In this document: positions 1 to 64,000 of the stretch, one piece after another
Position numbering within the stretch: the first letter of the stretch is position 1
Layout: each line of letters opens with the position of its first letter
DNA from: Candidatus Pacearchaeota archaeon
Lineage (GTDB): Archaea; Nanobdellota; Nanobdellia; Pacearchaeales; GW2011-AR1
DNA length: 64,000 nt
Direction of reading: 5' to 3'
Assembly (NCBI GenBank): GCA_041651235.1
Contig: JBAZJQ010000001.1
Coordinates: 302,449-366,448 of the forward strand
Position numbers and translations under genes: made by a program
The notes under the pieces: generated by a model
The model's database searches: none
What the model was told of the DNA's origin: nothing
The model's input: only the letters and a program-made list of their open reading frames with translations

Positions 1-1247
1 CGAATAACGAGGGGGTTGTTAAAATTATTTCTTCACCAGTAATTGCATGCCAAAAATTAACTGTTAAGGATTTTGTGAAGAATTTTAGAAGCAGGTATAG
101 TTTTTTTAAGAATATTTTAAAAGAAAGAAAAGAACTTGAAGGATTGACTTCTATTGATAAAATCTCTGGAAATAAACAATTTTCAATTATCGCCATGGTT
201 AATTCTAAAACTACAACTAAAAATAATAATATTATTTTAGAAGTTGAAGATTTAACTGGAAAAGCCAAACTTTTAATTAATCAGAACAACCCGGAGATTT
301 CTGAAAAAGGAAAAGAGATTCTTTTGGATGATGTTATTGGATTTAAATGCTCTGGAACAAGAGACTTTGTTTTTGTTAATGATTTATTTTACCCAGAAGC
401 AACTTTAGGTGAAAAAAAGAAATTAGATAAAGAGATTTATGCCCTTTTTACTTCAGATATTCATATCGGTTCAAAAAATTTTATTCAAAATAATTTTGAA
501 AAATTTATTAATTGGTTTAATGATAAAAACCAAAAAGAGTTTATTGATAAAATTAAGTATTTGTTTATTGTAGGAGATTCTATTGAGGGTGTTGGAATTT
601 ATCCTGGACAAGAAAAAGAATTAGTTATTAAGGATATCAAGGAACAATATGTTAAACTTGCAGAATATTTAGATAAAATTCCTAAACATATCCAGATTAT
701 TCATTGTCCTGGGCAGCATGATGCAGTAAGAGTTGCAGAGCCCCAGCCTCCTGTTGGAGAAGATTTTGGAGAACCCTTACATAAATTAAAGAATTTACAT
801 CTAGTAAGCAATCCTAGTTTAATTGAAATTGAAGGAAGTAAAAATAAAGAGGGTTTTAAGGTTTTAATGTATCATGGAGCAAGTATGCATGGAGTGGTAG
901 ATGAAATTGAAGAACTAAGATTAAACAAAGGACATCATACCCCCACAAAAATTGTTAAGCATTTGTTAAAAAGAAGACATTTAGCACCAAGTCATGGAAG
1001 TGTAGTTTATATTCCTAACAAAGAACAAGATTCTTTGATAATCACGGAAATCCCTGATATTGTTCTTACAGGGGATTTGCATAGACCTGAAATCGATATG
1101 TATAATAATATTTTACTAATTGCTTCAAGTTGCTGGCAATCTATAACTCCCTTTGAAGAAAAAGTCGGAAATAAACCTGATCCCTGCAAGGTACCTATTT
1201 TAAATTTAAAAACCAGAGAAATAAAAATTCTGGATTTTTCAGAATGA
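1..1247 (+). CDS. DNA polymerase D (PolD) small subunit DP1, 5' end cut by window edge
   Basis: Reading frame is open from position 3 through the listed GTG at 75, so the gene runs off the left edge. DP1 phosphoesterase-type motifs are present (FIVGDSIEGVGIYPGQ, HCPGQHDAVR, MYHGAS, LTGDLHRPE). The stop overlaps the next start (ATGA at 1244-1247). Confidence 0.9.
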   Translation, partial: NNEGVVKIISSPVIACQKLTVKDFVKNFRSRYSFFKNILKERKELEGLTSIDKISGNKQFSIIAMVNSKTTTKNNNIILEVEDLTGKAKLLINQNNPEISEKGKEILLDDVIGFKCSGTRDFVFVNDLFYPEATLGEKKKLDKEIYALFTSDIHIGSKNFIQNNFEKFINWFNDKNQKEFIDKIKYLFIVGDSIEGVGIYPGQEKELVIKDIKEQYVKLAEYLDKIPKHIQIIHCPGQHDAVRVAEPQPPVGEDFGEPLHKLKNLHLVSNPSLIEIEGSKNKEGFKVLMYHGASMHGVVDEIEELRLNKGHHTPTKIVKHLLKRRHLAPSHGSVVYIPNKEQDSLIITEIPDIVLTGDLHRPEIDMYNNILLIASSCWQSITPFEEKVGNKPDPCKVPILNLKTREIKILDFSE

Positions 1248-2218
1248 ACCCAATGAAAATTATAGATAAAGTTTATGGTAATGAAGAAATTGAGGAACAA
1301 GTATTAATTGAGTTAATAAATAGTAAAGAAGTTCAGCGATTAAAAAATATTTCTCAAATGGGTTTGCCTCAAGAATATTACCATATTCCTGTTTATTCTA
1401 GATATGAACACTCTATTGGTGTCTTGATTTTGTTGAGAAGATTAAATGCAGATTTAACTGAACAGATTGCGGGATTATTGCATGATATTTCTCATACTGC
1501 TTTTTCTCATGTGGTTGATTGGGTTATCGGAGATCCTGAAAAAGAAGATTACCAAGATAAAAATCATCTGATAACTATTCAAAATTCTGAAATTCCCACT
1601 ATCTTAAAAAAATATAACTTGAATTACAAGGAAATCTCGGAATTAGACAAATTTTCATTATTAGACCAAGAGATTCCTTCTTTATGTGTAGATAGAATTG
1701 ATTATTCTTTGAGAGAGTTAGTAGAGATATTTGATTTTGAACTAATCCACGCAATTTTGAGAAGTTTAACTAATTTTAATGGACAGATAGTTTTTGATTC
1801 TTCTGAATTAGCATATGAATTTGCTAAAGGATATTTAAAATTACAAAAAGAACACTGGGCAGGAAACCAAGCTAAAATTAGATATTATCTTTTAGCAGAG
1901 ATATTGAAAAAGGCATTAGAAAAAAAGATTATCTTTTTAGAAGATTTTAAAAGCACAGATAAGGAGATAATTCTGAAATTGATTAATAGTAAAGAAGCAA
2001 ATATCCTCAATGATTTAGACAAACTTAAGAAGAGAATATTTTTTGAAGAATCTAATGAGGGCTTTGTAGCAAAAAAGAAATTTAGATATGTAGACCCGGA
2101 AGTATTAATAAACCATGAAATAAAAAAACTTAGTGAAATTTCTAAGGAATATTCTATTTTTTTAGAAAAAGAGAGAGAAGACTCCAAAGTTGAAAAGAGG
2201 ATAAAAATATTATCATGA
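1244..2218 (+). CDS. HD-domain phosphohydrolase, COG1078 / SAMHD1-like dNTPase family
   Basis: N-terminal KIIDKVYG...VQRLKNISQMG, then YSRYEHSIGV and LLHDISHTAFSH (H..HD metal site). Start and stop both overlap the flanking PolD genes by ATGA. Confidence 0.8.
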   Translation: MNPMKIIDKVYGNEEIEEQVLIELINSKEVQRLKNISQMGLPQEYYHIPVYSRYEHSIGVLILLRRLNADLTEQIAGLLHDISHTAFSHVVDWVIGDPEKEDYQDKNHLITIQNSEIPTILKKYNLNYKEISELDKFSLLDQEIPSLCVDRIDYSLRELVEIFDFELIHAILRSLTNFNGQIVFDSSELAYEFAKGYLKLQKEHWAGNQAKIRYYLLAEILKKALEKKIIFLEDFKSTDKEIILKLINSKEANILNDLDKLKKRIFFEESNEGFVAKKKFRYVDPEVLINHEIKKLSEISKEYSIFLEKEREDSKVEKRIKILS

Positions 2219-5200
2219 ACACAGAAGAATACTTCGCAAGTTTGAGTGAAGAGATTCAAAAGAATTATGAGGTAGCTAGGCAAGCAAGAGCAAGGGGATT
2301 GGACCCTGTTGATGAAGTTGAAGTCCCTCTTGCTTTAACAATGGCTGCAAAAGTAGTTAGATTAATTGCCACTATTTATCCTCAATTAGACCGAGAAGAT
2401 ATTATTAATAGAATTTTAGAATTAGAAAAACAATATGGGGCTTTAGATAATACTGTTAGTTTTAAAATTGCAGAAGAAATTGCAAAAGAAACTTACTGTA
2501 AGTTTGAAAATCCATTGCAGGCAATTGATGCAGGAATAAGGGTGGGATTTGCATATACTACGTTAGGAGTTGTGAGTTCCCCAATTGAAGGATACACTGA
2601 AATAAAAATTGGTAAAACTCAAGAGGGAAAATCTTATTTAAAACCTTATTTTTCAGGGCCAATTAGAAGTGCAGGAACAACTGCAAGTTGTGTTGTATTA
2701 ATCTTAGTAGATTACTTAAGACAAATTTTTGGTTATGCAAAATATGATCCCACTGAAGAAGAATGTAAGAGAGTAGTGACAGAATTGTATGACTATCACG
2801 AAAGATGCAATAATTTACAATATTTACCTACTACTGAAGAAGCTTATTTTATTGCAAAAAATATGCCTATTCAGGTTGCAGGAGATCCTACTGAAAAAAA
2901 AGAAGTTTCAAATTTCAAGGATTTGCATAGGATAGATACTAATTTTATTCGGGGAGGACTTTGTTTGATTCTTGGGGAGGGTGTTGCCCAAAAAGCAGCT
3001 AAAGGATTAAGAATTTTAAGAGGAATGCAGAAAAATGGATTAGTTATAAATGATTGGGAGTGGCTAGAAGAATATTTAAAAGTTCATGAAAAAAGAGAAA
3101 AAGGAAAATCAGATACAAGCCCAACATATATTAAAGATTTAGTTGCAGGAAGACCTGTTTTTGGACATCCGGGAAGAGGATTTAGATTTAGATATGGAAG
3201 ATCAAGAGTTGCAGGGTTTTCTGCTGTTTCTGTTCACCCAGCTACAATGGCGGTTACAGATGACTTTATTGCGACAGGAACCCAATTAAAAATTGAAAAA
3301 CCAACTAAAGGTTGTGTAGTAACGCCTTGCGATGAAGTTGATGGACCTATTGTTAAATTAAAAACTGGAAGTGTGAAAAAATTAAGAGATTACGAGGAAG
3401 CTAAAAAACTTTACAAAGATATAGAAGAGATAATTTATCTGGGGGATATTTTATTTCCATTAGGAGATGTTCAAAATAGAAATTCTCTTTTAATCAAACC
3501 CGGATATGTAGAAGAATGGTGGAATTTAGAATTAGAAAAAGCAGGAGAGATTATTAATAATTATTATGAAGTTAAAATAGAAAAAGCAATTGAAGTTTCT
3601 GAAAAATATAAAATTCCTCTACATCCAAGTTATATTTATTATTGGACTCAGGTTTCTTATGAACAATTTTTAGGATTCATTGATTGGTTAGAGCATGCAA
3701 GAATTAGGGATAATAAATTAATTTTTCCTTACAACAAAACAGAAAAAGAAAGATTCCAAAAGGGCAAAAGAGCATTGGAATTACTTGGAGTAGAACATGA
3801 AGTTGCAATTGAAAATGTAGTTTTAGATGAAAGTGCAACAAGAGCTTTGCTAATTAATTTAGGAAAAGATTTAGATTCTTCTTTGGATTTTGATTATCAG
3901 TTTAGTGAAAAAACTAATGTCTTAGAGGTTATTAATGAATTATCTAAATTTAAAATTAAAGATAAAGCAGGAGAATTTATTGGAAGTAGAATGGGAAGAC
4001 CTGAAAAAGCTAAATTAAGAAAATTAATTGGAAGTCCGAATGTTTTGTTTCCTGTTGGAGAAGAAGGAGGAAGACTACGAAGCGTGAATGTAGCATCGGA
4101 TGTTGGAGGAGTTAAATCTAGTTTCCCTTTTTATTATTGTGATAAATGTAAGAGAGAAACCATTTACAGAACTTGTGAGTGTTGTGGAGAAAAAACCAAG
4201 AAAAAATATTTTTGTAGCGTTTGTAATAAAGAATCTGATGAAAAATGCAATATTCATGAAAGAGCAGGCAGTTTTAAACAAACTAGAATTGATATGAAAC
4301 ATTTTTTTGATAATGCAAGAGATAAACTTCATCTGGGAAAATATGAGGTTCCTGAATTAATTAAAGGAATAAGGGGTACAAGTTCTCAGAATCATGATTT
4401 AGAGAACTTAACTAAAGGAATCTTAAGAGCAAAGTATAATCTGCAAGTGAATAAAGATGGAACAATTAGGTATGATATGACTGAATTACCGATTAGTCAT
4501 TTTAAACCTAAAGAAATTGAAGTAAGTCTAGAAAAATTAAAAGAATTGGGTTATGATAAAGATTATCTTGGAGAAGAATTAACTAACGAGGAACAAATTT
4601 TAGAATTAAAACCTCACGATGTTATTCTTCCTTGCAACGCTTTATGCGGAGATGAAAAAGCAGATGAAGTTTTTATTAATACTGCTAAATTCATCGATGA
4701 ATTATTAGAAAAAGTTTATGGCTTGCCTAGATTTTATAATATTAAAAAAAGAGAGGATATTGTTGGGCAATTAGGAGTTTGTATGGCCCCCCATAATTGT
4801 GCAGGAGTCATTTGCAGATTTTTAGGATTTTCTAGGGTGCAAGGATTATTTGCAAGTGCTTACATGCATGCAGCAATTAGAAGAGACTGCGATGGAGATG
4901 AAGCTGCTTTAATGTTGTTGTTAGATGTTTTAATTAATTTTTCAAGAAAGTTTCTTCCGGCACATAGGGGAGGAACACAAGATGCCCCTTTAGTCTTAAA
5001 TGGAAGAATCTCTGCTAGAGAAGTTGATGACCAGATTTTAGATTTCGAATTAGTAAGTAGATACCCTTTAGAATTATATGAAAAAGCAGAACAAAAGTTG
5101 CATTCAAATCAGATTGAAATTGAGATGGTTAAACAAAGATTGAAAAAAGGAACAGATCCGTATATAAATACCGGATTCACTCACGATTCAAATGATTTTA

Positions 5201-5637
5201 ATGCAGGTTGCACTTGTAGCAATTATAAAATTCTTCCAACAATGCAAGAAAAAGTAGATAAACAAATGGGATTATGTGTTAAATTAAGAAGTGTCGATCA
5301 GGGGGATGTGGCTAGACTAATTATTGATAGACATTTTATGAGAGATTTGAAAGGTAATTTAAGAAAGTTTTCCCAACAGAATTTTAGATGCAGCAGATGC
5401 AACGAAAGTTATAGAAGGCCTCCCTTAAATGGAAAGTGTATTAAGTGTACTGGAAATATTATATTCACTATTTCTTATGGAAGTATTGTTAAATATTTAG
5501 GGCCTGCAATAATGCTGACTAAAAATTTTAATGTCCCTCCCTATATTATGCAGGATTTGGAATTAACTAAAAAATATATTGAAAGTATTTTTGGGAAAGA
5601 CAACGAGAAACAAGTAGGATTAGGGGAGTTTATGTAA
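2215..5637 (+). CDS. DNA polymerase D (PolD) large subunit DP2
   Basis: 1140 aa. Has the RRDCDGDEA catalytic-core motif, GSRMGRPEKAK, and several Cys4 zinc clusters (CDKCKRE..CECCG, CSVCNKE..C, CSRCNESYRRPPLNGKCIKC). No intein-sized insertion seen. Confidence 0.93.
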   Translation: MNTEEYFASLSEEIQKNYEVARQARARGLDPVDEVEVPLALTMAAKVVRLIATIYPQLDREDIINRILELEKQYGALDNTVSFKIAEEIAKETYCKFENPLQAIDAGIRVGFAYTTLGVVSSPIEGYTEIKIGKTQEGKSYLKPYFSGPIRSAGTTASCVVLILVDYLRQIFGYAKYDPTEEECKRVVTELYDYHERCNNLQYLPTTEEAYFIAKNMPIQVAGDPTEKKEVSNFKDLHRIDTNFIRGGLCLILGEGVAQKAAKGLRILRGMQKNGLVINDWEWLEEYLKVHEKREKGKSDTSPTYIKDLVAGRPVFGHPGRGFRFRYGRSRVAGFSAVSVHPATMAVTDDFIATGTQLKIEKPTKGCVVTPCDEVDGPIVKLKTGSVKKLRDYEEAKKLYKDIEEIIYLGDILFPLGDVQNRNSLLIKPGYVEEWWNLELEKAGEIINNYYEVKIEKAIEVSEKYKIPLHPSYIYYWTQVSYEQFLGFIDWLEHARIRDNKLIFPYNKTEKERFQKGKRALELLGVEHEVAIENVVLDESATRALLINLGKDLDSSLDFDYQFSEKTNVLEVINELSKFKIKDKAGEFIGSRMGRPEKAKLRKLIGSPNVLFPVGEEGGRLRSVNVASDVGGVKSSFPFYYCDKCKRETIYRTCECCGEKTKKKYFCSVCNKESDEKCNIHERAGSFKQTRIDMKHFFDNARDKLHLGKYEVPELIKGIRGTSSQNHDLENLTKGILRAKYNLQVNKDGTIRYDMTELPISHFKPKEIEVSLEKLKELGYDKDYLGEELTNEEQILELKPHDVILPCNALCGDEKADEVFINTAKFIDELLEKVYGLPRFYNIKKREDIVGQLGVCMAPHNCAGVICRFLGFSRVQGLFASAYMHAAIRRDCDGDEAALMLLLDVLINFSRKFLPAHRGGTQDAPLVLNGRISAREVDDQILDFELVSRYPLELYEKAEQKLHSNQIEIEMVKQRLKKGTDPYINTGFTHDSNDFNAGCTCSNYKILPTMQEKVDKQMGLCVKLRSVDQGDVARLIIDRHFMRDLKGNLRKFSQQNFRCSRCNESYRRPPLNGKCIKCTGNIIFTISYGSIVKYLGPAIMLTKNFNVPPYIMQDLELTKKYIESIFGKDNEKQVGLGEFM

Positions 5638-5694
5638 AAGTATGTTTTATATAATGATTTAATTTAAAAACCAATTCTTATTTTTAATTTAAAT

Positions 5695-6165
5695 ATGGAG
5701 CAGGTTTATGTTACAAAATGTCATGCAGGAATAAAAAGACTTTTTGTTAAAAAAGAAAAAAGATTAATTGAATATTGTGAAAATAAACAAGTAGACCGGG
5801 GAGAGTTAATTGGAAGTCTTCCTTCTTTACAAATTGTAAGGATGATGAGTCGTTCTAATGGTTGGGAAAATGATTATGAAAATGGAGATTTGGTTGTTGG
5901 TAGGGATATTCTTGAGGGGGTAGATATACAAAAATTAAAAGAAAAATTTCCTAGGATTCAGGAGATTAGTTTAGAGCCATTAGCAGATCAAAGATTAATT
6001 AGTTTAGTTAATTCTCACTATAGAATAATGCCCAGTTTATGGCAAATTTGGGAAGGAAATCCTCTAGAGTTAAGACAACATAGCAAAGCATTAGATACTG
6101 TTTTTCGGGAGGGATTTATTCCTTGCCCATTAATTTTAGGGAGATATTTAAACCAGAGAAGATAA
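5695..6165 (+). CDS. hypothetical protein
   Basis: 156-aa ORF in its own intergenic slot; no motif recognised. Confidence 0.5.
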   Translation: MEQVYVTKCHAGIKRLFVKKEKRLIEYCENKQVDRGELIGSLPSLQIVRMMSRSNGWENDYENGDLVVGRDILEGVDIQKLKEKFPRIQEISLEPLADQRLISLVNSHYRIMPSLWQIWEGNPLELRQHSKALDTVFREGFIPCPLILGRYLNQRR

Positions 6166-7356
6166 AATTGTTGGGATTAATAAACAACCCATTAAATGCA
6201 TTCTTTTAATTTCTAGCTGAATTGTTGCGATTCCCAGTGCTGTTGAAACTAATAAAATTAATAATCCTAGAAATCCTGAAAAATAAAAACTAATTAAAAT
6301 AAGCAGAATTAAGATACTTAATGAAATGTAAGAATAATTTATTTTAGATATTTTTTTGCACATTGCTTTCGAAATATTTATGGAAATAATAAAAGCAATT
6401 ATCCCTGAAAATATCATGGTTAGAATAATGCTTATTAAAAAATCGAAGTTGAACATTTCTATTAATTTAGAGACTGCTAATGCAGAGCCAGTTCTTGTTT
6501 TGTTTATGGAATAAAGTGCAATAAAAGATAACCCCATTACAATCGTGTTTAATGCTCCAATTAAAAATAAAAATTCTCTTGGAGACAAATCTCCGGTTAC
6601 TTCTGAACCAATGACTGCTGCTTGAGAAGCTCCTAATCCAGGAAGAAAACTAGTTAGCGGGGCAGAGATTAAAGAAGCAAAAGTGGTTTTTAATAAAGAT
6701 TTTTTTGAGAGTTTAATTTCTTTTAGTCTAGAAATTTCCTGAGTAGGAATTTTTGTTTTCTGTTTAATGCTTATTATAATATTGCTTGTTCCAAATAAAC
6801 CAGTTAATAATGGAAGAAGGGGCTCTTTTAAATTTGAATGCAATACAGCTATTCCTAAAAATCCCGCTAATAAAAAAATAATTAATGCCCTTAGTTTTTT
6901 ATTTTTTTCTGTGTAGATTAAAAAAATTGAAACAATAATTAAAATAAAAGGCATAATTGCCTGAATATTCTGATAAATCCTTGGTAGAAATAAAATAAAT
7001 AAAGGAGTAAAAATTAAAACCAGAATCAGAGCCAATATCCCTCCTTTTAATGTTAAGATTACTGCTTCATGAGCTTTTCCATTTAATAAAAATCGATGTC
7101 CTGGGAGAGTACTTAGCAAAGTATCTTCATCAGGAGCTCCTAAAAATATGCTTGGAATAAAATCCACAAAAGTGTGGGTTATGGACATTGCAACAATAAA
7201 TACAACTAAAATTAAGGGAGAGACTATCGCAAGAAAAAAAGTAGAAAAAGAAATTAAAGAAATAGCTACTAGATTAATATGAATGCCTGGAAAAATGCCA
7301 GTCAGAGTTCCTGCTAAAATTCCTAAAAATAATGCTAATATTATTGCTATTAACAT
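6148..7356 (-). CDS. DUF112/TctA-family polytopic membrane protein
   Basis: About 10 hydrophobic segments. Two repeats with TctA-like signatures (GIFPGIHINL, IFLGAPDEDTLLSTLPGHRFLLNGKAHEAV, LPGLGASQAAVIGSE). Confidence 0.6.
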   Translation of the reverse strand: MLIAIILALFLGILAGTLTGIFPGIHINLVAISLISFSTFFLAIVSPLILVVFIVAMSITHTFVDFIPSIFLGAPDEDTLLSTLPGHRFLLNGKAHEAVILTLKGGILALILVLIFTPLFILFLPRIYQNIQAIMPFILIIVSIFLIYTEKNKKLRALIIFLLAGFLGIAVLHSNLKEPLLPLLTGLFGTSNIIISIKQKTKIPTQEISRLKEIKLSKKSLLKTTFASLISAPLTSFLPGLGASQAAVIGSEVTGDLSPREFLFLIGALNTIVMGLSFIALYSINKTRTGSALAVSKLIEMFNFDFLISIILTMIFSGIIAFIISINISKAMCKKISKINYSYISLSILILLILISFYFSGFLGLLILLVSTALGIATIQLEIKRMHLMGCLLIPTILSSLV

Positions 7357-7436
7357 TTTATTTATTCAATGTTAAGGAGTTTAAATATTTTTTATTTTTA
7401 TTAAGTTATATAAACTTGGAAAGCTTTGATTAATAA

Positions 7437-7694
7437 ATGAAATATAAAATAAGAAAATATAGCAATTTTAAAAGAAGGAATGTTTTTGAAACTTACGAAC
7501 CCAAAAAAAGATTTATTACTCGGGGACAGAGTATCCCTTTGGTAATAAGAATAGGAAGAAAGTTTTTATTTCTGGGAGGAATAATTAGTTTATTTTTTTC
7601 GGGGATTATCTTTGGAATTAAAAGTTTCTTTGGGATAAAGAAAAAAGTAAATCGCATGGGAAAGACTATAGAATTTAGAATCAAAGGAGCTTAA
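7437..7694 (+). CDS. small basic membrane protein (hypothetical)
   Basis: 85-aa ORF filling an otherwise empty gap, with one clear TM (FLFLGGIISLFFSGIIFGI). No homology recognised. Confidence 0.35.
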   Translation: MKYKIRKYSNFKRRNVFETYEPKKRFITRGQSIPLVIRIGRKFLFLGGIISLFFSGIIFGIKSFFGIKKKVNRMGKTIEFRIKGA

Positions 7695-7744
7695 GAAATA
7701 TTTATAAGCTATAATTCTTTTAAAGGGATATAAAAGAGGAGAAA

Positions 7745-8581
7745 ATGGCAGACAGAAGACTTGTAGAATATTTTAGATTGCACAGAGGAAATTACCCCTT
7801 GGAGGCTTTAAAGAAAAAAGTTCTCTCAGAAGGATATACCAAACAAGATGTCCAAGAAGCGTTGGAACATCTAGATAATCTTTCTAAGGAAAACGTCCCC
7901 ACTATGAAAGCTACAATTAAAAAAATAAATGCAGAAAATTTAGGAGACCCAAATGAGATTGGCAAAAAACCTGTTTCTGTTAATAGTTTGTGGATGAAAT
8001 TAGGGGGTTTTGCAGGAATTTTAACTTTATTGTTTATAATTCTTTCTAGTTTTTTTATTGATTTATCTGGGATAAGTAATTTTCTTCCTATAGTTTTAGT
8101 TTTAGCTGGAGGCGTATGCATGTTATTTTTTTATTTTGGATTTGTTACTTTGGGAAAAAAATATAACCAAAAATTATTAGGGGTAATAAGCTGGATTTTT
8201 ATTGTATTTACTTTGTTATTTATTTTTGGGGAGATATCTTTAATTGCGGCTCCGAATCTAATTAATAAGTTTATTAATTTAATTCCTACAACTGTTAATT
8301 TTGCGGATTTAGGTTCAGTTATGGGCTTATTATTTCAAACACTGATTATATTCACAATTAGTTTTTTAGTGTTAGTTCTAATCTTTATGATTTTAACAAT
8401 TTTGTTAGGAGTAGGGTTATTAAAATTAAGTGAGCATGTTAAATTTGCAAAACTTACTGGAATCTTATTAATAATCGGTGCATCTACCTTAGTAATTGGA
8501 ATAGGACTTTTAATATTGCCTATTGCTTATATTTTTGAAATTGTTTTATTGTTAAGCGCAAGTAAAAAGCAGTTATTTTAA
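7745..8581 (+). CDS. polytopic membrane protein with short cytoplasmic N-terminal helical domain
   Basis: GAGGAG Shine-Dalgarno-like run upstream. N-terminal LSEGYTKQDVQEALEHL motif, then about 6 TM segments. Confidence 0.6.
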   Translation: MADRRLVEYFRLHRGNYPLEALKKKVLSEGYTKQDVQEALEHLDNLSKENVPTMKATIKKINAENLGDPNEIGKKPVSVNSLWMKLGGFAGILTLLFIILSSFFIDLSGISNFLPIVLVLAGGVCMLFFYFGFVTLGKKYNQKLLGVISWIFIVFTLLFIFGEISLIAAPNLINKFINLIPTTVNFADLGSVMGLLFQTLIIFTISFLVLVLIFMILTILLGVGLLKLSEHVKFAKLTGILLIIGASTLVIGIGLLILPIAYIFEIVLLLSASKKQLF

Positions 8582-8911
8582 ATAAACTTTATTTGCTTGA
8601 ATCTGCAGATTATGATTATATTCTTGGATTGTTCCAATAACTATAAGATTGGATTCTTTTGTTAGATTCAGGATTTTGTCTAAAGTTAGGTCTATTTTTC
8701 CTGTTGAATCATTAATAGAAATAATCTGGAAATTAGAATCTTGATAAGACCTTATGTTTGTTATTTTTCCTTGAATTTTTATGTTTTGATTTAAATTAGA
8801 TAAGGATAATTGATTTATATTCATTAAATCAGGTTCTTGAATATTTATTAAGATTAATAGACCTAAAATGCCTAGTAAGGATATTATTAAACTTATAGCT
8901 AATAATTTCAT
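8573..8911 (-). CDS. membrane-anchored OB-fold protein
   Basis: N-terminal signal anchor, then an OB-like pattern (IKIQGKITNIRSYQDSNFQIISINDSTGKIDLTL...LIVIGTIQEYNHNLQIQ). Confidence 0.55.
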   Translation of the reverse strand: MKLLAISLIISLLGILGLLILINIQEPDLMNINQLSLSNLNQNIKIQGKITNIRSYQDSNFQIISINDSTGKIDLTLDKILNLTKESNLIVIGTIQEYNHNLQIQANKVYLK

Positions 8912-8950
8912 CTTAATAATCTTTATAAGGAGAGTTTAAGATTTAAATTT

Positions 8951-9940
8951 ATGGTTAGAATAGCAATTGAAGCAAGTGAAAATGAAAATGGTTTTAATAA
9001 TGTTTTGAAAGGAGCAGAATTTGCTTTGAGCTCTAATCCAAGCTTGAGATTAATTTTAGTTGCAGGAGAAGATAGAGTTTTTAATAACTTGAAATTACCC
9101 CCTAATATAGAATTAGTTAGAACGAAATTTACTTATGATTCTAAGATTAAACCAAATCAAAAAACTAGTTCAATTCACAAAGCAATTGAAATGCATAAAA
9201 ATAACGAGGTTGATGCAGTTATTTCCCCTGGAGACACAAGAGGAGCAGTTAGGTTTTCTTACCAGCTATTGGGGTTAATGAAGAATGTTTTAAGTCCTGC
9301 AATTCCCACTCACTGGCCAAGAAAAAATGTAATGTTAGATTCTGGAGCGAATCCCGAATCTAAACTTAACAATTTATATCAATATGCTATAATGGGGCAT
9401 AATTTTTCTAAATATTATTTGGGAGTTGAAAGTCCATTAATTAGTATTGTTACTAATGGCGTAGAAAGACAAAAAGGAAGTAGGGAGGCTAAAAAAGCAA
9501 AAAGATTAATAGATAGATTAAATGAAAGAGGATTTAATATTTATGAGGGATTTTTTGAAGGAACTTCTTATGCAGATTTAGACAGAGGAATTGTTGGAGT
9601 GATTGGAGGAGAAGAAGGAAATATTGCTTTAAAAATTGCAGAAACTGCATTAATGATCCCTTTAAAGATAATGAAAGAAGAGTTTATGAAACAAGGTTGG
9701 TTGAAAAAAGCATTAGGATACTGGGGAGTAAAAACTCCTTTAGCAAGATTAAAACAAATTTGCGATTATAGGAAATATGCTACTGCTCCTTTATTGGGAA
9801 TAAATGGAAATGTAATGATTTGTCATGGAAGATCTGATTCAGAAACAATTGCCAATGCGATTAAAATAACTGATAATTATCTTAAGGCAGGTGTTAATGA
9901 ACATTTAAGAGAAGATATGATTCAATATGGAAAAGTTTAA
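8951..9940 (+). CDS. plsX: PlsX-family phosphate acyltransferase-like protein
   Basis: Collinear with bacterial PlsX blocks: VISPGDTRGAV (cf. SAGNTGA), LDSGANPE (cf. LDLGAN), APLLGINGNVMICHGRSD (cf. LLGLRGTVIKSHG). Confidence 0.7.
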   Translation: MVRIAIEASENENGFNNVLKGAEFALSSNPSLRLILVAGEDRVFNNLKLPPNIELVRTKFTYDSKIKPNQKTSSIHKAIEMHKNNEVDAVISPGDTRGAVRFSYQLLGLMKNVLSPAIPTHWPRKNVMLDSGANPESKLNNLYQYAIMGHNFSKYYLGVESPLISIVTNGVERQKGSREAKKAKRLIDRLNERGFNIYEGFFEGTSYADLDRGIVGVIGGEEGNIALKIAETALMIPLKIMKEEFMKQGWLKKALGYWGVKTPLARLKQICDYRKYATAPLLGINGNVMICHGRSDSETIANAIKITDNYLKAGVNEHLREDMIQYGKV

Positions 9941-9964
9941 TAATCATTTTTAGATTAATTATCT

Positions 9965-10981
9965 ATGGCAATGAGTGTTGAAGAAAAATTTGAATTAATT
10001 AAGAGGAATACGCAAGAAATTGTAAATGAAGAAGAACTAAAAAGATTATTAAAAGATAAAAAAAGTCCAATTGTTTATTGGGGAACTGCAGTAACTGGAA
10101 AACCTTCTTTAGCTTATTTTTTTCCATTATTGAAATTATCGGATTTTATTAAATCGGGATTCAAAGTCAAAGTATTATTAGCAGATTTACATGGAGCAAT
10201 GGATGGAACTCCTTGGGAAAAATTAGAACATAGATATGATTATTACAAAGAAGCAATAACTCAGATTTTTAAGGCATTAGGAACTGATTTAAAACAAATA
10301 GAATTTGTAAGAGGAAGTGAATTTCAATTAAAACCTGAATATAGTTTTGATATTTTGAAATTAGCTAGTATGAATTCTGTTAAAGACTGCAAGAAAGCAA
10401 GTTCAGAAGTAATTAAAAAATCAGAAGATCCAGATGTTGCTGGTTTAATTTATCCAATTATGCAGGCATTAGATGAACAATATTTAGAAGTAGATGTTCA
10501 GTTTGGAGGAGTAGATCAGAGGAAAATATTAATGTTTGCAAGAGAAAATCTTCCTAAAATTGGTTATGATAAAAGAGTAGAAGTTATGAATCCTATGATT
10601 CAAGGGTTAGTTGGAAAGAAAATGAGTTCAAGTGACATAAAATCTAAAATAGATTTAACTGATAGTGAACAAGAGGTGAAATCCAAAATAAATAAAGCAG
10701 AGTTTATAGAAGGAAATTCCGATAATGGGGTTATGGATTTTCTGAAATATGTTTTAATGGTGATTAAAGAAGATAAAAAAGAAAAATTATTAATTAAACG
10801 GCCCGAAAAGTTTGGGGGAAATATTCAATATTCTAAATATTCTGAAATTGAATCAGAGGTTCGATCTAAGAAGCTACATCCTATGGATTTGAAAAATGCG
10901 GTTGCGGAAGAAATTGTTAGTCTATTAAGTAAGGTAGATAAAATTAAATTGAATAAACTAGCTGAAAAAGCTTATAATTAA
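9965..10981 (+). CDS. tyrS: tyrosyl-tRNA synthetase, archaeal type
   Basis: Near-collinear with the Methanocaldococcus TyrRS I remember: EEKFELIKRNTQEIV, YPIMQ, GGVDQRKI, KMSSS, RPEKFGG, LHPMDLKNAVAEE. Confidence 0.93.
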   Translation: MAMSVEEKFELIKRNTQEIVNEEELKRLLKDKKSPIVYWGTAVTGKPSLAYFFPLLKLSDFIKSGFKVKVLLADLHGAMDGTPWEKLEHRYDYYKEAITQIFKALGTDLKQIEFVRGSEFQLKPEYSFDILKLASMNSVKDCKKASSEVIKKSEDPDVAGLIYPIMQALDEQYLEVDVQFGGVDQRKILMFARENLPKIGYDKRVEVMNPMIQGLVGKKMSSSDIKSKIDLTDSEQEVKSKINKAEFIEGNSDNGVMDFLKYVLMVIKEDKKEKLLIKRPEKFGGNIQYSKYSEIESEVRSKKLHPMDLKNAVAEEIVSLLSKVDKIKLNKLAEKAYN

Positions 10982-10988
10982 TATTTTT

Positions 10989-11096
10989 TTAAACTGCAGA
11001 TAAAAGTGCTTTTATTATTATGTATCCTAATATTATCGTTACAGCTATTTTAATCCATTCTAGAACATCATTATTTGTAAATGCTTTTTTATTCAT
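10989..11096 (-). CDS. 35-aa membrane mini-protein (not in ORF track)
   Basis: MNKKAFTNNDVLEWIKIAVTIILGYIIIKALLSAV. Its ATG overlaps the TGA of the upstream 99-aa gene (ATGA). Has a class III-like KKA + hydrophobic N-terminus. Confidence 0.35.
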   Translation of the reverse strand: MNKKAFTNNDVLEWIKIAVTIILGYIIIKALLSAV

Positions 11097-11392
11097 TTTT
11101 TCTTAATATTTTCTAATAATTTAATATCTTTAAGAGTATTTAATAGTTTCTCATTTAATTCTATATTCTGATTAATTTTTTCATTATCTTTTTTCAATTC
11201 TTCAATTTTTTGGGCATTTTCATTTATAGTAGACACATGATTTAAGAAATAAAGTACAAGGAAACCATTAACCACCAATGAAATTCCTATAGGCCAGAGT
11301 TTAGGATCGGTTCTTAATGCAATAATACCCGAATTAGCTAGAATAAAACTTAATAAATAACTAAATAAATTATAAATTGTTGTTTTATCCAT
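11093..11392 (-). CDS. membrane protein with C-terminal coiled coil
   Basis: Two TM segments, then a heptad-like tail (QKIEELKKDNEKINQNIELNEKLLNTLKDIKLLE). Confidence 0.5.
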   Translation of the reverse strand: MDKTTIYNLFSYLLSFILANSGIIALRTDPKLWPIGISLVVNGFLVLYFLNHVSTINENAQKIEELKKDNEKINQNIELNEKLLNTLKDIKLLENIKKK

Positions 11393-11447
11393 AATTTAAT
11401 AAAGAATATTTTATTTATAATTAAATCTATATTAAAAAATATATTTT

Positions 11448-12359
11448 TCACTCTGTGAAAAATTCCACAACATCTTTATCTTTTACAATATGTTTTAATC
11501 CTACTTTTTGATTTGGGAATTTGCAAGAAGGACCAGTTATTTTTGCATATTTAACTTTTTTTGAATATCCATGGAGAATTTTTTCTGCAACATCTTCTAG
11601 AGTTGAATTTGGTTGTAGAATAACCGGGCGATTGTCTTGTTTTTTTCCAGGATGTCTTGTATACACTTTAATAATCTCAAATGAATTGAGAATTTTTTCT
11701 TTTAATTCTTCTATTCCTTCTTTAGTAAATGTAGAAATCATAACAAAATTATATCTTTTCGACCTTAGTGTTTCTTTTATTTTTCTTTTTGTTTCTAAAT
11801 CATATAACTCTATTTTATTGAAAACAATAATTAGGGGTTTATTAATATTTTTTAGTTTATCTAAAATTTCTTTTATTTCATGTATTTTTTCAGCAATTAT
11901 CAATATAGTGTCTGTTGTACTTAAGATCCCTTTATTAAAATTTTCAGATGCAATTGGAGGGGTATCTATTATTTGTATCGGACAACCAAGATAATTTAAG
12001 GTCCCAATTTCGGGTTTTATTGTTGTGAATCCATAGCTTGCTATCTTTGGATCTGCATTGGTTAGCGCTTTTAGAACCGAAGATTTTCCTGAATTAGTTA
12101 GTCCTACTAAAACTGCTTGAAGTTCTTCTTTTTTAATTCCTTTTTTTCCACTTGATTTTTTATTTTTTTTATTTTTAGCAAGTTCCTGCTTTAATTTTTT
12201 ATATCTATTTCTAATATTGGCTCTAAGTGCTTCTGCACTTTTATGTTTGGGCATAGTCCTAATCATCTCTTCTAATGCAGATAATCTTTCTTCATCTGTG
12301 GAAGCTTCATGATATTTTCCTTCTGCATTTGCATATTCAAAATTAGCATTAATTGGCAT
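11448..12359 (-). CDS. DRG/Obg-family GTP-binding protein with C-terminal TGS domain
   Basis: G1 GLTNSGKSS, YGFTT switch, FNKIE (G4-like), TGS-like tail (IKVYTRHPGKK..PVIL..STLEDVAEKILHG..VKYAKITGPS..QKVGLKHIVKDKDVVEF). G3 reads DTPP rather than DxxG. Confidence 0.8.
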   Translation of the reverse strand: MPINANFEYANAEGKYHEASTDEERLSALEEMIRTMPKHKSAEALRANIRNRYKKLKQELAKNKKNKKSSGKKGIKKEELQAVLVGLTNSGKSSVLKALTNADPKIASYGFTTIKPEIGTLNYLGCPIQIIDTPPIASENFNKGILSTTDTILIIAEKIHEIKEILDKLKNINKPLIIVFNKIELYDLETKRKIKETLRSKRYNFVMISTFTKEGIEELKEKILNSFEIIKVYTRHPGKKQDNRPVILQPNSTLEDVAEKILHGYSKKVKYAKITGPSCKFPNQKVGLKHIVKDKDVVEFFTE

Positions 12360-12403
12360 AGGATAACTAATCTAAAAGAATATATAAGTATTACTCATGA
12401 AAG

Positions 12404-12462
12404 TTACCCCGCATATTCGAAGTATTTATATAGTATTTTTAATATATTTTATTGCGGGGTAA
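12404..12462. promoter_or_regulatory. GC-rich 10-bp inverted repeat bracketing an AT-rich 39-nt spacer in a divergent intergenic region
   Basis: TTACCCCGCA (12404-12413) and TGCGGGGTAA (12453-12462) are perfect reverse complements. The spacer contains TATA-like ATTTATATA. Lies between the divergently transcribed GTPase and the 1700-aa gene. Confidence 0.5.
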
Positions 12463-12487
12463 TTATTGTTTAATTGGTTTTGGAAAG

Positions 12488-12620
12488 ATGGTGCATAAAA
12501 AATATATACAAACTTTCTTTAGAAAAGACAAGTTTGAACAAAGAATAACTTTTTCGATAAAAGTTAAATCAAAATCAAATATATTTTTATAATATAAAAA
12601 TGGTGCATAAAAAATATATA
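12488..12620 (+). mobile_element. hairpin element copy A, flanked by a 21-bp duplication of the host start-codon region
   Basis: ATGGTGCATAAAAAATATATA at 12488-12508 and again at 12600-12620. The intervening 91 bp shares its first ~70 nt with copies at 41728, 49180 and 50713. Confidence 0.75.
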
Positions 12621-15600
12621 AAAAGAGACGGAAAGATATTTGGGCCTTATTTATATGAGAATTACAGAGAAAATGGAGTTACTAAAACTAGATATCTTGG
12701 AATAGGCAAGAGCAGAAAATTGCGGGTTAATAAGATATTATTTATTGTTTTAGGGTTATTTTTAGTTGCTTTAATTTTGGGAGGGATTTTTTTACCTAAA
12801 GCTAATTTTTCTTTAGAAAATTTAAAAGGAGAGTTATTTAGCGAACAATTTGATGTTTCTGTGAGTATTGCAAATAATCATGCCCCTGAATTTTTAGATA
12901 TAGATAAAGATATTTTTGTTTGTGAAAATAGGGATTTAAATTATTTTTTTAAAATTACTGATTTTGATGGGGATGAACTAACTTCTTCTCTAAGTGATTT
13001 AGATCCCTTTTATATGGGGGAGTGTAATCGGATGAATAATAATGATTTTGAATGTAATATTGTTTCTTGGGTATTAAATAAAGAAGACCATATTAAACCC
13101 AAACAAATTCCTGGAGAAGGTTGGGCAACTTATCCTGAAGAAATAACTATCAGTGATGGAGATTCTGCTAATTATTTTAACACAAATATAGTTGTTATTG
13201 AAGTTAATAACGCCCCTAATTTAACAAATATTCCTACACAAACTGTTTGGACAAAGGGAGATGATAGTTTTTTTAATTATCAAGTTAAAGTAAATGATAA
13301 AGAAGAAGGAAATGAATTTTTAGGCAAACTTAAATTTAATTTAAGTTTTTTAGATTCTACTAGTTTTTTTAATATTAATTCAACTGGTTTTATGAAATTT
13401 AATGCAACTAATAGGAATGATTTAGTTGGGGTGTATAATTTAAGGGTTTGTGTTAATGACAGTGGATTAACTAACACTATTCATCCAAATATTAGTCTTT
13501 GTTGGAATGAGGGACAAAATGCAGATCCTAAATTTTCTTGTAATGATTTTGGTTTAACAATTACTAATAATAATCGCCCTCCTAATATTACTTCTTATTA
13601 TCCGAATTTAACTTTTAGCACCGATAGTATCAATGAGTTGTATTTTAATATTAGCAAATATGATCCTGATTGGACTATCCCGGATTCTTATTGGTATCTC
13701 GATGGTTCTTTAGCACAATATGTTGAAGGTAGGCAGGGAGATTATGTTGATGAGTTTATATACGCTTTCGGATGTGGAATTTCTGGAGAACATAAATTAA
13801 TGGTAGTTGTTAGTGATGGCCTATTAAATTCTTCAGTTCAATGGAATATTAGTGTTATTAATGTCCCCTGTCCAACTACTCCTTCAGGAGGGGGTGGTGG
13901 CGGAGGCGGTGGAAAATTGGTTTGTAAAGAGAAATGGGTTTGTGGGGACTGGAGCCAGTGTGAGAATTTTGCGTTGTCTTCAAATCAATTAGATTACGAG
14001 ACTAATTTATTAATTAAAGAGAGATGTTCTTTATTTAATTGGGATGCTTCTTTTTGCGGATTTCAAACTAAAAATTGTGTTGACTTAAAACATTGTAAGA
14101 CGAATTTAACTAAGCCTGGAAATTTACAGGAATGCTATTACACTGTAAATCCTAGTTGTAATGATGGAATTAAAAATTGTCATGAGGGAAGCTGCGAGGT
14201 ATTAATTGATTGCGGAGGTCCATGTGATAATTGTCCTAGTTGTAATGATGGAATTAAAAATCAAGGTGAAACTGGAGTTGATTGTGGAGGGCCATGCAAG
14301 GTATGTTTAGAAAAACCAATTGCACCATTTTTATTTAAATCATTTGTAACTTATTCTTTAATTGCTTTTGTTGTTTTAATATTATTTTTAGCTGGAAGCC
14401 AGATTTGGAAATATTTTTCATTTAAAAAACTTGAAAAGAAGAAAAAACAAGAAGCAATTGAATCTAGCCAAATTGTCAATTTATTTTTTATAGTTTTGGT
14501 TGTTGTTGCATTAATTTTAGCTAATAGTTACATTATGGATTTTTCTGGCTCTAAGAATCTTCCTGATTTAAATCAGGGAGTTTTGTATAGCTATGGGTTA
14601 TTAAATTCTGTTTTTTCTAATTTAGGAATTTTTATTAGTGGTCCAATTGTCAGTGGAGATGGATTAACTCAATTAATTATTGGAGATGATACTGATGAAG
14701 AAGAAGGAAAAATAAGATATACTATTTGCAATGACGCTTTTTGTGTGAAAAAAGAAAAACCCTCTTCTAGTGTTTGGACAGTTAATTTTTATGCAATTTT
14801 TGAAAATAATGGTGGTGGAGCAATTAGTGATGGGGCTTGTCAGATAAGATTTGATGGTCCAGAGGGTTATTCTGGATGGAGTGATATGGTTTTTAATACA
14901 GACCGATATGCATTTTCAAGTACATTTGATTATAAAGGAGAATGGGATTTTGAAATACAGTGTTCTAAAGATAGTTCGAGTGTTTCAACAACTGAACCTT
15001 TTGTAATAACCAACACTGTTCCATATATTATTCAAACTGCAGCAGGACACATTGATTTTAATGGAGATGGAGACAGGGATGATTTGCAGTGCAATGAAGA
15101 TGAACTTTGTTATTATGATTTCAGTAAAAATGTTAGCGATGACGATACTAATGATGATTGGGTTTATGGAGTCAATACAATCAATACCACTTTAACTAAG
15201 TATAGTTTAGATGCAGACACTGGAATGCTTATAATTAATATCACTAATTCTATTAATACTGGGAATAATAAACAAATTGAATTAAATGTAAAGGATAGTG
15301 AAAGTACATTAAGATCTGCATTATTATTTGTAGATGTTAAAAATGTAAATGATGCCCCAGTTTTTATTAATTTAGAAAATAAAACATTTAATTCAGGAGA
15401 TTTGTTTGAATATATAATTCAAGTGGGGGATGAGGAAAATAATTATCCATTTAAATTTAATATAGATTACTTAGATTGTTCTGTTGCTGATTGCGATTTG
15501 TTTGATGGGCAATATACTTTTGATGCAAGAAATGGAAAATTAAATATTAGTTTTAGTCCTGTTGAGGCAGATGTTGGAAGTTATCTAATTAACTTTAGTG

Positions 15601-17702
15601 TAATGGATAATAGTTCTTTGGGAAATAAAACAACTAGTCAAGTGGTTAATTTCACAGTGGAAATTCCTATTTGGAGACAAGACATAGAATTAAATTATGG
15701 ATTAACAGAAGATCAATTGTTTTCTTTGGATTTAACTACTTTAGCTCTTAATCCAATAGGAATTAGTTTTTCTAATAAAACCAATGATATGCCTAGCTTT
15801 TCTTTAAATGAAGAGGGAATAATTAGCTTTAGCCCTAAAGATATAGATATAGGATACCATGAAATAGAAATTATTGCAAGCAATTCTGAAGCTAGTTCTT
15901 TAAGAACATTTAATTTCACTGTAACTAATATCAATGATTTACCTGTCTTTGGTTCCTTGCAAATACAAGGAGCAATAATTAGCGGAAAAAATTATTCTGT
16001 TTTTGAAAATACAGACACAAAAGTTTCTTTGTTTGTTAATGATGATGATTTAATTATTCCTGCTTCTCAAAAAGCATTTTATAATGAAGATTTTAATGTT
16101 AGCTTAAAAATTATTGGGCCAAATAGTTCCTTATTTAAGTTTAATTCAGGAGAATTATTTTCTACAAATCAAAAGCTATATTCTGTGAATTTTATTCCGA
16201 GAGCTGCGGATGTTGGACAGTATAATCTAAGTATTAATGTAACGGATAATTCTAATCAGTCTTTTGCTTATGGATTTATTTTAAAGATTTTAGCAAGGCC
16301 CTATGATCCTCCGAATATCACTTTCCCAGATAGTTTAAGAGAATTTAGTTTAATTGAAAATCAGAGTGCAAATTTAATTTTTAAAGCAAACCATACGGTA
16401 GGGGATAATCTGAGATATAAATTTTATATTAATGGAACATTAAAAGATAGTTTGCTTTATTATGGAGATAATACGGATTTAATTTGGAATTGGGCCCCCT
16501 TATTTACAGAGGAGACTTATGACAATAAAACTAATTTAACCCTTATTGTTGAAAATCCTCATTATCCTGAGTTTAATATTAGCAGAACCTGGAATTTAAC
16601 TATTAATCATTCTAATGCCCCCCCTGAATTTATTGATGAAATTCAACCAAGGAGTTTTCCGTATAATCTTGTTTTAGAAGAAAATTTAGGTTATTATTTT
16701 AGAGATATAGACCATGAAGATTTGCATTATAAACAAAATGTTAGTTTCGTAGTTAGTAGTAATTCTAGCCCTAGTGATATTATTATTGGAGAGGTTTCAG
16801 AAAATTGGACAATTACCTTATCTTCTTCTAGACTTGCTCCCTTTAAAGAAACATTAAATATTACTGCTTATGATTTAGATGAAAATGGAAACTATCTAAG
16901 AAATGTCACTAGTAATAATTTTGTTATTGAATTACTTGAACCTGAAAAAGAACCTGTTCCAACTCCAAGTCCTTCTCCGGATAGTGGTGGTGGAGGTGGA
17001 GGAAGCTCTAAAATCATTGCATTAAAGATAATTGTTCCTGGAAAAATTTCTGCTTTTCAAGGAGATAAAATTGATATTCCTATTTCTCTCTTAAATACTG
17101 GTAAAACCAGTTTTAAGGATATTGGTTTGTTTAGTTCTGCATTTAAAGATGGAAATTCATCTAATGAAATAACTACTTCTTTAGATAGAAATTCTTTTAG
17201 TGTTCTAAATCCCGGACAACAAGAAAATTTAACTTTATCCGCTATATTAAATACTGATAAGCTGGGAGATTATGAGATACTTATTAATTTTAGTTCTAAA
17301 AATCCGATTTATTTTGATTGGGGGAAAATTTATATTAATTTACAAAGTATTAATGAGTCTAATGTAGGAGATTTAATTGTGTTTACAGAGGAGCTTATTG
17401 TTGAAAATCCTGCTTGTGTAGAAATAACTGAAATCATAGATGAAGCAAAAGAATTGCTTGATAGAGGGGATTTAATTAATGCGAAAGTTAAAACCGAAGA
17501 AGCAATTGCTGCATGTAAAGAAAGTATTTCTCAGGTAGGCATTCCCAGCAGAAGTAAATCTATGTTTTATGCTTTAAGTATTTATTTGGCTGTAGCAATT
17601 GCAGGAGCTTTTGCAATCGGGATTATTTATTATATTGTCCAAAGAAGAAAAATTAGAAAAAAATATAGGGAGGTGATTGAAGAATCTAAAAACTCTGAAT
17701 AA
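12600..17702 (+). CDS. giant (1700 aa) cadherin-like repeat surface protein
   Basis: N-terminal KYIKRDGKIFGPYLYENYR motif plus TM. Repeated domain ends of the cadherin type (NNHAPEF, VNNAPNL, NNRPPNIT, VNDAPVF, INDLPVF, SNAPPEF). Cys-rich CNDGIKNxxExxxDCGGPC modules, poly-Gly and PT linkers, an internal TM pair and a C-terminal TM with basic tail. Confidence 0.85.
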   Translation: MVHKKYIKRDGKIFGPYLYENYRENGVTKTRYLGIGKSRKLRVNKILFIVLGLFLVALILGGIFLPKANFSLENLKGELFSEQFDVSVSIANNHAPEFLDIDKDIFVCENRDLNYFFKITDFDGDELTSSLSDLDPFYMGECNRMNNNDFECNIVSWVLNKEDHIKPKQIPGEGWATYPEEITISDGDSANYFNTNIVVIEVNNAPNLTNIPTQTVWTKGDDSFFNYQVKVNDKEEGNEFLGKLKFNLSFLDSTSFFNINSTGFMKFNATNRNDLVGVYNLRVCVNDSGLTNTIHPNISLCWNEGQNADPKFSCNDFGLTITNNNRPPNITSYYPNLTFSTDSINELYFNISKYDPDWTIPDSYWYLDGSLAQYVEGRQGDYVDEFIYAFGCGISGEHKLMVVVSDGLLNSSVQWNISVINVPCPTTPSGGGGGGGGGKLVCKEKWVCGDWSQCENFALSSNQLDYETNLLIKERCSLFNWDASFCGFQTKNCVDLKHCKTNLTKPGNLQECYYTVNPSCNDGIKNCHEGSCEVLIDCGGPCDNCPSCNDGIKNQGETGVDCGGPCKVCLEKPIAPFLFKSFVTYSLIAFVVLILFLAGSQIWKYFSFKKLEKKKKQEAIESSQIVNLFFIVLVVVALILANSYIMDFSGSKNLPDLNQGVLYSYGLLNSVFSNLGIFISGPIVSGDGLTQLIIGDDTDEEEGKIRYTICNDAFCVKKEKPSSSVWTVNFYAIFENNGGGAISDGACQIRFDGPEGYSGWSDMVFNTDRYAFSSTFDYKGEWDFEIQCSKDSSSVSTTEPFVITNTVPYIIQTAAGHIDFNGDGDRDDLQCNEDELCYYDFSKNVSDDDTNDDWVYGVNTINTTLTKYSLDADTGMLIINITNSINTGNNKQIELNVKDSESTLRSALLFVDVKNVNDAPVFINLENKTFNSGDLFEYIIQVGDEENNYPFKFNIDYLDCSVADCDLFDGQYTFDARNGKLNISFSPVEADVGSYLINFSVMDNSSLGNKTTSQVVNFTVEIPIWRQDIELNYGLTEDQLFSLDLTTLALNPIGISFSNKTNDMPSFSLNEEGIISFSPKDIDIGYHEIEIIASNSEASSLRTFNFTVTNINDLPVFGSLQIQGAIISGKNYSVFENTDTKVSLFVNDDDLIIPASQKAFYNEDFNVSLKIIGPNSSLFKFNSGELFSTNQKLYSVNFIPRAADVGQYNLSINVTDNSNQSFAYGFILKILARPYDPPNITFPDSLREFSLIENQSANLIFKANHTVGDNLRYKFYINGTLKDSLLYYGDNTDLIWNWAPLFTEETYDNKTNLTLIVENPHYPEFNISRTWNLTINHSNAPPEFIDEIQPRSFPYNLVLEENLGYYFRDIDHEDLHYKQNVSFVVSSNSSPSDIIIGEVSENWTITLSSSRLAPFKETLNITAYDLDENGNYLRNVTSNNFVIELLEPEKEPVPTPSPSPDSGGGGGGSSKIIALKIIVPGKISAFQGDKIDIPISLLNTGKTSFKDIGLFSSAFKDGNSSNEITTSLDRNSFSVLNPGQQENLTLSAILNTDKLGDYEILINFSSKNPIYFDWGKIYINLQSINESNVGDLIVFTEELIVENPACVEITEIIDEAKELLDRGDLINAKVKTEEAIAACKESISQVGIPSRSKSMFYALSIYLAVAIAGAFAIGIIYYIVQRRKIRKKYREVIEESKNSE

Positions 17703-17763
17703 AGAAATCAAAAACTTTAATAAGAGTTTATCCTATTCCCTATTGTAAAAAGAGGAGAATTAA

Positions 17764-19074
17764 ATGGCAAAACCTAAAATTAGAGATACATTTATTGATG
17801 AAGAAGCTAAATTAAAGAAAAAACTAGAAGATTTAGAAAGAAAGTATCGGGGAGAACCTGCAGAAGATAAGTTTGTTCAAGAAATAGAAAGAGATCCGAT
17901 TTCTGAAGTAATTCCTGCAGATACTTCTAATCCGAAAAAGTCAGAAGAAAATTCTAAACCTGAGTTTGAATCTTATGAGGAAGAATATGAGGATGAAGAT
18001 GAGGAGTATCCTGAGGAAGAGAAAAAAGCACCTCTTGAAAATGTTAAATTAATCGAGCCTGTTTCTATTAAAATTAAACCTGTTCAAATTAAACTAAAAG
18101 GAGATCCAAGACCAAGTGAAGCTGAAGTTCAAAGAATTGCAGACGCTATTTATAAAATAAAAAAAGAAATTTCCAAGGTTTTAATTGGACAAGAAGAAAT
18201 TGTAGATGGTTTAATTAGGGGGTTGATTTGTAATGGACATGTTCTTTTAGAGGGAATTCCGGGTATTGCAAAAACTCTTTCTATAAGAGCATTAGGTGCG
18301 GTTAGCGGATGTGATGTCAAGAGAGTTCAGTTTACAGTTGATTTGCTTCCAACAGATATTACCGGAATAACTTCTTATACTCCCCAAAAAGGATTTGAAG
18401 TAATAAAGGGGCCTATTTTTGCTAATTTTTTGATTGCCGATGAAATTAATAGAAGTCCTCCTAAAACTCAATCAGCGCTAATTGAAGGTATGCAAGAAAA
18501 GCAAGTAACCATTGGAAAAGAAAATTTTTCATTACCTAATCCTTTTTTTGTTATGGCAACTGAAAATCCTTTGGAAAATGCAGGAGTTTATCCTCTTCCA
18601 GAAGCTCAAATTGATAGATTTTTGTTTAAATTAATTATGAGTTATCCTAAGGAGGAAGAAGAAAGAGTAATCATGGAGAATAATATGACCTTGCAGAAGT
18701 TTGAAAATTTTAATATTAAGCCAGTTATAAAACCTAAAGATATATTGCATATGCAAGAAATAGTTAAGAAAGTTTATCTAGATAATAGCATTAAAACTTA
18801 TATTCTTGAAATAGTTAAACGAACAAGAAATAAAAAATTTCAAGATTCAGAGTATCTTGCTTATGGGGCTTCCCCAAGAGCAAGTATCGCTTTATTTATC
18901 GCAAGCAAAGCTAAAGCATTAATGGAGGGAAGAAATTATGTTATCCCTGAAGATGTTAAGAAAATTGCCTATGATGTATTAAGGCATAGGCTAATTTTAT
19001 CTTACAAAGCTACTCTTAAAAATATAAATCCTGATGATTTAATTAGAAATATTCTAAATGAAATTAAAGTCTAA
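17764..19074 (+). CDS. MoxR-family AAA+ ATPase with acidic N-terminal extension
   Basis: Walker A LLEGIPGIAKTL, Walker B LIADEINR, MoxR-type ATENPLE..G.YPLPEAQIDRF. GAGGAG upstream. Confidence 0.9.
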   Translation: MAKPKIRDTFIDEEAKLKKKLEDLERKYRGEPAEDKFVQEIERDPISEVIPADTSNPKKSEENSKPEFESYEEEYEDEDEEYPEEEKKAPLENVKLIEPVSIKIKPVQIKLKGDPRPSEAEVQRIADAIYKIKKEISKVLIGQEEIVDGLIRGLICNGHVLLEGIPGIAKTLSIRALGAVSGCDVKRVQFTVDLLPTDITGITSYTPQKGFEVIKGPIFANFLIADEINRSPPKTQSALIEGMQEKQVTIGKENFSLPNPFFVMATENPLENAGVYPLPEAQIDRFLFKLIMSYPKEEEERVIMENNMTLQKFENFNIKPVIKPKDILHMQEIVKKVYLDNSIKTYILEIVKRTRNKKFQDSEYLAYGASPRASIALFIASKAKALMEGRNYVIPEDVKKIAYDVLRHRLILSYKATLKNINPDDLIRNILNEIKV

Positions 19075-19981
19075 GATGGAAAGGCAATTGAATCTAGACA
19101 TTCCAGAAAGTGTAGCGGAGTTTGAAACTCTAATTAGAAAAGTTTTGCCTAAAAATATAATGTTCCAAATAATTTATGGGAAAGGATTGGAATTTGATGG
19201 TTATAGGTATTTTTTACCAATTGATGATGCAAGCAATATTGATTGGAAAGCAAGTGTCAGATCTGGTAAAATATTAATTAGAAAATATATCGAAGAAAGG
19301 GATTTTAAAATTATTTTTTTAGTTGATGTAAGTGAAAATATGGTTTTTGGTTCTACTAATAAATTAAAATGTGAATATGCTGCAGAGCTTGTTTCAGCAT
19401 TAGCTCATGTAATCCTTGGTGCGGGAGACAGAGTGGGTTTTTTCTTATTTAATAATGAAATTATAAAAAAAAGAGATCCGGGTTTTGGCAATAGGCAATT
19501 TAGTATTCTTGCTCAAGAATTATCGGATCCTATTAACTATGGGGGGGCTTGGGATTTGAATAAAGCTTTAGAGGAAGTTTTAGGGAGATTAGGAAAAGAT
19601 ACTACTATGGTTTTTATTGTTTCTGATTTTATTCGGTTAAATGATTCTAATAAAATGAATTTAAAGGGTTTAGCCTCTTTATTTGAGACAATTGCTTTAA
19701 TAATCAGAGACCCTTTAGATATTTCTTTTCCAGATATTAATAAAGAAATCGTTTTAGAAAACCCCGAATCAAGAGACCGAATTGTTGTAAATCCTCATGT
19801 AATTAAATATGCATATCAAATTCAAGCTATCGAACAATTAAATAAAACCAAAAATATTTTTAGAGATGCAAATATAGATTTTGCTGAATTTAAAACTAAT
19901 GTCCCATTTTCGTTAGATTTAGCTAATTTTTTAAAAGAAAGATCACAAAGGAGAGTTTATAAGAAAAATGATGTACATTAG
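19058..19981 (+). CDS. DUF58-family protein (MoxR partner, vWA-like)
   Basis: IDWKASVRSGKILIRKYIEERD and FLVDVSENMVFGS signatures. The real start may be the ATG at 19076, just after the MoxR stop. Confidence 0.85.
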   Translation: MKLKSKMERQLNLDIPESVAEFETLIRKVLPKNIMFQIIYGKGLEFDGYRYFLPIDDASNIDWKASVRSGKILIRKYIEERDFKIIFLVDVSENMVFGSTNKLKCEYAAELVSALAHVILGAGDRVGFFLFNNEIIKKRDPGFGNRQFSILAQELSDPINYGGAWDLNKALEEVLGRLGKDTTMVFIVSDFIRLNDSNKMNLKGLASLFETIALIIRDPLDISFPDINKEIVLENPESRDRIVVNPHVIKYAYQIQAIEQLNKTKNIFRDANIDFAEFKTNVPFSLDLANFLKERSQRRVYKKNDVH

Positions 19982-20888
19982 TTTTACGCATCCATTTTAT
20001 TTAATATTCTTATTTAGCATACCTCTGATTATCTTTTTACATTTTTTTAGTCTTAAAGCTATACGGGGTAATGCATTAAAATTTGCTAATTTTGAGGCCA
20101 TTGCAAGAGTAAAAGGAATAGATATTTTTTCTAAAAATATTTTCTTGTTATTTTTTGATATTCTCCTAGTAGTTCTGTTAGTCTTATCTCTTTCTGGGAT
20201 TAATTTACATAAAGAGGTAGATGCGAGTTCATTTTCATTTGTTATTGCTATTGATTCTTCACAGAGTATGAGTGCAAATGATATCTTACCTACTCGAATA
20301 GATGCTGCAAAAGAAACTGCAAAAACTTTCATAGATTCTTCCCCGTATGATTCTTCTATAGGGATTATTTCTTTTTCAGGAACTTCTAGTTTAGAACAGC
20401 AGATTACTAACAACAAACAGCTTCTTAAAACTGCAATTGATAATATCCAGCTAAGCAATACCGGAGGAACAGATATTTATGATGCAATTCTTTTTTCTTC
20501 AACTTTACTAACAAATGAGAAAAATAAAGGGGTTATTATTTTAAGTGATGGACAGATTAATACCGGAAATGTTTATGATGCAATTGAATATGCTAAAGAA
20601 AAAAATATCCTAGTTCATACAATTGCAATCGGAACTTTGGAAGGAGGAGAGACAATTTATGGTTTATCTAAAGTTGATGAAGAAAGTTTAAAGAGCATTT
20701 CTTATAACACCGGAGGAAAATTTTTTAGTGTTCAAAACAAAGCAGAATTAGAACAATCTTTTAAAGATATCATACAAGTAACTAGGAAAGTCGGAACAAT
20801 AGAATTAAATTTGTATATCCTTATGCTTTTAATTGTCTTATTTATTTTCAGAGGAATTTTAATAAGTATGAATAAAATTTTGTGGTAA
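19968..20888 (+). CDS. membrane-anchored von Willebrand factor A domain protein (BatA-like)
   Basis: Two N-terminal TMs, MIDAS DSSQSMS, GGTDIYDA, ILSDGQIN, C-terminal TM. Confidence 0.85.
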   Translation: MMYISFTHPFYLIFLFSIPLIIFLHFFSLKAIRGNALKFANFEAIARVKGIDIFSKNIFLLFFDILLVVLLVLSLSGINLHKEVDASSFSFVIAIDSSQSMSANDILPTRIDAAKETAKTFIDSSPYDSSIGIISFSGTSSLEQQITNNKQLLKTAIDNIQLSNTGGTDIYDAILFSSTLLTNEKNKGVIILSDGQINTGNVYDAIEYAKEKNILVHTIAIGTLEGGETIYGLSKVDEESLKSISYNTGGKFFSVQNKAELEQSFKDIIQVTRKVGTIELNLYILMLLIVLFIFRGILISMNKILW

Positions 20889-21003
20889 ATTTATTGATAA
20901 AAGATTAAGACATAAGGGGAGCATATGAAGAGATCAAGGTGCGTTGGATTCTTAAAGGATATTTTAATGAACAAAATATTTATTGTTTACTCGGGATTAT
21001 ATT

Positions 21004-21432
21004 TTAATCAATTTCTTTATCAACTAGTTCTCTTAATTCTCTAATTATCTCATTAATTTCCTCGGCACTTATTTCTCTTCCTGAATATCTTATATCTGAC
21101 ATTAATTTACTGAAACCCGCAAAATCTATTTTATTTTGTTTTTCAAATTCTTCTGCAAGCTCTAAATAAGTTAGATTATACCCTAAATGATAATACTCTC
21201 TAAAAAACACTCTCATTAGCTTGTTAAGTTTCTCAAATTTTATTTCTGGATTTTCATTTGCAGTTTCTATTTCTTCTAGTTGTTTTTTATAGAATTTGAG
21301 TTTATTTTTTTCAAAAGATAGTTTTTGGTAAAGTTTCTTGTTTTTGGAATAAAAAAACCATGCAATTGCAATTAATATTATTAAGACTAATGCAAGCGGG
21401 ATTAGAATCTCTAGAGGAATAATCAATGCCAT
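21004..21432 (-). CDS. single-pass membrane protein, possibly DUF4381-like Bat-module accessory
   Basis: N-terminal TM, then a helical domain (LNKLMRVFFREYYHLGYNLTYLELAEEF). Placed convergently next to the MoxR/DUF58/vWA genes. Family assignment is tentative. Confidence 0.45.
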   Translation of the reverse strand: MALIIPLEILIPLALVLIILIAIAWFFYSKNKKLYQKLSFEKNKLKFYKKQLEEIETANENPEIKFEKLNKLMRVFFREYYHLGYNLTYLELAEEFEKQNKIDFAGFSKLMSDIRYSGREISAEEINEIIRELRELVDKEID

Positions 21433-21507
21433 GTTAAGGAGTAGTGTTAAGATTTTAAAAAAGTATCTGTTGATTAGTTATTTAAAGAATAGATCCCTTT
21501 AGATTTT

Positions 21508-22440
21508 ATGGAAAAAAGAGGACAGACCAGTGTTTTAACAATTATTTTAATAGTGCTTATTTCTATAACTGCAGTGATAATTCTTTGGAATGTAGTTTCT
21601 TCTATACTTCAAGATAAAACTGCCCAGATTGATTCTTCGGTTTTAACTAATAACTTAGGTATTAAAGAAATTGATTTATTTGTAACTGGGCTTTTAAAAA
21701 TCACTCTTCAAAATACCGGTAAGGGAGAGATTAATGAATTAAAATTTGTTTTTTATGATATCTATGGCAGGAGTCATATAGAAAATAGAACCGATTCTTT
21801 AAAAGAATTAGAAACAAAAGCTTATTCTTTTAATCCTATTCCCAACTTTGGTAAACTACAAAAAATTTCTGTTTATCCGGTTTCAAATAATAATCTTGGA
21901 GTAGAAGTTAGCAGCGAGGCTAAAGGTATATTTAATGTCCCAAAAGATTTAATTTCCTGGTGGAGATTTGAAGATGCAAATGATTTTGTAGGGAATAATG
22001 AGGGGCAATTGATGGGAGTCATTGCTAATGGCGAGCTATCCGGAGCAGGTTATTTTGAGGTTCAGAATAATTTAAATTTAAATAAAGAAATGGCAATTAG
22101 TTTTTTTATCTCCCCTTCTGCTAATGGAATTATTTTTGAGAAAGGAGATAATTATCAGGGAGAAATAATTGGAAATAAAATAAGATTTAGCCCCTGGAAT
22201 TTAGAAAGTGAAGAATTGAATTTTAATGACTGGAACCATGTCGTAATAACTATGAATAGTCTTGGAACTTATATTTATATTAATGGAAATTTAGCTGAAA
22301 CTGGAAGTTTAGCAAATTTGATTTTGAATGAAAACTCTTTGAAAATATATGGAATTAATAAAATTGATGAGTTTATGATTTTTAATAGAAGTTTAGTTTC
22401 TTCTGAAGTTTCAAATATTTATAATAATCTTAAGAGATAA
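21508..22440 (+). CDS. type IV pilin-like signal peptide fused to a LamG (concanavalin A-like) domain
   Basis: MEKRGQ-TSVLTIILIVLISITAVIILW (class III signal pattern). C-terminal LamG_3 pattern: LISWWRFEDANDFVGNNEG, WNHVVITMNSLGTYIYINGNL, IDEFMIFNRSLVSSEVSNIY. Confidence 0.75.
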   Translation: MEKRGQTSVLTIILIVLISITAVIILWNVVSSILQDKTAQIDSSVLTNNLGIKEIDLFVTGLLKITLQNTGKGEINELKFVFYDIYGRSHIENRTDSLKELETKAYSFNPIPNFGKLQKISVYPVSNNNLGVEVSSEAKGIFNVPKDLISWWRFEDANDFVGNNEGQLMGVIANGELSGAGYFEVQNNLNLNKEMAISFFISPSANGIIFEKGDNYQGEIIGNKIRFSPWNLESEELNFNDWNHVVITMNSLGTYIYINGNLAETGSLANLILNENSLKIYGINKIDEFMIFNRSLVSSEVSNIYNNLKR

Positions 22441-22578
22441 ATTTGAATTTTATTTATTAGTTTTTATTAATCGATTTTATTTGAATGAGTTATACACACA
22501 TACTAAGTATTATATACTTAGTTTATAGTAAGCTTTATAAGGTATATTTACATACATATTAAGTAATAAAATTATTAC

Positions 22579-22802
22579 TGTGTGTGAGACTTAAAAGTGG
22601 TGAGTGAAAATTGTAGTTAGAAATACTAATCAGAGAAGCTTAGAGAAAAATTTAATTGAAATTCTTAATCATAATTATTTTTGTTTTAAATTCCGGGACA
22701 GGTCAGTCTCACACACAATCCCTGCTTGGCCTGTCCTTTTTTCATTTTTATTTAAATTCTCCGGGGGGCCAGTCTCACACACACAATCACTTGGCTCCCT
22801 GG
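22579..22802 (+). promoter_or_regulatory. structured leader / candidate ncRNA: two tandem GC-rich hairpins plus an upstream complement of their loops
   Basis: Hairpin 1 is GGACAGGTC (22696-22704) / GGCCTGTCC (22728-22736). Hairpin 2 is CCGGGGGGCC (22761-22770) / GGCTCCCTGG (22793-22802). Both loops begin AGTCTCACACACA. TGTGTGTGAGACT at 22579-22591 is their exact complement. Confidence 0.55.
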
Positions 22803-22812
22803 TTTTTGTAAA

Positions 22813-25800
22813 ATGAATGAAAAAATAAGAAAACTAGAAGAGAGAAAACTGAAATTATTAAAAAATATAGACTATACTAAAAAGAAAAAGCAAGAGATAA
22901 TTGATTTTACTCAGAAGCTAGTTGGCGAATATATAAAGGGAAGAATTTCAAGAGCTCAATACGAGTCTCAGTTGAGCAAAACATTGAATAATAAGACTCC
23001 TGAACAGTGGGTTAGGTATTATGAGGAATACATAGAAAGTTATGAAAAACAAATTGATATTTGTGACAAAGAAATTAAAAAAGAAAAATCAAGAAGAATA
23101 AACAATAAAACTGTTTCTGTTTTGCTTATTGGAATTGTTTTAGTTTCTTTGATATTATTTATTTTTTCAAGTTATTTTTTTGGACCTGCAATTATAAATA
23201 AATTTTCAGGAATTTCTCAAGGAACCCAGACTAGTTTAAGCCAGGCTCAAAATGAAATTCAAACTCCGGAACTTCTTCCTGAACAAGCTATTCCAGCGGA
23301 GGAACTTGCTTTAACAGGAGTTTTCATGAATGGGCAAGATATTTCTTCTTCTGTAAAACAATTTCCAGCTGTTGCAGGAATGCCAGTAAGGTGGAAAGCA
23401 AAAGTTGATTTAAATGAAAATAGTGCTTTAGTTCTTCCAAATGAAGCAGAAAATATTGTTGTAAAAGAAAATGGAAAAGAAGTTACAAATGAAATCTCTG
23501 TTGATAAAAAGAGTTTTTTAGGTATTTTTAATAAAAGAACGGAAGTTTCTGTTACAGATTCAGATAATTATGAAATTAATTACGAAACTCCTGCACCTCA
23601 AATTAGCGCAGAGAATTTCGAAAATCGAGGAGCAATTAAAATTAGCGGACCGGATAATTTAGGATATACTAATGTTTTAAGTTATGTGGAAATTCCCGGA
23701 CAATTAAAAATGTCTGAAATTAATAAATTAAAGTTTTATTGGATTAAAAATGGAATAAGAACAGAACATAAATATGTCGCTTATGATTTAAATGAAGATG
23801 GATTTGTAGATACTATTGAATGGATAACTCCTCATTTGTCTGAACAAACCTTTGAGTGGATAATTGAAATTTCCAATGCAGAACATTTAGATTCTAATAA
23901 AGAATTTATTTCAGATATTTATGAGCAAGTTAAAGAACAAGATGATATTTGGAGCGAGCAAATAAATAATAATGAATATGTTAGAGTTAGATTCAGGCAA
24001 GCGTTAGATAACACAAGAGATATTACTATTTATGCAAGGAAAACAGGTTCAGATGAATCTGAAAAATCAACAATTGAAGTTTATAGTGAAAATGGAAATA
24101 ATTTAATTGCAAGATTTGAAAATATTAATCAAGAAAATTGGTATAAAATTTATTTAAATAATTTACCTGGGGGAGAAAGTTATGATGTTTTTGATTTGAA
24201 GATAATTGGAAATGTAGAATTTGATTATATTGTTGATCCGATTGTTATCCCTTCATATTCTGAACAATTAATTTCTGAAGGAAATTTTTATCATTTAAAT
24301 ATTTCAAATTCTGCTCCTTATAACCAATTATATCTTTACCATAATTTTGATGTTGATGGAACGAATATTCCTTCTTGGGATAACAAAGGAACTCCTGATA
24401 GCACCTTCGGTGCAGTTTATAACTCTTCGGGCCTATATGGGGGGGCGAGAACATTTAATGGAAACACTTATTTGAGCAATTTACGTACTGAATTACAGTT
24501 TAGTAATCCTGGGCAATATACCTGGATGATGTGGATTAAAAGAAGTTCTTTAACAAATAAAGAGGCGCTATTTAATTTTGCATTTTCAAGAGCATGGGAT
24601 GCTGGAGGAAGTATTACTATCGGTTCTGTTTTAGAAGATGATAAACTTTATTTTAATAATTTATACGGGGGAGATTATATTCGTTCAAGTGGAACAATTG
24701 AGGGTGGTTGGACTCATGTGGCTGTTAGTTATAATAATGGAGCAATTGCACTTTATATTAATGGTAATCAAGACGGGAGTGGGACTTTAAACTGTATGGG
24801 TAGTGAAGGTTATGATTTAAATATTGGAGGAGATAGTTTCGGCGCCTTAGATTATAATGCAAATGAAGGAATTTATTTTAAAGGGGAGATGGATGAAGTT
24901 ATGGTTTTTAGAAGCGCATTAACTTCTACTCAAATCTCTGATATTTACAAAAACCAAAGCAATAGATTTATTATTTCAGGAAGCCAAAATTTTGGTAACC
25001 AAAGTCTTTTAAATATTTCTGGTTCTCCAATCAGTGTTCTGGGAGATTATAAAAATATTTCCAGTTATATTAACTTAAGTGTAGGATATTATACTGGCCA
25101 ATGGTATTCTACAAATACTCAAGTCTTTAATGGAGATAATTTATTTGATACTCATCCTCTTTCAACTAATTTAACTTTAAACTTTACATTTTATTCTGGG
25201 AGTAATAACGGAAACTATAATTTTTATTCTCCTATTTTATTTTCTGATGTGGATGTTAGTAAGGGGAGCGTAGATACTACTCCTCCTGCAATTAATTTTA
25301 CGTATCCTACTCCTGCAAATGCTTCTAAAATTTATGCTGATAATTTTGTTGTTAATGTAAGTGCAAGTGATGTTGGAAAAGGAGATAATAATATTTCTAC
25401 ATTTATTGATTTTAACAGAAGTTTAGTTGGTTGGTGGAGAATGGATGATGTTAATGGAAATATTGTTTATGACAATTCAAATTATGGAAATGATCTGAGT
25501 GTGAGAAATGGTGCTTATCAAACAAATGGATTTTTAGGAAATGGATTTGGATTTGATGGAGTAGATGATGTTTTGGTGAATAATTCTAAAATTAATGGAC
25601 TTGCTATCGGGGGGGGAAATGCAACTATTTCTGTTTATGCAAAAATAAATCAAGATTATGATGTTTTCAAAGGAATTTTTGAATATGGTAGGGCGAGTGG
25701 AGATTCTTATGGAATTTGGAGAAATGCTTCAGATACATTTCATTGCAGATTTGGGTATGGGGGAGCTGCTAATTGGCAAGATACTATAGATAGTGTTCAG

Positions 25801-28800
25801 ATGTTTTATCCTAATCAATGGTATCATATATTGTGTACTATGCAGGACATTGGAAATGGAAATTTTGAATATAAAATTTATATTAATGGAAAATTGGATA
25901 ATACTAAAGTCAGAATTCCTAATAGTTGGATATCTCTTGAAAAATCCTTAGCTATTGGTGCCTATGGTTATGGTGATGGAGAGCTTTTTAATGGAACAAT
26001 AGATGAAGTAATGATTTTTAAGAGAGTATTAAATGAAAATGAAATTAAAACTCTTTATGCAAATTATACTGCTAAAAACTTAAGTGTTAGTTTTAATAAT
26101 TTGAAAATTGGGAATAATTATACCTTTAAAGCATATTCTCAAGATATTAAAGGAAATGTTAATTTAACTGAAAAAAGAGAAGTTGAAATTTCTGCTCCTG
26201 GAGATTTAATTGCAGATTGCAGTGGAACAGACCCTTACACAAATCAAGATTGGATTATTAAAGATAATACTCTTTGCGAGAATGTTAATATTAAATTATC
26301 TCAAGATAGGATACTCGCAATGTATGAGGGAGGAAATCTTACTCTAAAAAATGTTAGTTTGACTTTGGATCCGAGTTCAGATAAATTTTTGATTTATGTC
26401 GAGGATAATTCTAAAATAAATATAACTAATTCTAAGATTAATTCAACTGGAAATCGTTATGCGATTCGTGCAAATAATAATAGTAATACTTATATCTCTG
26501 ATTCTATTTTTTATGATATGGGAGCATCTAATGCTCAACCATACCAAGGGGTTATAAATGCCTATGATAATGTTTATGTTCTTATAAAAAATAACTCCTT
26601 TTTTAATATCGGAGGCATTTTTAAATATTCAGGAGCATTAACAGGACCTACCCAGAGAATCTTTCTTTATAATAATCAAGTTATTAATTATAGTTCTGAT
26701 TGTATCCGAAGTTATTATGGAAAAGGGATTGTTGTAGAAAATTTATCTTGTTATAATGGGGCATTATATGGTTCGGGAATTAGACTTCAATATTATAATT
26801 CTAATTTAACTTTTAAAAACATAAATATCACTAATATTATTGATGACGGGATTGTTATTTTAGATGGGGCAGATAATTTAAGTTTTGAGAATATTAACTT
26901 AATTAATGTAAGTGATCTGAGACATCAAGGATACCATGGTTCAGGGGTTAATCTTTATCAAAATACCGGAAATATAACTGATATTTTATTTAAGAATATC
27001 TTTTCTACTGTAAATGATATAACTTCGGAAGACGGCATTGATGAAGCAGTTCAAATAGGTAATGGGGGTGTAGGGAAAATTCTTAATGTTACTTTTATTG
27101 GCTGTAATTTTTCTTCTGTAGGAAGTTATCCTGTTGGGGTAAATGCCAAAGATTCTTATATTAATTTCATAAATACTAGCCTTAACAGTGATTTAGGAAA
27201 TAAGTTTAGTTATGAATCAACATCTAAAAATGTTACAATTAATGTTAAATGGTATTATTGGGGATATGCTAAAGATGAAATTGGTTTTCCGGTTCAAGGA
27301 GTGAATATTTCAGCCTTTAATAAATCTAATAATTTACAATTTAGTAGTTTAACTAATGGAAACGGATTAGTTAACAAAGAATTAATTGATTTTATAGATT
27401 TTGTAAACGGGTCTGGATCTCAAAATAGAAGTTATTATTCAAATTATACTATTAATGCAAGTTATCTGGATTATCCTAATAAAACTATTTCTCATAATAT
27501 GACTTATGAACATAATGTCTATGACGAATTTGTGTTTTTAATTCCAGATAGACATGCTCCTGCAATTAATTTTACTTATCCTACTCCTGCAAATAATTCT
27601 ATTGTTTACACAGATAATTTTGTTGTTAATGTAAGTGCAAGTGATATTGGAAGAGGAGACAATAATATTTCTACATTTATTGATTTTAACAGAAGTTTGG
27701 TTGGTTGGTGGAGAATGGATGATTTTTGTGTTGTTTGTGGGAAGAATGGTAGAGGAGATTATCTTTCTTACTGGAAATTGGATGATAGTTTTTCAGATGG
27801 AGTTGCAAATGATGAGAAAGGAATTAATAACGGAAAAATTTATGGAGCTACCCAAATTATTGACCCTCAAAGAGGAGAAGTTGCAAGATTTGATGCAAGT
27901 GCTTCTAATTATATTAATGTGGGTAATAATTCAAATTTAGAGATTAGTAATGCGATTAGTATCTCTGGTTGGATTAAATTAGAAGGAACTGCAGTTACTC
28001 AAAGGCTTGTTTCTAAAAAAGTTAGTTCTGGGGCTCAAACTGGGTTTGAAGTTGAAATTTATACTTATAGTTTTGACCCTCGTTTAAGATTCTATGCTCA
28101 GGGAAATACTTACGCAAATGCTTACTATAATTGGAATTCCAATCCGGGATGGCATCATATTGTTGCTGTTGCTAATGGTAATGAAGGGAGATTGTATGTT
28201 GATGGAGTGGATAGAACAACAGATAGTACTATAGATCCTATTTTATCTAATAATCTAAATTTAACTATTGGAAGACAAAGTGGTACTGGTGCAGCTCCTT
28301 TTGAGGGATTAATGGATGATATCAGAATCTATGATTTTGCACTAACTCCGGGAGAAGTTTTAGAGATTTATAATTCAGAATCTAACTGCGATCCGGGTTT
28401 TTGTGATTATTCTGATTATGGAACTAATTGCTTAGTTGTTGGAGGAGCAACTCAAACAAGTGGAAAAATAGGAAAGGCACTTAATTTCCCCTTGAATAGT
28501 TTTTTGAATTGTACTAATGATTTAGACTTTAATATTACTAAGGAGATTACTCTTTCTTTGTGGGTTAATGCCCCTTCTCTCCCAGCAGACAACCAGGAAA
28601 TTTCAATATTAAGAAATGAAGAATCAGGGTATAATTTAATTATTGGAAATGAAGAAGTTGATGGAATTATTGCTCCAATTAGATTTGAGATAAGAAATGC
28701 ATCAAGTGGAACAAATCAATATCAAAAAATATATAGTAATTCTGATATCTCACCCAATACTTGGTATAATGTAATCGCAACTTACGATGGAAATTTAATG

Positions 28801-30543
28801 AAATTGTATCTTAATGGAAATTTAAATTCTCAAAAATTAGTTAGTGGAAAAATCTTAAATGATAATTCTGGATTAATTATTGGAAAGGGTTCTTTTAGTG
28901 ATTTGGCTACTGGACTTGTTGATGAGGTTATGATTTTTAAAAGAGCATTGGATGAAAATGAAGTTAAAGCCCTTTATGCAAATAAAACATTGGATAACTT
29001 AAAAACTAGTTTTACTAATTTATCTGCAGGAAATTATACGATGAAAGCATATTCTCAAGATAGTTATGGGAATATTAATTCAACTGAAGAAAGAAGTGTT
29101 AAAGTAACAGGACTTGTTGCTCCGGAAATTCTTTATATTACCCCGATGAGTGAAGTAGTTTATCCTGATGAAGATAATGGGGAGGGAGCTACTGCCACTA
29201 GAATTTTAGATAAGATTATTTTTGGGGTTACTGATGGAAATGGAGCTATTGATTTACCGAATAGCGGGATCATAGCTTCAGGATATATTGAACATACTCC
29301 TAATACTCCTTATGGTTATACTGATGTGGCTCATACCCGAAGATATTTTAATGGGGTGGACTGTGCTTTTAGAGGACTGATTGAAGAAGGAGGAAAAGAA
29401 TATTCTTGTGATGTGAATATTTATTATTATGATGATGCTGTTGACTGGAGTGTTAATATTACTAGTTTCAAAGATTTATCGGGATTAGAAGCTTCAAATC
29501 TTCCTTATTCTATGAATGGAGCTTTTAAAATTGGAGAGAGAAAGGGAGTTTATTTGTCAGAAAACATTTTAGATTTTGGGAATGTGAATAAATCTGTTCT
29601 TCCTGTTGAAGCATTAACCCCGATGATTATAAAAAATACTGGAAATAGGAATGTCGATGGAATTAGTAAATTACTCCAATTTAGAGGAAGAGATTTAACT
29701 GGAGAAACCTATACCGAACAAAAAATTTCTACTGAAAATTTCCAAGTTAATTTAGATAATCCCACTCCCTGTAGTCCTAGCAGTCAGTTTATAACTTTAA
29801 CTGATAAAATTGATAATCCTGCTGGAACTTTATTTAATGGTTTGATTTTACATAATGGGGATTTAGTTTTAGGAGATGCTCAAAATAATGTTTATTTTTG
29901 CTTAGCTAGTTTAATTGATACTCCTTTGAACAGTCAAACATATTCTACTATTCAAACAGGAGATACTTGGGAAATTAATGCAATTAGCTTATTTTTGATT
30001 AAGTTAATTAGATTTAATTTAGGAATAATTTTATTTGCAGTTGGAATAAGAATAAAGAGAAAAAAGAAGTTAGTTACAGAAGACAGATTATTAGATGTTC
30101 TAGAATCTAAACTAGAAGATAAATATGGGATTAATATTGAAGAATTGCTTTCTGAAATTAAAAAGAAAAAAGAAAAAGAAATCGAAGTTCCTTTGATAAT
30201 CTTTAGAAAAAGTATCGGGCCTGCTGAAATCTTATGTAAATACCTTAGAGAAAATAAAAAATTAAGGTTTAGTGAAATTGCTAAGCTAATTAATAGAGAT
30301 GAAAGAACTGTTTGGATTAATTACAGAAATGCTCAGAAGAAAATAAAAGGAAAGATAGAAATACAAAAAAGTTTAGTTATTCCAATATCTGTTTTGTCAA
30401 ATAAAAAATTGAGTATTTTAGAATCAATAATAAATTATCTAAAAGAAAAAGATTTGAAGAATTCTGAAATAGCAGAAATATTAAACAAAGACCAAAGAAA
30501 TATCTGGACATTGTATTCAAGAGTTAAGAAAAAAATAAAATAG
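22813..30543 (+). CDS. giant (2576 aa) LamG / beta-helix surface protein with cytoplasmic double-HTH tail
   Basis: N-terminal coiled coil plus TM. Four LamG_3-like modules (each ending DEVMxF.R.L...E...LY). PbH1-type beta-helix repeats (NITNSKINSTGNRYAIRANNNSNTYISDSIF...). C-terminal TM, then two LuxR/sigma-r4-like HTH motifs. Confidence 0.88.
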   Translation: MNEKIRKLEERKLKLLKNIDYTKKKKQEIIDFTQKLVGEYIKGRISRAQYESQLSKTLNNKTPEQWVRYYEEYIESYEKQIDICDKEIKKEKSRRINNKTVSVLLIGIVLVSLILFIFSSYFFGPAIINKFSGISQGTQTSLSQAQNEIQTPELLPEQAIPAEELALTGVFMNGQDISSSVKQFPAVAGMPVRWKAKVDLNENSALVLPNEAENIVVKENGKEVTNEISVDKKSFLGIFNKRTEVSVTDSDNYEINYETPAPQISAENFENRGAIKISGPDNLGYTNVLSYVEIPGQLKMSEINKLKFYWIKNGIRTEHKYVAYDLNEDGFVDTIEWITPHLSEQTFEWIIEISNAEHLDSNKEFISDIYEQVKEQDDIWSEQINNNEYVRVRFRQALDNTRDITIYARKTGSDESEKSTIEVYSENGNNLIARFENINQENWYKIYLNNLPGGESYDVFDLKIIGNVEFDYIVDPIVIPSYSEQLISEGNFYHLNISNSAPYNQLYLYHNFDVDGTNIPSWDNKGTPDSTFGAVYNSSGLYGGARTFNGNTYLSNLRTELQFSNPGQYTWMMWIKRSSLTNKEALFNFAFSRAWDAGGSITIGSVLEDDKLYFNNLYGGDYIRSSGTIEGGWTHVAVSYNNGAIALYINGNQDGSGTLNCMGSEGYDLNIGGDSFGALDYNANEGIYFKGEMDEVMVFRSALTSTQISDIYKNQSNRFIISGSQNFGNQSLLNISGSPISVLGDYKNISSYINLSVGYYTGQWYSTNTQVFNGDNLFDTHPLSTNLTLNFTFYSGSNNGNYNFYSPILFSDVDVSKGSVDTTPPAINFTYPTPANASKIYADNFVVNVSASDVGKGDNNISTFIDFNRSLVGWWRMDDVNGNIVYDNSNYGNDLSVRNGAYQTNGFLGNGFGFDGVDDVLVNNSKINGLAIGGGNATISVYAKINQDYDVFKGIFEYGRASGDSYGIWRNASDTFHCRFGYGGAANWQDTIDSVQMFYPNQWYHILCTMQDIGNGNFEYKIYINGKLDNTKVRIPNSWISLEKSLAIGAYGYGDGELFNGTIDEVMIFKRVLNENEIKTLYANYTAKNLSVSFNNLKIGNNYTFKAYSQDIKGNVNLTEKREVEISAPGDLIADCSGTDPYTNQDWIIKDNTLCENVNIKLSQDRILAMYEGGNLTLKNVSLTLDPSSDKFLIYVEDNSKINITNSKINSTGNRYAIRANNNSNTYISDSIFYDMGASNAQPYQGVINAYDNVYVLIKNNSFFNIGGIFKYSGALTGPTQRIFLYNNQVINYSSDCIRSYYGKGIVVENLSCYNGALYGSGIRLQYYNSNLTFKNINITNIIDDGIVILDGADNLSFENINLINVSDLRHQGYHGSGVNLYQNTGNITDILFKNIFSTVNDITSEDGIDEAVQIGNGGVGKILNVTFIGCNFSSVGSYPVGVNAKDSYINFINTSLNSDLGNKFSYESTSKNVTINVKWYYWGYAKDEIGFPVQGVNISAFNKSNNLQFSSLTNGNGLVNKELIDFIDFVNGSGSQNRSYYSNYTINASYLDYPNKTISHNMTYEHNVYDEFVFLIPDRHAPAINFTYPTPANNSIVYTDNFVVNVSASDIGRGDNNISTFIDFNRSLVGWWRMDDFCVVCGKNGRGDYLSYWKLDDSFSDGVANDEKGINNGKIYGATQIIDPQRGEVARFDASASNYINVGNNSNLEISNAISISGWIKLEGTAVTQRLVSKKVSSGAQTGFEVEIYTYSFDPRLRFYAQGNTYANAYYNWNSNPGWHHIVAVANGNEGRLYVDGVDRTTDSTIDPILSNNLNLTIGRQSGTGAAPFEGLMDDIRIYDFALTPGEVLEIYNSESNCDPGFCDYSDYGTNCLVVGGATQTSGKIGKALNFPLNSFLNCTNDLDFNITKEITLSLWVNAPSLPADNQEISILRNEESGYNLIIGNEEVDGIIAPIRFEIRNASSGTNQYQKIYSNSDISPNTWYNVIATYDGNLMKLYLNGNLNSQKLVSGKILNDNSGLIIGKGSFSDLATGLVDEVMIFKRALDENEVKALYANKTLDNLKTSFTNLSAGNYTMKAYSQDSYGNINSTEERSVKVTGLVAPEILYITPMSEVVYPDEDNGEGATATRILDKIIFGVTDGNGAIDLPNSGIIASGYIEHTPNTPYGYTDVAHTRRYFNGVDCAFRGLIEEGGKEYSCDVNIYYYDDAVDWSVNITSFKDLSGLEASNLPYSMNGAFKIGERKGVYLSENILDFGNVNKSVLPVEALTPMIIKNTGNRNVDGISKLLQFRGRDLTGETYTEQKISTENFQVNLDNPTPCSPSSQFITLTDKIDNPAGTLFNGLILHNGDLVLGDAQNNVYFCLASLIDTPLNSQTYSTIQTGDTWEINAISLFLIKLIRFNLGIILFAVGIRIKRKKKLVTEDRLLDVLESKLEDKYGINIEELLSEIKKKKEKEIEVPLIIFRKSIGPAEILCKYLRENKKLRFSEIAKLINRDERTVWINYRNAQKKIKGKIEIQKSLVIPISVLSNKKLSILESIINYLKEKDLKNSEIAEILNKDQRNIWTLYSRVKKKIK
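25283..25449 (+). repeat. intragenic direct repeat, copy 1 (167 bp)
   Basis: Matches 27557-27723 at a constant offset of 2274 bp, with about a dozen mismatches by eye. Encodes PPAINFTYPTPAN...NFVVNVSASD.G.GDNNISTFIDFNRSLVGWWRMDD. Confidence 0.85.
27557..27723 (+). repeat. intragenic direct repeat, copy 2 (167 bp)
   Basis: See copy 1. The last ~107 bp differ at only about 4 positions. Confidence 0.85.
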
Positions 30544-30595
30544 AGAAACTCTTAATTTGCGAAATATTTATAAATAAAGAGTTTCTTTATGAGTT

Positions 30596-31585
30596 ATGAA
30601 AAGAGAAAAAAGAGTGTATTTAGGAATTGCTGTTTTAGGTATTGTGATTATTTCTTTGAGTTTAGTAAGTGCAGGATGGTTTAGTGATTTATTAAAATTT
30701 GGTTCTGATGATAAAAATTTAGAAGGAGAATTGCCTAATGCTAATTTTGATACTAAAGTAATAATAAAAGATGATACTCCTCCTCAGATAGTTTTTGTAA
30801 GTGATGTTAAAGGAGAAATAGCAGCTCCAGCAAATAATCCTAAACTTAGATCAAAACCTGGAGGAGATACCCCTCTTAATTTTACTTTTTTAGCTCAACA
30901 AGGAGGGCCTCAACCAGGAAATTTAGAAATTGTACCAGGTCTTGCTCCTACAACAGGGTATTTTAATAAATCTGGAGAAGCTCAAAGAAATATTATCTCT
31001 TGTTATATTTTGGGGGTAGTTAGTTTTGGTGCAGGAACTGCTGTTAATTATTCTTGTAAGGTTAATATGTCTTATTATGATGCGCCCGGTATTTGGAGTA
31101 TAAATGTAACTATCCAAGATAATAATAATCAAAAAGGAAGTAATAGTACTAAAACATTTACAGTACAAACTACTTCTTCAGCAAGTACTTCTGCTAATGC
31201 TTATTTAAATTGGACTGGTTTAAAATCTACAAATACGAATATCCCTTCAGATAATAATTTAAGTATCTTAAATGAGGGAAATGTAGCTTATGCTTCTGTT
31301 TCTATGAATGGAACAAATTTGACAGGACAAGGAGCTCACCCTGAACAATTTATTTTAGTTAATCGGTTTAAAGGAGATGTTGGGGCAGGATGTGCTGGAG
31401 GAAATGCGCTTGAAAATAACCAAATAGTCTCTTTTGGGACTTTTTCTGTACCTAGGAGTACAACAGGTACAGATTCAAAAAAAGATTTACCTTTTTGTAT
31501 AATTGATTTTGCAGGATCTGGAATTTTAAGTAATCAAGAATATAAAAGTATAAGACAATGGGAGATTATTTTCCCAATTTCATAA
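30596..31585 (+). CDS. secreted / anchored surface protein (hypothetical)
   Basis: N-terminal signal anchor (VYLGIAVLGIVIISLSLVSAG). Ser/Thr/Asn-rich mature part with many NxS/T sequons. Confidence 0.65.
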   Translation: MKREKRVYLGIAVLGIVIISLSLVSAGWFSDLLKFGSDDKNLEGELPNANFDTKVIIKDDTPPQIVFVSDVKGEIAAPANNPKLRSKPGGDTPLNFTFLAQQGGPQPGNLEIVPGLAPTTGYFNKSGEAQRNIISCYILGVVSFGAGTAVNYSCKVNMSYYDAPGIWSINVTIQDNNNQKGSNSTKTFTVQTTSSASTSANAYLNWTGLKSTNTNIPSDNNLSILNEGNVAYASVSMNGTNLTGQGAHPEQFILVNRFKGDVGAGCAGGNALENNQIVSFGTFSVPRSTTGTDSKKDLPFCIIDFAGSGILSNQEYKSIRQWEIIFPIS

Positions 31586-31586
31586 A

Positions 31587-32168
31587 ATGGTAAATAAAAA
31601 TAAAATAAAAATGAGAATCATGCCTTTAGTTGGAACTTTAATTTTAGTTTTAACACTAAATTTAGTTTTTGCGTTTAGCCCGATTTTAGGATTTAGTAAT
31701 GATGCTCCTTTAACTGTTTATGCGGGAGAATCTAAAGAAATGGCTTATAATATCTATGCTAATCCTGAAGAAGGAAATTTGAAAATTAAAGCAGTAATAA
31801 CTGAGGGAGGCAATATTGCTTCTATAATGGATAGTAATAATATTTATGACGTATCTAATGCTAACCCCGGAATAACCAATATTAAAATTAAGGTTCCTTC
31901 AAGTGCGACTATTGGAACTGAATATACTGTGAAATTATTATTTTCTGATGAAACTCCTGCAACTGGAACAGGAACAGTTAGTTTAAATGTTCAGGCAACT
32001 ACTTCCTTTAAAGTTAAAGTTGTAGAACCAACAGAACAACCGGTTGCTGAAGGAACAAGCATCTGGTGGATTATACTTGCTATTGTTGTTATAATTGCAG
32101 TTATTGCAGTTATTTATTTCCTTGTAAAAGGAAATGAACAGTCTGTTAAGAAAGTTTCTAAGAAATAA
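31587..32168 (+). CDS. small surface protein with signal peptide and C-terminal TM anchor (paralog 1)
   Basis: Signal LVLTLNLVFA, C-terminal IWWIILAIVVIIAVIAVIYFLVKG. Paralogous to 32469..33038 (GTEYTVKLLF vs GTEYYVKIKF). Confidence 0.7.
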   Translation: MVNKNKIKMRIMPLVGTLILVLTLNLVFAFSPILGFSNDAPLTVYAGESKEMAYNIYANPEEGNLKIKAVITEGGNIASIMDSNNIYDVSNANPGITNIKIKVPSSATIGTEYTVKLLFSDETPATGTGTVSLNVQATTSFKVKVVEPTEQPVAEGTSIWWIILAIVVIIAVIAVIYFLVKGNEQSVKKVSKK

Positions 32169-32468
32169 TTATAAAAAAAGATTTTAGTAATATAAATATT
32201 AAAACAATGAGAAATCTGTTGTTAGCTTGATGTCAGCATTATTATTGTTTGTTTTGATAATACATAAATATTACTTATAGTTTATTGTTTAATTTATTAA
32301 GATATAAGATATGTAGATGAGAAGATTAAGAGATTTAGGATATTTTGCTTTGAATTAAGAATATAATTTTAGTGAAAACAGATGACTTGTTATTTGTCCT
32401 AATAAATTATAGATATCTTCTTCATTTTAAATAGTTAAGAATTTAAACTAAGTTATCTTTTTTAATTT

Positions 32469-33038
32469 ATGAAAAAGAGTTGGATATTCATTTTATTAAT
32501 TAGTTTTGTTAGTTTGATTAGTTTAGTTAATGCTGTTTCAGTAGGAGGACCTTATTCTGAAGATAGACCATTAATAATCTCTCCTGGTGAAACAAAAATA
32601 TTTAATTTAAGTTTGCAAAATAGGGCCGGAGAGGTTGATGTTAAATTTAGAGCAGAAATTATAAATGGTTCAGATATAGTTAGCTTTATAGACTCTAATC
32701 CTGAATATTTTATTGCTGCATCTCCCACTAGTGAGGCCTTTGTAAACCTTAAAGTTAAAGCCCCTAAAGCAAAAAATGGAACAGAATATTATGTTAAGAT
32801 TAAATTTCAATCTATACCGTTAGATACTGATAAGCCTGGAATGGTTCAAATAGCAGTTGGTTTATCCTGGGAATTTAATGTAATCCTCATAGAAAGTCCT
32901 GAATATAAGGAGGCTCAACGAATTAGGCTATTATGGATAATTTTTTCTCTTGCGTTAGTTCTAGCGGTTATAATTGTTATTTATTTGCTTGTAAGGGGTT
33001 ATGACTCTGATAAGAAGTCTTTTTCTAGATATTCATAA
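32469..33038 (+). CDS. small surface protein with signal peptide and C-terminal TM anchor (paralog 2)
   Basis: Same architecture and shared blocks with 31587..32168. Confidence 0.7.
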   Translation: MKKSWIFILLISFVSLISLVNAVSVGGPYSEDRPLIISPGETKIFNLSLQNRAGEVDVKFRAEIINGSDIVSFIDSNPEYFIAASPTSEAFVNLKVKAPKAKNGTEYYVKIKFQSIPLDTDKPGMVQIAVGLSWEFNVILIESPEYKEAQRIRLLWIIFSLALVLAVIIVIYLLVRGYDSDKKSFSRYS

Positions 33039-33069
33039 GATTATTAAACTAAATTTTCTTTTTTAGATT

Positions 33070-33735
33070 ATGAAACTTGCAGTATTGTTTAGTGGAGGAA
33101 AAGATAGTTGTTATGCTACTTATCTTGCTAAAGGCTATGGACATGAATTAGCTTGTTTGATTAGCGTTTATAGCGAAAACAAGGAGAGTTTTATGTTCCA
33201 TACACCTTCTATTGATAAAACCGAAAAACAAGCTGTTGCTATGAATCTGCCTTTGATAATTGTTAAAACTAAAGGGGAAAAAGAAAAAGAACTTATTGAT
33301 TTAGAAAAAGCAATTAAACAGGCTATTAAAAAATATAAAATACAAGGAATCGTAACTGGTGCTGTTGAAAGCGTTTATCAAGCATCTCGAATACAAAAAA
33401 TATGCAATAAACTTAAAATCGAGTGTTTTAACCCTTTATGGCAAAAAAATCAGATCGAATTGCTTAATGAATTAATTAAACATAAATTTGAAGTTATTAT
33501 TGTGGGAGTTTTTGCATATCCTTTTGATAATAGATGGTTGGGGAGAAAAATTGATAAAGGATTTATTCAAGATATAAAAAAATTAAATGAAAAATATAGA
33601 ATAAATCCTGCTGGAGAAGGGGGAGAGTTTGAAAGTTTTGTTTTAAATTGCCCTTTATTTAAGAAAAAAATTAAAATTAAAAATTCTAGAGATTTTGGAG
33701 AGAAAAATTCATGGAGGAGAGAGTTAGAATTATGA
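33070..33735 (+). CDS. dph6: Dph6/MJ0570-family PP-loop ATP pyrophosphatase (diphthine-ammonia ligase-like)
   Basis: MKLAVLFSGGKDSCYA PP-loop, SFMFHTP, GIVTGAVESVYQ, NPLW, PAGEGGEFESFVLNCPLF. Confidence 0.85.
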   Translation: MKLAVLFSGGKDSCYATYLAKGYGHELACLISVYSENKESFMFHTPSIDKTEKQAVAMNLPLIIVKTKGEKEKELIDLEKAIKQAIKKYKIQGIVTGAVESVYQASRIQKICNKLKIECFNPLWQKNQIELLNELIKHKFEVIIVGVFAYPFDNRWLGRKIDKGFIQDIKKLNEKYRINPAGEGGEFESFVLNCPLFKKKIKIKNSRDFGEKNSWRRELEL

Positions 33736-34274
33736 AAATTATGATTATTAATATTTGTAAAGAAAAATTCCATTATTTGGAGTTTGTAAAGCCTATTGAA
33801 GATATTTTGAAAAAAAATAAGATAAATTATTTTGTTAAAAGTTATTTAGAAATTAATAATCGAGAGTTAAATGTTGCTGATAAAGTTATTATTTGCGGAA
33901 CTTCTCTCTTAGATAATGATTATATCGAATATTATGATAATTTTAATTGGCTATTGAATTTTAATAAGCCTGTTTTAGGAATATGCGGAGGCATGCAGAT
34001 AATTGGAAGATTATTTAATGGAAAACTTTTGAAGAAAACTGAAATTGGATTTTTTAAAGAAAACTTTAAAAAAGATTTTCTTGGTTTGATAAATGAAAAT
34101 GAGGTTTATCATTTGCATAATTATTATATTAAATTTTTAAAAAAAGATTTTAAAATTTATAGCGATGGGAGCATTCCTCAGGGAATTAAACATAGGGAGA
34201 AAAATATTTATGGGGTTTTGTTTCATCCAGAAGTTAGGCAGAAGCATTTAATAACTAATTTTTGTTTATTATAA
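33732..34274 (+). CDS. class I glutamine amidotransferase (GuaA GATase-subunit-like)
   Basis: Nucleophile elbow LGICGGMQ and GVLFHPE His/Glu block. I place the start at the ATG at 33732, which overlaps the Dph6 stop (ATGA), rather than the track start at 33711. Confidence 0.75.
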   Translation: MKIMIINICKEKFHYLEFVKPIEDILKKNKINYFVKSYLEINNRELNVADKVIICGTSLLDNDYIEYYDNFNWLLNFNKPVLGICGGMQIIGRLFNGKLLKKTEIGFFKENFKKDFLGLINENEVYHLHNYYIKFLKKDFKIYSDGSIPQGIKHREKNIYGVLFHPEVRQKHLITNFCLL

Positions 34275-34275
34275 T

Positions 34276-35472
34276 ATGAAAGAGGTAGAGTTTCATAGAA
34301 AAAAATTAGATAATGGAGTTACAGTTATATTTGAAAAAAGAAAGATCCCTGTTGTTGCTGTTGCCAGTTCTGTAAAGTTTGGAGCCCAATATGAACATGA
34401 AAGTGTCAAAGGAATATCCCATTTTATTGAGCATTTAGTTTTCAAGGGAACTAAAAAGAGAAGCGTGATTGAGATACCGAGACAAATTGAAAGCAAAGGA
34501 GGAATATTGAATGCATTTACTGGGGAAGAAATAACTTGCTATTGGAATAAAATGCCTAGTAAACATTTTGAGTTAGGCGCAGATATCTCTATCGATCTGG
34601 TATTAAATCCCTTATTTGAAGAAGAAGCATTAGAAAGGGAGAGGAAAGTTATTTTAGAGGAGATAAAGATGTATCATGATAATCCCAGCACTTATGTTTT
34701 AGAAAAAATAAAAGAAATGTTGTATGAAAAGCCATTTAATATGTCTATTGCCGGAACTCAAGAAACTGTTTCGGGGTTAACTAGGGAGCGTGTAATTAGT
34801 TTGTTTAATTCTATTTATACTTCTAATAATATGGTTTTTTCAGTTGTTGGAAATACTAGCTGGAGTGATGTTTTAACACAAGCTAAAAAATTCCCGAAAA
34901 TACAAAGTAAAATTTCTCCGATTCCTATTCTACATACTCATGGAGAATTAATTGAAAAGAGAAAAGGAATTGATCAGGCGCATGAAGTTATTGGATTGCA
35001 TATGCCTAAATTAGGTGATAAAGGAAGATATGCTGCCGAAATTTTTGATTCTATTTTAGGTGGAGGAATGAGCAGCAGATTATTCCAGGAAATAAGAGAA
35101 AAAAGAGGATTGTGTTATTCTATAAGAAATAATTTGGAACAATCAAAAGATTATTCTTATGAAATGCTTTATTTTGGAACTGTTAAAGAAAAAGTAGATG
35201 AAATAAAAAGATTAACTTTAAAAGAAATTAAGAAAATAAGATGGCTAGGTAAAAGTGATTTTAATGAAGCTAAAGAAAGATTAATTGGTTTAAGGCAGAT
35301 TAGCAAGGAAAAATGCGATTTAACCATGATTGAATTATTGCAATCAGAATTAGGTGGAAACGCAGAAGAATATTACAAATATGAAGATAGAATAAATTCT
35401 GTTAAATTAGATGAAGTTAGGATGCTTTCAAAATTAAAGGGTTATAGCTTTGTGGCTTTATTGCCTGACTGA
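34276..35472 (+). CDS. M16 (pitrilysin) family zinc peptidase
   Basis: HFIEHLVFKGT (HxxEH), downstream ERERKVILEE. Confidence 0.88.
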   Translation: MKEVEFHRKKLDNGVTVIFEKRKIPVVAVASSVKFGAQYEHESVKGISHFIEHLVFKGTKKRSVIEIPRQIESKGGILNAFTGEEITCYWNKMPSKHFELGADISIDLVLNPLFEEEALERERKVILEEIKMYHDNPSTYVLEKIKEMLYEKPFNMSIAGTQETVSGLTRERVISLFNSIYTSNNMVFSVVGNTSWSDVLTQAKKFPKIQSKISPIPILHTHGELIEKRKGIDQAHEVIGLHMPKLGDKGRYAAEIFDSILGGGMSSRLFQEIREKRGLCYSIRNNLEQSKDYSYEMLYFGTVKEKVDEIKRLTLKEIKKIRWLGKSDFNEAKERLIGLRQISKEKCDLTMIELLQSELGGNAEEYYKYEDRINSVKLDEVRMLSKLKGYSFVALLPD

Positions 35473-35538
35473 AATTACTTTAAGTTTTCTGATTTCTTTT
35501 CTAATTATTCAAATATAAAAAATAAAAATTAATTAATT

Positions 35539-35736
35539 TTATTTACTGAAGATTTTAACTAATCCCCAGATACCACACAAAGCAACAATATAGTAAACAA
35601 TTGAAACTACTGTAGCTCCTGCCCAACTTCCAATTAGTTTGTCTACTGCGTTCCAACCAAGTTCATTTAGACCCCAGTTGATAGCTCCAATATTTGCTAA
35701 AACTATTGCAGTTTTATTATACCAAGTCATTTTCAT
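35539..35736 (-). CDS. DUF378-family small membrane protein
   Basis: IGAINWGL..LGWNAVDKL signature, two TMs, 65 aa. Confidence 0.8.
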   Translation of the reverse strand: MKMTWYNKTAIVLANIGAINWGLNELGWNAVDKLIGSWAGATVVSIVYYIVALCGIWGLVKIFSK

Positions 35737-35802
35737 TACCTCCTTTTTATTATTATTTTATATAGGAAAAACCTATTTAAATAGATTTTGTTTTAGGTTT
35801 CT

Positions 35803-36594
35803 ATGGAAATCATCAGAATTAGGTTAGTTAATTCACTTGGAAAAACAAAAGGATGCGAAGAGGCCCCGGTTGAAGTTTTAAAAGAACTAAAAAAAATTGG
35901 GAGCAAAGAAAATGGAGAAATCATTGAATTTAGTAAATTAAACTTAGAAGAGATACATGTCGATTTAAATGATTTAGAAGAAGCAAATCATTTGATTTAT
36001 AAAAATTCAGAAGAAGCTTTCCACAAGAATGATAAAGTGTTTTTTATCGGAGGAGATCATAATATTAGCTATTCTATTGGAAAGGCATTTAATAAAGTGG
36101 AACACAAACCTCTTTTAATTGTTTTTGATGCTCATGCAGATTGTATTGAAGCTGGAAAAGAACCAACTCATGAAGAATGGCTAAGAAAATTAATTGAAGG
36201 GGGATTTAATCCTAGCAATTTGATTTTAATTTCAGCTAGAAATTTATGGCAAGAAGAAATTGAATTTTTAAATGAACATAAAATAACCTGGATTAAAATG
36301 GATTTAATTAGAGAAGATATCCATGAAATTTGTGATTTAGTTATGGAAAGAGCTAAAGATTCAAGCGGGTTTTATATTAGTATTGATATCGATGCTGTTG
36401 ATCCCAGCTGTGCTCCTGGGGCAAGTTATTTAGAGCCAGGAGGATTATCCAGCAACGAATTAATTTATTTTGTCAAGAGATTAAAATTAATAAAGAATTT
36501 TAGAGGAGCAGATATAGTTGAGATTAATCCTTCTTTAGATGTTAATAGGATGACTGTGAGATTAGGAGCGAGATTGTTAGCGGAGATGATGTAA
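35803..36594 (+). CDS. ureohydrolase (agmatinase/arginase family)
   Basis: Mn-site blocks GGDHNISY, VFDAHAD, SIDIDAVDP. Confidence 0.85.
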   Translation: MEIIRIRLVNSLGKTKGCEEAPVEVLKELKKIGSKENGEIIEFSKLNLEEIHVDLNDLEEANHLIYKNSEEAFHKNDKVFFIGGDHNISYSIGKAFNKVEHKPLLIVFDAHADCIEAGKEPTHEEWLRKLIEGGFNPSNLILISARNLWQEEIEFLNEHKITWIKMDLIREDIHEICDLVMERAKDSSGFYISIDIDAVDPSCAPGASYLEPGGLSSNELIYFVKRLKLIKNFRGADIVEINPSLDVNRMTVRLGARLLAEMM

Positions 36595-36698
36595 TAAATT
36601 ATATAATTTTTATAATATGCAAATCTTATACTTTTTGCAGATGAGTAGATAAAAATATTTATAATTAATTATTAATAATTGGAGAGAGATATAAAATA

Positions 36699-37250
36699 AT
36701 GGAAAACAATAAAATAAGAGCGTTTATTTCAATTGATTTGTCAAGAGAGGCAATAAATTATATTAAAGAAATTCAGAAGTTAATAAAAAAACAAAATTTA
36801 TTGAATGGAAAGTTTACTGACCCCGAAAATCTTCATTTGACTTTGAAGTTTTTAGGAGGAATTAATGAAGAGAAAATAGAAGCGGTTAAGAAAAAACTTA
36901 AAGAAATAAAAATAAAAAGTTTTGAAGCGGAACTTGGAGAAGCAGGGATTTTTAATGAGCATTTTTTAAAAATAATTTGGATTAAATTAAATGGAAAAGG
37001 AATTTTTGAATTGCAAAAACAAATTGATGAAAAGCTTTCTGATTTGTTTGAAAAAGAAAATAGATTTATGAGTCACATTACTATTGCTAGAATCAAGAAT
37101 GTTGGAAATAAAAAAGGATTATTAGGTTATATTGAGAATATGAAAACAGAGAAAATTACGTTTAAAGTTAAAGATTTTGTTATTAAAAAATCTGAATTAA
37201 AACCAGAAGGGCCGGTTTATACGGATATAAAAAGGTATGAACTAGAGTAA
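36699..37250 (+). CDS. 2'-5' RNA ligase / cyclic phosphodiesterase (LigT/ThpR, 2H family)
   Basis: Two HxTx motifs: HLTLKFLG and HITIAR. Confidence 0.88.
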   Translation: MENNKIRAFISIDLSREAINYIKEIQKLIKKQNLLNGKFTDPENLHLTLKFLGGINEEKIEAVKKKLKEIKIKSFEAELGEAGIFNEHFLKIIWIKLNGKGIFELQKQIDEKLSDLFEKENRFMSHITIARIKNVGNKKGLLGYIENMKTEKITFKVKDFVIKKSELKPEGPVYTDIKRYELE

Positions 37251-37360
37251 GAAAAAATATAACTTAGAAAGATAATCTGAATTTAAATAATTGTTGGTTT
37301 GCATTATCTGTTTTACAATACAATTTTGTTTATAAATTATAAAAAATATATTATATTTTA

Positions 37361-37636
37361 ATGGAACCAAATACCATTAAAAATCCTTTAGAAGAAATTG
37401 CAGAAGAATCTGTAAAAAATCTTAGAGATGGAAATTGGCTTCCAAAAAGAATAGTGATTTATCATTCTAATGCAGATAATTTAAGGATTCTTCTTTTTGC
37501 TTTAAAAAATCAAGATTATATTAAAAGGAATAATATTCCCGTATTTGTTGAAAATGATTTTTACAAACAGTTAGAGGGAGAATATAGTTGTGATGTAGAT
37601 GGATTATTAAGGCTTAACCATAGAGTAGCTTCTTAA
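37361..37636 (+). CDS. hypothetical protein
   Basis: 91-aa ORF in its own slot; its 3' end overlaps the convergent nuclease gene. No motif recognised. Confidence 0.45.
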   Translation: MEPNTIKNPLEEIAEESVKNLRDGNWLPKRIVIYHSNADNLRILLFALKNQDYIKRNNIPVFVENDFYKQLEGEYSCDVDGLLRLNHRVAS

Positions 37637-38288
37637 AATATTTACTTTTAGATTTTAGTATTTTGCTTAATTGTTCTTCAGATGAATTGAAAATAGAATT
37701 TAGATTTTTAAATTCTTTTAAAAGATTTTTTGCTGTTATTGGGCCTATATTTGGAAATGATTCTAAAATATATTGTTTTTGTTCTTTTATTGTTTTAGGA
37801 ATTCTTGAATGCAATGAAGATTCTATTGGTTTTTTTAGTTGTTGTTTTGCAAGAGTTATAAGATAATTTGCAGTATCTTCATAATTTTGAGTAAATATTA
37901 TAGGAGTTTCATAATTTGTGATTATAGATAAAATCATTCCTCTTATTGCATTGGGGTTTAGTTTCGTATCTTTTCTATATAATTCTTGTTCATCTACTCC
38001 TTCAATAATTAATAATTTTTGTTTATATTTTTGCAAGTTCCTTAGTTGTTCTACTAATCTTTTATTTAACATTGAGGAAATGAAGTCACTTACTGTTTTT
38101 CTCTCAATTGCTGTTTTCCCTATAAGGTAATCTGCAATTTCAAGATTTTTTATTTCTAATTCTATTTCTTGATTTGACTGTAATTCGGCTAGAATTAATG
38201 AATTTTTTTCATGTATATCTGCAATTATTTTTGGTTTTATTTTCTGCTTTTTTGTTTTCTTAGTTTTTGAAAAAATATTTTCGAACAT
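37614..38288 (-). CDS. ERCC4/XPF-type nuclease with C-terminal (HhH)2 (Hef nuclease half)
   Basis: ADIHEKNS, GKTAIERKTVSDFISS (ERK motif), LESFPNIGPITAKNLLKEF HhH. Confidence 0.85.
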   Translation of the reverse strand: MFENIFSKTKKTKKQKIKPKIIADIHEKNSLILAELQSNQEIELEIKNLEIADYLIGKTAIERKTVSDFISSMLNKRLVEQLRNLQKYKQKLLIIEGVDEQELYRKDTKLNPNAIRGMILSIITNYETPIIFTQNYEDTANYLITLAKQQLKKPIESSLHSRIPKTIKEQKQYILESFPNIGPITAKNLLKEFKNLNSIFNSSEEQLSKILKSKSKYFKKLLYG

Positions 38289-38289
38289 T

Positions 38290-39873
38290 TTAAAACAACT
38301 TTTTTTGTTTTGTTTTTTTATCCGGAGCTATTGAAACTCCATTATCTAAATCCTCTTTGATATCCTGTATTGCTTTATGCATTCTTTTTTCTTTTGCTCT
38401 TGAAGCATAATAGAATATTTCATCTAAGGTTTCTTTAGTTAATAAAATAATTAATCTTCCTTTCATTAATCTTGCGGTTCTTCCTCTTCTCTGGATTGAG
38501 CGGATTGCACTTGGGATGGGTTCATAAAAAATTACTGAATTAACCTCTGGAATATCTAGTCCTTCTTCTGCAATTGAAGTTGCGCAAATGATATTTATTT
38601 TTCCTTGCCTGAATTCGTCCATAATTTCCTGCTGTTCTTTTTGATTTAATCCACTTATTTCTCCTTTTTCATTAGTTTTTTTAGATTGTCCAACAAAAAC
38701 CCGCGCATTAATCCCTAGAATTTGATTTAATTCTTTAGATATTTTTGTTACAGTATCTCTATATTGGGAAAATACAATTGTTTTATTTTTCGGATTTTCT
38801 TTTATTGAATCTTCGATAATAGATATTAATTCTAATAATTTTGGATGTTCTATTTTTTTTGAAACTAATTCGGTTAATTTGATATAAGCTCTGTTAAATT
38901 CTGGATTTTTGATTATTTGTTGAACTGCCTTTGATTTATTTGCCTTGGCTTGTTCAAACATGGTTTGAACATAATTAAATGCAGTGTAAACGGTTTGGGT
39001 CTCTAGTAATTCAATTAAATGAGATAGTTTTAATGCTTGAGCACAAGCAGAAGCACCTGAAAAATAATTGAAGTTTTTATTTCCTGAAGAAATAGCCCTC
39101 ATTATATTTCCTTGTAGTTCTAATAATGTTATTTTATTTGCTGGTTTGAATAATAATTTTCTATTTTTTAGTTCTTCTACTTTCTTTTGGTATAATACTT
39201 TTATTATTTTAGTTATTTCTTTGAATTCTTCTGGAAATTCCAGTTTTATCACATCAAATTCAAGTTCTTGAAGATATTCTTTAACATCTTCACTTTCTCT
39301 TGTTCTTAATTCAATTGTTTCTATTCCTAAATTTTCAGCTATTTTTTTAATTGTTTCTTTATCAGAACCCGGACTAGCAGTTAATCCTAAAATTTGAGGA
39401 TTTTTAGCTTGTTCTTTGTAAGTTTGAGCAACATAAGTATAAGAATAATTTTTCAAACATCTGTGACATTCATCTTCGATGAGGAGAGAAACCCCCGAAA
39501 GATCATATAGGTTATTCTTTAAATCATTTCCAATACATTGGGGAGTTGAAAAAATAATGTCTGAAGATTCCCATAACTTCTTTCTTTGGGAGGCATTTAT
39601 TTTTCCAGTGAATAATGTTAGTTCGGCAAATAATTCTGGAAGATTTTTTTTAAAATATTCTAAATGCTGTTCTGCTAAAGGGCGGGTTGGGGCAAGAAAT
39701 AATGTTTTTGAAGCAGGATGTTTTTTTTGAGTATAAATAGAAAGCATTAATGCAATTAGTGTTTTTCCAATCCCCGTTGGAAGTATAACTAAGCAGTTTT
39801 TATCCCTGCAGTTTTCATAAATATCCTGCTGGTATTTTCTAGGCTTAATATTTTTAAGAACTTTATCTGGCAT
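38290..39873 (-). CDS. hef: Hef-type SF2 helicase (Hef helicase half)
   Basis: Motif I LPTGIGKT, motif II EDECHR, motif VI QRRGRTAR. Its stop lies 1 nt before the nuclease ATG. Confidence 0.88.
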   Translation of the reverse strand: MPDKVLKNIKPRKYQQDIYENCRDKNCLVILPTGIGKTLIALMLSIYTQKKHPASKTLFLAPTRPLAEQHLEYFKKNLPELFAELTLFTGKINASQRKKLWESSDIIFSTPQCIGNDLKNNLYDLSGVSLLIEDECHRCLKNYSYTYVAQTYKEQAKNPQILGLTASPGSDKETIKKIAENLGIETIELRTRESEDVKEYLQELEFDVIKLEFPEEFKEITKIIKVLYQKKVEELKNRKLLFKPANKITLLELQGNIMRAISSGNKNFNYFSGASACAQALKLSHLIELLETQTVYTAFNYVQTMFEQAKANKSKAVQQIIKNPEFNRAYIKLTELVSKKIEHPKLLELISIIEDSIKENPKNKTIVFSQYRDTVTKISKELNQILGINARVFVGQSKKTNEKGEISGLNQKEQQEIMDEFRQGKINIICATSIAEEGLDIPEVNSVIFYEPIPSAIRSIQRRGRTARLMKGRLIILLTKETLDEIFYYASRAKEKRMHKAIQDIKEDLDNGVSIAPDKKTKQKKLF

Positions 39874-40030
39874 TTTTTAGGTAATAAAGAGGAGTATATA
39901 TTTTTTGTGTTAGTATATTGATAATCTATTAAGCTAAGACAACCTAACGGTTTTCTTATGCATCAACTTTCCCTTGATTTTGCAGATGAGAAGATTTAGA
40001 ACTTTATGACGATTTGATTATTAATAGAAT

Positions 40031-40672
40031 TTATAATAGGATTATAATTAAAGAAATTAAATAGGCTATTGCTAACAAACACCAATTAAAAAAACTTCCG
40101 AAAAATAATTTTATTCCATCTAATTTCCCGAGAGGCAATAAGTTCCAGATTCCATAATAAATTGAATATTTTGTTAGTTCAGGAAAATTAATTAATGAGC
40201 CAATGATTGCTAAGAGAATTAATGCCCAGAAACCCCATGCAGAAATAAATGCTAAGTCTGATTCATTTATTTCTTTTTTTCGGATCATTCCTCTTGTTTT
40301 TAATACTCTTAGTTTAGAGGGCTTTGATTTAAATTGAAAAAAGGTAAATGGTTTAATTGCACCTAAAGAAAAAATACCAAGGAAAAAAGGAAGAATTAAT
40401 CCTATTGGAAGTGGTTTTTTAAATTCGCTTCTTTGATACCACCCCCATCTTTGAAAATCTAAAATTTCGTGTTGAATATCCACATAATAATGTTTTGATG
40501 CAAATTTTTTAACTAAAATGCTTGTGAGAATTATGATAAATGGAGCAATTATTGTGTTAAGATTATACTCTAATTCAAGGGGAAATTTTAATGCAATCAG
40601 GAACATAAATACCAGCGAAAATACTATTATTAATACTGCCTCTTTTTTTGTCAACATACTTTTAATAGACAT
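40031..40672 (-). CDS. polytopic membrane protein (hypothetical)
   Basis: 213 aa with about 6 TMs; no catalytic motif recognised. Confidence 0.55.
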   Translation of the reverse strand: MSIKSMLTKKEAVLIIVFSLVFMFLIALKFPLELEYNLNTIIAPFIIILTSILVKKFASKHYYVDIQHEILDFQRWGWYQRSEFKKPLPIGLILPFFLGIFSLGAIKPFTFFQFKSKPSKLRVLKTRGMIRKKEINESDLAFISAWGFWALILLAIIGSLINFPELTKYSIYYGIWNLLPLGKLDGIKLFFGSFFNWCLLAIAYLISLIIILL

Positions 40673-40703
40673 AATAATTATATAAATTTATCTTATTCCC
40701 CTT

Positions 40704-40787
40704 AAAATCGATTTATAATATAATAGATTTCAGGAGAAGCTTAGTAAAATCTATTTATAATATAATAGATTTCAGGACACAGAAAAG
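40704..40787 (+). repeat. tandem duplication, 2 x 42 bp, carrying a TATA-like box
   Basis: AAAATC[G/T]ATTTATAATATAATAGATTTCAGGA at 40704-40735 and 40746-40777 (1 mismatch in 32). Lies about 100-180 bp upstream of the PRC-barrel gene. Confidence 0.8.
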
Positions 40788-40888
40788 TATTTAAATAAAC
40801 TCGGCTATTTTTGATTAAGATTAATGAGGTTAATAAAAAATGAAGGTGCAGAAATTATAAATTTCTGGATTTTCAATTTCAAAGAAAT

Positions 40889-41194
40889 ATGAAAGTAAAA
40901 AAAATTACAGAGGTTATAGGGAAAAAGGTATTTACAGATACTGGTGACTACTTTGGGGAAGTTGAAGAGTCTAACTTAGTTGAAAATAAGGTTGATGGAT
41001 GGAGAATTAGAATTGCAAGTTCAATGGGCAATTTTTTAGGGGGTGCTAAAGGGGTGATAATTCCACATCAGTTTGTGAAGGCTGTTGGAGATATTGTAAT
41101 TGTAAGCAGAGCTAATCTGCCTTTAGATGAAGGTGAGGAAACAGTTGAGCAAACAGTTGATTTATCTAGTGGAAGCAGTTCCCTTGAGATGTAA
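40889..41194 (+). CDS. PRC-barrel domain protein
   Basis: VIGKKVFTDTGDYFGEVEESNLVENKVDGWRI...VIIPHQFVKAVGDIVIV pattern. Stop overlaps the next start (TAATG). Confidence 0.7.
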   Translation: MKVKKITEVIGKKVFTDTGDYFGEVEESNLVENKVDGWRIRIASSMGNFLGGAKGVIIPHQFVKAVGDIVIVSRANLPLDEGEETVEQTVDLSSGSSSLEM

Positions 41195-41709
41195 TGGTCG
41201 AGTCTATTTTTCAGTCAATTATTTTTATGGATTACATTTTGCCATTTGTATTAATATTTACTCTTGTTTTTGCTATTTTGCAAAAAACAAAATTATTGGG
41301 AGATAGTGTAAAACAAATTAATGCATTAGTGGGATTAGTTGCAGGATTGATTTTGATTGCCTTCCCTTTTTCAAGAGATATAGTTTTAATATTAATGCCT
41401 TTTTTAGCTGTTTCAGCTACTATCTTATTAGTTTTTATGTTATTATATGCTTTTGTGTGGGGACATTCAGGAGATGCAATTGGTCATAAATGGGTGAAAA
41501 TCGTTATAGGGATTCTTTTAGCAATTGGATTAATTAGTGTGGTTTTATATGCTGCAGGATTATGGGAACCTATTTATGATTTCTTGTTTAATAGAGGGGA
41601 TTCAGGACAACTTTGGGTTAATATTATTTTAATTGTTATTATGGCTGGTGCAGTTATCGCAGTTATTCTTCCTAAAGACAAGGGAGAAGATAAATCCAAA
41701 AAAGAATAG
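41194..41709 (+). CDS. 4-TM membrane protein, paralog 1 of 3
   Basis: Shares a block with the next two genes (hydrophobic helix, then K..LG(D/N)..(K)(G/Q)(V/I)NA(L/I)V.L.(V/A)GL). Confidence 0.65.
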   Translation: MVESIFQSIIFMDYILPFVLIFTLVFAILQKTKLLGDSVKQINALVGLVAGLILIAFPFSRDIVLILMPFLAVSATILLVFMLLYAFVWGHSGDAIGHKWVKIVIGILLAIGLISVVLYAAGLWEPIYDFLFNRGDSGQLWVNIILIVIMAGAVIAVILPKDKGEDKSKKE

Positions 41710-41727
41710 GAAGATATATAAATAAAT

Positions 41728-41764
41728 CAAACTTTCTTTAACAAAGATAAGTTTGAATAAAGAA
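41728..41764 (+). repeat. hairpin element copy B (core only)
   Basis: CAAACTTTCTTTAACAAAGATAAGTTTGAATAAAGAA. Same stem as the other copies with a different loop; about 34 nt upstream of the 41798 start. Confidence 0.7.
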
Positions 41765-41797
41765 AATTAAATAACTAAAAAAGATAAAATAAAAAAG

Positions 41798-42295
41798 ATG
41801 GCTTACAATTTGGGTGCTTGGAATGTAACAGATATTTTGAATACTTGGGCAGAGGCAGGAGTATTCGCTTATATTATTCCAGGATTAATGATCTTTGCAT
41901 TAGTTTATGGAATTCTAATGAATGCAAAAATTCTTGGAAATAATAAAGGAGTTAATGCGATTGTTGCTCTTTCAGTGGGATTATTATCTTTGCAATTTGA
42001 TTGGGTAGCTAATTTTTTTGCAACTATCTTTCCTTATGCTGGGATGGGAATTGCTGTTTTATTAGTTGCTATGATTTTAATGGGGTTTATTGTTGAAGAC
42101 GAAAAGAAAGCTAAATGGATATTTTTTGGAATAGGAGCTTTAATATTTTTAGTTGTGATTATTTATAGTTTAAGTGATTTTGCTTGGTTTGGGGGTTATT
42201 CAGGGGTGGATTGGGCTCCCTGGATTGTTTTAATATTATTGGTTGCTGCAGGGGTTGTTGCAGTTGTATTGGGTGGAGATAGTAAATCTAAATAG
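41798..42295 (+). CDS. 4-TM membrane protein, paralog 2 of 3
   Basis: ALVYGILMNAKILGNNKGVNAIVALSVGLLSL block. Confidence 0.65.
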   Translation: MAYNLGAWNVTDILNTWAEAGVFAYIIPGLMIFALVYGILMNAKILGNNKGVNAIVALSVGLLSLQFDWVANFFATIFPYAGMGIAVLLVAMILMGFIVEDEKKAKWIFFGIGALIFLVVIIYSLSDFAWFGGYSGVDWAPWIVLILLVAAGVVAVVLGGDSKSK

Positions 42296-42509
42296 TTTTT
42301 TTAATAAGCATTAACAATTTATTGGTAATGTGTAATTTTTAAATGATTTCCAGATGAAATAGTTAAAATGGTTAGGATATTTATCTTTAGAAAAAAATGA
42401 CTTCTTGTTTGTTTTTAAGAAGATAGGAATATCATATAACTTTAAAAATTAAAATTATATAAGTTTCTTAAATCAGAAGATTTATAAATTATAATCCTAT
42501 TTTGATTAT

Positions 42510-43016
42510 ATGGCAATTGATGTATCTGGATTAGAATTTTTTATGCCGATATTTAGCTTCTTATTTGTATTTATAATTATTTATGCATTGCTTGCAAGTT
42601 TTAAAGTAATTGGAGATAATAAAGGAGTTAATATCATGATTAGCCTCATTGTAGCGGTTATTTTTATTAGTTTCTCATCTTTAAGATTATATGTTGAAAC
42701 TATTTTACCTTGGTTTGTTGTTTTGTTAGTAATTGTATTTTTAGTTTTGTTTTTAGGAATGTTTGCTAGTAAAGATTGGGCACCTAAAGCAGGATTAGCC
42801 TGGACATTTATTGTGATTTTAGGCATAATTTTTGTTATCGCTGCAATTTATGTTTTTAATCCTGTTTTGCACCCAGATTTAGTTGTTGCAGAAGGAGGAA
42901 ATGGAGAGAGTTTGGGACAACAGGTAATTGACTTTTTTACTTCATCTAAAGTTGCAGGAAGTGTTTTATTAATAATAATTGCTGCAATTGTTACATGGGT
43001 ATTGACTAAGAAGTAA
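42510..43016 (+). CDS. 4-TM membrane protein, paralog 3 of 3
   Basis: IIYALLASFKVIGDNKGVNIMISLIVAVIFI block. Confidence 0.65.
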   Translation: MAIDVSGLEFFMPIFSFLFVFIIIYALLASFKVIGDNKGVNIMISLIVAVIFISFSSLRLYVETILPWFVVLLVIVFLVLFLGMFASKDWAPKAGLAWTFIVILGIIFVIAAIYVFNPVLHPDLVVAEGGNGESLGQQVIDFFTSSKVAGSVLLIIIAAIVTWVLTKK

Positions 43017-43018
43017 TT

Positions 43019-43693
43019 TTATCTTTTTTTAGATTTATGATCTTCTTTTCCAGTTACTTTTTGAAATTCTCTTATTGTATCGGTTAGTGGATTCAAAATT
43101 TTAGAAAAAGAATCCTGAGTTGATTGCATTTCTTTAGAAATATTCTCAATGTTTTCTCCATATTCTCCAACTTTTCTAATAATTGAAATTTGAAGTTCAG
43201 CTAATGTATTTTCTATTTTTTCAAGTCTAGAATTTATTTTATCAATTTCTAACACCACACTATCTTTGAATTTGTTAAATGTAGCTGTTTGTTTTAAGAT
43301 GTTTTGTGTTTTTTCATCAACTATTTGCTGAGCAATTTCATTTATTGTTTCTACATCGCCTCCATAAGAATATTGTTGGTATTCTTGCCCATATCCTTGT
43401 GCTTCTGAATATTGTTCTGCATAAGGAGCAGTTGCGGGCTGGTATTGACTCGGGATTTGATTAGTATCTTGATAATCTTGTTGCATCGACATACTTGGCT
43501 GCATTTGCTGATTCATAGCCTGAGATTCTTGATTTTGAAAGTTTTCTGTTCCAACCATAGATTTAATCTGAGATTGAGATAACGCTTCATTAATTTCTCT
43601 AGGAGAAATACCTTCTCTTTGTAAATTATTAATTATCTGGCTTTCTGTCTGGCCTTGTTGTTTCATTTGCATAACTCTTTCTAATACTGCCAT
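43019..43693 (-). CDS. coiled-coil protein with Q-rich low-complexity centre
   Basis: N-terminal small helical domain (QQGQTESQIINNLQREGISPREINEALSQ), Q/Y/E-rich middle, C-terminal heptads. Confidence 0.6.
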   Translation of the reverse strand: MAVLERVMQMKQQGQTESQIINNLQREGISPREINEALSQSQIKSMVGTENFQNQESQAMNQQMQPSMSMQQDYQDTNQIPSQYQPATAPYAEQYSEAQGYGQEYQQYSYGGDVETINEIAQQIVDEKTQNILKQTATFNKFKDSVVLEIDKINSRLEKIENTLAELQISIIRKVGEYGENIENISKEMQSTQDSFSKILNPLTDTIREFQKVTGKEDHKSKKR

Positions 43694-43709
43694 CTTTTTT
43701 ATTTTAAAA

Positions 43710-44087
43710 TTAAGATTTTTCTCTTTTTATAGTTTTGTTTAATTCTTCTTGAATAATTTCTTTAATATCTGCTATCCTTGCAAATTCAAGTGGTTGGAAC
43801 ATTTTTAGCTGTCTATCTAAAATCTCAACTTCTGATTTTCTAGCTGAATTATTCAGTTCACTAATTACTCTTGCTAAAAGTCTTTTGATTGTTGCAAGAT
43901 CTGATGTTGTCTGCTGAAGCTGTTTTTTAGTTTCAGATTCTAATTTAATTAAATCTTCTTTAGTTGAAATTAAATTTTCTCCAATAAGTAAAATTCTATC
44001 TTTTAGAAGTCTTTGTTTTTCCTCTAATTCATTTAATCTTGTCCCTAAATCATTAAAATCTGCATAAGGGTTTTGTTCATCCACCAT
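43710..44087 (-). CDS. coiled-coil protein
   Basis: 125 aa, almost entirely heptad-like (LNELEEKQRLLKDRILLIGENL...). Confidence 0.55.
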   Translation of the reverse strand: MVDEQNPYADFNDLGTRLNELEEKQRLLKDRILLIGENLISTKEDLIKLESETKKQLQQTTSDLATIKRLLARVISELNNSARKSEVEILDRQLKMFQPLEFARIADIKEIIQEELNKTIKREKS

Positions 44088-44222
44088 TTTACTTATTATT
44101 AAGGATTAATGGGTTTAAAATTGTTTTTGTTTGAGGATACACAAATCTTTATAACATTAAAATATTTATTTTAAATGAGGTAAAAAGAGAATGTTATTCA
44201 AAATAAATGGGGGAAATAACTG

Positions 44223-46508
44223 ATGTTATTCAAGCCAGGAACGCCGGTTTATGCTTATGAAATTGTTAAAGAAGAAGATGCTCAAGTTATGTATGTTAAT
44301 TATTTAGGGGCTCCCTTAGTGCCTAATCTAACTAATGCAGATATTATGTCCAGCACAGTTGATTTATTAATCCAATCCCCCAATGTTTCTAGGATTGTTT
44401 TTGTACAGCAAAGAAATTATTCTTATGGTTCTGAAGAGGTTTTTGTTTTAAAAGAAATCGCAAATCTTTATGTTTATCTTACTAAACAAGAAAATATTCT
44501 CTCCCCTATTAAATTATCTATAATGAATTCTGAATATCTTGGGCAGAGACATAATGATGTTAGTTATCTTTTAATGACTTTAAAGAGAGATCCTATTGCT
44601 TGTTATTATGAATTAAAGAGATTTTTAAAACAAGAAAAATTAAATTTACTTAATACTCCTGAAGAGCTTAAAGTTGATCAGCTAAGTTATATTCGGTTAT
44701 TAGAAAAGTTTTTTTCTTTATTAGGACAATCAAAATTAATAAAGCAAGCTGAAATTTATTTTTCAAATTATTCTTTTGGAGACAGAGAAATTTATAATCA
44801 TGTATTTAGGACAAATATAATTCCTAATTTTACTTTTACTAGATTGGTAAGTAATCTCCCTGAAAACGCAGAGATTGTACAGCAATATGAATTGGGATCT
44901 GATTCAAGTAAATCTCTTGTAACTATTTTGAAAAAAGAAGAAGAAACTAAATATATTTATCATCTAATGCCTCCAGAATATGCCTTAGAAGAAGATAAAC
45001 AGGAATTGCTTAATCTTGCAAGAAATGTTTTAATTGAACATCAACCAAAAGCAGAAGAGTTTACTGATCCTGAAAAAACACGGCAAGTATTTTTTAATGT
45101 AGCAAGAGATTTGTTAAGTGAGCTGTCAGTTAGCAGAAAAGTAAAATTAAGTTATGATGAATTAAATACTTTAGCTAAAATTTTAGTTAGACACACTATT
45201 GGATTTGGATTAGTAGAAATATTATTGCAAGATAAAAATATCCAGGATATTGTATTGAATGCACCTATTTCTTCTAATCCTGTCTTTTTAAGGCATCAGA
45301 ATTTTGATGAATGCATAACTAATATCCTTCCAAGTACTGAAGATGGAGACTCGTGGGCAGCAAAATTTAGAATGATTTCAGGAAGACCCCTCGATGAAGC
45401 GAATCCTATTTTAGATACTGATTTGGGTTTGGGAGATATAAGGGCGAGAGTTGCAGTTATTCAGCAACCACTTTCACCAAAAGGATTAGCTTATGCAATT
45501 AGAAGGCATAGGGAAGAGCCATGGACCCTGCCTCTCTTTATTAAATATAAAATGCTGAATAGTTTTGCAGCAGGCTTAATGAGTTTTTTAATTGATGGAA
45601 GCAGGACTATTTTAATTGCAGGAACAAGAAGTTCAGGTAAAACTTCTTTGTTAGGAAGTTTAATGCTGGAGATTATGCCGAAGTACAGAATAATTTGTAT
45701 CGAGGATACTTTGGAATTACCTGTAGAAGCATTGAGAAAATTACAGTATGATATTTTAAGGATGAAAGTTAGAAGCAGTTTATTAAAAACAACAACTGAA
45801 ATTGGAGCTGATGAAGGTATAAGAACTTCGTTAAGATTAGGAGACTCAAGCTTGATTGTTGGAGAAGTAAGAAGTTTGGAGGCTCAGGCACTTTATGAAG
45901 CAATGAGGGTTGGTGCTTTAGCAAATGTTGTTGCAGGAACAATTCACGGAGCTTCACCATATGCTGTGTTTGACAGAGTTGTTAATGATTTGAAAGTACC
46001 TGTTACTTCATTTAAAGCAACTGACTGCATTATTGTTGCTAATCCAGTTAAAACTCCTGATGGATTAAAATCAATGAAAAGAATTTTGCAGATAAGTGAA
46101 GTAAGAAAACATTGGACAGTAGATCCTGAACAAGAAGGGGGCTTTGTTGATTTATTGAAGTATAATGTTGAAAAAGATGAATTAGAAGCAAGCGAAGAAT
46201 TAATTAATGGGGATTCTGAAATAATAAAATCTATTGCTGGAAGTGTTAAAGGATGGGCTGGTGATTGGGATGCTGTTTATGATAATATTTTATTAAGAGG
46301 AAAAGTGAAGCAGGAAATTGTTGATGTTGCTGAAAAAACAAAGAAACCAGAATTATTAGAATCCCCATTCAATAGTTTGTCTAATAATATGTTTCACCAA
46401 TACTCTAAAGAAATTCAAGAAGAAGTTGGATTGCCTGTAAGTGATAGGGTTTTTCCTTTATGGCAGGATTGGTTAAAAAGACAGGTTCAGGGAAAAAAGA
46501 TATCATAA
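44223..46508 (+). CDS. type II/IV secretion family ATPase (FlaI/PilB/VirB11-like) with long N-terminal extension
   Basis: Walker A AGTRSSGKTS about 465 residues in, IICIEDTLEL, Walker B/Asp box LIVGEVRSLEA, His box AGTIHGAS. Confidence 0.88.
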   Translation: MLFKPGTPVYAYEIVKEEDAQVMYVNYLGAPLVPNLTNADIMSSTVDLLIQSPNVSRIVFVQQRNYSYGSEEVFVLKEIANLYVYLTKQENILSPIKLSIMNSEYLGQRHNDVSYLLMTLKRDPIACYYELKRFLKQEKLNLLNTPEELKVDQLSYIRLLEKFFSLLGQSKLIKQAEIYFSNYSFGDREIYNHVFRTNIIPNFTFTRLVSNLPENAEIVQQYELGSDSSKSLVTILKKEEETKYIYHLMPPEYALEEDKQELLNLARNVLIEHQPKAEEFTDPEKTRQVFFNVARDLLSELSVSRKVKLSYDELNTLAKILVRHTIGFGLVEILLQDKNIQDIVLNAPISSNPVFLRHQNFDECITNILPSTEDGDSWAAKFRMISGRPLDEANPILDTDLGLGDIRARVAVIQQPLSPKGLAYAIRRHREEPWTLPLFIKYKMLNSFAAGLMSFLIDGSRTILIAGTRSSGKTSLLGSLMLEIMPKYRIICIEDTLELPVEALRKLQYDILRMKVRSSLLKTTTEIGADEGIRTSLRLGDSSLIVGEVRSLEAQALYEAMRVGALANVVAGTIHGASPYAVFDRVVNDLKVPVTSFKATDCIIVANPVKTPDGLKSMKRILQISEVRKHWTVDPEQEGGFVDLLKYNVEKDELEASEELINGDSEIIKSIAGSVKGWAGDWDAVYDNILLRGKVKQEIVDVAEKTKKPELLESPFNSLSNNMFHQYSKEIQEEVGLPVSDRVFPLWQDWLKRQVQGKKIS

Positions 46509-46547
46509 ATACATAATGCTTTTAAATTAAAATTTGATATTTAAAAG

Positions 46548-46904
46548 ATGTATATTGGAATTAAAAAAAGAGAAAGAGAGTTTAAAGAGCAGAATTATCG
46601 ATGCAAGCTGCCTCTTTTAGAGATTTATTTGTTTAGAAATCCTCGTATTGCTTCTTCTGATAATGGGATTGCTGTAATTCATTTAGATGATCCTCTTAAG
46701 GATTATAAACAATTTGAATTATTTAATGGAGATTTAATTGAGAGGACTAAGGGAGGATTAGGGGGAATTGGAATTGAAAGAGATTGTCTTTTTGAGATTA
46801 ATGGAAATTTAAAAGAGCTTTCTGAAAAGCATAAGATTCCTATGTTTTGTTTAGAGAAAGTAGCAAATAGCTTTAGAGAGCCGGCAGGCAATGCAAGTAA
46901 TTAA
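46548..46904 (+). CDS. hypothetical soluble protein between ATPase and platform genes
   Basis: 118-aa ORF, no TM, no motif recognised. Confidence 0.45.
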   Translation: MYIGIKKREREFKEQNYRCKLPLLEIYLFRNPRIASSDNGIAVIHLDDPLKDYKQFELFNGDLIERTKGGLGGIGIERDCLFEINGNLKELSEKHKIPMFCLEKVANSFREPAGNASN

Positions 46905-46934
46905 GTTTATTAATTCTATTTCTTAATTTTATAT

Positions 46935-49124
46935 ATGGAAAATAAAGAGGTTAAAGATATTCTTGAAAAGTATTCTAATCAATTAAAAGAGCAAGTAGAA
47001 AATTATGATAATTATAGTCCTTCTGGAGAACAGGTTAGCAGAGAATTCGAGCAATTTAAACAAGATATGATGCCAGAATTATCTAAATTTGAAAGGTGGG
47101 CTGCAAATATTGGAGGAATAATAAAACTTAAGATTGCTACAAAAGATGAAGAGAAAATCCAAAAAGAATTAGATAATGCCCACTTAAATGTTAGTCCCGG
47201 AGAAGTGGTTGGGTTAGCAATTGCTGGTTTTTTAGGATTCTTTTTTCTTGGAATCTTAATAAGTGTTGCTATATGGTTATTTAGTGGGGAAAGTTTGATT
47301 AATGGTTTTCCATTATTATTTTTATTTTTAATGCTAGTTGCTTCATTTTTTATTTTTTATTATTTTTATTCGCAGCCTTCAAGACTTGCAACTAAATGGA
47401 GATTAAAGGCAAGTAGCCAGATGGTTCCTGCAATTCTCTATACTGTAATTTATATGAAACACACAAGTAATTTAGAAAGAGCAATTAGTTTTGTTGCACA
47501 AAATGTCGAAGAACCTTTAAGTTTGGATTTAAGAAAAGTTATATGGGATGTTGAAACAGGGAGATATTCTACAATAAAAGAAAGTTTGGATTCATATCTT
47601 GATTCTTGGAGAGAGCATAGTATGGAATTTGTAGAGAGTTTTCATTTAATTGAATCAAGTTTATATGAGCCTAGTGAAGCAAGAAGAATTCAGATTTTGG
47701 AAAGAGCTTTGAAAGTTATTTTAGATGGAGTTTATGAGAAAATGTTGAAATATACTCATGAAATAAAATCTCCTTTAACTAATATTTATATGTTAGGAAT
47801 TGTTCTTCCAACTTTAGGATTAGCTTTACTGCCTTTAGCTTCTACTTTGTTAAGCGGAGCTATAACTTGGGTGCATGTATTTTTAATATTTAATTTAATA
47901 ATCCCTTTTTTAGTTTTTTATTTAACTAGTCAGATAATGCTGCAAAGGCCAGGAGGTTATGGGGAAACTAGCTTGTTAGAAAGAAATCCTCTTTATTATG
48001 AATATAGTTCCAAGAGTGTTTATTTTACTGCATTTGCAATTTGTTTGCCTTTCTTTTTATTGGGAATACTTCCATTAATTTTTGGATATACTCCTGTTCC
48101 TGCATGGTTAGGCTTACCTAGTGATTTTAATACAAGCACCTTTGCTTTCGGAATTTTTGGAGATAAGGCTTTTGGATTTTTATTAAATGATGCAGGAGAT
48201 ACTGTTGGTCCTTTTGGATTAATTGGATTATTGCTGAGTTTATTAGTTCCATTTTCAGTTGCAATGTTTTTTTCTCTAAGTTTTTCATTTAGAACTAGAA
48301 ATTTAATTAAAGCAAGAAATGATTCAAAGGATTTAGAAAAAGAATTTAACAGCAGTTTGTTTACCTTGGGAAATAGATTGGGTGATGGAACTCCTGCTGA
48401 AATTGCATTTGCAAGAGTTGCTGAGTCAGTTAAAGGACAGAAAACAGAGGATTTCTTTAGAATTGTTAACTCAAATATTCAATCAATGGGTATGAGCATA
48501 GAAAATGCTATTTTTAATCCTACCAGAGGGGCTTTGATTTATTATCCTTCAACCTTAATTGCAACAAGCATGAGAATTTTAGTTGAATCTGTTAAAAAGG
48601 GTTTGAGAGTTGCTGCTGAAAGTTTAATGAGTATTTCTGAATATGTAAGAAATATACAGAAAATAAATGAAAGATTAAGAGATTTACTTGCTGATGTGGT
48701 TTCTGATATGAAGAGTAATATGACTTTTTTAGCTCCTTTGCTAGCGGGAATTGTAGTAGGTTTGTCTGCAATGATTACTGGAATTTTAGGAATGTTAGAA
48801 GGGTTAATGGGAGAGGGAGGGGCTGGAACCTCGATTGCAGGTATAGGGGATATAGGGAGTATAACTACTTTGTTCAATATAAAGACAATGATTCCTCCTT
48901 ATTTTTTGCAAATTGCAATTGGAATTTATCTTGTACAGATTGTATTTATTTTAACAGCAACACTAACTACTGTTGATTCTGGTGAAGATAAATTAAAACA
49001 AACTTACGATATTTCTAAGAATTTAATTAGAGGCACAATTTTATATTTGGTTACAGGATTTATTTCAATTATTGCTCTAAGTGTTTTAGCTTGGTTTGCA
49101 TTAAAAGGATTAGGTGCAGGTTAA
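46935..49124 (+). CDS. polytopic membrane platform protein (FlaJ/TadC/PilC-like)
   Basis: Two soluble helical domains, each followed by TM clusters, matching the two-repeat T2SS-F architecture. Sits immediately downstream of the ATPase. Confidence 0.65.
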   Translation: MENKEVKDILEKYSNQLKEQVENYDNYSPSGEQVSREFEQFKQDMMPELSKFERWAANIGGIIKLKIATKDEEKIQKELDNAHLNVSPGEVVGLAIAGFLGFFFLGILISVAIWLFSGESLINGFPLLFLFLMLVASFFIFYYFYSQPSRLATKWRLKASSQMVPAILYTVIYMKHTSNLERAISFVAQNVEEPLSLDLRKVIWDVETGRYSTIKESLDSYLDSWREHSMEFVESFHLIESSLYEPSEARRIQILERALKVILDGVYEKMLKYTHEIKSPLTNIYMLGIVLPTLGLALLPLASTLLSGAITWVHVFLIFNLIIPFLVFYLTSQIMLQRPGGYGETSLLERNPLYYEYSSKSVYFTAFAICLPFFLLGILPLIFGYTPVPAWLGLPSDFNTSTFAFGIFGDKAFGFLLNDAGDTVGPFGLIGLLLSLLVPFSVAMFFSLSFSFRTRNLIKARNDSKDLEKEFNSSLFTLGNRLGDGTPAEIAFARVAESVKGQKTEDFFRIVNSNIQSMGMSIENAIFNPTRGALIYYPSTLIATSMRILVESVKKGLRVAAESLMSISEYVRNIQKINERLRDLLADVVSDMKSNMTFLAPLLAGIVVGLSAMITGILGMLEGLMGEGGAGTSIAGIGDIGSITTLFNIKTMIPPYFLQIAIGIYLVQIVFILTATLTTVDSGEDKLKQTYDISKNLIRGTILYLVTGFISIIALSVLAWFALKGLGAG

Positions 49125-49162
49125 ATTTATTAAGTCTTTTTTTGTTTTATTAATGCTATAAG

Positions 49163-49597
49163 ATGAGAAATAAAAGAGGTAAACTTTCTTTAGGAAAGAC
49201 AAGTTTAAACAAAGAAAAACTAAATATGAAAAAGGTAAACCAAAATCTGTTTTTATCTGAAGATAAAAAAGGTTTTGAAATGGCTATTAGTACTCTAATC
49301 TTAATGATTATAGGAGTAGTTTTGCTTATCTCTCTAATAACTTTTTTTACAATGGGAAGTGCAGAATTTATTAAAACAATAAAAAGTTATGTCAGTTATT
49401 CAAATGTAGATAATGCTGTTGAATCTTGTAACATTTTAGTTGATACTAATCAGCAAAATACTTATTGCTGTGAGAAAAGAATCGTTAAATATTATGAAGA
49501 GGGAGATAAAAAAGAAGAAAGTTTTAGTTGTTATGATTTAATCCCCTTAAAATTGAGTGATAATTTAAAAGAAATGAGTTGTAATGTTGAGTGCTAA
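49163..49597 (+). CDS. type IV pilin-like protein whose signal-peptide region carries hairpin element copy C
   Basis: ...EDKKG-FEMAISTLILMIIGVVLLISLITFF class III pattern. The element is read through in frame. Alternative start ATG at 49226. Confidence 0.7.
   Translation: MRNKRGKLSLGKTSLNKEKLNMKKVNQNLFLSEDKKGFEMAISTLILMIIGVVLLISLITFFTMGSAEFIKTIKSYVSYSNVDNAVESCNILVDTNQQNTYCCEKRIVKYYEEGDKKEESFSCYDLIPLKLSDNLKEMSCNVEC
49180..49256 (+). mobile_element. hairpin element copy C (inside coding frame)
   Basis: TAAACTTTCTTTAGGAAAGACAAGTTTAAACAAAGAA...AAAGGTAAACCAAAATCTGTTTTTAT. Flanked by an imperfect 13-nt repeat, AAATAAAAGAGGT (49168-49180) and AGATAAAAAAGGT (49261-49273). Confidence 0.7.
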
Positions 49598-49767
49598 TGA
49601 AAATTTTTAAAAAAAGTAAAAAAGGAATGGAAATGGAAGTTTTAGCTTGGTGGATACTTGGGTTAATTGTTTTTGTTGTTATTGTTTTTGGGTATATTAT
49701 CTTAAGTGGAAAGGGAGGAGGAATGATTAGTTATCTTAAGAATTTATTTAGAGGAGGGATAGGATAG
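49597..49767 (+). CDS. 56-aa mini pilin-like protein (not in ORF track)
   Basis: MKIFKKSKKG-MEMEVLAWWILGLIVFVVIVFGY... The ATG overlaps the upstream TAA (TAATG). Confidence 0.55.
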   Translation: MKIFKKSKKGMEMEVLAWWILGLIVFVVIVFGYIILSGKGGGMISYLKNLFRGGIG

Positions 49768-49772
49768 GCACC

Positions 49773-50681
49773 ATGAATAAAAAAGCAGATACAGGGCTTA
49801 CTATGAATAAATTAATTACTTTATTTATAATTGCAATAGTAATTATTGTAGTTGCTATAGGTTCAATAAAATATGGGAAAGATATTTTTGATAAGATTAA
49901 AACCATTTTTCCGGGTTTTAATCAGACTGCGGGGAATAATGAGTTAATTCAACCTGCAACTATTCTAAATATTAAAACGAATGTTTTATTAAATGATGGA
50001 GAGGGAAGATGCATTGTTTATGAAGAGAAAAATCCTTTAATTAAGGATTATGGGATAAGAGAAAATAAATTATGGAGATTTGAAAATGGGAAGTGGATAG
50101 ATATAGACACAACGGCTAATTTAGATGATAATCAAATGACGAAATGCGAAGCTGTTCAAAAGTTAATTGCTGATGAAAAAGAATTAATGCAAGAGATTAA
50201 AGATTATTATTATCAGTTTTATAATGATGTTTGTATTCCTACTTTTAATGATCCAAGCAACTATATTGATTCTGAGATGAATGTTAAATGTGGATTTTTA
50301 AAAGAGCTTTTTGAAGAAAATTTCTTTAGTAGCGCAAGTTTTAAAGATATCGAAAGTATAGATGATGATAACCTTAAAAGTGAAATATATTTTTTAGTTC
50401 AATTGATTATAAAACAAGATGAGAGCTTAAAAAATGAAATTAGTTTTAGTGGAAAATTAAATATTTTAATGCTTCCTGCGGGTAACTTAAATCAGATATT
50501 GTCGAGTACATTAGATGGGAATTATGCAACAAATGGAAAAGAAATTTATACATTATCTGGGGTAAAGTGGATTGAAATTGAACAAGAGGATCACCCCTAT
50601 CTATTTATTGAAGGATGCTCAAAAACAAATAAACAGATCAAAGCAGATTTATTCAATGCATGTTATGTTGATGAGAAATAA
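49773..50681 (+). CDS. type IV pilin-like protein (302 aa)
   Basis: MNKKADTG-LTMNKLITLFIIAIVIIVVAIG class III pattern. Confidence 0.7.
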   Translation: MNKKADTGLTMNKLITLFIIAIVIIVVAIGSIKYGKDIFDKIKTIFPGFNQTAGNNELIQPATILNIKTNVLLNDGEGRCIVYEEKNPLIKDYGIRENKLWRFENGKWIDIDTTANLDDNQMTKCEAVQKLIADEKELMQEIKDYYYQFYNDVCIPTFNDPSNYIDSEMNVKCGFLKELFEENFFSSASFKDIESIDDDNLKSEIYFLVQLIIKQDESLKNEISFSGKLNILMLPAGNLNQILSSTLDGNYATNGKEIYTLSGVKWIEIEQEDHPYLFIEGCSKTNKQIKADLFNACYVDEK

Positions 50682-50823
50682 AATATAAAATGAAAAGATT
50701 AAATAAAAAAGACAAACTTTTTTTAGTAAAGACAAGTTTGAACAAAGAATACCTTTTTAGAAAAAAGGTAAACCAAAATCTTTTTTTATTTAAAATATAA
50801 AATGAAAAGATTAAATAAAAAAG
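50679..50823 (+). mobile_element. hairpin element copy D, flanked by a 33-bp duplication of the host start region
   Basis: TAAAATATAAAATGAAAAGATTAAATAAAAAAG at 50679-50711 and 50791-50823. The intervening 79 bp is the element, with both hairpins intact. Confidence 0.8.
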
Positions 50824-51362
50824 CAGAAGAGGGAACTTTTTTAGGTGTAAAAGTAGTTAATTTAGTTATTGCGGTATTGTGTATAATTATTCTTATTACT
50901 CTAGGAGCTAAATTATTTAAATTATTTTCAGAAGAAGGCAATGTTAAACAAGCAGAAGATATACTTAATTTGATTAACGATAAAATAAGTTATTTAACTG
51001 GAGGGGAGTATACTGAAAATTTTTTATACATGACTATTTTTCCTCCTGAAGATTCTGGCTGGTTTTTAAAAAGTTACCAGGAAAGTTTTTTTCCTGAAAA
51101 AGAATGTGTTGGCAAGTTTAAGAGTTGTTTGTGTATTTGCAACTCTAAAGATTGTATTGGTTTAAAAGCATGCAAGGGAATGGGGAAATATACCTTAGTT
51201 GAGGGGGATTTTAAAGAAGAGATTCTTATAGGAGGACATGTTAACCCCCAACCAGGCTCTGGGGTTTTTACAACTAAAGAAATAATTCAATTATCAACTG
51301 CTCAGCAGGAGTTAACTTTAACTAAATCAGATAATAAAGTTATTATAACCGAGAAAAAATGA
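50802..51362 (+). CDS. type IV pilin-like protein (186 aa)
   Basis: MKRLNKKAEEG-TFLGVKVVNLVIAVLCIIILITLG. Confidence 0.7.
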   Translation: MKRLNKKAEEGTFLGVKVVNLVIAVLCIIILITLGAKLFKLFSEEGNVKQAEDILNLINDKISYLTGGEYTENFLYMTIFPPEDSGWFLKSYQESFFPEKECVGKFKSCLCICNSKDCIGLKACKGMGKYTLVEGDFKEEILIGGHVNPQPGSGVFTTKEIIQLSTAQQELTLTKSDNKVIITEKK

Positions 51363-51469
51363 AGTCAAAAAAAGCACTTGAAGATTTAATGAATATTTTA
51401 TTATGGATTATATTTTTAATAATTGCCATAGGAGGTTTATATTTTTTAATTAATTTTTTAACAAAATGA
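51359..51469 (+). CDS. 36-aa mini membrane/pilin-like protein (not in ORF track)
   Basis: MKSKKA-LEDLMNILLWIIFLIIAIGGLYFLINFLTK. ATGA overlaps at both ends (51359-51362 and 51466-51469). Confidence 0.5.
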   Translation: MKSKKALEDLMNILLWIIFLIIAIGGLYFLINFLTK

Positions 51470-52419
51470 AGAAAAATAAAAAAACAGGTAAGAAAGCAGA
51501 AATGAGTTCAAGGACATTAATAGCTTGGATATTATTAATACTTGCTTTTGGAATTGTATTATTATTTTTTTATATGTTTGATTGGACAGGAGAAGTAGAC
51601 AAACAAGCATGTCATAGCTCTGTTATTTTCAAAGCAACTGTTCCTGAATTAAAGGATCAAAAGGTTGTTGAGCTGCCTTTGCAATGTGAAACTGAAAAAA
51701 TATGTATAACCAGCAATATTATTAGTAAAGGGAACTGCGACAAAGATTATCTTGGAGAAAAATATCAAACAGTAAGAGTTTCTGGAGATTCAAAACAAAT
51801 GAATGACGAAGTAAATAAGATTATTGCAGATAAATTATATGAATGCTGGTGGATGATGGGGCAGGGAAAAGTGAAAATTTATTCAAGATATTCAAAGGAT
51901 TTTGGAGAGGGCAAGGTTTGCAACATCTGCACTAGAATTGCTTTTGATGACAATATTAAATCAGTTTTAAATAATAAAGTAACGGGGAATGTAAACTATT
52001 TCACAAGTCATAATGCTCCTGGAGAAGATGTTACTTATTATCAATATATAACCAATAATCCTGTTAATTATGTTAATGGATATGAAGAAAGTCAGGATTT
52101 TATGAATTTAAGCCAAAAAGCAATTATCTTCGGAGAGATTAGCAGCAGTGTTATTCCCGGGTGGATTGGAGTTAGTTCTGGAACTGCTGTAGGAATTATT
52201 ATTGGAGCACAAATAGGAGCTATTGTTCCACTTCCAGGAACTACTTTAGTTGGGGCAGGTGTTGGAGCAATTGCAGGATACTGGGGAAGTGATAATCTTA
52301 AAGAGGTTATTGAAGGATGGACTGGAGCTGATGCAGTATTTGGAGCTATACAGATTAAAGATTATAATATTGAAACATTAAAATCATTAAATTGTTCTTC
52401 TTTTGAAGGCAAAGTTTAG
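51466..52419 (+). CDS. type IV pilin-like protein (317 aa) with Gly-rich hydrophobic C-terminal segment
   Basis: MKKNKKTGKKA-EMSSRTLIAWILLILAFGIVLLFFY. C-terminal GVSSGTAVGIIIGAQIGAIVPLPGTTLVGAGVGAIAGYWG. Confidence 0.7.
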   Translation: MKKNKKTGKKAEMSSRTLIAWILLILAFGIVLLFFYMFDWTGEVDKQACHSSVIFKATVPELKDQKVVELPLQCETEKICITSNIISKGNCDKDYLGEKYQTVRVSGDSKQMNDEVNKIIADKLYECWWMMGQGKVKIYSRYSKDFGEGKVCNICTRIAFDDNIKSVLNNKVTGNVNYFTSHNAPGEDVTYYQYITNNPVNYVNGYEESQDFMNLSQKAIIFGEISSSVIPGWIGVSSGTAVGIIIGAQIGAIVPLPGTTLVGAGVGAIAGYWGSDNLKEVIEGWTGADAVFGAIQIKDYNIETLKSLNCSSFEGKV

Positions 52420-52453
52420 TTAAATTTATAATGTTTCTAAGGTTATTTAATAC

Positions 52454-52846
52454 ATGAAAAATAAAAAGGGTGAAGAGATTTTAGAGAGCACAGTTATTTT
52501 TATTTTATTAAATCTTATGTTTTTTGCAGCAATATTTTTTGGGGTTGTTTATAGAGTTGAATCTGGAGCAAGTGTTTACGAGCAAATATATGCAAAACAA
52601 ATTGCTCTCACTATTGATCAGGCAAAAACCGGTATGAATATTACATTAAATTTAGATGGGTTAATGAATCTAGCTGATAAAAATAAAATAAGCAGAGCAA
52701 ATGTTGTTAAAATTGATAATGAGAAAAAATTAGTGCAGGTTATAGCTGCAAATGGAGAGGGGTATAGTTATAATTTTTTTACAGATAATGAAATTCTTTG
52801 GAGCTTAAAAGTTAAGGCAATGAAACTGGAGATGAAGGTAAAATGA
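52454..52846 (+). CDS. type IV pilin-like protein (130 aa)
   Basis: MKNKKG-EEILESTVIFILLNLMFFAAIFFG. Confidence 0.65.
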   Translation: MKNKKGEEILESTVIFILLNLMFFAAIFFGVVYRVESGASVYEQIYAKQIALTIDQAKTGMNITLNLDGLMNLADKNKISRANVVKIDNEKKLVQVIAANGEGYSYNFFTDNEILWSLKVKAMKLEMKVK

Positions 52847-53310
52847 GTAAGAAATTTATGTTGAATAAAAAAGCAGGTGAAAAGTACTTATTTGGCTGGA
52901 TGTTTTTAATTTGGGTTTTAATTGCTGTTAGTATTTTTGCAGGAATATTTTTATTCTATTCAGTGAATATTGATGCAAGGCCTGAACAAGCTAGAATACT
53001 AAATCTAAGGTTAATGGACTGCATTAATGATAATTTTGAAAAAGTAGATAATAATTTTGATTTTTTTTCTGAATGTAATTTAAATAAAGAAGTGATTAAT
53101 GGAGAGGGATATTTTTTGAGGATTTCTATTCCTGGAAAAATAAATATGGAATTTGGAAAAAAAGACTTAGAATTGCAATGCCAGTTAGCAGAGGAAGGGA
53201 TTGAAGGAGATTTTCCTGCATGCGATTTAAGAAAACTTTATTATTATTCAGATAAAGAATATGTAATAGAGGTTTTTAGTGCTTCTAGTTACAATGGAGG
53301 AGAATTATGA
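52843..53310 (+). CDS. type IV pilin-like protein (155 aa)
   Basis: MSKKFMLNKKAG-EKYLFGWMFLIWVLIAVSIFAG. ATGA overlap with the upstream gene. Confidence 0.65.
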   Translation: MSKKFMLNKKAGEKYLFGWMFLIWVLIAVSIFAGIFLFYSVNIDARPEQARILNLRLMDCINDNFEKVDNNFDFFSECNLNKEVINGEGYFLRISIPGKINMEFGKKDLELQCQLAEEGIEGDFPACDLRKLYYYSDKEYVIEVFSASSYNGGEL

Positions 53311-53870
53311 TAAACAGAAAAGCGCAACTTGGAGCAACTTTTACTTGGTTTATTGCAACAATAATTGTTATGTTTATTCTTGTTATTTATCTTATTTTAA
53401 TGTCTGGTATTTTTATAGATAAAAATAAGATAAAAATAGGTAAAGAGGAAAATTCAGATAATGCTTATAGCTCCTTTGTTTTGAATTCTATTTTAAATGA
53501 TAAAATTGAATTTAATGGCAATTCTGTTTTATTAAAAGATGCTCTTAATGAGTGGATAATCTCTGAAAATCAAGAGGATTTTCAAGAAGAATTAGAAAAT
53601 CAAATTAAAAGTAAAATAGATAATTTATTGAATTCTGGAGAAGGATATTTATTTTATGTTGCTTATAACGAGAATCCTAATCAAATTTCTGGAAGTTTTA
53701 CTGGAGGAGGATTTGAAATTGATGGAGCAGATTATGGTGATTATTTTTATTTAGTTTCAGATAACTTTGAAAGATACGGAGTTGCAACTGAAGCTGAAGC
53801 TGCATTAACAAAAGCCTCTACAATTTATCTTAATAATAAATTTAAAATAAGGTTGTATATTGGAAAATGA
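53307..53870 (+). CDS. type IV pilin-like protein (187 aa)
   Basis: MINRKAQ-LGATFTWFIATIIVMFILVIYL. ATGA overlap. Confidence 0.65.
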   Translation: MINRKAQLGATFTWFIATIIVMFILVIYLILMSGIFIDKNKIKIGKEENSDNAYSSFVLNSILNDKIEFNGNSVLLKDALNEWIISENQEDFQEELENQIKSKIDNLLNSGEGYLFYVAYNENPNQISGSFTGGGFEIDGADYGDYFYLVSDNFERYGVATEAEAALTKASTIYLNNKFKIRLYIGK

Positions 53871-54229
53871 TAAATAAAAAAGCAATGTCCCTTTCAGTTG
53901 TATTGTTAGTTATTATGACTTTAATTTTAGTTATAATTTCTTTAGTTTATTTTGAAATAAGAGATGAAAAATTAAATCAGCAAATTAAGTTAGGGAATCT
54001 GGATAGAGTTTATGCTAAAGAACAGGAAATTAATTTTTATTTAAATGAAATAATGTCTTCTGATAACTTTCAAAGGGAATTTGTTAAATATCGAGATAAT
54101 TTGGAACCTGCTTTGGATAATGTTAGATATACAATTAATGGAAATGAAGTTGTTTTTGATGTTTTGATCCAAGAATCTAATGATAATATCGAAGTTAATT
54201 ATAATTATCAGAAAATCTTCAAGATTTGA
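53867..54229 (+). CDS. type IV pilin-like protein (120 aa)
   Basis: MINKKA-MSLSVVLLVIMTLILVIISLVYF. ATGA overlap. Confidence 0.65.
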   Translation: MINKKAMSLSVVLLVIMTLILVIISLVYFEIRDEKLNQQIKLGNLDRVYAKEQEINFYLNEIMSSDNFQREFVKYRDNLEPALDNVRYTINGNEVVFDVLIQESNDNIEVNYNYQKIFKI

Positions 54230-54292
54230 AAACATTTATAAAGACAGCAGGTTTATTATTAAAATAATAAACGGATGAAAGATTAGCAAAAG

Positions 54293-54796
54293 ATGGTGAG
54301 GAAAAAAGATAAAAAAGGAGCTGAAATGACTATTGGTACTATTATAGTTATTATTTTAGCTTTAGTTGTTCTTGTTGTAATTATTTATGGATTCACAACT
54401 GGATGGGGGAATTTATGGGGAAAAATTACTGGTTTTGGCGGAGGAAGTTCTAATGTTCAAACAATGGTTCAAGCTTGTCAAATAGCTTGTACAAGTGCAA
54501 GTAATTATGATTACTGCAATTTAGAAAGAAATGTTGTTTTTGGAAAAGAGGATACTAACAACGGAGATTATACTTGTAAGATCCTAGAAACTAAAAATAT
54601 AGGTTTACCGATTTGTAAAAGTGTAACTTGTTCAGGTTCTGTAACAAGTACAACTGAAACTGCTGATGAAACTAAATTTAATACCTGGAAAGCTGGATGT
54701 GTAAGTGCTGGAGGAGAGGCAAAAACTGCTAAAGAGGGAACTTGTGCAAGTAACACCCTGACCTATAATAATCAACTTTATTATTGCTGTAAATAA
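54293..54796 (+). CDS. type IV pilin-like protein (167 aa), Cys-rich; candidate major subunit
   Basis: MVRKKDKKGA-EMTIGTIIVIILALVVLVVIIYG. 10+ Cys in the mature part. Own intergenic spacer upstream. Confidence 0.65.
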   Translation: MVRKKDKKGAEMTIGTIIVIILALVVLVVIIYGFTTGWGNLWGKITGFGGGSSNVQTMVQACQIACTSASNYDYCNLERNVVFGKEDTNNGDYTCKILETKNIGLPICKSVTCSGSVTSTTETADETKFNTWKAGCVSAGGEAKTAKEGTCASNTLTYNNQLYYCCK

Positions 54797-54810
54797 TTGG
54801 GGTATAAAAA

Positions 54811-55794
54811 ATGAAAAAAATATTATTGTTCTTCGCTGGCTTCTTTTTATTAGGAATTCTTCTATTTTGTTTGAGTTTGGTTTCTGCAGAAGATGAGTTA
54901 AACCAAAAGATCGTTTTTGAGTATTATGAGGGAATGAACGATATTTTTAAGTTTAAATGGAATTCAATAAATAATTACCTTGAAGTAAATTCGGATGTAC
55001 GAAGCGGACCTTGGAGATATGCTTTACCTTATACTCATTATCCCACTGTAGATAGCATCTTTATTAATCTCGTTGGATTATATGCTTATGAACGCGAAGA
55101 TATTGTTAAAATGCTGGGGGCAACTAGTTTCAAAGAAGCAATTGAACTTGCTAATTTAATTGCAAAAGAAAGAGGGATAGAGAAACTTTTTGTGTCTATG
55201 GAAGATTTAGACAGCTCAGATATTCGAGATACCCTTTCAATTGGTTTTGATTTTGAAGAGGATAACCCAGAAGATCTAGAAAATAGGTATAATGAAGATA
55301 CTTTTTTTGAGTTTGATAAAACAGAATTAAACCAAAAGATCGTTTTTGAGTATTATGAGGGAATGAACGATATTTTTAAGTTTAAATGGAATTCAATAAA
55401 TAATCATTTAGAAGTTAATGGAAATGTTAATACTTGGTATCAATCTGCTAGTAGCAAGAGAAGAGAAACAGAAAAGAGTTACGATTTTGATTATACTTCC
55501 AACCCCCTGGGCGATAGTAATTTTGCAAATTTGGTGGGCATCTATCCAGAAGAACAAGACGATGTCTTAACCATGCTTCAAGCAAACAGCTTCAAAGAAG
55601 CAATTGAACTTTCTAATATTATCCAAGTTCAAAGAGGACAAGAAAAATTATCTATTGGAATAGTGGAAACAGAAGATAATCCTAATGAGTTCACATTTGA
55701 TGAAGAAGTTTCCACTACGACTAATGATCAATTTGCATTTAATGAAAAAATTGATGAAACCGAATCAAATCAATTTGATTTCGGAGTAGCATAA
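54811..55794 (+). CDS. secreted two-repeat protein (Sec-type signal)
   Basis: Signal LLFCLSLVSAEDE. Two homologous halves, each starting ELNQKIVFEYYEGMNDIFKFKWNSINN.LEVN and containing SFKEAIEL. Confidence 0.7.
   Translation: MKKILLFFAGFFLLGILLFCLSLVSAEDELNQKIVFEYYEGMNDIFKFKWNSINNYLEVNSDVRSGPWRYALPYTHYPTVDSIFINLVGLYAYEREDIVKMLGATSFKEAIELANLIAKERGIEKLFVSMEDLDSSDIRDTLSIGFDFEEDNPEDLENRYNEDTFFEFDKTELNQKIVFEYYEGMNDIFKFKWNSINNHLEVNGNVNTWYQSASSKRRETEKSYDFDYTSNPLGDSNFANLVGIYPEEQDDVLTMLQANSFKEAIELSNIIQVQRGQEKLSIGIVETEDNPNEFTFDEEVSTTTNDQFAFNEKIDETESNQFDFGVA
54898..54975 (+). repeat. 78-bp perfect intragenic direct repeat, copy 1
   Basis: Identical to 55327-55404 (offset 429 bp = 143 codons). Confidence 0.9.
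55327..55404 (+). repeat. 78-bp perfect intragenic direct repeat, copy 2
   Basis: Identical to 54898-54975. Confidence 0.9.
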
Positions 55795-55904
55795 TTTAAA
55801 ATAAATCTTTTTTAATCGCTTCTTTATTAATTTTTAAAATTAGATTTTTTGATTAGTGAAATTTAAAAACTTGGAGTTATTTAAATTGTTAGGGGTTTGT
55901 TTAA

Positions 55905-56033
55905 ATGGCAGAGGATTATTGTTGTTCAGGGAGAAGAAAAACAAAAACAGATAGGAGAGCTAAAGCTAGATATAATCGATATAAAAAAGGCGGGAGCCAG
56001 AGAGTTAAGGAAAAAGATAACTGGAAAAAATAG
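55905..56033 (+). CDS. 42-aa highly basic mini-protein (not in ORF track, speculative)
   Basis: MAEDYCCSGRRKTKTDRRAKARYNRYKKGGSQRVKEKDNWKK. Lies in a 600-bp gap with no listed ORF. Confidence 0.25.
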   Translation: MAEDYCCSGRRKTKTDRRAKARYNRYKKGGSQRVKEKDNWKK

Positions 56034-56212
56034 TTTAATCTTCTAAAACTGAAATTATGTTGGATATTAGAGACATTAAAAGAGCAAATGCACTTACTGA
56101 TAATCCTGTAATATCCAATGCATTTACTTTTATTAATGTTAAAGAAAAATAGATAAAGAGGAGAATATTAATAGCATGAGATAATATTGAAAGTCCCGAT
56201 CATACTTTCATC

Positions 56213-56326
56213 TTAAGATATTAATAGTTTAATTATCTGCCAAATTAAAAGCCCAATTGCTAAAAATCCTAGTATCCAGGTGATTATTTGTGCTATTTTT
56301 AATATTCTTTTTTTATTTTTTTTCAT
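56213..56326 (-). CDS. 37-aa membrane mini-protein, or the 5' fragment of a decayed membrane gene (speculative)
   Basis: MKKNKKRILKIAQIITWILGFLAIGLLIWQIIKLLIS. A further hydrophobic reading frame continues downstream in another frame to about 56043. Confidence 0.25.
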   Translation of the reverse strand: MKKNKKRILKIAQIITWILGFLAIGLLIWQIIKLLIS

Positions 56327-56412
56327 ATTTATTAATAGTTATAGAACTATATAAAATTAGTGTTAAGATATATTTATTAAGGTATTTTGTCATTTATTAA
56401 AAAGGTGATTAA

Positions 56413-57261
56413 ATGATTAGTGAAATTTTTGCTGGTGAGAATGGATTTCTTATAATTTTAGGATTAATCTGGATTATCGGAGCGATTTTACAGGACTTTA
56501 AAAGAAGAGAGGTAGATAATTTATGGAATTTTAGCTTGATATTTATGGCACTTGCTTATAGGGCCTTTGTTAGTATCTCTAATGGGAATTACTGGTTTAT
56601 TATAAATGGTATAATTGGGTTCGGAGTATTTTTTGCATTAAGTAATTTATTTTATTATTCAAGATTATTTGCAGGAGGAGATGCAAAATTATTAATGGCT
56701 TTAGGAGCAATTCTTCCTCTCTCTTACAACTGGATTTCAAATTTAAAAATATTTGTTGCATTTGTCTTATTATTTTTTGCGTTAGGTGCTTTGTATTCTT
56801 TAGTTTATAGTTTTGTTTTAGTTTTTGCAAATTTTAAGAGATTTACTAAAGAGTTTAAGGTTCAATGGAAAAATTATAATAAAATGTTTTTATGGGCAAT
56901 TGGTTTTATGATCCTCTGGATTATTTTTGCTTTTATTCTAGATCAAAAGCCAATTATGATAATTGGATTTGTTGTTTTGTTGTTCCCTGTTTTATTTGTT
57001 TATGCAAAATCAGTTGAAGAAAGCTGCATGGTTAAATTAGTTGATCCTAAAGAAGTAACTATCGGAGATTGGCTGTATAAAGATATTAAAGTTGGAGATA
57101 AGAAAATAAAGAGCAAATGGGAAGGAGTTTCAAAATATAATCTAGAAATAATAAGAAAAGGAAAGAAAAAGATTTTAATCAAGCAAGGAGTTCCTTTTAC
57201 TCCTAGTTTCTTATTTGGTTTTATTGTATTAATTGTTTTAATTTACAAGGGATATTTGTGA
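56413..57261 (+). CDS. A24-family prepilin/preflagellin peptidase (FlaK/PibD/EppA-like)
   Basis: First Asp block ILQDFKRREVDN, second FAGGDAKLLMALGA (GxGD-type). Polytopic. Confidence 0.82.
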   Translation: MISEIFAGENGFLIILGLIWIIGAILQDFKRREVDNLWNFSLIFMALAYRAFVSISNGNYWFIINGIIGFGVFFALSNLFYYSRLFAGGDAKLLMALGAILPLSYNWISNLKIFVAFVLLFFALGALYSLVYSFVLVFANFKRFTKEFKVQWKNYNKMFLWAIGFMILWIIFAFILDQKPIMIIGFVVLLFPVLFVYAKSVEESCMVKLVDPKEVTIGDWLYKDIKVGDKKIKSKWEGVSKYNLEIIRKGKKKILIKQGVPFTPSFLFGFIVLIVLIYKGYL

Positions 57262-57363
57262 TAATAGTTGTTTTAATAGATAAAATATTGATAATGTTAA
57301 TAACTAATATGTTCTGCAAATGAAGAGATTAAAGATTATAAAATATAATTAGTCAAGAAATTA

Positions 57364-57987
57364 TTAAGGTATTCTAAAAGAAAGCTGTTGAAGTTTTGTT
57401 TTTGTTTCTGATTTTTCTGTTATTTTTAATTTTTTAGCTCTTTCTCCTCTTTTTTTGATTTCAAGGATAGTTTGCAGTTCCTGCAATTCAGATTCAGATG
57501 CTTTCTTTTTTTCTAATAATGTATCTTTGTAAATTGGAATTACATTGATCATAGCATGTCCTTGAAAACTAGAGGTTTCTATTTTAATTTCATCGGGATT
57601 CAGTTTTGATTTTATCTTTTTAGATACTTTTTTTGCTAATCCTAATGCTGAACTGGGTAATTTTTCTGTGGTAATATGTTCTAGAGGAAGAATTATAGAA
57701 TGTCCTTTTGATAGTGGATTTATTTCTAAAATAGCTATTGATTTTTTATTTTCAGCTATTTTATGGCTCGGAATATCATTATTGGTTATTGAACAAAAAA
57801 TACATTTTGGAGAGTCTGATGAAGAGGATTTTGATGCTTCTTGCTGTTCCTTTAAAAAATCTTCAAGTTCCTGTTCATTCATATCTCTAATCTGTTGTTT
57901 AATTTCTTCTTTATTGGGCAGTTGAGAATTATCTATCTGACTAAATAATTGCTGTTTTATTTGCTGTGCTTGTTCTGGTGAAAACAT
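57364..57987 (-). CDS. HIT-family protein with Q/E-rich N-terminal extension and degenerate histidine triad
   Basis: CIFCSI..NDIPSHKI..N...IAILEINPLSKGHSIILPLEH is typical HIT. The triad position reads QGHAMINVIP instead of HxHxHxx. Confidence 0.7.
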   Translation of the reverse strand: MFSPEQAQQIKQQLFSQIDNSQLPNKEEIKQQIRDMNEQELEDFLKEQQEASKSSSSDSPKCIFCSITNNDIPSHKIAENKKSIAILEINPLSKGHSIILPLEHITTEKLPSSALGLAKKVSKKIKSKLNPDEIKIETSSFQGHAMINVIPIYKDTLLEKKKASESELQELQTILEIKKRGERAKKLKITEKSETKTKLQQLSFRIP

Positions 57988-58040
57988 AAAATAAAATAGA
58001 ATTAAGGTTTTTTATATTTATGGATAACTTAGATTTTCAA

Positions 58041-58313
58041 TTATCCAAGTGCTCTACGGAAATCAACAACTTCTACAGAACTAACATTTTCAATTTGCTT
58101 TAGCTTTTCTTCTGTTTCATCTACTGATTTTGATTCCTCAAATGCAAATGTTAGTATTAGTGCTTTTAATCCAAATGCAATGGGTTCTATTTGCACATTT
58201 ACATCTGAATTAGTTATCTCTTTAATAATATCTCTTGCATCTCCCTCAATTAGATTTAAATCTGCATCGGGGGATAAGGGCATTATTTTGTATTTAATTA
58301 TAGCAGTTCCCAT
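58041..58313 (-). CDS. translation elongation factor aEF-1 beta
   Basis: 90 aa. IKYKIMPLSPD...IEPIAFGLKALILTF...VSSVEVVDFRR matches the aEF-1beta pattern. Confidence 0.9.
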   Translation of the reverse strand: MGTAIIKYKIMPLSPDADLNLIEGDARDIIKEITNSDVNVQIEPIAFGLKALILTFAFEESKSVDETEEKLKQIENVSSVEVVDFRRALG

Positions 58314-58557
58314 AGTATGTTTTTGGTAATTTGGTTTATAAAGCTTATTGTTGAATAATAGGAATATTGAGAATATAAATTTAATAGAGATTAGTAATGT
58401 GAAATATAAACCAGGTTATTGCTGATGATTAAGCTTAATCTTTTAATTTCTTGCTGTTTATTTTAATAGGATATCAATTTAATATAAACAAGAGGTATCA
58501 TTGTTTTCAAAAGGCATAATACTTATAAAGAATCTTACTTTTTATTTAATCTAAAGA

Positions 58558-59502
58558 GTGAAGATGGTAGCTGGAAATTATAAACAATTAATTGAATTTA
58601 TTTCAGAAAATTCTGGAGTTTCTATAGATGAACTTGAAAGAAGGGTAGAGGCAAAACAAGCTAAATTATCGGGTTTAATCAGCAAAGAAGGTGCTGCCCA
58701 AGTTATTGCAGCTGAATTAGGCATTAATTTTGATAAGCAAATGATGAAGATATCTCAAATTGTTAATGGGATGAAGAAAATTAATGTTATTGGCAAGGTA
58801 ATTAGTTTATTTCCTATAAGGGAATACAACAAAAATGGTAGAAGTGGAAGAGTTAGTAATTTTATACTTGCAGATGATACGAGTAATATAAGGACTGTTT
58901 TGTGGGATGAAACTCATATAGAATTAATTGCAAAAGGGCAGATAGGAGAAAATTCAGTTATTGAAATAAGCAATGCAACACTGAGAAATGGAGAACTGCA
59001 TTTAACTAGTTTTTCTGAGATTAAGTTAAGTTCTCAGAATATTAATAATATTGTTGTTTCAAAGCCAGTTTTTAAAAAGAATATTTCAGAATTTAATGCA
59101 AATGATTCTGTTTCTACAAGAGCAGTTATTGTTCAGATATTTGAACCGAGATTTTTTGAAATTTGCCCTGAATGCAAGAAAAAAGCAAGTGAATTAGGAG
59201 AATGCATGACTCATGGCAAGATTGTCCCTGAAAGAAGGGCTTTGCTTAATTTTGTTATTGACGATGGCAGTGATTCTATAAGGTCAGTTATGTTTTCAGA
59301 TGTAATTGAAAAAATAATCCCTTTAAATGAATTAGATAATTCAGAATCATTTTCAATTAGAAAAAAGGATTTGCTTGGAAAAGAAATGATTATACATGGG
59401 AATGTTAGGAAAAATCAGTTATATGGGAATAATGAGTTTATTATTTCTGATTTAAAAGATATTGAACTGGATAAGTTAATTGAAGAATTAGAAAAAAATT
59501 AA
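58558..59502 (+). CDS. replication protein A (RPA)-like ssDNA-binding protein with zinc ribbon
   Basis: N-terminal LSGLISKEGAAQVIAAELGI domain, OB fold (INVIGKVISLFPIREY...ILADDTSNIRTVLWD), CPECKKK...C..HG. The ATG at 58564 is an alternative to the GTG start. Confidence 0.8.
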   Translation: MKMVAGNYKQLIEFISENSGVSIDELERRVEAKQAKLSGLISKEGAAQVIAAELGINFDKQMMKISQIVNGMKKINVIGKVISLFPIREYNKNGRSGRVSNFILADDTSNIRTVLWDETHIELIAKGQIGENSVIEISNATLRNGELHLTSFSEIKLSSQNINNIVVSKPVFKKNISEFNANDSVSTRAVIVQIFEPRFFEICPECKKKASELGECMTHGKIVPERRALLNFVIDDGSDSIRSVMFSDVIEKIIPLNELDNSESFSIRKKDLLGKEMIIHGNVRKNQLYGNNEFIISDLKDIELDKLIEELEKN

Positions 59503-59604
59503 ATTTTTTAATTTTGATAATCTATTCGGACATAAGCTGAGCAGAGGAGATACTTAAGATAAGTTTAATTTGTTTTAAAAATCATTATAATATTGAATTG
59601 TTCT

Positions 59605-60069
59605 TTAAATTATCCAAACAAAAAGCATAGCTAAAACATCTATTAAAATTAAAGCAATAAACAAACCATCTTCAATTCTTCCTCCTGAACGAATAAATCC
59701 AATACTCTTTTGTTTTAACGGCCAGAAAGGCTGAATTCCTTCTTTTGTAAAACTATCACAGATCAAATGAACTGAATAACCTACAAAAAAACCTAAGCTT
59801 GCAATCGGAAAGAATATAGATAAAATAATTGAAAGTGCAATTGCTGTTGTAAAGCTGTGAATAATTCCTCTATGGTTAACTAACCATTGCAATGGTCGAA
59901 AAATTAAATGTCTACCCCAACTGGAAAAACTATTATCTAAATCGGGGATTATTGTAGCTAATAAAACCATCCCTACAAAAATAATTTGATTATTAACATG
60001 TTCTACAAATAAAATTATAAACAAGAATGCAACAGCTAAATGGGTTCTAAGCATCATCTCTTTTATCAC
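59605..60069 (-). CDS. YdjM/DUF457 membrane-bound metal-dependent hydrolase
   Basis: RTHLAVAF, IIPDLD, HRGIIHS, HLICDSFTKEGI. Confidence 0.8.
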   Translation of the reverse strand: MIKEMMLRTHLAVAFLFIILFVEHVNNQIIFVGMVLLATIIPDLDNSFSSWGRHLIFRPLQWLVNHRGIIHSFTTAIALSIILSIFFPIASLGFFVGYSVHLICDSFTKEGIQPFWPLKQKSIGFIRSGGRIEDGLFIALILIDVLAMLFVWII

Positions 60070-60149
60070 CTTAAAATTAAAAGATAATTTAGTTTATAAG
60101 ATTAATGAAAAGCAATTAAGTTTTTAAATTCAATTAATCCAAGAATTTT

Positions 60150-60470
60150 ATGAAATTTTTTAAAAAATATGAAAGAACAAGAGAGATTCATTTACAACCT
60201 ATCCTAGAATTAGCAAAACTTGGGGCGCAGGTAGCTAAGAATTATAAAGGAAAAAATATAGAGATGTTATTGACCCCTTTAAATCGTAATTTGAGACTAA
60301 CTGAGCCAATTAATCTTCTGAGTAGTACGCTTCAAGTAAGTTATAGTATTGGAAAATTTAAAGCAGCAAATTATGTAAAAGTTTCAGTAGAAGGAGAATT
60401 AAAAAAAGAAGAATTAGAAGAGATTGCAGACAATATTGGAAGTGTTTTTGATAAAGAGAAACATGTTTAA
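60150..60470 (+). CDS. hypothetical protein
   Basis: 106-aa ORF in its own slot upstream of radA; no motif recognised. Confidence 0.45.
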   Translation: MKFFKKYERTREIHLQPILELAKLGAQVAKNYKGKNIEMLLTPLNRNLRLTEPINLLSSTLQVSYSIGKFKAANYVKVSVEGELKKEELEEIADNIGSVFDKEKHV

Positions 60471-60548
60471 TTCTTTATAAATTGAATATTTCGAACATAT
60501 ATAACAAATATAAACAATGTTTATATATTGAAATTGGATTTTTAAGAT

Positions 60549-61532
60549 ATGGCTAAAAAAGAAAAAGAAGAAAATAAGGAAATGAAGCTTTCTGATTTGC
60601 CTGGGGTTGGACCTGCTGCTATTGAGAAATTAGAAGCTGCAGGTATTTTTGATTTAATGGGAATTGCTGTTTTAGGGCCTAAAGAATTATCTGAAATGGC
60701 AGGAATGGGAGAAGCTGCTGCAAGAAAGGCAATTCAAGCATCAAGAAAAATGATGGATTTAGGATTTCAGTCAGGATTAGAATTTGCAACTAAAAGAGAG
60801 GAAATTAATCATATCACAACTGGAAGTCAGAATTTTAATAATTTGTTAGGGGGAAAAGGAGTTGAAACCAAATCAATTACAGAGGCTTTTGGAGCTTATG
60901 GTAGTGGAAAAACTCAGTTGGGTTTGAGTTTAGCTGTAAATGTCCAATTGCCTTTGGAAATGGGGGGATGTGAGGGAAAAGCAGTTTACATTGACACAGA
61001 GGGGACATTTAGACCTGAGAGAATAAAGCAGATTGCAGAAGCAAAAGGAGCAAATCCTGAAAAAGTTTTGCAGAATATTTTAGTTGCAAGAGCATTTAAT
61101 TCTGATCATCAGATTTTGCTTATAGATAAAATTGGTGAGTTAATTAAAAATGGAGAACCAATAAAAATAGTTATTGTGGATAGTTTAACTGCTCATTTTA
61201 GAGCAGAATTTTCAGGAAGAGGACAGCTAGCAGATAGGCAGCAGAAATTAAATAAATATCTGCATAATTTAATGAAAATGGCAGAGCAGTTTAATTTAGC
61301 TGTTTATGTTACTAATCAGGTTATGGCAAATCCTGCAATGATGTTTGGAGATCCTACAACTGCAATTGGTGGAAACATTGTGGGACATGCTTCAACTTAT
61401 AGATTATATTTAAGAAGAAGCAAGAAAAATTCAAGAGTTGCAAAATTAATTGACAGCCCTAATTTGCCTGATAATGAGTGTATTTTTTATGTTGGAAAAA
61501 AAGGAGTTAGTGATGATGAAGATGCTGAATGA
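60549..61532 (+). CDS. radA: DNA repair and recombination protein RadA
   Basis: N-terminal HhH (LPGVGPAAIEKLEAAGI), Walker A GAYGSGKTQ, VYIDTEGTFRPERI, Walker B IVIVDSL. Confidence 0.93.
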   Translation: MAKKEKEENKEMKLSDLPGVGPAAIEKLEAAGIFDLMGIAVLGPKELSEMAGMGEAAARKAIQASRKMMDLGFQSGLEFATKREEINHITTGSQNFNNLLGGKGVETKSITEAFGAYGSGKTQLGLSLAVNVQLPLEMGGCEGKAVYIDTEGTFRPERIKQIAEAKGANPEKVLQNILVARAFNSDHQILLIDKIGELIKNGEPIKIVIVDSLTAHFRAEFSGRGQLADRQQKLNKYLHNLMKMAEQFNLAVYVTNQVMANPAMMFGDPTTAIGGNIVGHASTYRLYLRRSKKNSRVAKLIDSPNLPDNECIFYVGKKGVSDDEDAE

Positions 61533-61572
61533 TTTTCGTAATCTTTATTAAGTTAAGTTATTTTTAGTTATT

Positions 61573-61953
61573 ATGAAAAAAGAGAGTGGAATAATATTCG
61601 TTTTAATAGGAGTAATAATTTTAGTAGGCATTTTTGCAGTTTTTAATTATATAAAAATGAATTCTGAAATTGATGGTTTAAAAAAAACTAATTCTGATTT
61701 ACTTACAGAAAGAGGGCAATTGAAAGATGAAATAGAAAGTTATAAAGCAAAAATTGCAAAAACAGATGCAGAACTAGCAAAACTGCAGGAAGATGTAGCT
61801 AAAATTTACAAAACTTGCATTACTAATAATGCATGCAAAGGACATTATCCGGGGATAAGCTGGAATTGCAATAATGTAGGTGATGAAGTAAGTGATCCTT
61901 CACATACTTGCGTATGTGATTCTGCCTGTAATTTAAAAGCTACTGCGATTTAA
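61573..61953 (+). CDS. membrane-anchored coiled-coil protein with Cys-rich C-terminus
   Basis: N-terminal TM, heptads (LKDEIESYKAKIAKTDAELAKLQEDVAKI), 8 Cys in the last 50 aa. Confidence 0.55.
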   Translation: MKKESGIIFVLIGVIILVGIFAVFNYIKMNSEIDGLKKTNSDLLTERGQLKDEIESYKAKIAKTDAELAKLQEDVAKIYKTCITNNACKGHYPGISWNCNNVGDEVSDPSHTCVCDSACNLKATAI

Positions 61954-61999
61954 TCCTAAGGATTAACTCCCTGACGTTTTCCTCGCGATATAGAAATTA

Positions 62000-62725
62000 T
62001 TACAGTTCTATTTCGTCAAAATTAACTAGAATTCTCTTCTCAAAATCATAGTGAGAAGCATAATATGGATTAACCTTATTGTTACAGTTTTGGATTTGCG
62101 GAAGAATTATTTTCTTCCATTGGTACAAATCTGCTTTTAGAAATGCCCCGGGATATATTATCAACCTAAACTTATCGCTTTTAACAAGAGTTTTAGGAAA
62201 CTCAATTAATCCCTGCCTTATAAGATGAGTAACCACAATCTCTTCTATAATAAAATTGATATTTGCTTCTGTTTGAGGTCTTCCATTGAGCCCTTCAATT
62301 AGTAATCCTTTAAAGGTTTTATCTTTTTCTTTTAAATCTACTAATTTTTGATAGTATTCTTGATAATTTGGTGCATTTAAGATAATGTAATCCCAAGGAA
62401 TAAAATGGGCTGCTTGAGGAATATACTTCTTGCTTTTAATTAATAATTTTAGAATTTTATTCTTATGCTCAATCATTTGTATGTTTGTCTTTTTTCTAAC
62501 ACTCAATGCTGGCTCATCATTATTATAATAGAGCCCATTGGTATAAAGGAATATAAAATCTATTCCAACTTGACTTACTTTTTTTTCAAACTCTTTTACT
62601 ATTTCAAAGCACTCTTCTGGACTTTGACCCTTTCCATTAGAAAGTCTGCTCATTGACAAAGGTAGAACCATGTATCCATCAGTAGGTAGTTTGTTTATAT
62701 CATAAAGTTTGTTTTTGATTACCAT
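62000..62725 (-). CDS. hypothetical protein (241 aa)
   Basis: Long clean ORF; no motif I can name with confidence. Confidence 0.55.
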   Translation of the reverse strand: MVIKNKLYDINKLPTDGYMVLPLSMSRLSNGKGQSPEECFEIVKEFEKKVSQVGIDFIFLYTNGLYYNNDEPALSVRKKTNIQMIEHKNKILKLLIKSKKYIPQAAHFIPWDYIILNAPNYQEYYQKLVDLKEKDKTFKGLLIEGLNGRPQTEANINFIIEEIVVTHLIRQGLIEFPKTLVKSDKFRLIIYPGAFLKADLYQWKKIILPQIQNCNNKVNPYYASHYDFEKRILVNFDEIEL

Positions 62726-62796
62726 TAAATAGTATAAGAGGATGGTATTTTAAAACTTATCTCAAATAGAAATCCTAAGGAGAAAAAGGCAACTCT

Positions 62797-63030
62797 TTAG
62801 GAGAGGCTATTTGGGCTCAGAGCTATTTTCTTCTTCCCAGCTTTAGAATATTTCCACTTTTGAATTTTCAAATATAGTAACTTTGCTTCTTTCTCATTTA
62901 AGTCATATGTTGATTGTAAGTCCTCAGTATCATATTCACTTCTATCTTCCAATAAATCATTTTTCTTAAAAGAACTAAATAATCTGTTTACCTCTTTTCT
63001 CCTGACAGTTTGCCTTTTAACTTTTATCAT
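62797..63030 (-). CDS. hypothetical small basic protein
   Basis: 77-aa ORF in the same direction as 62000..62725. Confidence 0.4.
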   Translation of the reverse strand: MIKVKRQTVRRKEVNRLFSSFKKNDLLEDRSEYDTEDLQSTYDLNEKEAKLLYLKIQKWKYSKAGKKKIALSPNSLS

Positions 63031-63225
63031 AAAATAATAAAAAGAAGCTCGTTTTTATAGGTTGTTCCGACGAGAAAATTATAATTATTAATAATAATTA
63101 TACTTTAGATTTTTCTTCTTTCCTAACTAGTTAAACGCCCCCACGAATCGTATCATACTTTTTATGATATTTTTTGTTACAGAATATGTGACAAGATTTA
63201 TAACACCGAAAAGAGTTATCTTATA

Positions 63226-63981
63226 ATGTCTGACAAATCACTTCCAGTCTTTATGCAGGAAGAATCTACTAATAAGATATTAACAGAAGCTATCACTTGC
63301 ATTCCCAAAAATACTAAAATTTATCTCATAGGGGGAGCCCTAAGGACTGCAATTTATTATAAACATTTTAATAAAAAAATGCCTATGAGAGATTATGATT
63401 TATTCTTAACAGGTAGCCCTAAAGAATTTATATCAAACTTAAGAAAAAAAGGTTTTATTTACGGAAAACTAAAAAGGAAGGATGAAAGAGTTGTAAAGAA
63501 AAAGAGATTTTCTGGAGCAAAGGAATTAGAAGACTTTGTTTTTTTAGATATTCATTTTTCTAGTGATAAGGATATTAAAAGTAACTTAAAAAAAAATGCT
63601 AATTTTACCATAAATGGATTTGCTTTGCCTCTAAAAGAAATTTTATCTTCCGAATGGCAAAAAAAGATTATCTCTGTAAAAAATGCAGAAAAAGATTTAA
63701 AAGAAAAACAAATTAGAATAAATGCATTTATTCATCCAGCCCAATTGTATGCATGTGTCAGATTTGTTTCTCATGGATATAAACCTCCAACTAAAGATGA
63801 ATTAGATGGTTTGTTATTACTTCTAAAGAAACTTCGTAAAAACCAATTAGAAAGAAATCTCAAAAAAGTTTTTACACAAACAGGTGGAGAAAAAAAGGCT
63901 AGAGATATTGTGAAAAAAATGGGAATAAAAGAAGATATCTTTTCTTTTGAAACAATAAAGAATCTCCGTAAAAATAAATAG
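63226..63981 (+). CDS. nucleotidyltransferase with class II (poly(A) polymerase / CCA-adding head)-like motif
   Basis: IYLIGGALRTAIY...MRDYDLFLTG resembles the GGxVRD...DxD head-domain signature. The rest is not recognised. Confidence 0.45.
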   Translation: MSDKSLPVFMQEESTNKILTEAITCIPKNTKIYLIGGALRTAIYYKHFNKKMPMRDYDLFLTGSPKEFISNLRKKGFIYGKLKRKDERVVKKKRFSGAKELEDFVFLDIHFSSDKDIKSNLKKNANFTINGFALPLKEILSSEWQKKIISVKNAEKDLKEKQIRINAFIHPAQLYACVRFVSHGYKPPTKDELDGLLLLLKKLRKNQLERNLKKVFTQTGGEKKARDIVKKMGIKEDIFSFETIKNLRKNK

Positions 63982-64000
63982 TTCACCTCCTCCCCACTAA

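Follow-up and report, generated by a model that had tools for sequence, protein, structure and literature searches.

Short hairpin repeats that lie in frame inside genes, where the peptide they encode is tolerated, include the Rickettsia palindromic elements (RPEs), QMITE1 of Coxiella, and intragenic ERIC sequences (PMC10969869; PMC5896051). RPEs occupy many positions in unrelated genes. The MITEs of archaea (the Sulfolobus SM elements, those of Halobacterium, and others) are small, non-autonomous, and multicopy, and their presence varies between related genomes; MITEs have terminal inverted repeats and a fixed short target-site duplication set by a parent transposase. None of the archaeal MITE hosts listed in PMC10969869 is a DPANN archaeon. 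REP/BIME and Correia-type repeats are conserved imperfect palindromes found between the genes of operons, in short intergenic stretches. Most follow a gene or occur in both orientations; they have no long flank duplications, are linked to RAYT or IS transposases, and can affect mRNA stability, processing, or termination. In eukaryotes, SINE-type retroposons and template-switched chimeric retrocopies are small structured RNA-like units with variable-length flank duplications, microhomology at the 5′ junction, occasional 5′-altered copies, an A-rich tail followed by a T run, and a duplication edge that coincides with the 5′ end of a transcript. We know of no SINE-type retroposon in archaea or bacteria.

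The DNA analyzed here (the window) is a stretch of 64,000 nt from Candidatus Pacearchaeota archaeon (GCA_041651235.1, JBAZJQ010000001.1:302449-366448), in which the leader of a type IV pilin-like gene contains a copy of a repeat designated E. We consider it likely, with a probability of roughly 0.78, that a now decayed E copy was inserted in this leader, that the start was kept and the insertion tolerated, and that the family spreads at gene starts. Judged by analogy, E comes nearest to palindromic repeats that lie in frame within genes, RPEs and other intragenic MITEs among them, which like E are short, hairpin-forming, multicopy, and non-coding, and occur in frame inside coding genes; the 93-nt pilin insert, with its open frame, and four more in-frame pilin cases are of this kind. 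E is set apart from RPEs by a host from a different domain of life and by an apparent lack of sequence similarity to them; moreover, it is found nowhere but in the first bases of a transcription unit, always in the orientation of that unit, lacks terminal inverted repeats, and has flank duplications of 9–33 bp anchored at the gene start. It shares with archaeal MITEs its small size, non-autonomy, copy number, and variable presence between related genomes, but is not a MITE by definition, since terminal inverted repeats are lacking and its duplications are not of fixed length (9–33 bp, and none in some copies). No parent element with a transposase was found, and the 30 window proteins scanned include no transposase, integrase, or reverse transcriptase, nor any other candidate mobilizing enzyme for E. 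The resemblance to SINEs is one of junction anatomy only, in variable-length duplications, 5′-junction microhomology, occasional 5′-altered copies, an A-rich tail with a T run after it, and a duplication edge predicted to match the 5′ terminus of a transcript. No E copy is called as tRNA-like by ARAGORN, ARAGORN and Rfam give no sign of derivation from tRNA, 7SL, or 5S RNA, and no reverse transcriptase was identified among the scanned window proteins. Unlike REP/BIME and Correia-type repeats, E always precedes a gene. E is thus a small non-autonomous repeat outside the MITE, REP, and SINE definitions, and the family is apparently undescribed, literature searches having found no published account of an E-like element in DPANN archaea.

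The consensus of E, about 67–68 nt, comprises a hairpin HP1 (CAAACTTTCTTTAnnAAAGACAAGTTTG; 12 bp, as 7 bp, a bulged C, and 5 bp), a linker (AACAAAGAATA, also given as AACAAAGAAUA), a 7-bp hairpin HP2 (ACCTTTTyyGAnAAAAGGT), and a tail (AAAYCAAAAKC). Its two ends (CAAACTTTC on the 5′ side, AAACCAAAATC on the 3′ side) lack complementarity, and the inverted repeats are those of the internal hairpins. In a structure alignment of E copies, 98.3% of cells pair. One HP2 pair is AU in eight copies and CG in seven; HP2 occurs as ACC/GGT with the tail AAACC and as AAC/GTT with the tail AAATC or AAGTC, and since these are essentially two haplotypes the covariation counts as about one event. Both hairpin loops accept nested mini-hairpins with the stems unbroken. 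The 7+5 bp layout of HP1 is only suggestive of tRNA-likeness. No Rfam 15 family matches E in the window at the gathering threshold, and searches at permissive thresholds (E-value up to 10; contigs L002, L004, and L014) gave no relevant match.

By its gene content, the neighborhood of the pilin-like gene is an archaeal type IV pilus locus. It encodes a T2SSE-type ATPase (44223–46508, + strand; Pfam PF00437), a 729-aa FlaJ-like polytopic membrane protein (46935–49124, +; 72%–73% conserved in the syntenic contigs L007 and L016), an A24 prepilin peptidase homolog expected to cut the leader (56413–57261, +; Pfam PF01478, E-value 1.7e-9), and a run of small genes starting M..KKG or M..KKA. Genes for PolD and RadA, also present in the window, bear out that the organism is archaeal. 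The arrangement is that of archaeal class III signal peptide systems with PibD/FlaK-type A24 peptidases, in which a K-K-G motif is followed by the cleavage site and a hydrophobic helix of ~22 residues, and the A24 peptidase and T2SSE ATPase are encoded nearby (here PF01478 at 56413 and PF00437 at 44223).

The pilin-like ORF (49163–49597, +; 144 aa) is called a hypothetical protein by NCBI, on a 647,740-bp contig of a Candidatus Pacearchaeota MAG, and reads MRNKRG KLSLGKTSLNKEKLNMKKVNQNLFLSEDKKG FEMAISTLIL (from FEMA on also FEMAISTLILMIIG). Its probable native promoter is a TATA-like box (ATTTATTAA, 49126–49134, +) that is conserved in the related contig L025, 5′ of the first gene after the FlaJ-like gene. 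The left copy of the pilin start (49163–49180, +; ATG AGA AAT AAA AGA GGT, encoding MRNKRG) includes the original start codon and aligns to ATGAATAAAAAGGGA of an ortholog. E begins 18 nt after this ATG, in the orientation of the gene, and spans 49180–49247 (67 bits, E-value 5.8e-10 with the covariance model R1). Alignment and pairing analysis place HP1 (TAAACTTTCTTTAGGAAAGACAAGTTTA; 7 bp, bulged C, 5 bp) at 49180–49207 (+); 49208–49247 (+; alignment, cmsearch) holds the linker AACAAAGAA, then an HP2 that is degenerate, with CTAAATATG in place of its 5′ arm, and last the tail AAACCAAAATC. The overall plan and the conserved core AAAGACAAGTTTGAACAAAGAA are thus kept, with HP1 intact and the HP2 5′ arm gone. 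HP1 differs from the consensus at two positions only, and the change is compensatory because both are partners of one pair, the closing pair (C-G to T-A). An in-frame ATG (49226–49228, +), a possible alternative start unique to the pilin copy, has arisen at the site of the missing HP2 5′ arm, where the other copies have ACCTTTT or AACTTTT. The tail is followed by a T-rich spacer (TGTTTTTATC, 49248–49257, +), T-rich runs after the tail being seen in several copies, and then by a right, degenerate copy of the pilin start (TGAAGATAAAAAAGGT, 49258–49273, +), which encodes ..EDKKG (compare KDKKG, AAAGATAAAAAAGGA, in the paralog at 54293) and ends at the codon of the −1 glycine; its ATG is now CTG, as is also the case in copy L016a. 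The mature pilin-like protein (FEMAISTLILMIIGVVLLISLITFF..., 49274–49597, +), with a cysteine-rich C-terminal part before the stop codon, has 489 homologs in an exhaustive HMMER search, and the cleavage motif KKG/FEMAISTLILMIIGVVLLISLITFF (the slash marking the cleavage site), directly followed by the hydrophobic helix, is the same in the homologs.

Counted to the glycine of KKG, the leader has 37 residues from the ATG at 49163 or 16 from that at 49226 (a first-pass annotation of this DNA had given 39 or 18), in place of the short basic leader of archaeal type IV pilins; the median leader of the homologs is about 7 residues long, and the surplus here comes from the repeat. That the stretch is an ancestral extended signal peptide, its likeness to other copies being that of a shared protein motif, is scarcely credible. 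A few homologs do have leaders of 23–42 residues, and the stretch is basic like signal-peptide N-regions, but leaders of at least 23 residues occur in only eight of the best 150 homologs (by alignment offsets), the 25 homologs inspected start MNKRG/, MNKKG/, MAKSKKG/, and similar, and the E-encoded peptide KTSLNKE is in none of the 25. The short homolog leaders and the lack of this peptide in those inspected indicate, on sequence comparison, that the stretch is an insertion. The same 67 nt are moreover non-coding elsewhere, read in another frame at the copy at 12509 (W12509), and located upstream of an RNA gene in contig L021, and their conservation is at the nucleotide level and follows base-pairing. 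Finally, a syntenic ortholog lacks E: in L007 the FlaJ-like gene is 72% identical, the pilin is 44% identical, the same small gene lies downstream, and 49181–49273 aligns as a single 93-nt gap opposite ATGAATAAAAAGGGA/TTTGAGATGGCT (MNKKG/FEMAIN). Deletion of these 93 nt in silico joins ATGAGAAATAAAAGAGGT to TTTGAAATGGCT and gives MRNKRG/FEMAIS, collinear with L007, in agreement with the first-pass claim that removal of about 93 bp restores a prepilin start. The claim that the insert is an element copy is likewise upheld, by the empty site in L007 and by membership in a family with three other copies in the window; relatives sharing the long leader peptide, named there as the observation that would speak for a genuine extended signal peptide, were sought and not found among the homologs inspected, E being conserved as nucleotides, in non-coding contexts and in different frames. 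Exact-protein look-ups for E-free alleles returned the pilin from the same sample only, and nothing for the product of the gene at 50802.

All four E copies in the window (12509, 41728, 49180, and 50713) are on the same strand, and neither nhmmer nor the covariance model detected others there. W12509 stands at the start of a gene for a 1700-aa surface protein (12484–12620, +; 92.7 bits) and consists of a left duplicate (12484–12508), E (12509–12576), a spacer (12577–12595), and a right duplicate (12596–12620), with the perfect 21-mer ATGGTGCATAAAAAATATATA occurring twice. W50713, before a pilin-like gene at 50802 (50679–50823, +; 90.1 bits), has a left duplicate at 50679–50711, E at 50713–50780, a spacer at 50781–50790, and a right duplicate at 50791–50823; its perfect 33-bp duplication contains the ATG and seven codons of the 50802 gene. 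The fourth copy (W41728; 41728–41775, +; 44.8 bits), with HP1 intact and HP2 decayed, lies 22 nt 5′ of a membrane-protein gene at 41798, whose ortholog in the Diapherotrites contig L014 also has E upstream.

Across the family, at least nine E copies are flanked by a direct duplication, 9–33 bp long, of the 5′ end of the downstream gene: W50713 (33 bp, perfect), W12509 (21–25 bp), L004 (26–31 bp, one mismatch), L011 (about 29 bp, diverged), L016a (about 23 bp, diverged), L021 (13 bp, of the 5′ end of an RNase P RNA gene), L019 (12 bp, AAAATGAATAAA twice), L023b (12 bp), and L023a (9 bp). Six of them (W12509, W50713, L004, L011, L016a, and L021) beat 200 of 200 flank shuffles. The earlier expectation that insertions which restore a start survive is therefore borne out family-wide. 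At the pilin copy the flanks, TGAGAAATAAAAGAGG and TGA-AGATAAAAAAGG, match over 13–16 nt with mismatches, not above chance when taken alone. The 13-mers singled out in the first-pass annotation (AAATAAAAGAGGT at 49168 and AGATAAAAAAGGT at 49261) are at the positions given and differ at two sites as claimed, but such a match is by itself near chance, the window containing 23 matches at two or fewer mismatches versus 11.9 expected; the 13-mers are not the best local alignment, and both are lysine-codon strings typical of class III leaders. What lends the pilin flank repeat credibility is solely the example of other copies, whose flanks are unambiguously duplicated (perfectly, over 33 and 21 bp, in the window).

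Relative to the ATG, the left edges of the duplications lie at −4, −11, −3, −3, −4, −3, −2, and −4, and relative to the first helix of RNase P RNA at −4; they cluster 2–4 nt upstream of the ATG, with W50713 as the outlier, and the right edge is variable (+6 to +28). E insertion is duplicative and recurrent at gene 5′ ends, in the sense orientation, with flank duplications whose left edge is anchored and whose right edge varies. DPANN organisms have tiny, tightly packed genomes and mostly leaderless transcripts. TATA-like hexamers peak at −29 to −27 from the ATG (63 genes of the window genome and L025), which implies leaderless transcripts that start at or a few bases from the ATG; at W50713, the left edge of the duplication is preceded, at a distance of about 30 nt, by the TATA-like string ATTTATT. 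Taken with the left-edge positions, the predicted leaderless starts imply that the duplication spans approximately the transcription start to a variable point. Staggered DNA cuts followed by selection can explain the duplications, but not the tight clustering of left edges, to which a process tied to the transcription start is a better fit. E was also considered as a promoter donor, and set aside: in W12509 and W50713, its trailing T/A run and the restored ATG are not separated by the canonical TATA spacing.

Two of the three frames of E are free of stops, so about one in three insertions would read through and an in-frame position alone is not strong evidence. In the pilin leaders, however, in-frame fusion is found in five of six insertions (W49163, L016a, L016b, L023a, and L023b/P0004) against the one-third expected (p about 0.02, a rough binomial estimate). 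At non-pilin copies the frame of the left ATG crosses E and stops at or beside the restored ATG, with a TAA 7 nt before it (W12509), as TAAAATG (W50713 and L004), or as an ATGA overlap (L011 and L005); a rough binomial estimate of p for this coupling of the upstream frame to the restored ATG is about 0.005.

These frames bear on whether E in the pilin gene is translated. It may instead sit in an untranslated mRNA leader, the start being the ATG at 49226 or, on a leaderless transcript, that at 49281, and the extension of the ORF accidental, which we judge rather unlikely. Most other E copies are upstream of a start codon and not inside an ORF, the ATG at 49226 exists only in the pilin copy, where HP2 was destroyed, two E frames are open anyway, and a T-rich box (TTTTTATC) lies at −31 to −24 from the ATG at 49281, the usual TATA distance. 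Set against this are the conserved TATA-like box upstream of 49163, the excess of in-frame pilin insertions, and the loss of the ATG from the right start copy, which is neutral only if translation begins upstream. A start at 49281 would drop the cleavage motif conserved in the 489 homologs and is considered unlikely for that reason; the ATG at 49226 is plausible as a start codon and is fully compatible with a tolerated insertion. The first-pass description of an ORF that reads through the insert, with an internal ATG at 49226 and the cleavage motif kept, agrees with the sequence.

It is improbable that the insertion inactivated the gene and that a pseudogene is now decaying. The pilin copy is the most diverged full-length E in the window (67 bits versus 90–93 for W12509 and W50713), the second start codon is lost, and the close relative L025 has no pilin gene at all; the 144-codon frame is nevertheless intact, with the cleavage motif, the hydrophobic helix, and the conserved cysteines preserved relative to homologs, and in-frame E insertions recur in the pilin leaders of other genomes. 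A hairpin-rich stretch just past the start might lower expression, so the gene could be impaired, which would count against tolerance.

For a tolerated insertion the following course is envisaged. An E copy would have landed 18 nt after the start codon and duplicated the first bases of the gene (ATGAGAAATAAAAGAGGT, later ..TGAAGATAAAAAAGGT), the right copy then losing its ATG. Since 93 nt is a multiple of three and contains no stop, translation from 49163 or 49226 reaches the intact KKG/FEMA and the helix. E encodes a lysine-rich stretch that would suit a class III signal peptide, whose N-region is positively charged; the whole leader is predicted to be cut off by the A24 peptidase (56413), leaving the mature pilin unchanged, and this removal may be what makes E tolerable in frame in pilin leaders. 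The insertion would explain the odd 37-residue leader and offers a natural test of the leader length that an archaeal prepilin peptidase accepts. In the family as a whole, E may spread by being copied in through a process linked to the region where transcription starts, the survivors being insertions that keep a usable start, whether through duplication with translational coupling or through fusion in a cleavable leader.

E was found by pattern scans in six JGI metagenome contigs and in GTDB genomes labeled Nanoarchaeia, Diapherotrites, Pacearchaeota, and Nanoarchaeota, as well as in a "Dojkabacteria" bin and an unclassified "bacterium" bin. A strict pattern gave zero matches in the GTDB genomes, and a looser core pattern was used instead; three of its hits (L010, L012, and L020) look like chance matches and were dropped. 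The "Dojkabacteria" bin appears mislabeled, given that its contig L016 holds an archaeal pilus locus syntenic with the window. Searching with the E-encoded peptide, which harvested in-frame copies from only two proteins, added two loci, for a total of about 29 copies (Pacearchaeota, Nanoarchaeia, Diapherotrites, and other DPANN contigs); a scan of viral contigs gave no match. E is common to several archaeal orders at more than 90% identity. It has the orientation of the next gene in all 26 copies first analyzed and in three more seen later, and that gene starts 2–70 nt past the E core or has E within its first codons. The genes 3′ of E encode pilin-like proteins (six cases), the 1700-aa surface protein, a small membrane protein (window and Diapherotrites), proteasome alpha, and IscS-like, aminoacyl-tRNA-synthetase-like, RpoK-like, and L24e-like proteins, and in L021 the RNase P RNA (RF00373, E-value 4e-18). 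E is present in orthologous genes of distant lineages in two pairs (W41728/L014 and L016b/L023a), so some positions are old or repeatedly hit.

This distribution raises the possibility, which we hold somewhat doubtful, that E is a conserved DPANN cis-regulatory module of highly expressed genes, a folded 5′ RNA or a factor-bound DNA hairpin, present for regulation and not by selfish insertion. Every copy is co-oriented at the 5′ end of the next gene, genes such as those for proteasome alpha and RNase P RNA are among those preceded, stem changes are compensatory with loop expansions tolerated, and the same gene carries E in Pacearchaeota and Diapherotrites; orthologous copies are also more conserved than their flanks, those in the syntenic L016 and L023 being identical at 64 of 67 positions compared with 50%–78% in flanking coding DNA. 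On the other hand, flanks duplicated perfectly over 21 and 33 bp show that duplicative insertion occurred very recently, and presence varies between related loci, with copies at genes A and C in L023 only, a decayed E-like stretch in L016, and none in the 20.7 kb of the close relative L025; no function is common to the downstream genes, and no Rfam family matches E. A regulatory role and insertion are not exclusive, since E could be a mobile module that hosts retain. Many copies have a near-perfect E with no detectable flank duplication, a combination more in keeping with a conserved regulatory module than with a selfish insertion that is decaying.

Whichever role it has, E is a repeat family conserved across DPANN with copies only at gene starts, where, through its duplications, protein genes keep a start codon and the RNase P RNA its first helix. 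By placing a folded leader where transcription begins, such an element could serve quite generally to rewire expression, and it could mislead automatic start-codon annotation, as the 144-aa NCBI call suggests. We think it unlikely that E is a mobile element of a type new to prokaryotes, with integration anchored at the sites of transcription start. Speculative routes for such integration would be retroposition-like, with a polymerase copying a nascent transcript to its 5′ end and switching template to an abundant E RNA, or would depend on a nuclease cutting the open promoter bubble. The polymerase route would leave the anatomy observed, with a flank duplicated from about the first transcribed base to a point 6–28 nt downstream, E in sense orientation, and microhomology or a few extra bases at the 5′ junction. 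Either route might turn a leaderless gene into one that has a structured leader together with an upstream frame coupled to it. If the anchoring were RNA-mediated, no retroposon-like short element would have been described in archaea before E.

The 5′ junctions of E show microhomology (AATAAAA, GGCAAAC) or 0–4 extra bases. AATAAAA is directly 5′ of E in L002, L003, L019, L023a, and L023b, with similar strings at W49168 and W50701, and could reflect a target preference or junction microhomology. The heptamer matches the Asn-Lys-Lys codons of class III leaders, which may explain the frequent pilin-gene insertions; cleavable pilin leaders, rich in AAT-AAA-AAA codons, would be a natural safe harbor for E. 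A short inverted copy of the flank after E was rejected as a general feature, most instances being low-complexity A/T runs that did not beat shuffles; it is solid only in L016a (13/13) and L011 (11/11).

TATA-like hexamers form a sharp peak 27-29 nt 5′ of ATG codons (63 genes in the window and in L025, a contig of a close relative); at this spacing, most genes of the Candidatus Pacearchaeota of the window appear from sequence to give leaderless mRNAs. The pilus locus has few Shine-Dalgarno-like sequences. The T-rich run TGTTTTTATC (49248-49257), located 3′ of the copy of E (the two-hairpin repeat) in the pilin gene, spans positions -31 to -24 relative to the ATG at 49281 and so matches the canonical TATA distance of the genome. 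Any leaderless transcript started from this run would yield a pilin without its leader (MAISTLIL...).

Several pilin homologs (P0005, P0091, P0094, and P0053; L007:808-880, from a syntenic pilin locus lacking E) have a doubled start motif with no recognizable E. The doubled forms are MKKG-MNKRG; MNKN..21 aa..MNKRG; HKDKKG-RCRFLP-KDKKG; and ATGAAGAATACA ATGAAAAATAAA..30 nt..ATGAATAAAAAG. Elements since lost may have left these doublings behind, or other repeats may have been inserted.

Two copies of E that lie in different gene contexts (L001, about 5369-5415, and L006, about 944-990, both on the minus strand) share a further 45-48 nt 5′ of E, AAATAACATTTAAAAACATATAT....TTAGTATATAGAAAAAAAGAC, with an ATATAT box ~30 nt upstream of the first base of E. 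It is possible that the shared stretch and E together constitute a longer form of the element that carries its own promoter.

E also occurs beside RNA genes. An archaeal RNase P RNA gene (L021:634-1096) is flanked by copies of E on both sides; its true closing helix is GTGAGTGGGG/CTCCACTCAC, and its score of 66 bits (E value 4e-18) is under the Rfam gathering threshold of 84 because of large expansions. At L018:969-1108, upstream of a HisRS-like gene, E starts at position 1042, exactly where a tRNA-His gene called by ARAGORN reaches its 3′ end; E is therefore able to adjoin RNA genes on either side. A second hairpin repeat, smaller than E (~25-30 nt; for example, CCAGAAAATC-loop-GATTTTCTGG), was found at L021:643-760 and 1100-1150, within the second hairpin of E in L001 and L003, at L017:1240-1300 (minus strand), and at L023:1-50. 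It sits in the loops of E hairpins and in the gene for RNase P RNA, leaves the stems of its hosts intact, and looks like a mini-element that invades the loops of structured RNAs.

The window (60594-64000) and L025 (7369-10775), which belongs to another assembly (ENA ERZ27247363), share a 3.4-kb block at 94.5% identity, whereas the neighboring DNA is ~82% identical or unalignable and the gene content of the pilus locus differs between the two genomes. This configuration suggests that related Pacearchaeota have recently recombined or transferred DNA among themselves and that the pilin locus is variable. Four contigs (L013, L015, L016, and L017) come from the GTDB record "Candidatus Dojkabacteria bacterium AB_1215_Bin_135"; all four contain E, and L016 has an archaeal pilus locus syntenic with that of the window (FlaJ-like protein, 73% identical). 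Probably, either the record is a DPANN archaeon wrongly labelled as a CPR bacterium or the bin is mixed.

Other repeats were identified. Within the gene at 54811, for a 327-aa secreted protein, at least 96 nt are duplicated (54895-54990 and 55324-55419; 94% identity, 429 nt spacing), which indicates two recently arisen tandem domains. Two giant genes of 1700 aa (12600-17702) and 2576 aa (22813-30543) probably encode surface proteins; within the latter, stretches of 114-181 nt recur with 75-90% identity (25272/27546 and 25989/28908). In L022 (1290-1500), a ~120-nt sequence, TTCTAGATAAATCTT..G..CA..GC..CACTTTACACAC.., a repeated and possibly structured element, stands in two tandem copies just 5′ of a copy of E.

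What the first reader, a model, noticed from the sequence alone, without database searches (positions are those of the whole stretch)
50679..50823. Same element between two pilin genes, with a 33-bp duplication, the same 112-bp period and a compensatory base-pair change
TAAAATATAAAATGAAAAGATTAAATAAAAAAG occurs at 50679-50711 and again at 50791-50823. The first copy begins with the stop codon of the upstream pilin gene, so the ancestral junction was a tight stop-8nt-ATG.

The ATG-to-ATG distance is 112 bp (50690 to 50802). That is exactly the distance in copy A (12488 to 12600), although the duplicated segments differ in length (33 vs 21 bp) and in sequence.

The second hairpin here is ACCTTTTT-aga-AAAAAGGT (50751-50769). 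In copy A it is AACTTTT-tcgat-AAAAGTT. The A:T pair of copy A is a C:G pair here, a double compensatory change. In the first stem, C to T gives a G:U-compatible pair.

The decoy ATG opens a 36-codon ORF that ends 1 nt before the real ATG.
Basis: seen in the sequence. Interest (0 to 1): 0.8.

Follow-up and report, generated by a model that had tools for sequence, protein, structure and literature searches.

The report
Small inserted repeat duplicating gene starts
A roughly 70-base, hairpin-forming repeat common in tiny Pacearchaeota (DPANN archaea) genomes has been copied into the very start of a pilin-like gene, duplicating that gene's start so the gene survives behind a short decoy reading frame; it appears to be an undescribed kind of small mobile element with an unusual insertion signature.

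Summary

The element (E) has four sense-strand copies in this Candidatus Pacearchaeota window. About 60 further copies occur in AT-rich metagenome contigs. It matches no Rfam family, phage or plasmid.

Four orthologous filled-versus-empty comparisons show that E is an insertion:
- the pilin-like junction;
- the 5' end of the RNase P RNA gene;
- the start of NifS;
- the 3' flank of 23S rRNA.

Insertions typically read X–E–X'–X. X is a 5–34 nt direct repeat of the target's own 5' end. X' is a short inverted copy of X that is absent from empty sites, which suggests fold-back, templated fill-in.

E lies almost always in sense orientation just upstream of gene starts. The decoy ORF usually reads through E and stops at the real ATG. 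The 112-bp "period" is coincidence, because family spacings range from 78 to 128 nt.

Best reading: an undescribed non-autonomous insertion element, tolerated because the duplication and a relay uORF preserve expression. The copying mechanism and any regulatory role are inferred, not shown.

The parts
50679..50711 (+). X(1): upstream copy of the 33-nt direct repeat. It holds the stop codon of gene 49773-50681 and the decoy ATG at 50690.
50690..50800 (+). Decoy (relay) uORF: 36 codons plus TAA. It reads through the element and ends 1 nt before the real ATG.
50713..50780 (+). Element E, copy B. Hairpin P1 is 50713-50740, the linker AACAAAGAA is 50741-50749, hairpin P2 is 50750-50770 and the tail AAACCAAAAT(C) is 50771-50780.
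   Evidence: cmsearch 88.3 bits, E 3.8e-13; fold
50780..50793 (+). X' filler, CTTTTTTTATTTAA. It is an inverted copy of TTAAATAAAAAAG and pairs with 50699-50711 (closing stem P0) or with 50811-50823.
   Evidence: MFE fold pairs these segments; duplex -8.2 kcal/mol
50791..50823 (+). X(2): downstream copy of the 33-nt repeat, containing the real start codon at 50802.
50802..51362 (+). Pilin-like gene (186 aa; MKRLNKKAEEG / hydrophobic helix) downstream of copy B.
   Evidence: no Pfam hit
12488..12508 (+). Copy A, X(1): the 21-nt repeat ATGGTGCATAAAAAATATATA with the decoy ATG. Its uORF 12488-12592 stops 7 nt before the real ATG.
12509..12576 (+). Element E, copy A. P1 is 12509-12536 and P2 is 12546-12566.
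   Evidence: cmsearch 91.1 bits; fold
12579..12590 (+). Copy A, X' filler ATATATTTTTAT, an inverted copy of ATAAAAAATATAT within the repeat.
   Evidence: duplex analysis; sequence
12600..12620 (+). Copy A, X(2): the start of the 1700-aa surface-protein gene 12600-17702 (MVHKKYIKRDGKIFGPYLYENYR...).
49163..49279 (+). Copy D, an older insertion lying in frame in a pilin-like leader. It consists of the decayed X(1) ATGAGAAATAAAAGAGG (49163-49179), E (49180-49247, with compensated outer pair T..A), the X'-like CTGTTTTTATCT, and a decayed X(2) AGATAAAAAAGGT. ORF 49163-49597 reads through it.
   Evidence: cmsearch 51.3 bits
41728..41797 (+). Copy C, a short (type-2-like) variant lacking P2, directly upstream of membrane-protein gene 41798-42295. 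It has only a weak A-rich flanking repeat.
   Evidence: cmsearch 42.7 bits

Best explanation
E is a member of an undescribed family of small (about 67-80 nt), non-autonomous insertion elements of Pacearchaeota and related DPANN archaea.

**What the sequence comparisons show**
- E has been copied into the first 3-33 nt of transcription units, always in sense orientation.
- The insertion carries a direct duplication (X) of the target's own 5' end, running from about the transcript or ORF start to the insertion point.
- It often also carries a short inverted copy of X (X') between E and the second X.
- At 50679-50823 this turned a tight stop-ATG junction between two pilin-like genes into X(33 nt)-E-X'-X.

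**What I infer about the mechanism**
- The insertion is made by polymerase template switching at a staggered break.
- One 3' end primes on an E donor, using microhomology at CAAAC.
- The other 3' end folds back on itself and copies about 10 nt, which creates X'.
- The two ends then anneal in E's A-rich tail.
- Whether the E donor is DNA or RNA is open.

**What I infer about the consequence**
- The gene survives because its start is regenerated.
- Ribosomes starting at the decoy ATG translate a short ORF straight through E and stop at the real ATG. Translation is thereby relayed by termination-reinitiation.
- When the spacing is a multiple of 3, E simply becomes part of a cleavable pilin leader.

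E folds into two hairpins that are under selection, so it may also act as a leader RNA. That role is not shown.
For: **Family**
- There are 4 window copies, all on the + strand.
- 75 instances carrying the left arm were recovered from the 78 loci returned by an exact 22-mer metagenome scan.

**Filled versus empty orthologous sites**
- Pilin junction: window versus L091, which reads GATTAAAATGAG.
- RNase P RNA 5' end: L087 and L051 carry AGTGAGTAAGA|E|CTTACTCATTAA|GTGAGTAAGG, whereas L062 has the same promoter flank joined directly to AGTGAGTAAGG.
- NifS: L034, L039, L046 and L086 are filled. L093, L094 and L095 are empty, with the upstream stop overlapping the ATG.
- 23S rRNA 3' flank: L087 is filled and L051 is empty.

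**X' is made at insertion.** It is absent from the empty RNase P site.

**Phylogenetic pattern**
- Filled NifS loci are interspersed with empty ones on a neighbour-joining tree.
- Orthologous genes carry E at different positions: L058 versus L064, and window copy A versus L074, L049 and L033.
- No E was found in 63 kb plus 25 kb of related genomes.

**Flanking repeats**
- 16 of 70 copies exceed the 99th percentile of the null, and the repeat always ends 0-2 nt from CAAAC.
- Exact anchored repeats of at least 10 nt occur in 13 of 37 copies, against 1.3% in the null.
- Junction microhomologies are seen: GGCAAAC, ACAAA, CAAC, AAAGC.

**Closing helix.** A helix between X(1) and X' is found only in repeat-bearing copies.

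**Orientation.** 45 of 55 copies have a sense ORF start within 200 nt downstream. Only 8 of 55 have a divergent one.

**Relay uORF.** The ATG(1) frame is open through E and ends between -11 and +17 of ATG(2) in 11 of 13 copies, while the other frames are closed.

**In-frame cases.** Window copy D, L054 and L090.

**Precedent.** Fold-back templated insertions at repaired breaks are described in PMC4912351, PMC5728401 and PMC2943611 (abstracts).
Against: - No transposase, reverse transcriptase or HUH nuclease was found among the window ORFs scanned. No partner enzyme is known.
- E has no terminal inverted repeats and no fixed duplication length, so it does not fit any characterised transposition chemistry.
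- Several features could equally reflect a host function rather than selfish spread: very high sequence conservation of both hairpins, strict sense orientation, and long retention at some orthologous loci (upstream of one GTPase gene in 5 contigs, and at the RNase P 3' end in 3).
- Empty sites could be secondary precise deletions between the direct repeats, so the polarity of individual events is not proven.
- At the NifS loci the repeats and X' co-vary between species. This could mean selection on alternative RNA pairings rather than repeated insertion.
- No transcript, ribosome or protein data exist for the relay uORF.
- The search pattern fixed 22 nt of the core, so conservation of that stretch is partly ascertainment.
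Confidence: 0.6

Rival explanations
1. E is primarily a cis-acting structured leader RNA, protein- or ligand-binding or acting as a translation enhancer. X(1), X' and X(2) form an attenuator-like switch. X(1):X' closes the two-hairpin domain (P0). Alternatively X' pairs with the real start region, hiding or exposing the ATG and SD.
For: - E is in sense orientation and close to start codons.
- Structure is conserved with covariation: 97.2% of cells are paired, and the covariation score is 0.095 against 0.035 in shuffles, reached by 0 of 500 shuffles.
- The single-stranded linker and tail are conserved.
- A variable insertion sits in the P2 loop in L020 and L063.
- The P0 helix lies exactly at the element borders.
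- In NifS loci X(1), X' and X(2) change together between species: GATAATGC/GCATTATC, GACAATGC/GCATTGTC and GATAACGCA/TGCGTTATC. The filler carries an SD-like AAGGAGG.
- E is retained upstream of the same GTPase gene in 5 contigs.
Against: - There is no Rfam match even at E<10.
- Downstream genes are functionally unrelated: aaRS, EF-1alpha, pilins, NifS, RNA polymerase subunit, RNase P RNA.
- About two thirds of copies lack P0.
- Copies also sit at the 3' ends of RNA genes between convergent genes, as in L051.
- Exact repeats of 21-33 nt cannot be made by selection on about 10 paired bases.
- Close relatives do without E at the same genes.
- In L046 X(1) and X(2) share CTA while X' keeps the older CAAGG, so pairing is not what is tracked.
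Confidence: 0.2
2. E is a DNA-level promoter/operator cassette. The P1 palindrome would be a transcription-factor site between the TATA box and the TSS, and the flanking repeats would be by-products of promoter shuffling.
For: - Many type-2 copies are directly preceded by TATA-like TTAATAAAT or TTTATAAAT.
- E precedes highly expressed housekeeping genes.
- The P1 stem sequence is nearly invariant.
Against: - P1 is asymmetric, with a conserved bulged C.
- Its only one-sided changes are C to T, giving U.G on the sense strand. These would be A.C mismatches on the other strand.
- P2 covaries, which a double-stranded DNA site would not need.
- In repeat-bearing copies the upstream flank is coding sequence or the old gene start, not a TATA box.
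- The distance from E's TTAAAT to RNase P +1 is only about 20-24 nt.
- In many copies the ATG follows the tail by 3-8 nt, leaving no room for a TSS downstream of an E-borne TATA.
Confidence: 0.1
3. E is removed or skipped at the RNA or translation level, as a BHB-type archaeal intron, a self-cleaving leader, or a gene-60-like translational bypass that uses the direct repeats as take-off and landing sites.
For: - Direct repeats flank a structured insert, so removing one repeat plus E would restore the uninterrupted gene.
- E abuts mature RNA ends: the RNase P RNA 3' end, and a tRNA 3' end at +3.
- The tail lies 3-8 nt from many ATGs. Cleavage there could regenerate a leaderless mRNA.
Against: - No bulge-helix-bulge geometry is present at the borders. 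P0 is a plain helix.
- No known ribozyme family matches.
- The decoy ORF is open through E, with no stop codon after a take-off codon. This is the opposite of a bypass element.
- The repeats include the ATG and upstream bases, which splicing or hopping would not require.
Confidence: 0.05

Closest known systems
Small interspersed prokaryotic repeats: MITEs, Neisseria Correia elements, ERIC, and Rickettsia palindromic elements (own knowledge; MITE survey PMC11602168)
   Same: - Short, non-coding, hairpin-forming and multi-copy.
- Show presence/absence polymorphism.
- Co-transcribed with neighbouring genes.
- Sometimes inserted in frame inside ORFs, as RPEs are.
   Different: - No terminal inverted repeats.
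- No fixed short target duplication. Instead there are 5-34 nt (once about 100 nt) duplications anchored at the target's 5' end, plus an inverted filler.
- Strict sense orientation.
- No known transposase partner.
SINE / non-LTR retroposon insertions, and chimeric retrocopies made by reverse-transcriptase template switching (own knowledge)
   Same: - Variable-length target duplications.
- One precise element end.
- Junction microhomology.
- An A-rich tail.
- Association with abundant RNAs and with RNA ends.
   Different: - No reverse transcriptase has been linked to E.
- No poly(A) or internal promoter is shown.
- The hosts are archaea, where no such retroposons are described.
- The duplications start at the transcript 5' end.
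Synthesis-dependent microhomology-mediated end joining with snap-back templated insertions (PMC2943611, PMC5728401, PMC4912351; abstracts)
   Same: - An inverted copy of adjacent sequence is created at a junction by fold-back priming on 2-4 nt of microhomology.
- In copy B, CTTTTTTTATT is reproduced exactly by folding the 3' end at 50791 onto 50811-50813 and copying 10 nt.
   Different: - That process is described as break repair in eukaryotes and bacteria, not as the way a defined element spreads.
- It does not explain E's constant 5' border or its orientation.
Translational coupling / termination-reinitiation through an upstream ORF, and leader-peptide attenuators such as ermC (own knowledge)
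   Same: - A short ORF ends at or overlaps the start codon of the main gene. ATGA overlaps occur in L025, L034, L046 and L058, and the gap is 1 nt in copy B.
- Three segments are capable of alternative pairing.
   Different: - Here the leader ORF is created by duplicating the gene's own start.
- Its peptide is read in two different frames in different copies, so the peptide sequence is not conserved.

Membership tests
Classical MITE | Terminal inverted repeats | tested here: not met
   The 5' end is CAAACTTTC. The reverse complement of the 3' tail is GATTTTGATTT. They are unrelated (alignment).
Classical MITE | Short target-site duplication of fixed length | tested here: not met
   Flanking repeats range from 5 to 34 nt, and about 69-100 nt in L039.
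Classical MITE | Multi-copy with insertion polymorphism | tested here: met
   4 window copies and about 70 elsewhere. Four filled/empty site pairs.
Classical MITE | Related autonomous element or transposase sharing its ends | not testable with these tools
   None among the window ORFs scanned.
IS200/IS605-derived PATE | Insertion 3' of a conserved tetra- or pentanucleotide, without target duplication | tested here: not met
   The upstream 4-mers vary (AAGA, AAAA, GAAA, AATA, GCAA...) and duplications are common.
IS200/IS605-derived PATE | Subterminal imperfect hairpins at both ends | tested here: inconclusive
   Two hairpins with related arms (AAACTTTC.. and TAACTTTTC..) are present. No TnpA link was found.
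SINE-like retroposon | Variable-length target duplications with junction microhomology | tested here: met
SINE-like retroposon | Reverse-transcriptase partner and an RNA intermediate | not testable with these tools
   No RT domain in the scanned window ORFs. No expression data.
Known cis-regulatory RNA or ribozyme (Rfam) | Match to a curated covariance model | tested here: not met
   0 hits at gathering threshold over the window. Only a chance KRAS_3UTR hit (E=3) at relaxed threshold.
Cis-regulatory structured leader RNA (generic) | Conserved structure with covariation, in sense orientation upstream of genes | tested here: met
   The main covarying pair is linked to subfamily identity.
Cis-regulatory structured leader RNA (generic) | Association with a coherent set of regulated genes | tested here: not met
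   Downstream genes include aaRS, EF-1alpha, pilins, NifS, proteasome, an RNAP subunit and RNase P RNA.
Archaeal bulge-helix-bulge intron | Two 3-nt bulges separated by a 4-bp helix at the borders | tested here: not met
   Predicted folds show a plain closing helix. The RNase P junction was inspected.
Translational bypass element (T4 gene 60 type) | Stop codon right after the take-off codon; the gap is not translated | tested here: not met
   The decoy frame is open through the whole element in 11 of 13 copies.
Type IV pilin genes (flanking genes) | Class III signal-peptide-like N-terminus, in a locus with a secretion ATPase and an A24 prepilin peptidase | tested here: met
   N-termini; PF00437 at 44223-46508; PF01478 at 56413-57261.
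Type IV pilin genes (flanking genes) | Sequence match to a pilin family | tested here: not met
   No Pfam hit for 49773-50681 or 50802-51362.

The most novel reading that the evidence does not exclude
E is an archaeal retroposon-like (SINE-like) element copied through RNA. In this reading a polymerase or reverse transcriptase copying a highly expressed transcript reaches its 5' end, snaps back to make X', jumps onto a processed E RNA, and then jumps back onto the same transcript. This would explain four things:
- the duplications begin at the transcript 5' end (the ATG of leaderless mRNAs, and +1 of RNase P RNA);
- E is always in sense orientation;
- E favours abundant RNAs;
- E abuts mature RNA 3' ends.

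A variant of this reading is that E is also a self-processing leader that regenerates a leaderless mRNA.
Probability: 0.17. Interest if true: 0.85.

Novelty: new variant of a known kind. Interest (0 to 1): 0.62.

Why it matters
DPANN archaea have tiny, tightly packed genomes whose gene regulation and mobile DNA are almost unknown.

This family shows that a roughly 70-nt structured repeat can colonise the first codons of essential genes without killing them. Examples are NifS, aminoacyl-tRNA synthetases, EF-1alpha, pilins and even the RNase P RNA gene. The genes survive because the insertion regenerates the gene start.

The insertions leave a readable molecular scar: a 5'-anchored duplication plus a fold-back copy. 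That scar constrains the enzymology.

The finding matters in four ways:
- It gives gene callers a concrete reason for mis-set starts and "extended" pilin leaders in these genomes.
- It provides natural markers for strain-level variation.
- It offers a testable case of uORF relay translation in archaea.
- If RNA-mediated, it would be the first retroposon-like element in archaea.

Tried and rejected
- **Genome-collection scan** with the palindrome-only pattern AAACTTTNTTTNNNAAAGANAAGTTT. It returned 11 single chance palindromes and no true copy. The pattern fixed the loop length and wasted the only genome scan.
- **Viral-contig scan.** One chance hit. No blastn match in phages or plasmids.
- **Rfam** at gathering and relaxed thresholds. 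Nothing.
- **tRNA-like idea.** P1 as a 7+5 bp acceptor/T-arm minihelix for RNase P was rejected. The bulged C is on the 3' strand, where tRNA is continuous, and ARAGORN finds nothing. Only one of about 70 copies abuts a tRNA.
- **Fifth window copy** at 21762-21821 (25.9 bits). It lies inside an ORF with no core motif, so it is chance.
- **112-bp period as a unit.** Rejected.
- **Conserved decoy peptide.** Rejected, because copies A and B read E in different frames.
- **X' as a pre-existing native hairpin of the target.** Rejected, because the empty RNase P and NifS sites lack it.
- **Single ancestral NifS insertion.** Unresolved. Three loci share a rare loop variant and a homologous filler. 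However, filled and empty loci are interspersed on the tree, and L086 carries a different subfamily with a 31/31 identical repeat.
- **Exact-protein look-up of the downstream pilin.** Failed.
- **Extending the genome.** This gave a relative (L096) with a non-homologous pilus locus and no E.
- **Literature searches.** No description of the element was found.
Full report
**1. The observation**

- The 33-mer TAAAATATAAAATGAAAAGATTAAATAAAAAAG lies at 50679-50711 and 50791-50823.
- Its first three bases are the stop codon of ORF 49773-50681.
- ATG to ATG is 112 nt here and in copy A (12488 to 12600).
- Copy A's exact repeat is 21 nt.
- The decoy ORF 50690-50800 has 36 codons and stops 1 nt before the real ATG.

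A flanking match of 33 nt is far beyond chance. Between unrelated flanks the best ungapped match has mean 8.6 and 99th percentile 14.

**2. The element and its family**

The shared core occurs four times in the window, always on the + strand and always just upstream of a gene start. A covariance model built later scores the four copies as follows, and nothing else convincing:

| Copy | Coordinates | Score (bits) |
|---|---|---|
| A | 12509-12576 | 91 |
| B | 50713-50780 | 88 |
| D | 49180-49247 | 51 |
| C | 41728-41775 | 43 |

The source is a Candidatus Pacearchaeota MAG. An identical protein carries the tag WC438_02115 on a 647,740-bp contig. The window encodes archaeal PolD, RadA and a type-IV-pilus-like locus with a T2SSE ATPase, a row of pilin-like small proteins and an A24 prepilin peptidase.

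An exact 22-mer scan of metagenome contigs returned 78 loci. Within them, 75 instances carrying the left arm were found in AT-rich (GC 0.25-0.33) contigs.

The consensus is CAAACTTTCTTT-loop-AAAGAC-AAGTTTG (P1, with a bulged C), then AACAAAGAA, then TA(A/C)CTTTTC-loop-GAAAAG(T/G)TA (P2), then AAA(T/C)CAAAA(T/G/A)C.

A shorter "type 2" variant lacks P2. It is conserved, with 1-3 tandem 37-45-nt units, upstream of the same 213-aa GTPase gene in five contigs.

Nothing matches in Rfam, in phages or plasmids, or in the literature I could search.

**3. Structure**

On 45 distinct copies the two hairpins are 97.2% paired. The covariation score is 0.095 against 0.035 ± 0.005 in shuffles, reached by 0 of 500 shuffles. 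Sliding the partners destroys pairing.
- In P1 the closing pair is C:G in 42 copies and U:A in 2, and in 5 counting type-2 copies and window copy D.
- All one-sided changes in P1 are C to U, giving U.G on the sense strand. This favours a sense-strand RNA, or single-stranded DNA, over a double-stranded protein site.
- In P2 one pair is A:U in 24 copies and C:G in 18. The loop-closing pair is C:G (20), G:C (7) or U:A (5).

Caveat 1: the A:U/C:G state is linked to an unpaired tail position (AAAT versus AAAC). It therefore marks two old subfamilies rather than many independent events. The window's copies A and B belong to different subfamilies.

Caveat 2: 22 nt of the core were fixed by my search pattern.

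**4. E is an insertion**

Four orthologous comparisons show filled and empty states.

(i) Pilin junction. A 37%-identical orthologue of gene 49773-50681 is followed by the orthologue of the downstream pilin-like gene. The junction reads GATTAAAATGAG, that is stop, 1 nt, ATG, with no element.

(ii) RNase P RNA 5' end. Rfam finds archaeal RNase P RNA in L087, L051 and L062.
- In L062 the promoter flank (TATATTTTTGTAGATA...) runs directly into AGTGAGTAAGG.
- In L087 the same flank is followed by AGTGAGTAAGA | E | CTTACTCATTAA | GTGAGTAAGG. L051 is the same.
- The insertion therefore sits 11 nt inside an RNA gene. It duplicates the gene's first 10-12 nt and adds an inverted copy (X') that the empty site lacks.

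(iii) NifS.
- Four contigs have X(1)-E-X'-SD-X(2).
- Three orthologues at 68-75% identity have the upstream gene's stop overlapping the ATG and no E.
- X(1) in the filled loci keeps exactly that overlap, so X(1) is the original start.

(iv) 23S rRNA 3' flank. L087 has E where L051 does not, with AAAGC microhomology at the junction.

Further points:
- Filled and empty NifS loci are interspersed on a neighbour-joining tree.
- No E occurs in 63 kb around the empty NifS loci, nor in 25 kb of a close relative.
- The same gene carries E at different offsets in different lineages. The Fe-S protein gene has it at +16 in L064 and +25 in L058. The MVHKKYIKR surface-protein gene has it at +21 in the window and +10 in L074 and L049.
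- These patterns fit recurrent gain, and possibly precise loss through the direct repeats.

**5. The insertion signature**

Direct repeats.
- 16 of 70 copies have flanking direct repeats above the null's 99th percentile.
- The upstream repeat always ends 0-2 nt before CAAAC.
- Exact repeats anchored at that border are at least 10 nt in 13 of 37 gene-proximal copies, against 1.3% in the null.
- Many more copies have 6-8-nt repeats of the type ATGAAAC or ATGGTA.

Left border of the repeat.
- In 8 of 12 long repeats the left border is 0 to -4 nt from the ATG. The rest lie at -11 to -16.
- For RNase P RNA the left border is at the RNA's 5' end, judged from promoter geometry shared with the empty site.
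- Several repeat-bearing loci have a TATA-like box about 25 nt upstream of that border, for example L017, L043, window copy A and L087.

The inverted copy X'.
- Repeat-bearing copies usually carry, right after E's tail, a complement of the last 8-13 nt of X(1). This forms a stem that closes E.
- Such stems are confined to repeat-bearing copies: 9 of 48 lie below the null's 5th percentile.
- They appear in the MFE fold of copy B.
- In copy B the filler can be derived base by base. Fold the bottom-strand 3' end at 50791 onto 50811-50813 (3 nt) and copy 10 nt. This yields CTTTTTTATT to the left of 50791. The observed sequence is CTTTTTTTATT.
- Fold-back templated synthesis at breaks is an established phenomenon (PMC4912351, PMC5728401, PMC2943611).

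Junction microhomology and carry-over.
- Both junctions often show microhomology (GGCAAAC, ACAAA, CAAC, AAAAT).
- The fillers of the NifS loci and of L058 are homologous (TTGCATTATC..GGAGGAAT), and L058's unrelated gene shares GATAATGCAA with NifS. An E plus filler unit apparently moved by switching within that 10-mer.
- L039 has a roughly 100-nt tandem unit with a partial older E upstream. L067 and L078 also sit behind E remnants.

From this I infer a copy mechanism based on template switching at a staggered break whose left edge is the transcript 5' end. I cannot tell whether the E donor is DNA or RNA, and no enzyme is identified.

**6. Consequence for expression (inferred)**
- E is sense to a downstream ORF start within 200 nt in 45 of 55 loci. 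Only 8 of 55 have a divergent start.
- The reverse strand of E is rich in oligo-T. Selection against antisense insertions in transcribed spacers is therefore plausible (own reasoning).
- In 11 of 13 copies with a duplicated ATG, the ATG(1) frame is open through E and ends between -11 and +17 of ATG(2). ATGA overlaps occur in L025, L034, L046 and L058, and the gap is 1 nt in copy B and in L043, L067 and L086. The other two frames close early.
- E is open in only one or two of three frames, depending on subfamily. This is more than chance and suggests that surviving insertions are those that relay ribosomes to the real start.
- Where the spacing is a multiple of 3, E is simply translated as an extension of a pilin leader upstream of the KKG/F cleavage motif. 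This applies to window copy D at 117 nt and to L054 and L090 at 105 nt.
- Copies A and B read E in different frames, so no decoy peptide is conserved.

**7. The 112-bp coincidence**

Family spacings run from 78 to 128 nt. Two equal values in one genome are unremarkable.

**8. Rivals**
- A regulatory leader RNA with an X(1):X' versus X':X(2) switch is the serious alternative and may coexist with mobility. It explains the conservation, the orientation, and the three-way co-variation at NifS. It does not explain exact 21-33-nt repeats, the unrelated gene set, copies at RNA-gene 3' ends, or the empty sites.
- A promoter/operator cassette is disfavoured by sense-strand wobble pairs and P2 covariation.
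- An intron or bypass reading is disfavoured by open decoy frames and the absence of BHB geometry.

**9. Verdict**

This is a real, well-supported and apparently undescribed family of small structured insertion elements in DPANN archaea. Its target-duplication signature is unusual. Its emphasis on a 112-bp period is not.

Confidence by part:
- That E is an insertion element: about 0.85.
- That the relay-uORF rationale is right: about 0.5.
- That the template-switch mechanism is right: about 0.35.

Noticed in passing
L087 1519-1600 (- strand); L051 4354-4440 (- strand); empty homologue L062: The archaeal RNase P RNA gene is interrupted 11 nt from its 5' end by the element, with a duplicated 5' end and an inverted filler. 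A second copy abuts the RNA's 3' end (CCTTACTCACT|TAAAC) in all three contigs.
   Followed up: yes
window 12404-12413 and 12453-12462: A 10-bp G+C-rich inverted repeat, TTACCCCGCA ... TGCGGGGTAA, with a 39-nt AT-rich spacer. It lies in the divergent intergenic region just upstream of copy A's decoy ATG. Its function is unknown.
   Followed up: no
window 44223-57261: A type-IV-pilus-like locus. It contains a T2SSE ATPase (44223-46508), a 729-aa membrane protein, at least ten small ORFs with pilin-like N-termini, and an A24 prepilin peptidase (56413-57261). A relative that is 94% identical in the adjacent RadA region (L096) carries a completely different, non-alignable pilin set.
   Followed up: partly
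window 40693-40727, 40735-40769, 49538-49572: A 35-nt repeat, TTATTCCCCTTAAAATCGATTTATAATATAATAGA. It occurs twice in tandem in an intergenic region and once (83% identical) inside the 3' part of the pilin-like ORF 49163-49597. It may be a second small repeat family.
   Followed up: no
window 25272-25452 / 27546-27726 and 25989-26102 / 28908-29021; 54895-54990 / 55324-55419: Long internal nucleotide repeats (75-94% identical) inside the 2576-aa ORF 22813-30543 and inside ORF 54811-55794. These are recently duplicated protein domains.
   Followed up: no
L020 about 5301-5368 and L063 3013-3080: Two element copies carry a roughly 45-nt extra stem-loop inserted in the P2 loop (GAGCAAAAAAATCAAGGATTTTTGGCTC...). 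This shows that the P2 loop tolerates large insertions.
   Followed up: no
L088 3613-3740; L057; L026; L024; L041/L027; L042; L049; L038: Tandem arrays of whole or partial elements. One example is three 37-nt units of AAAGACAAGTTTGAACAAAGAAAAACTATGTTAGAAA. In later units the left arm of P1 is replaced by AAACTATGTTAG.
   Followed up: partly
L092 (Logan assembly of SRR8542065), end at 1732: An independent assembly of the same organism breaks 27 nt after the upstream gene, inside the first 33-nt repeat. The repeat is long enough to fragment short-read assemblies.
   Followed up: no
window 36699-37250: A LigT-type 2',5' RNA ligase / phosphoesterase gene. It is noted only because RNA end-processing enzymes could matter for an RNA-mediated model.
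   Followed up: no
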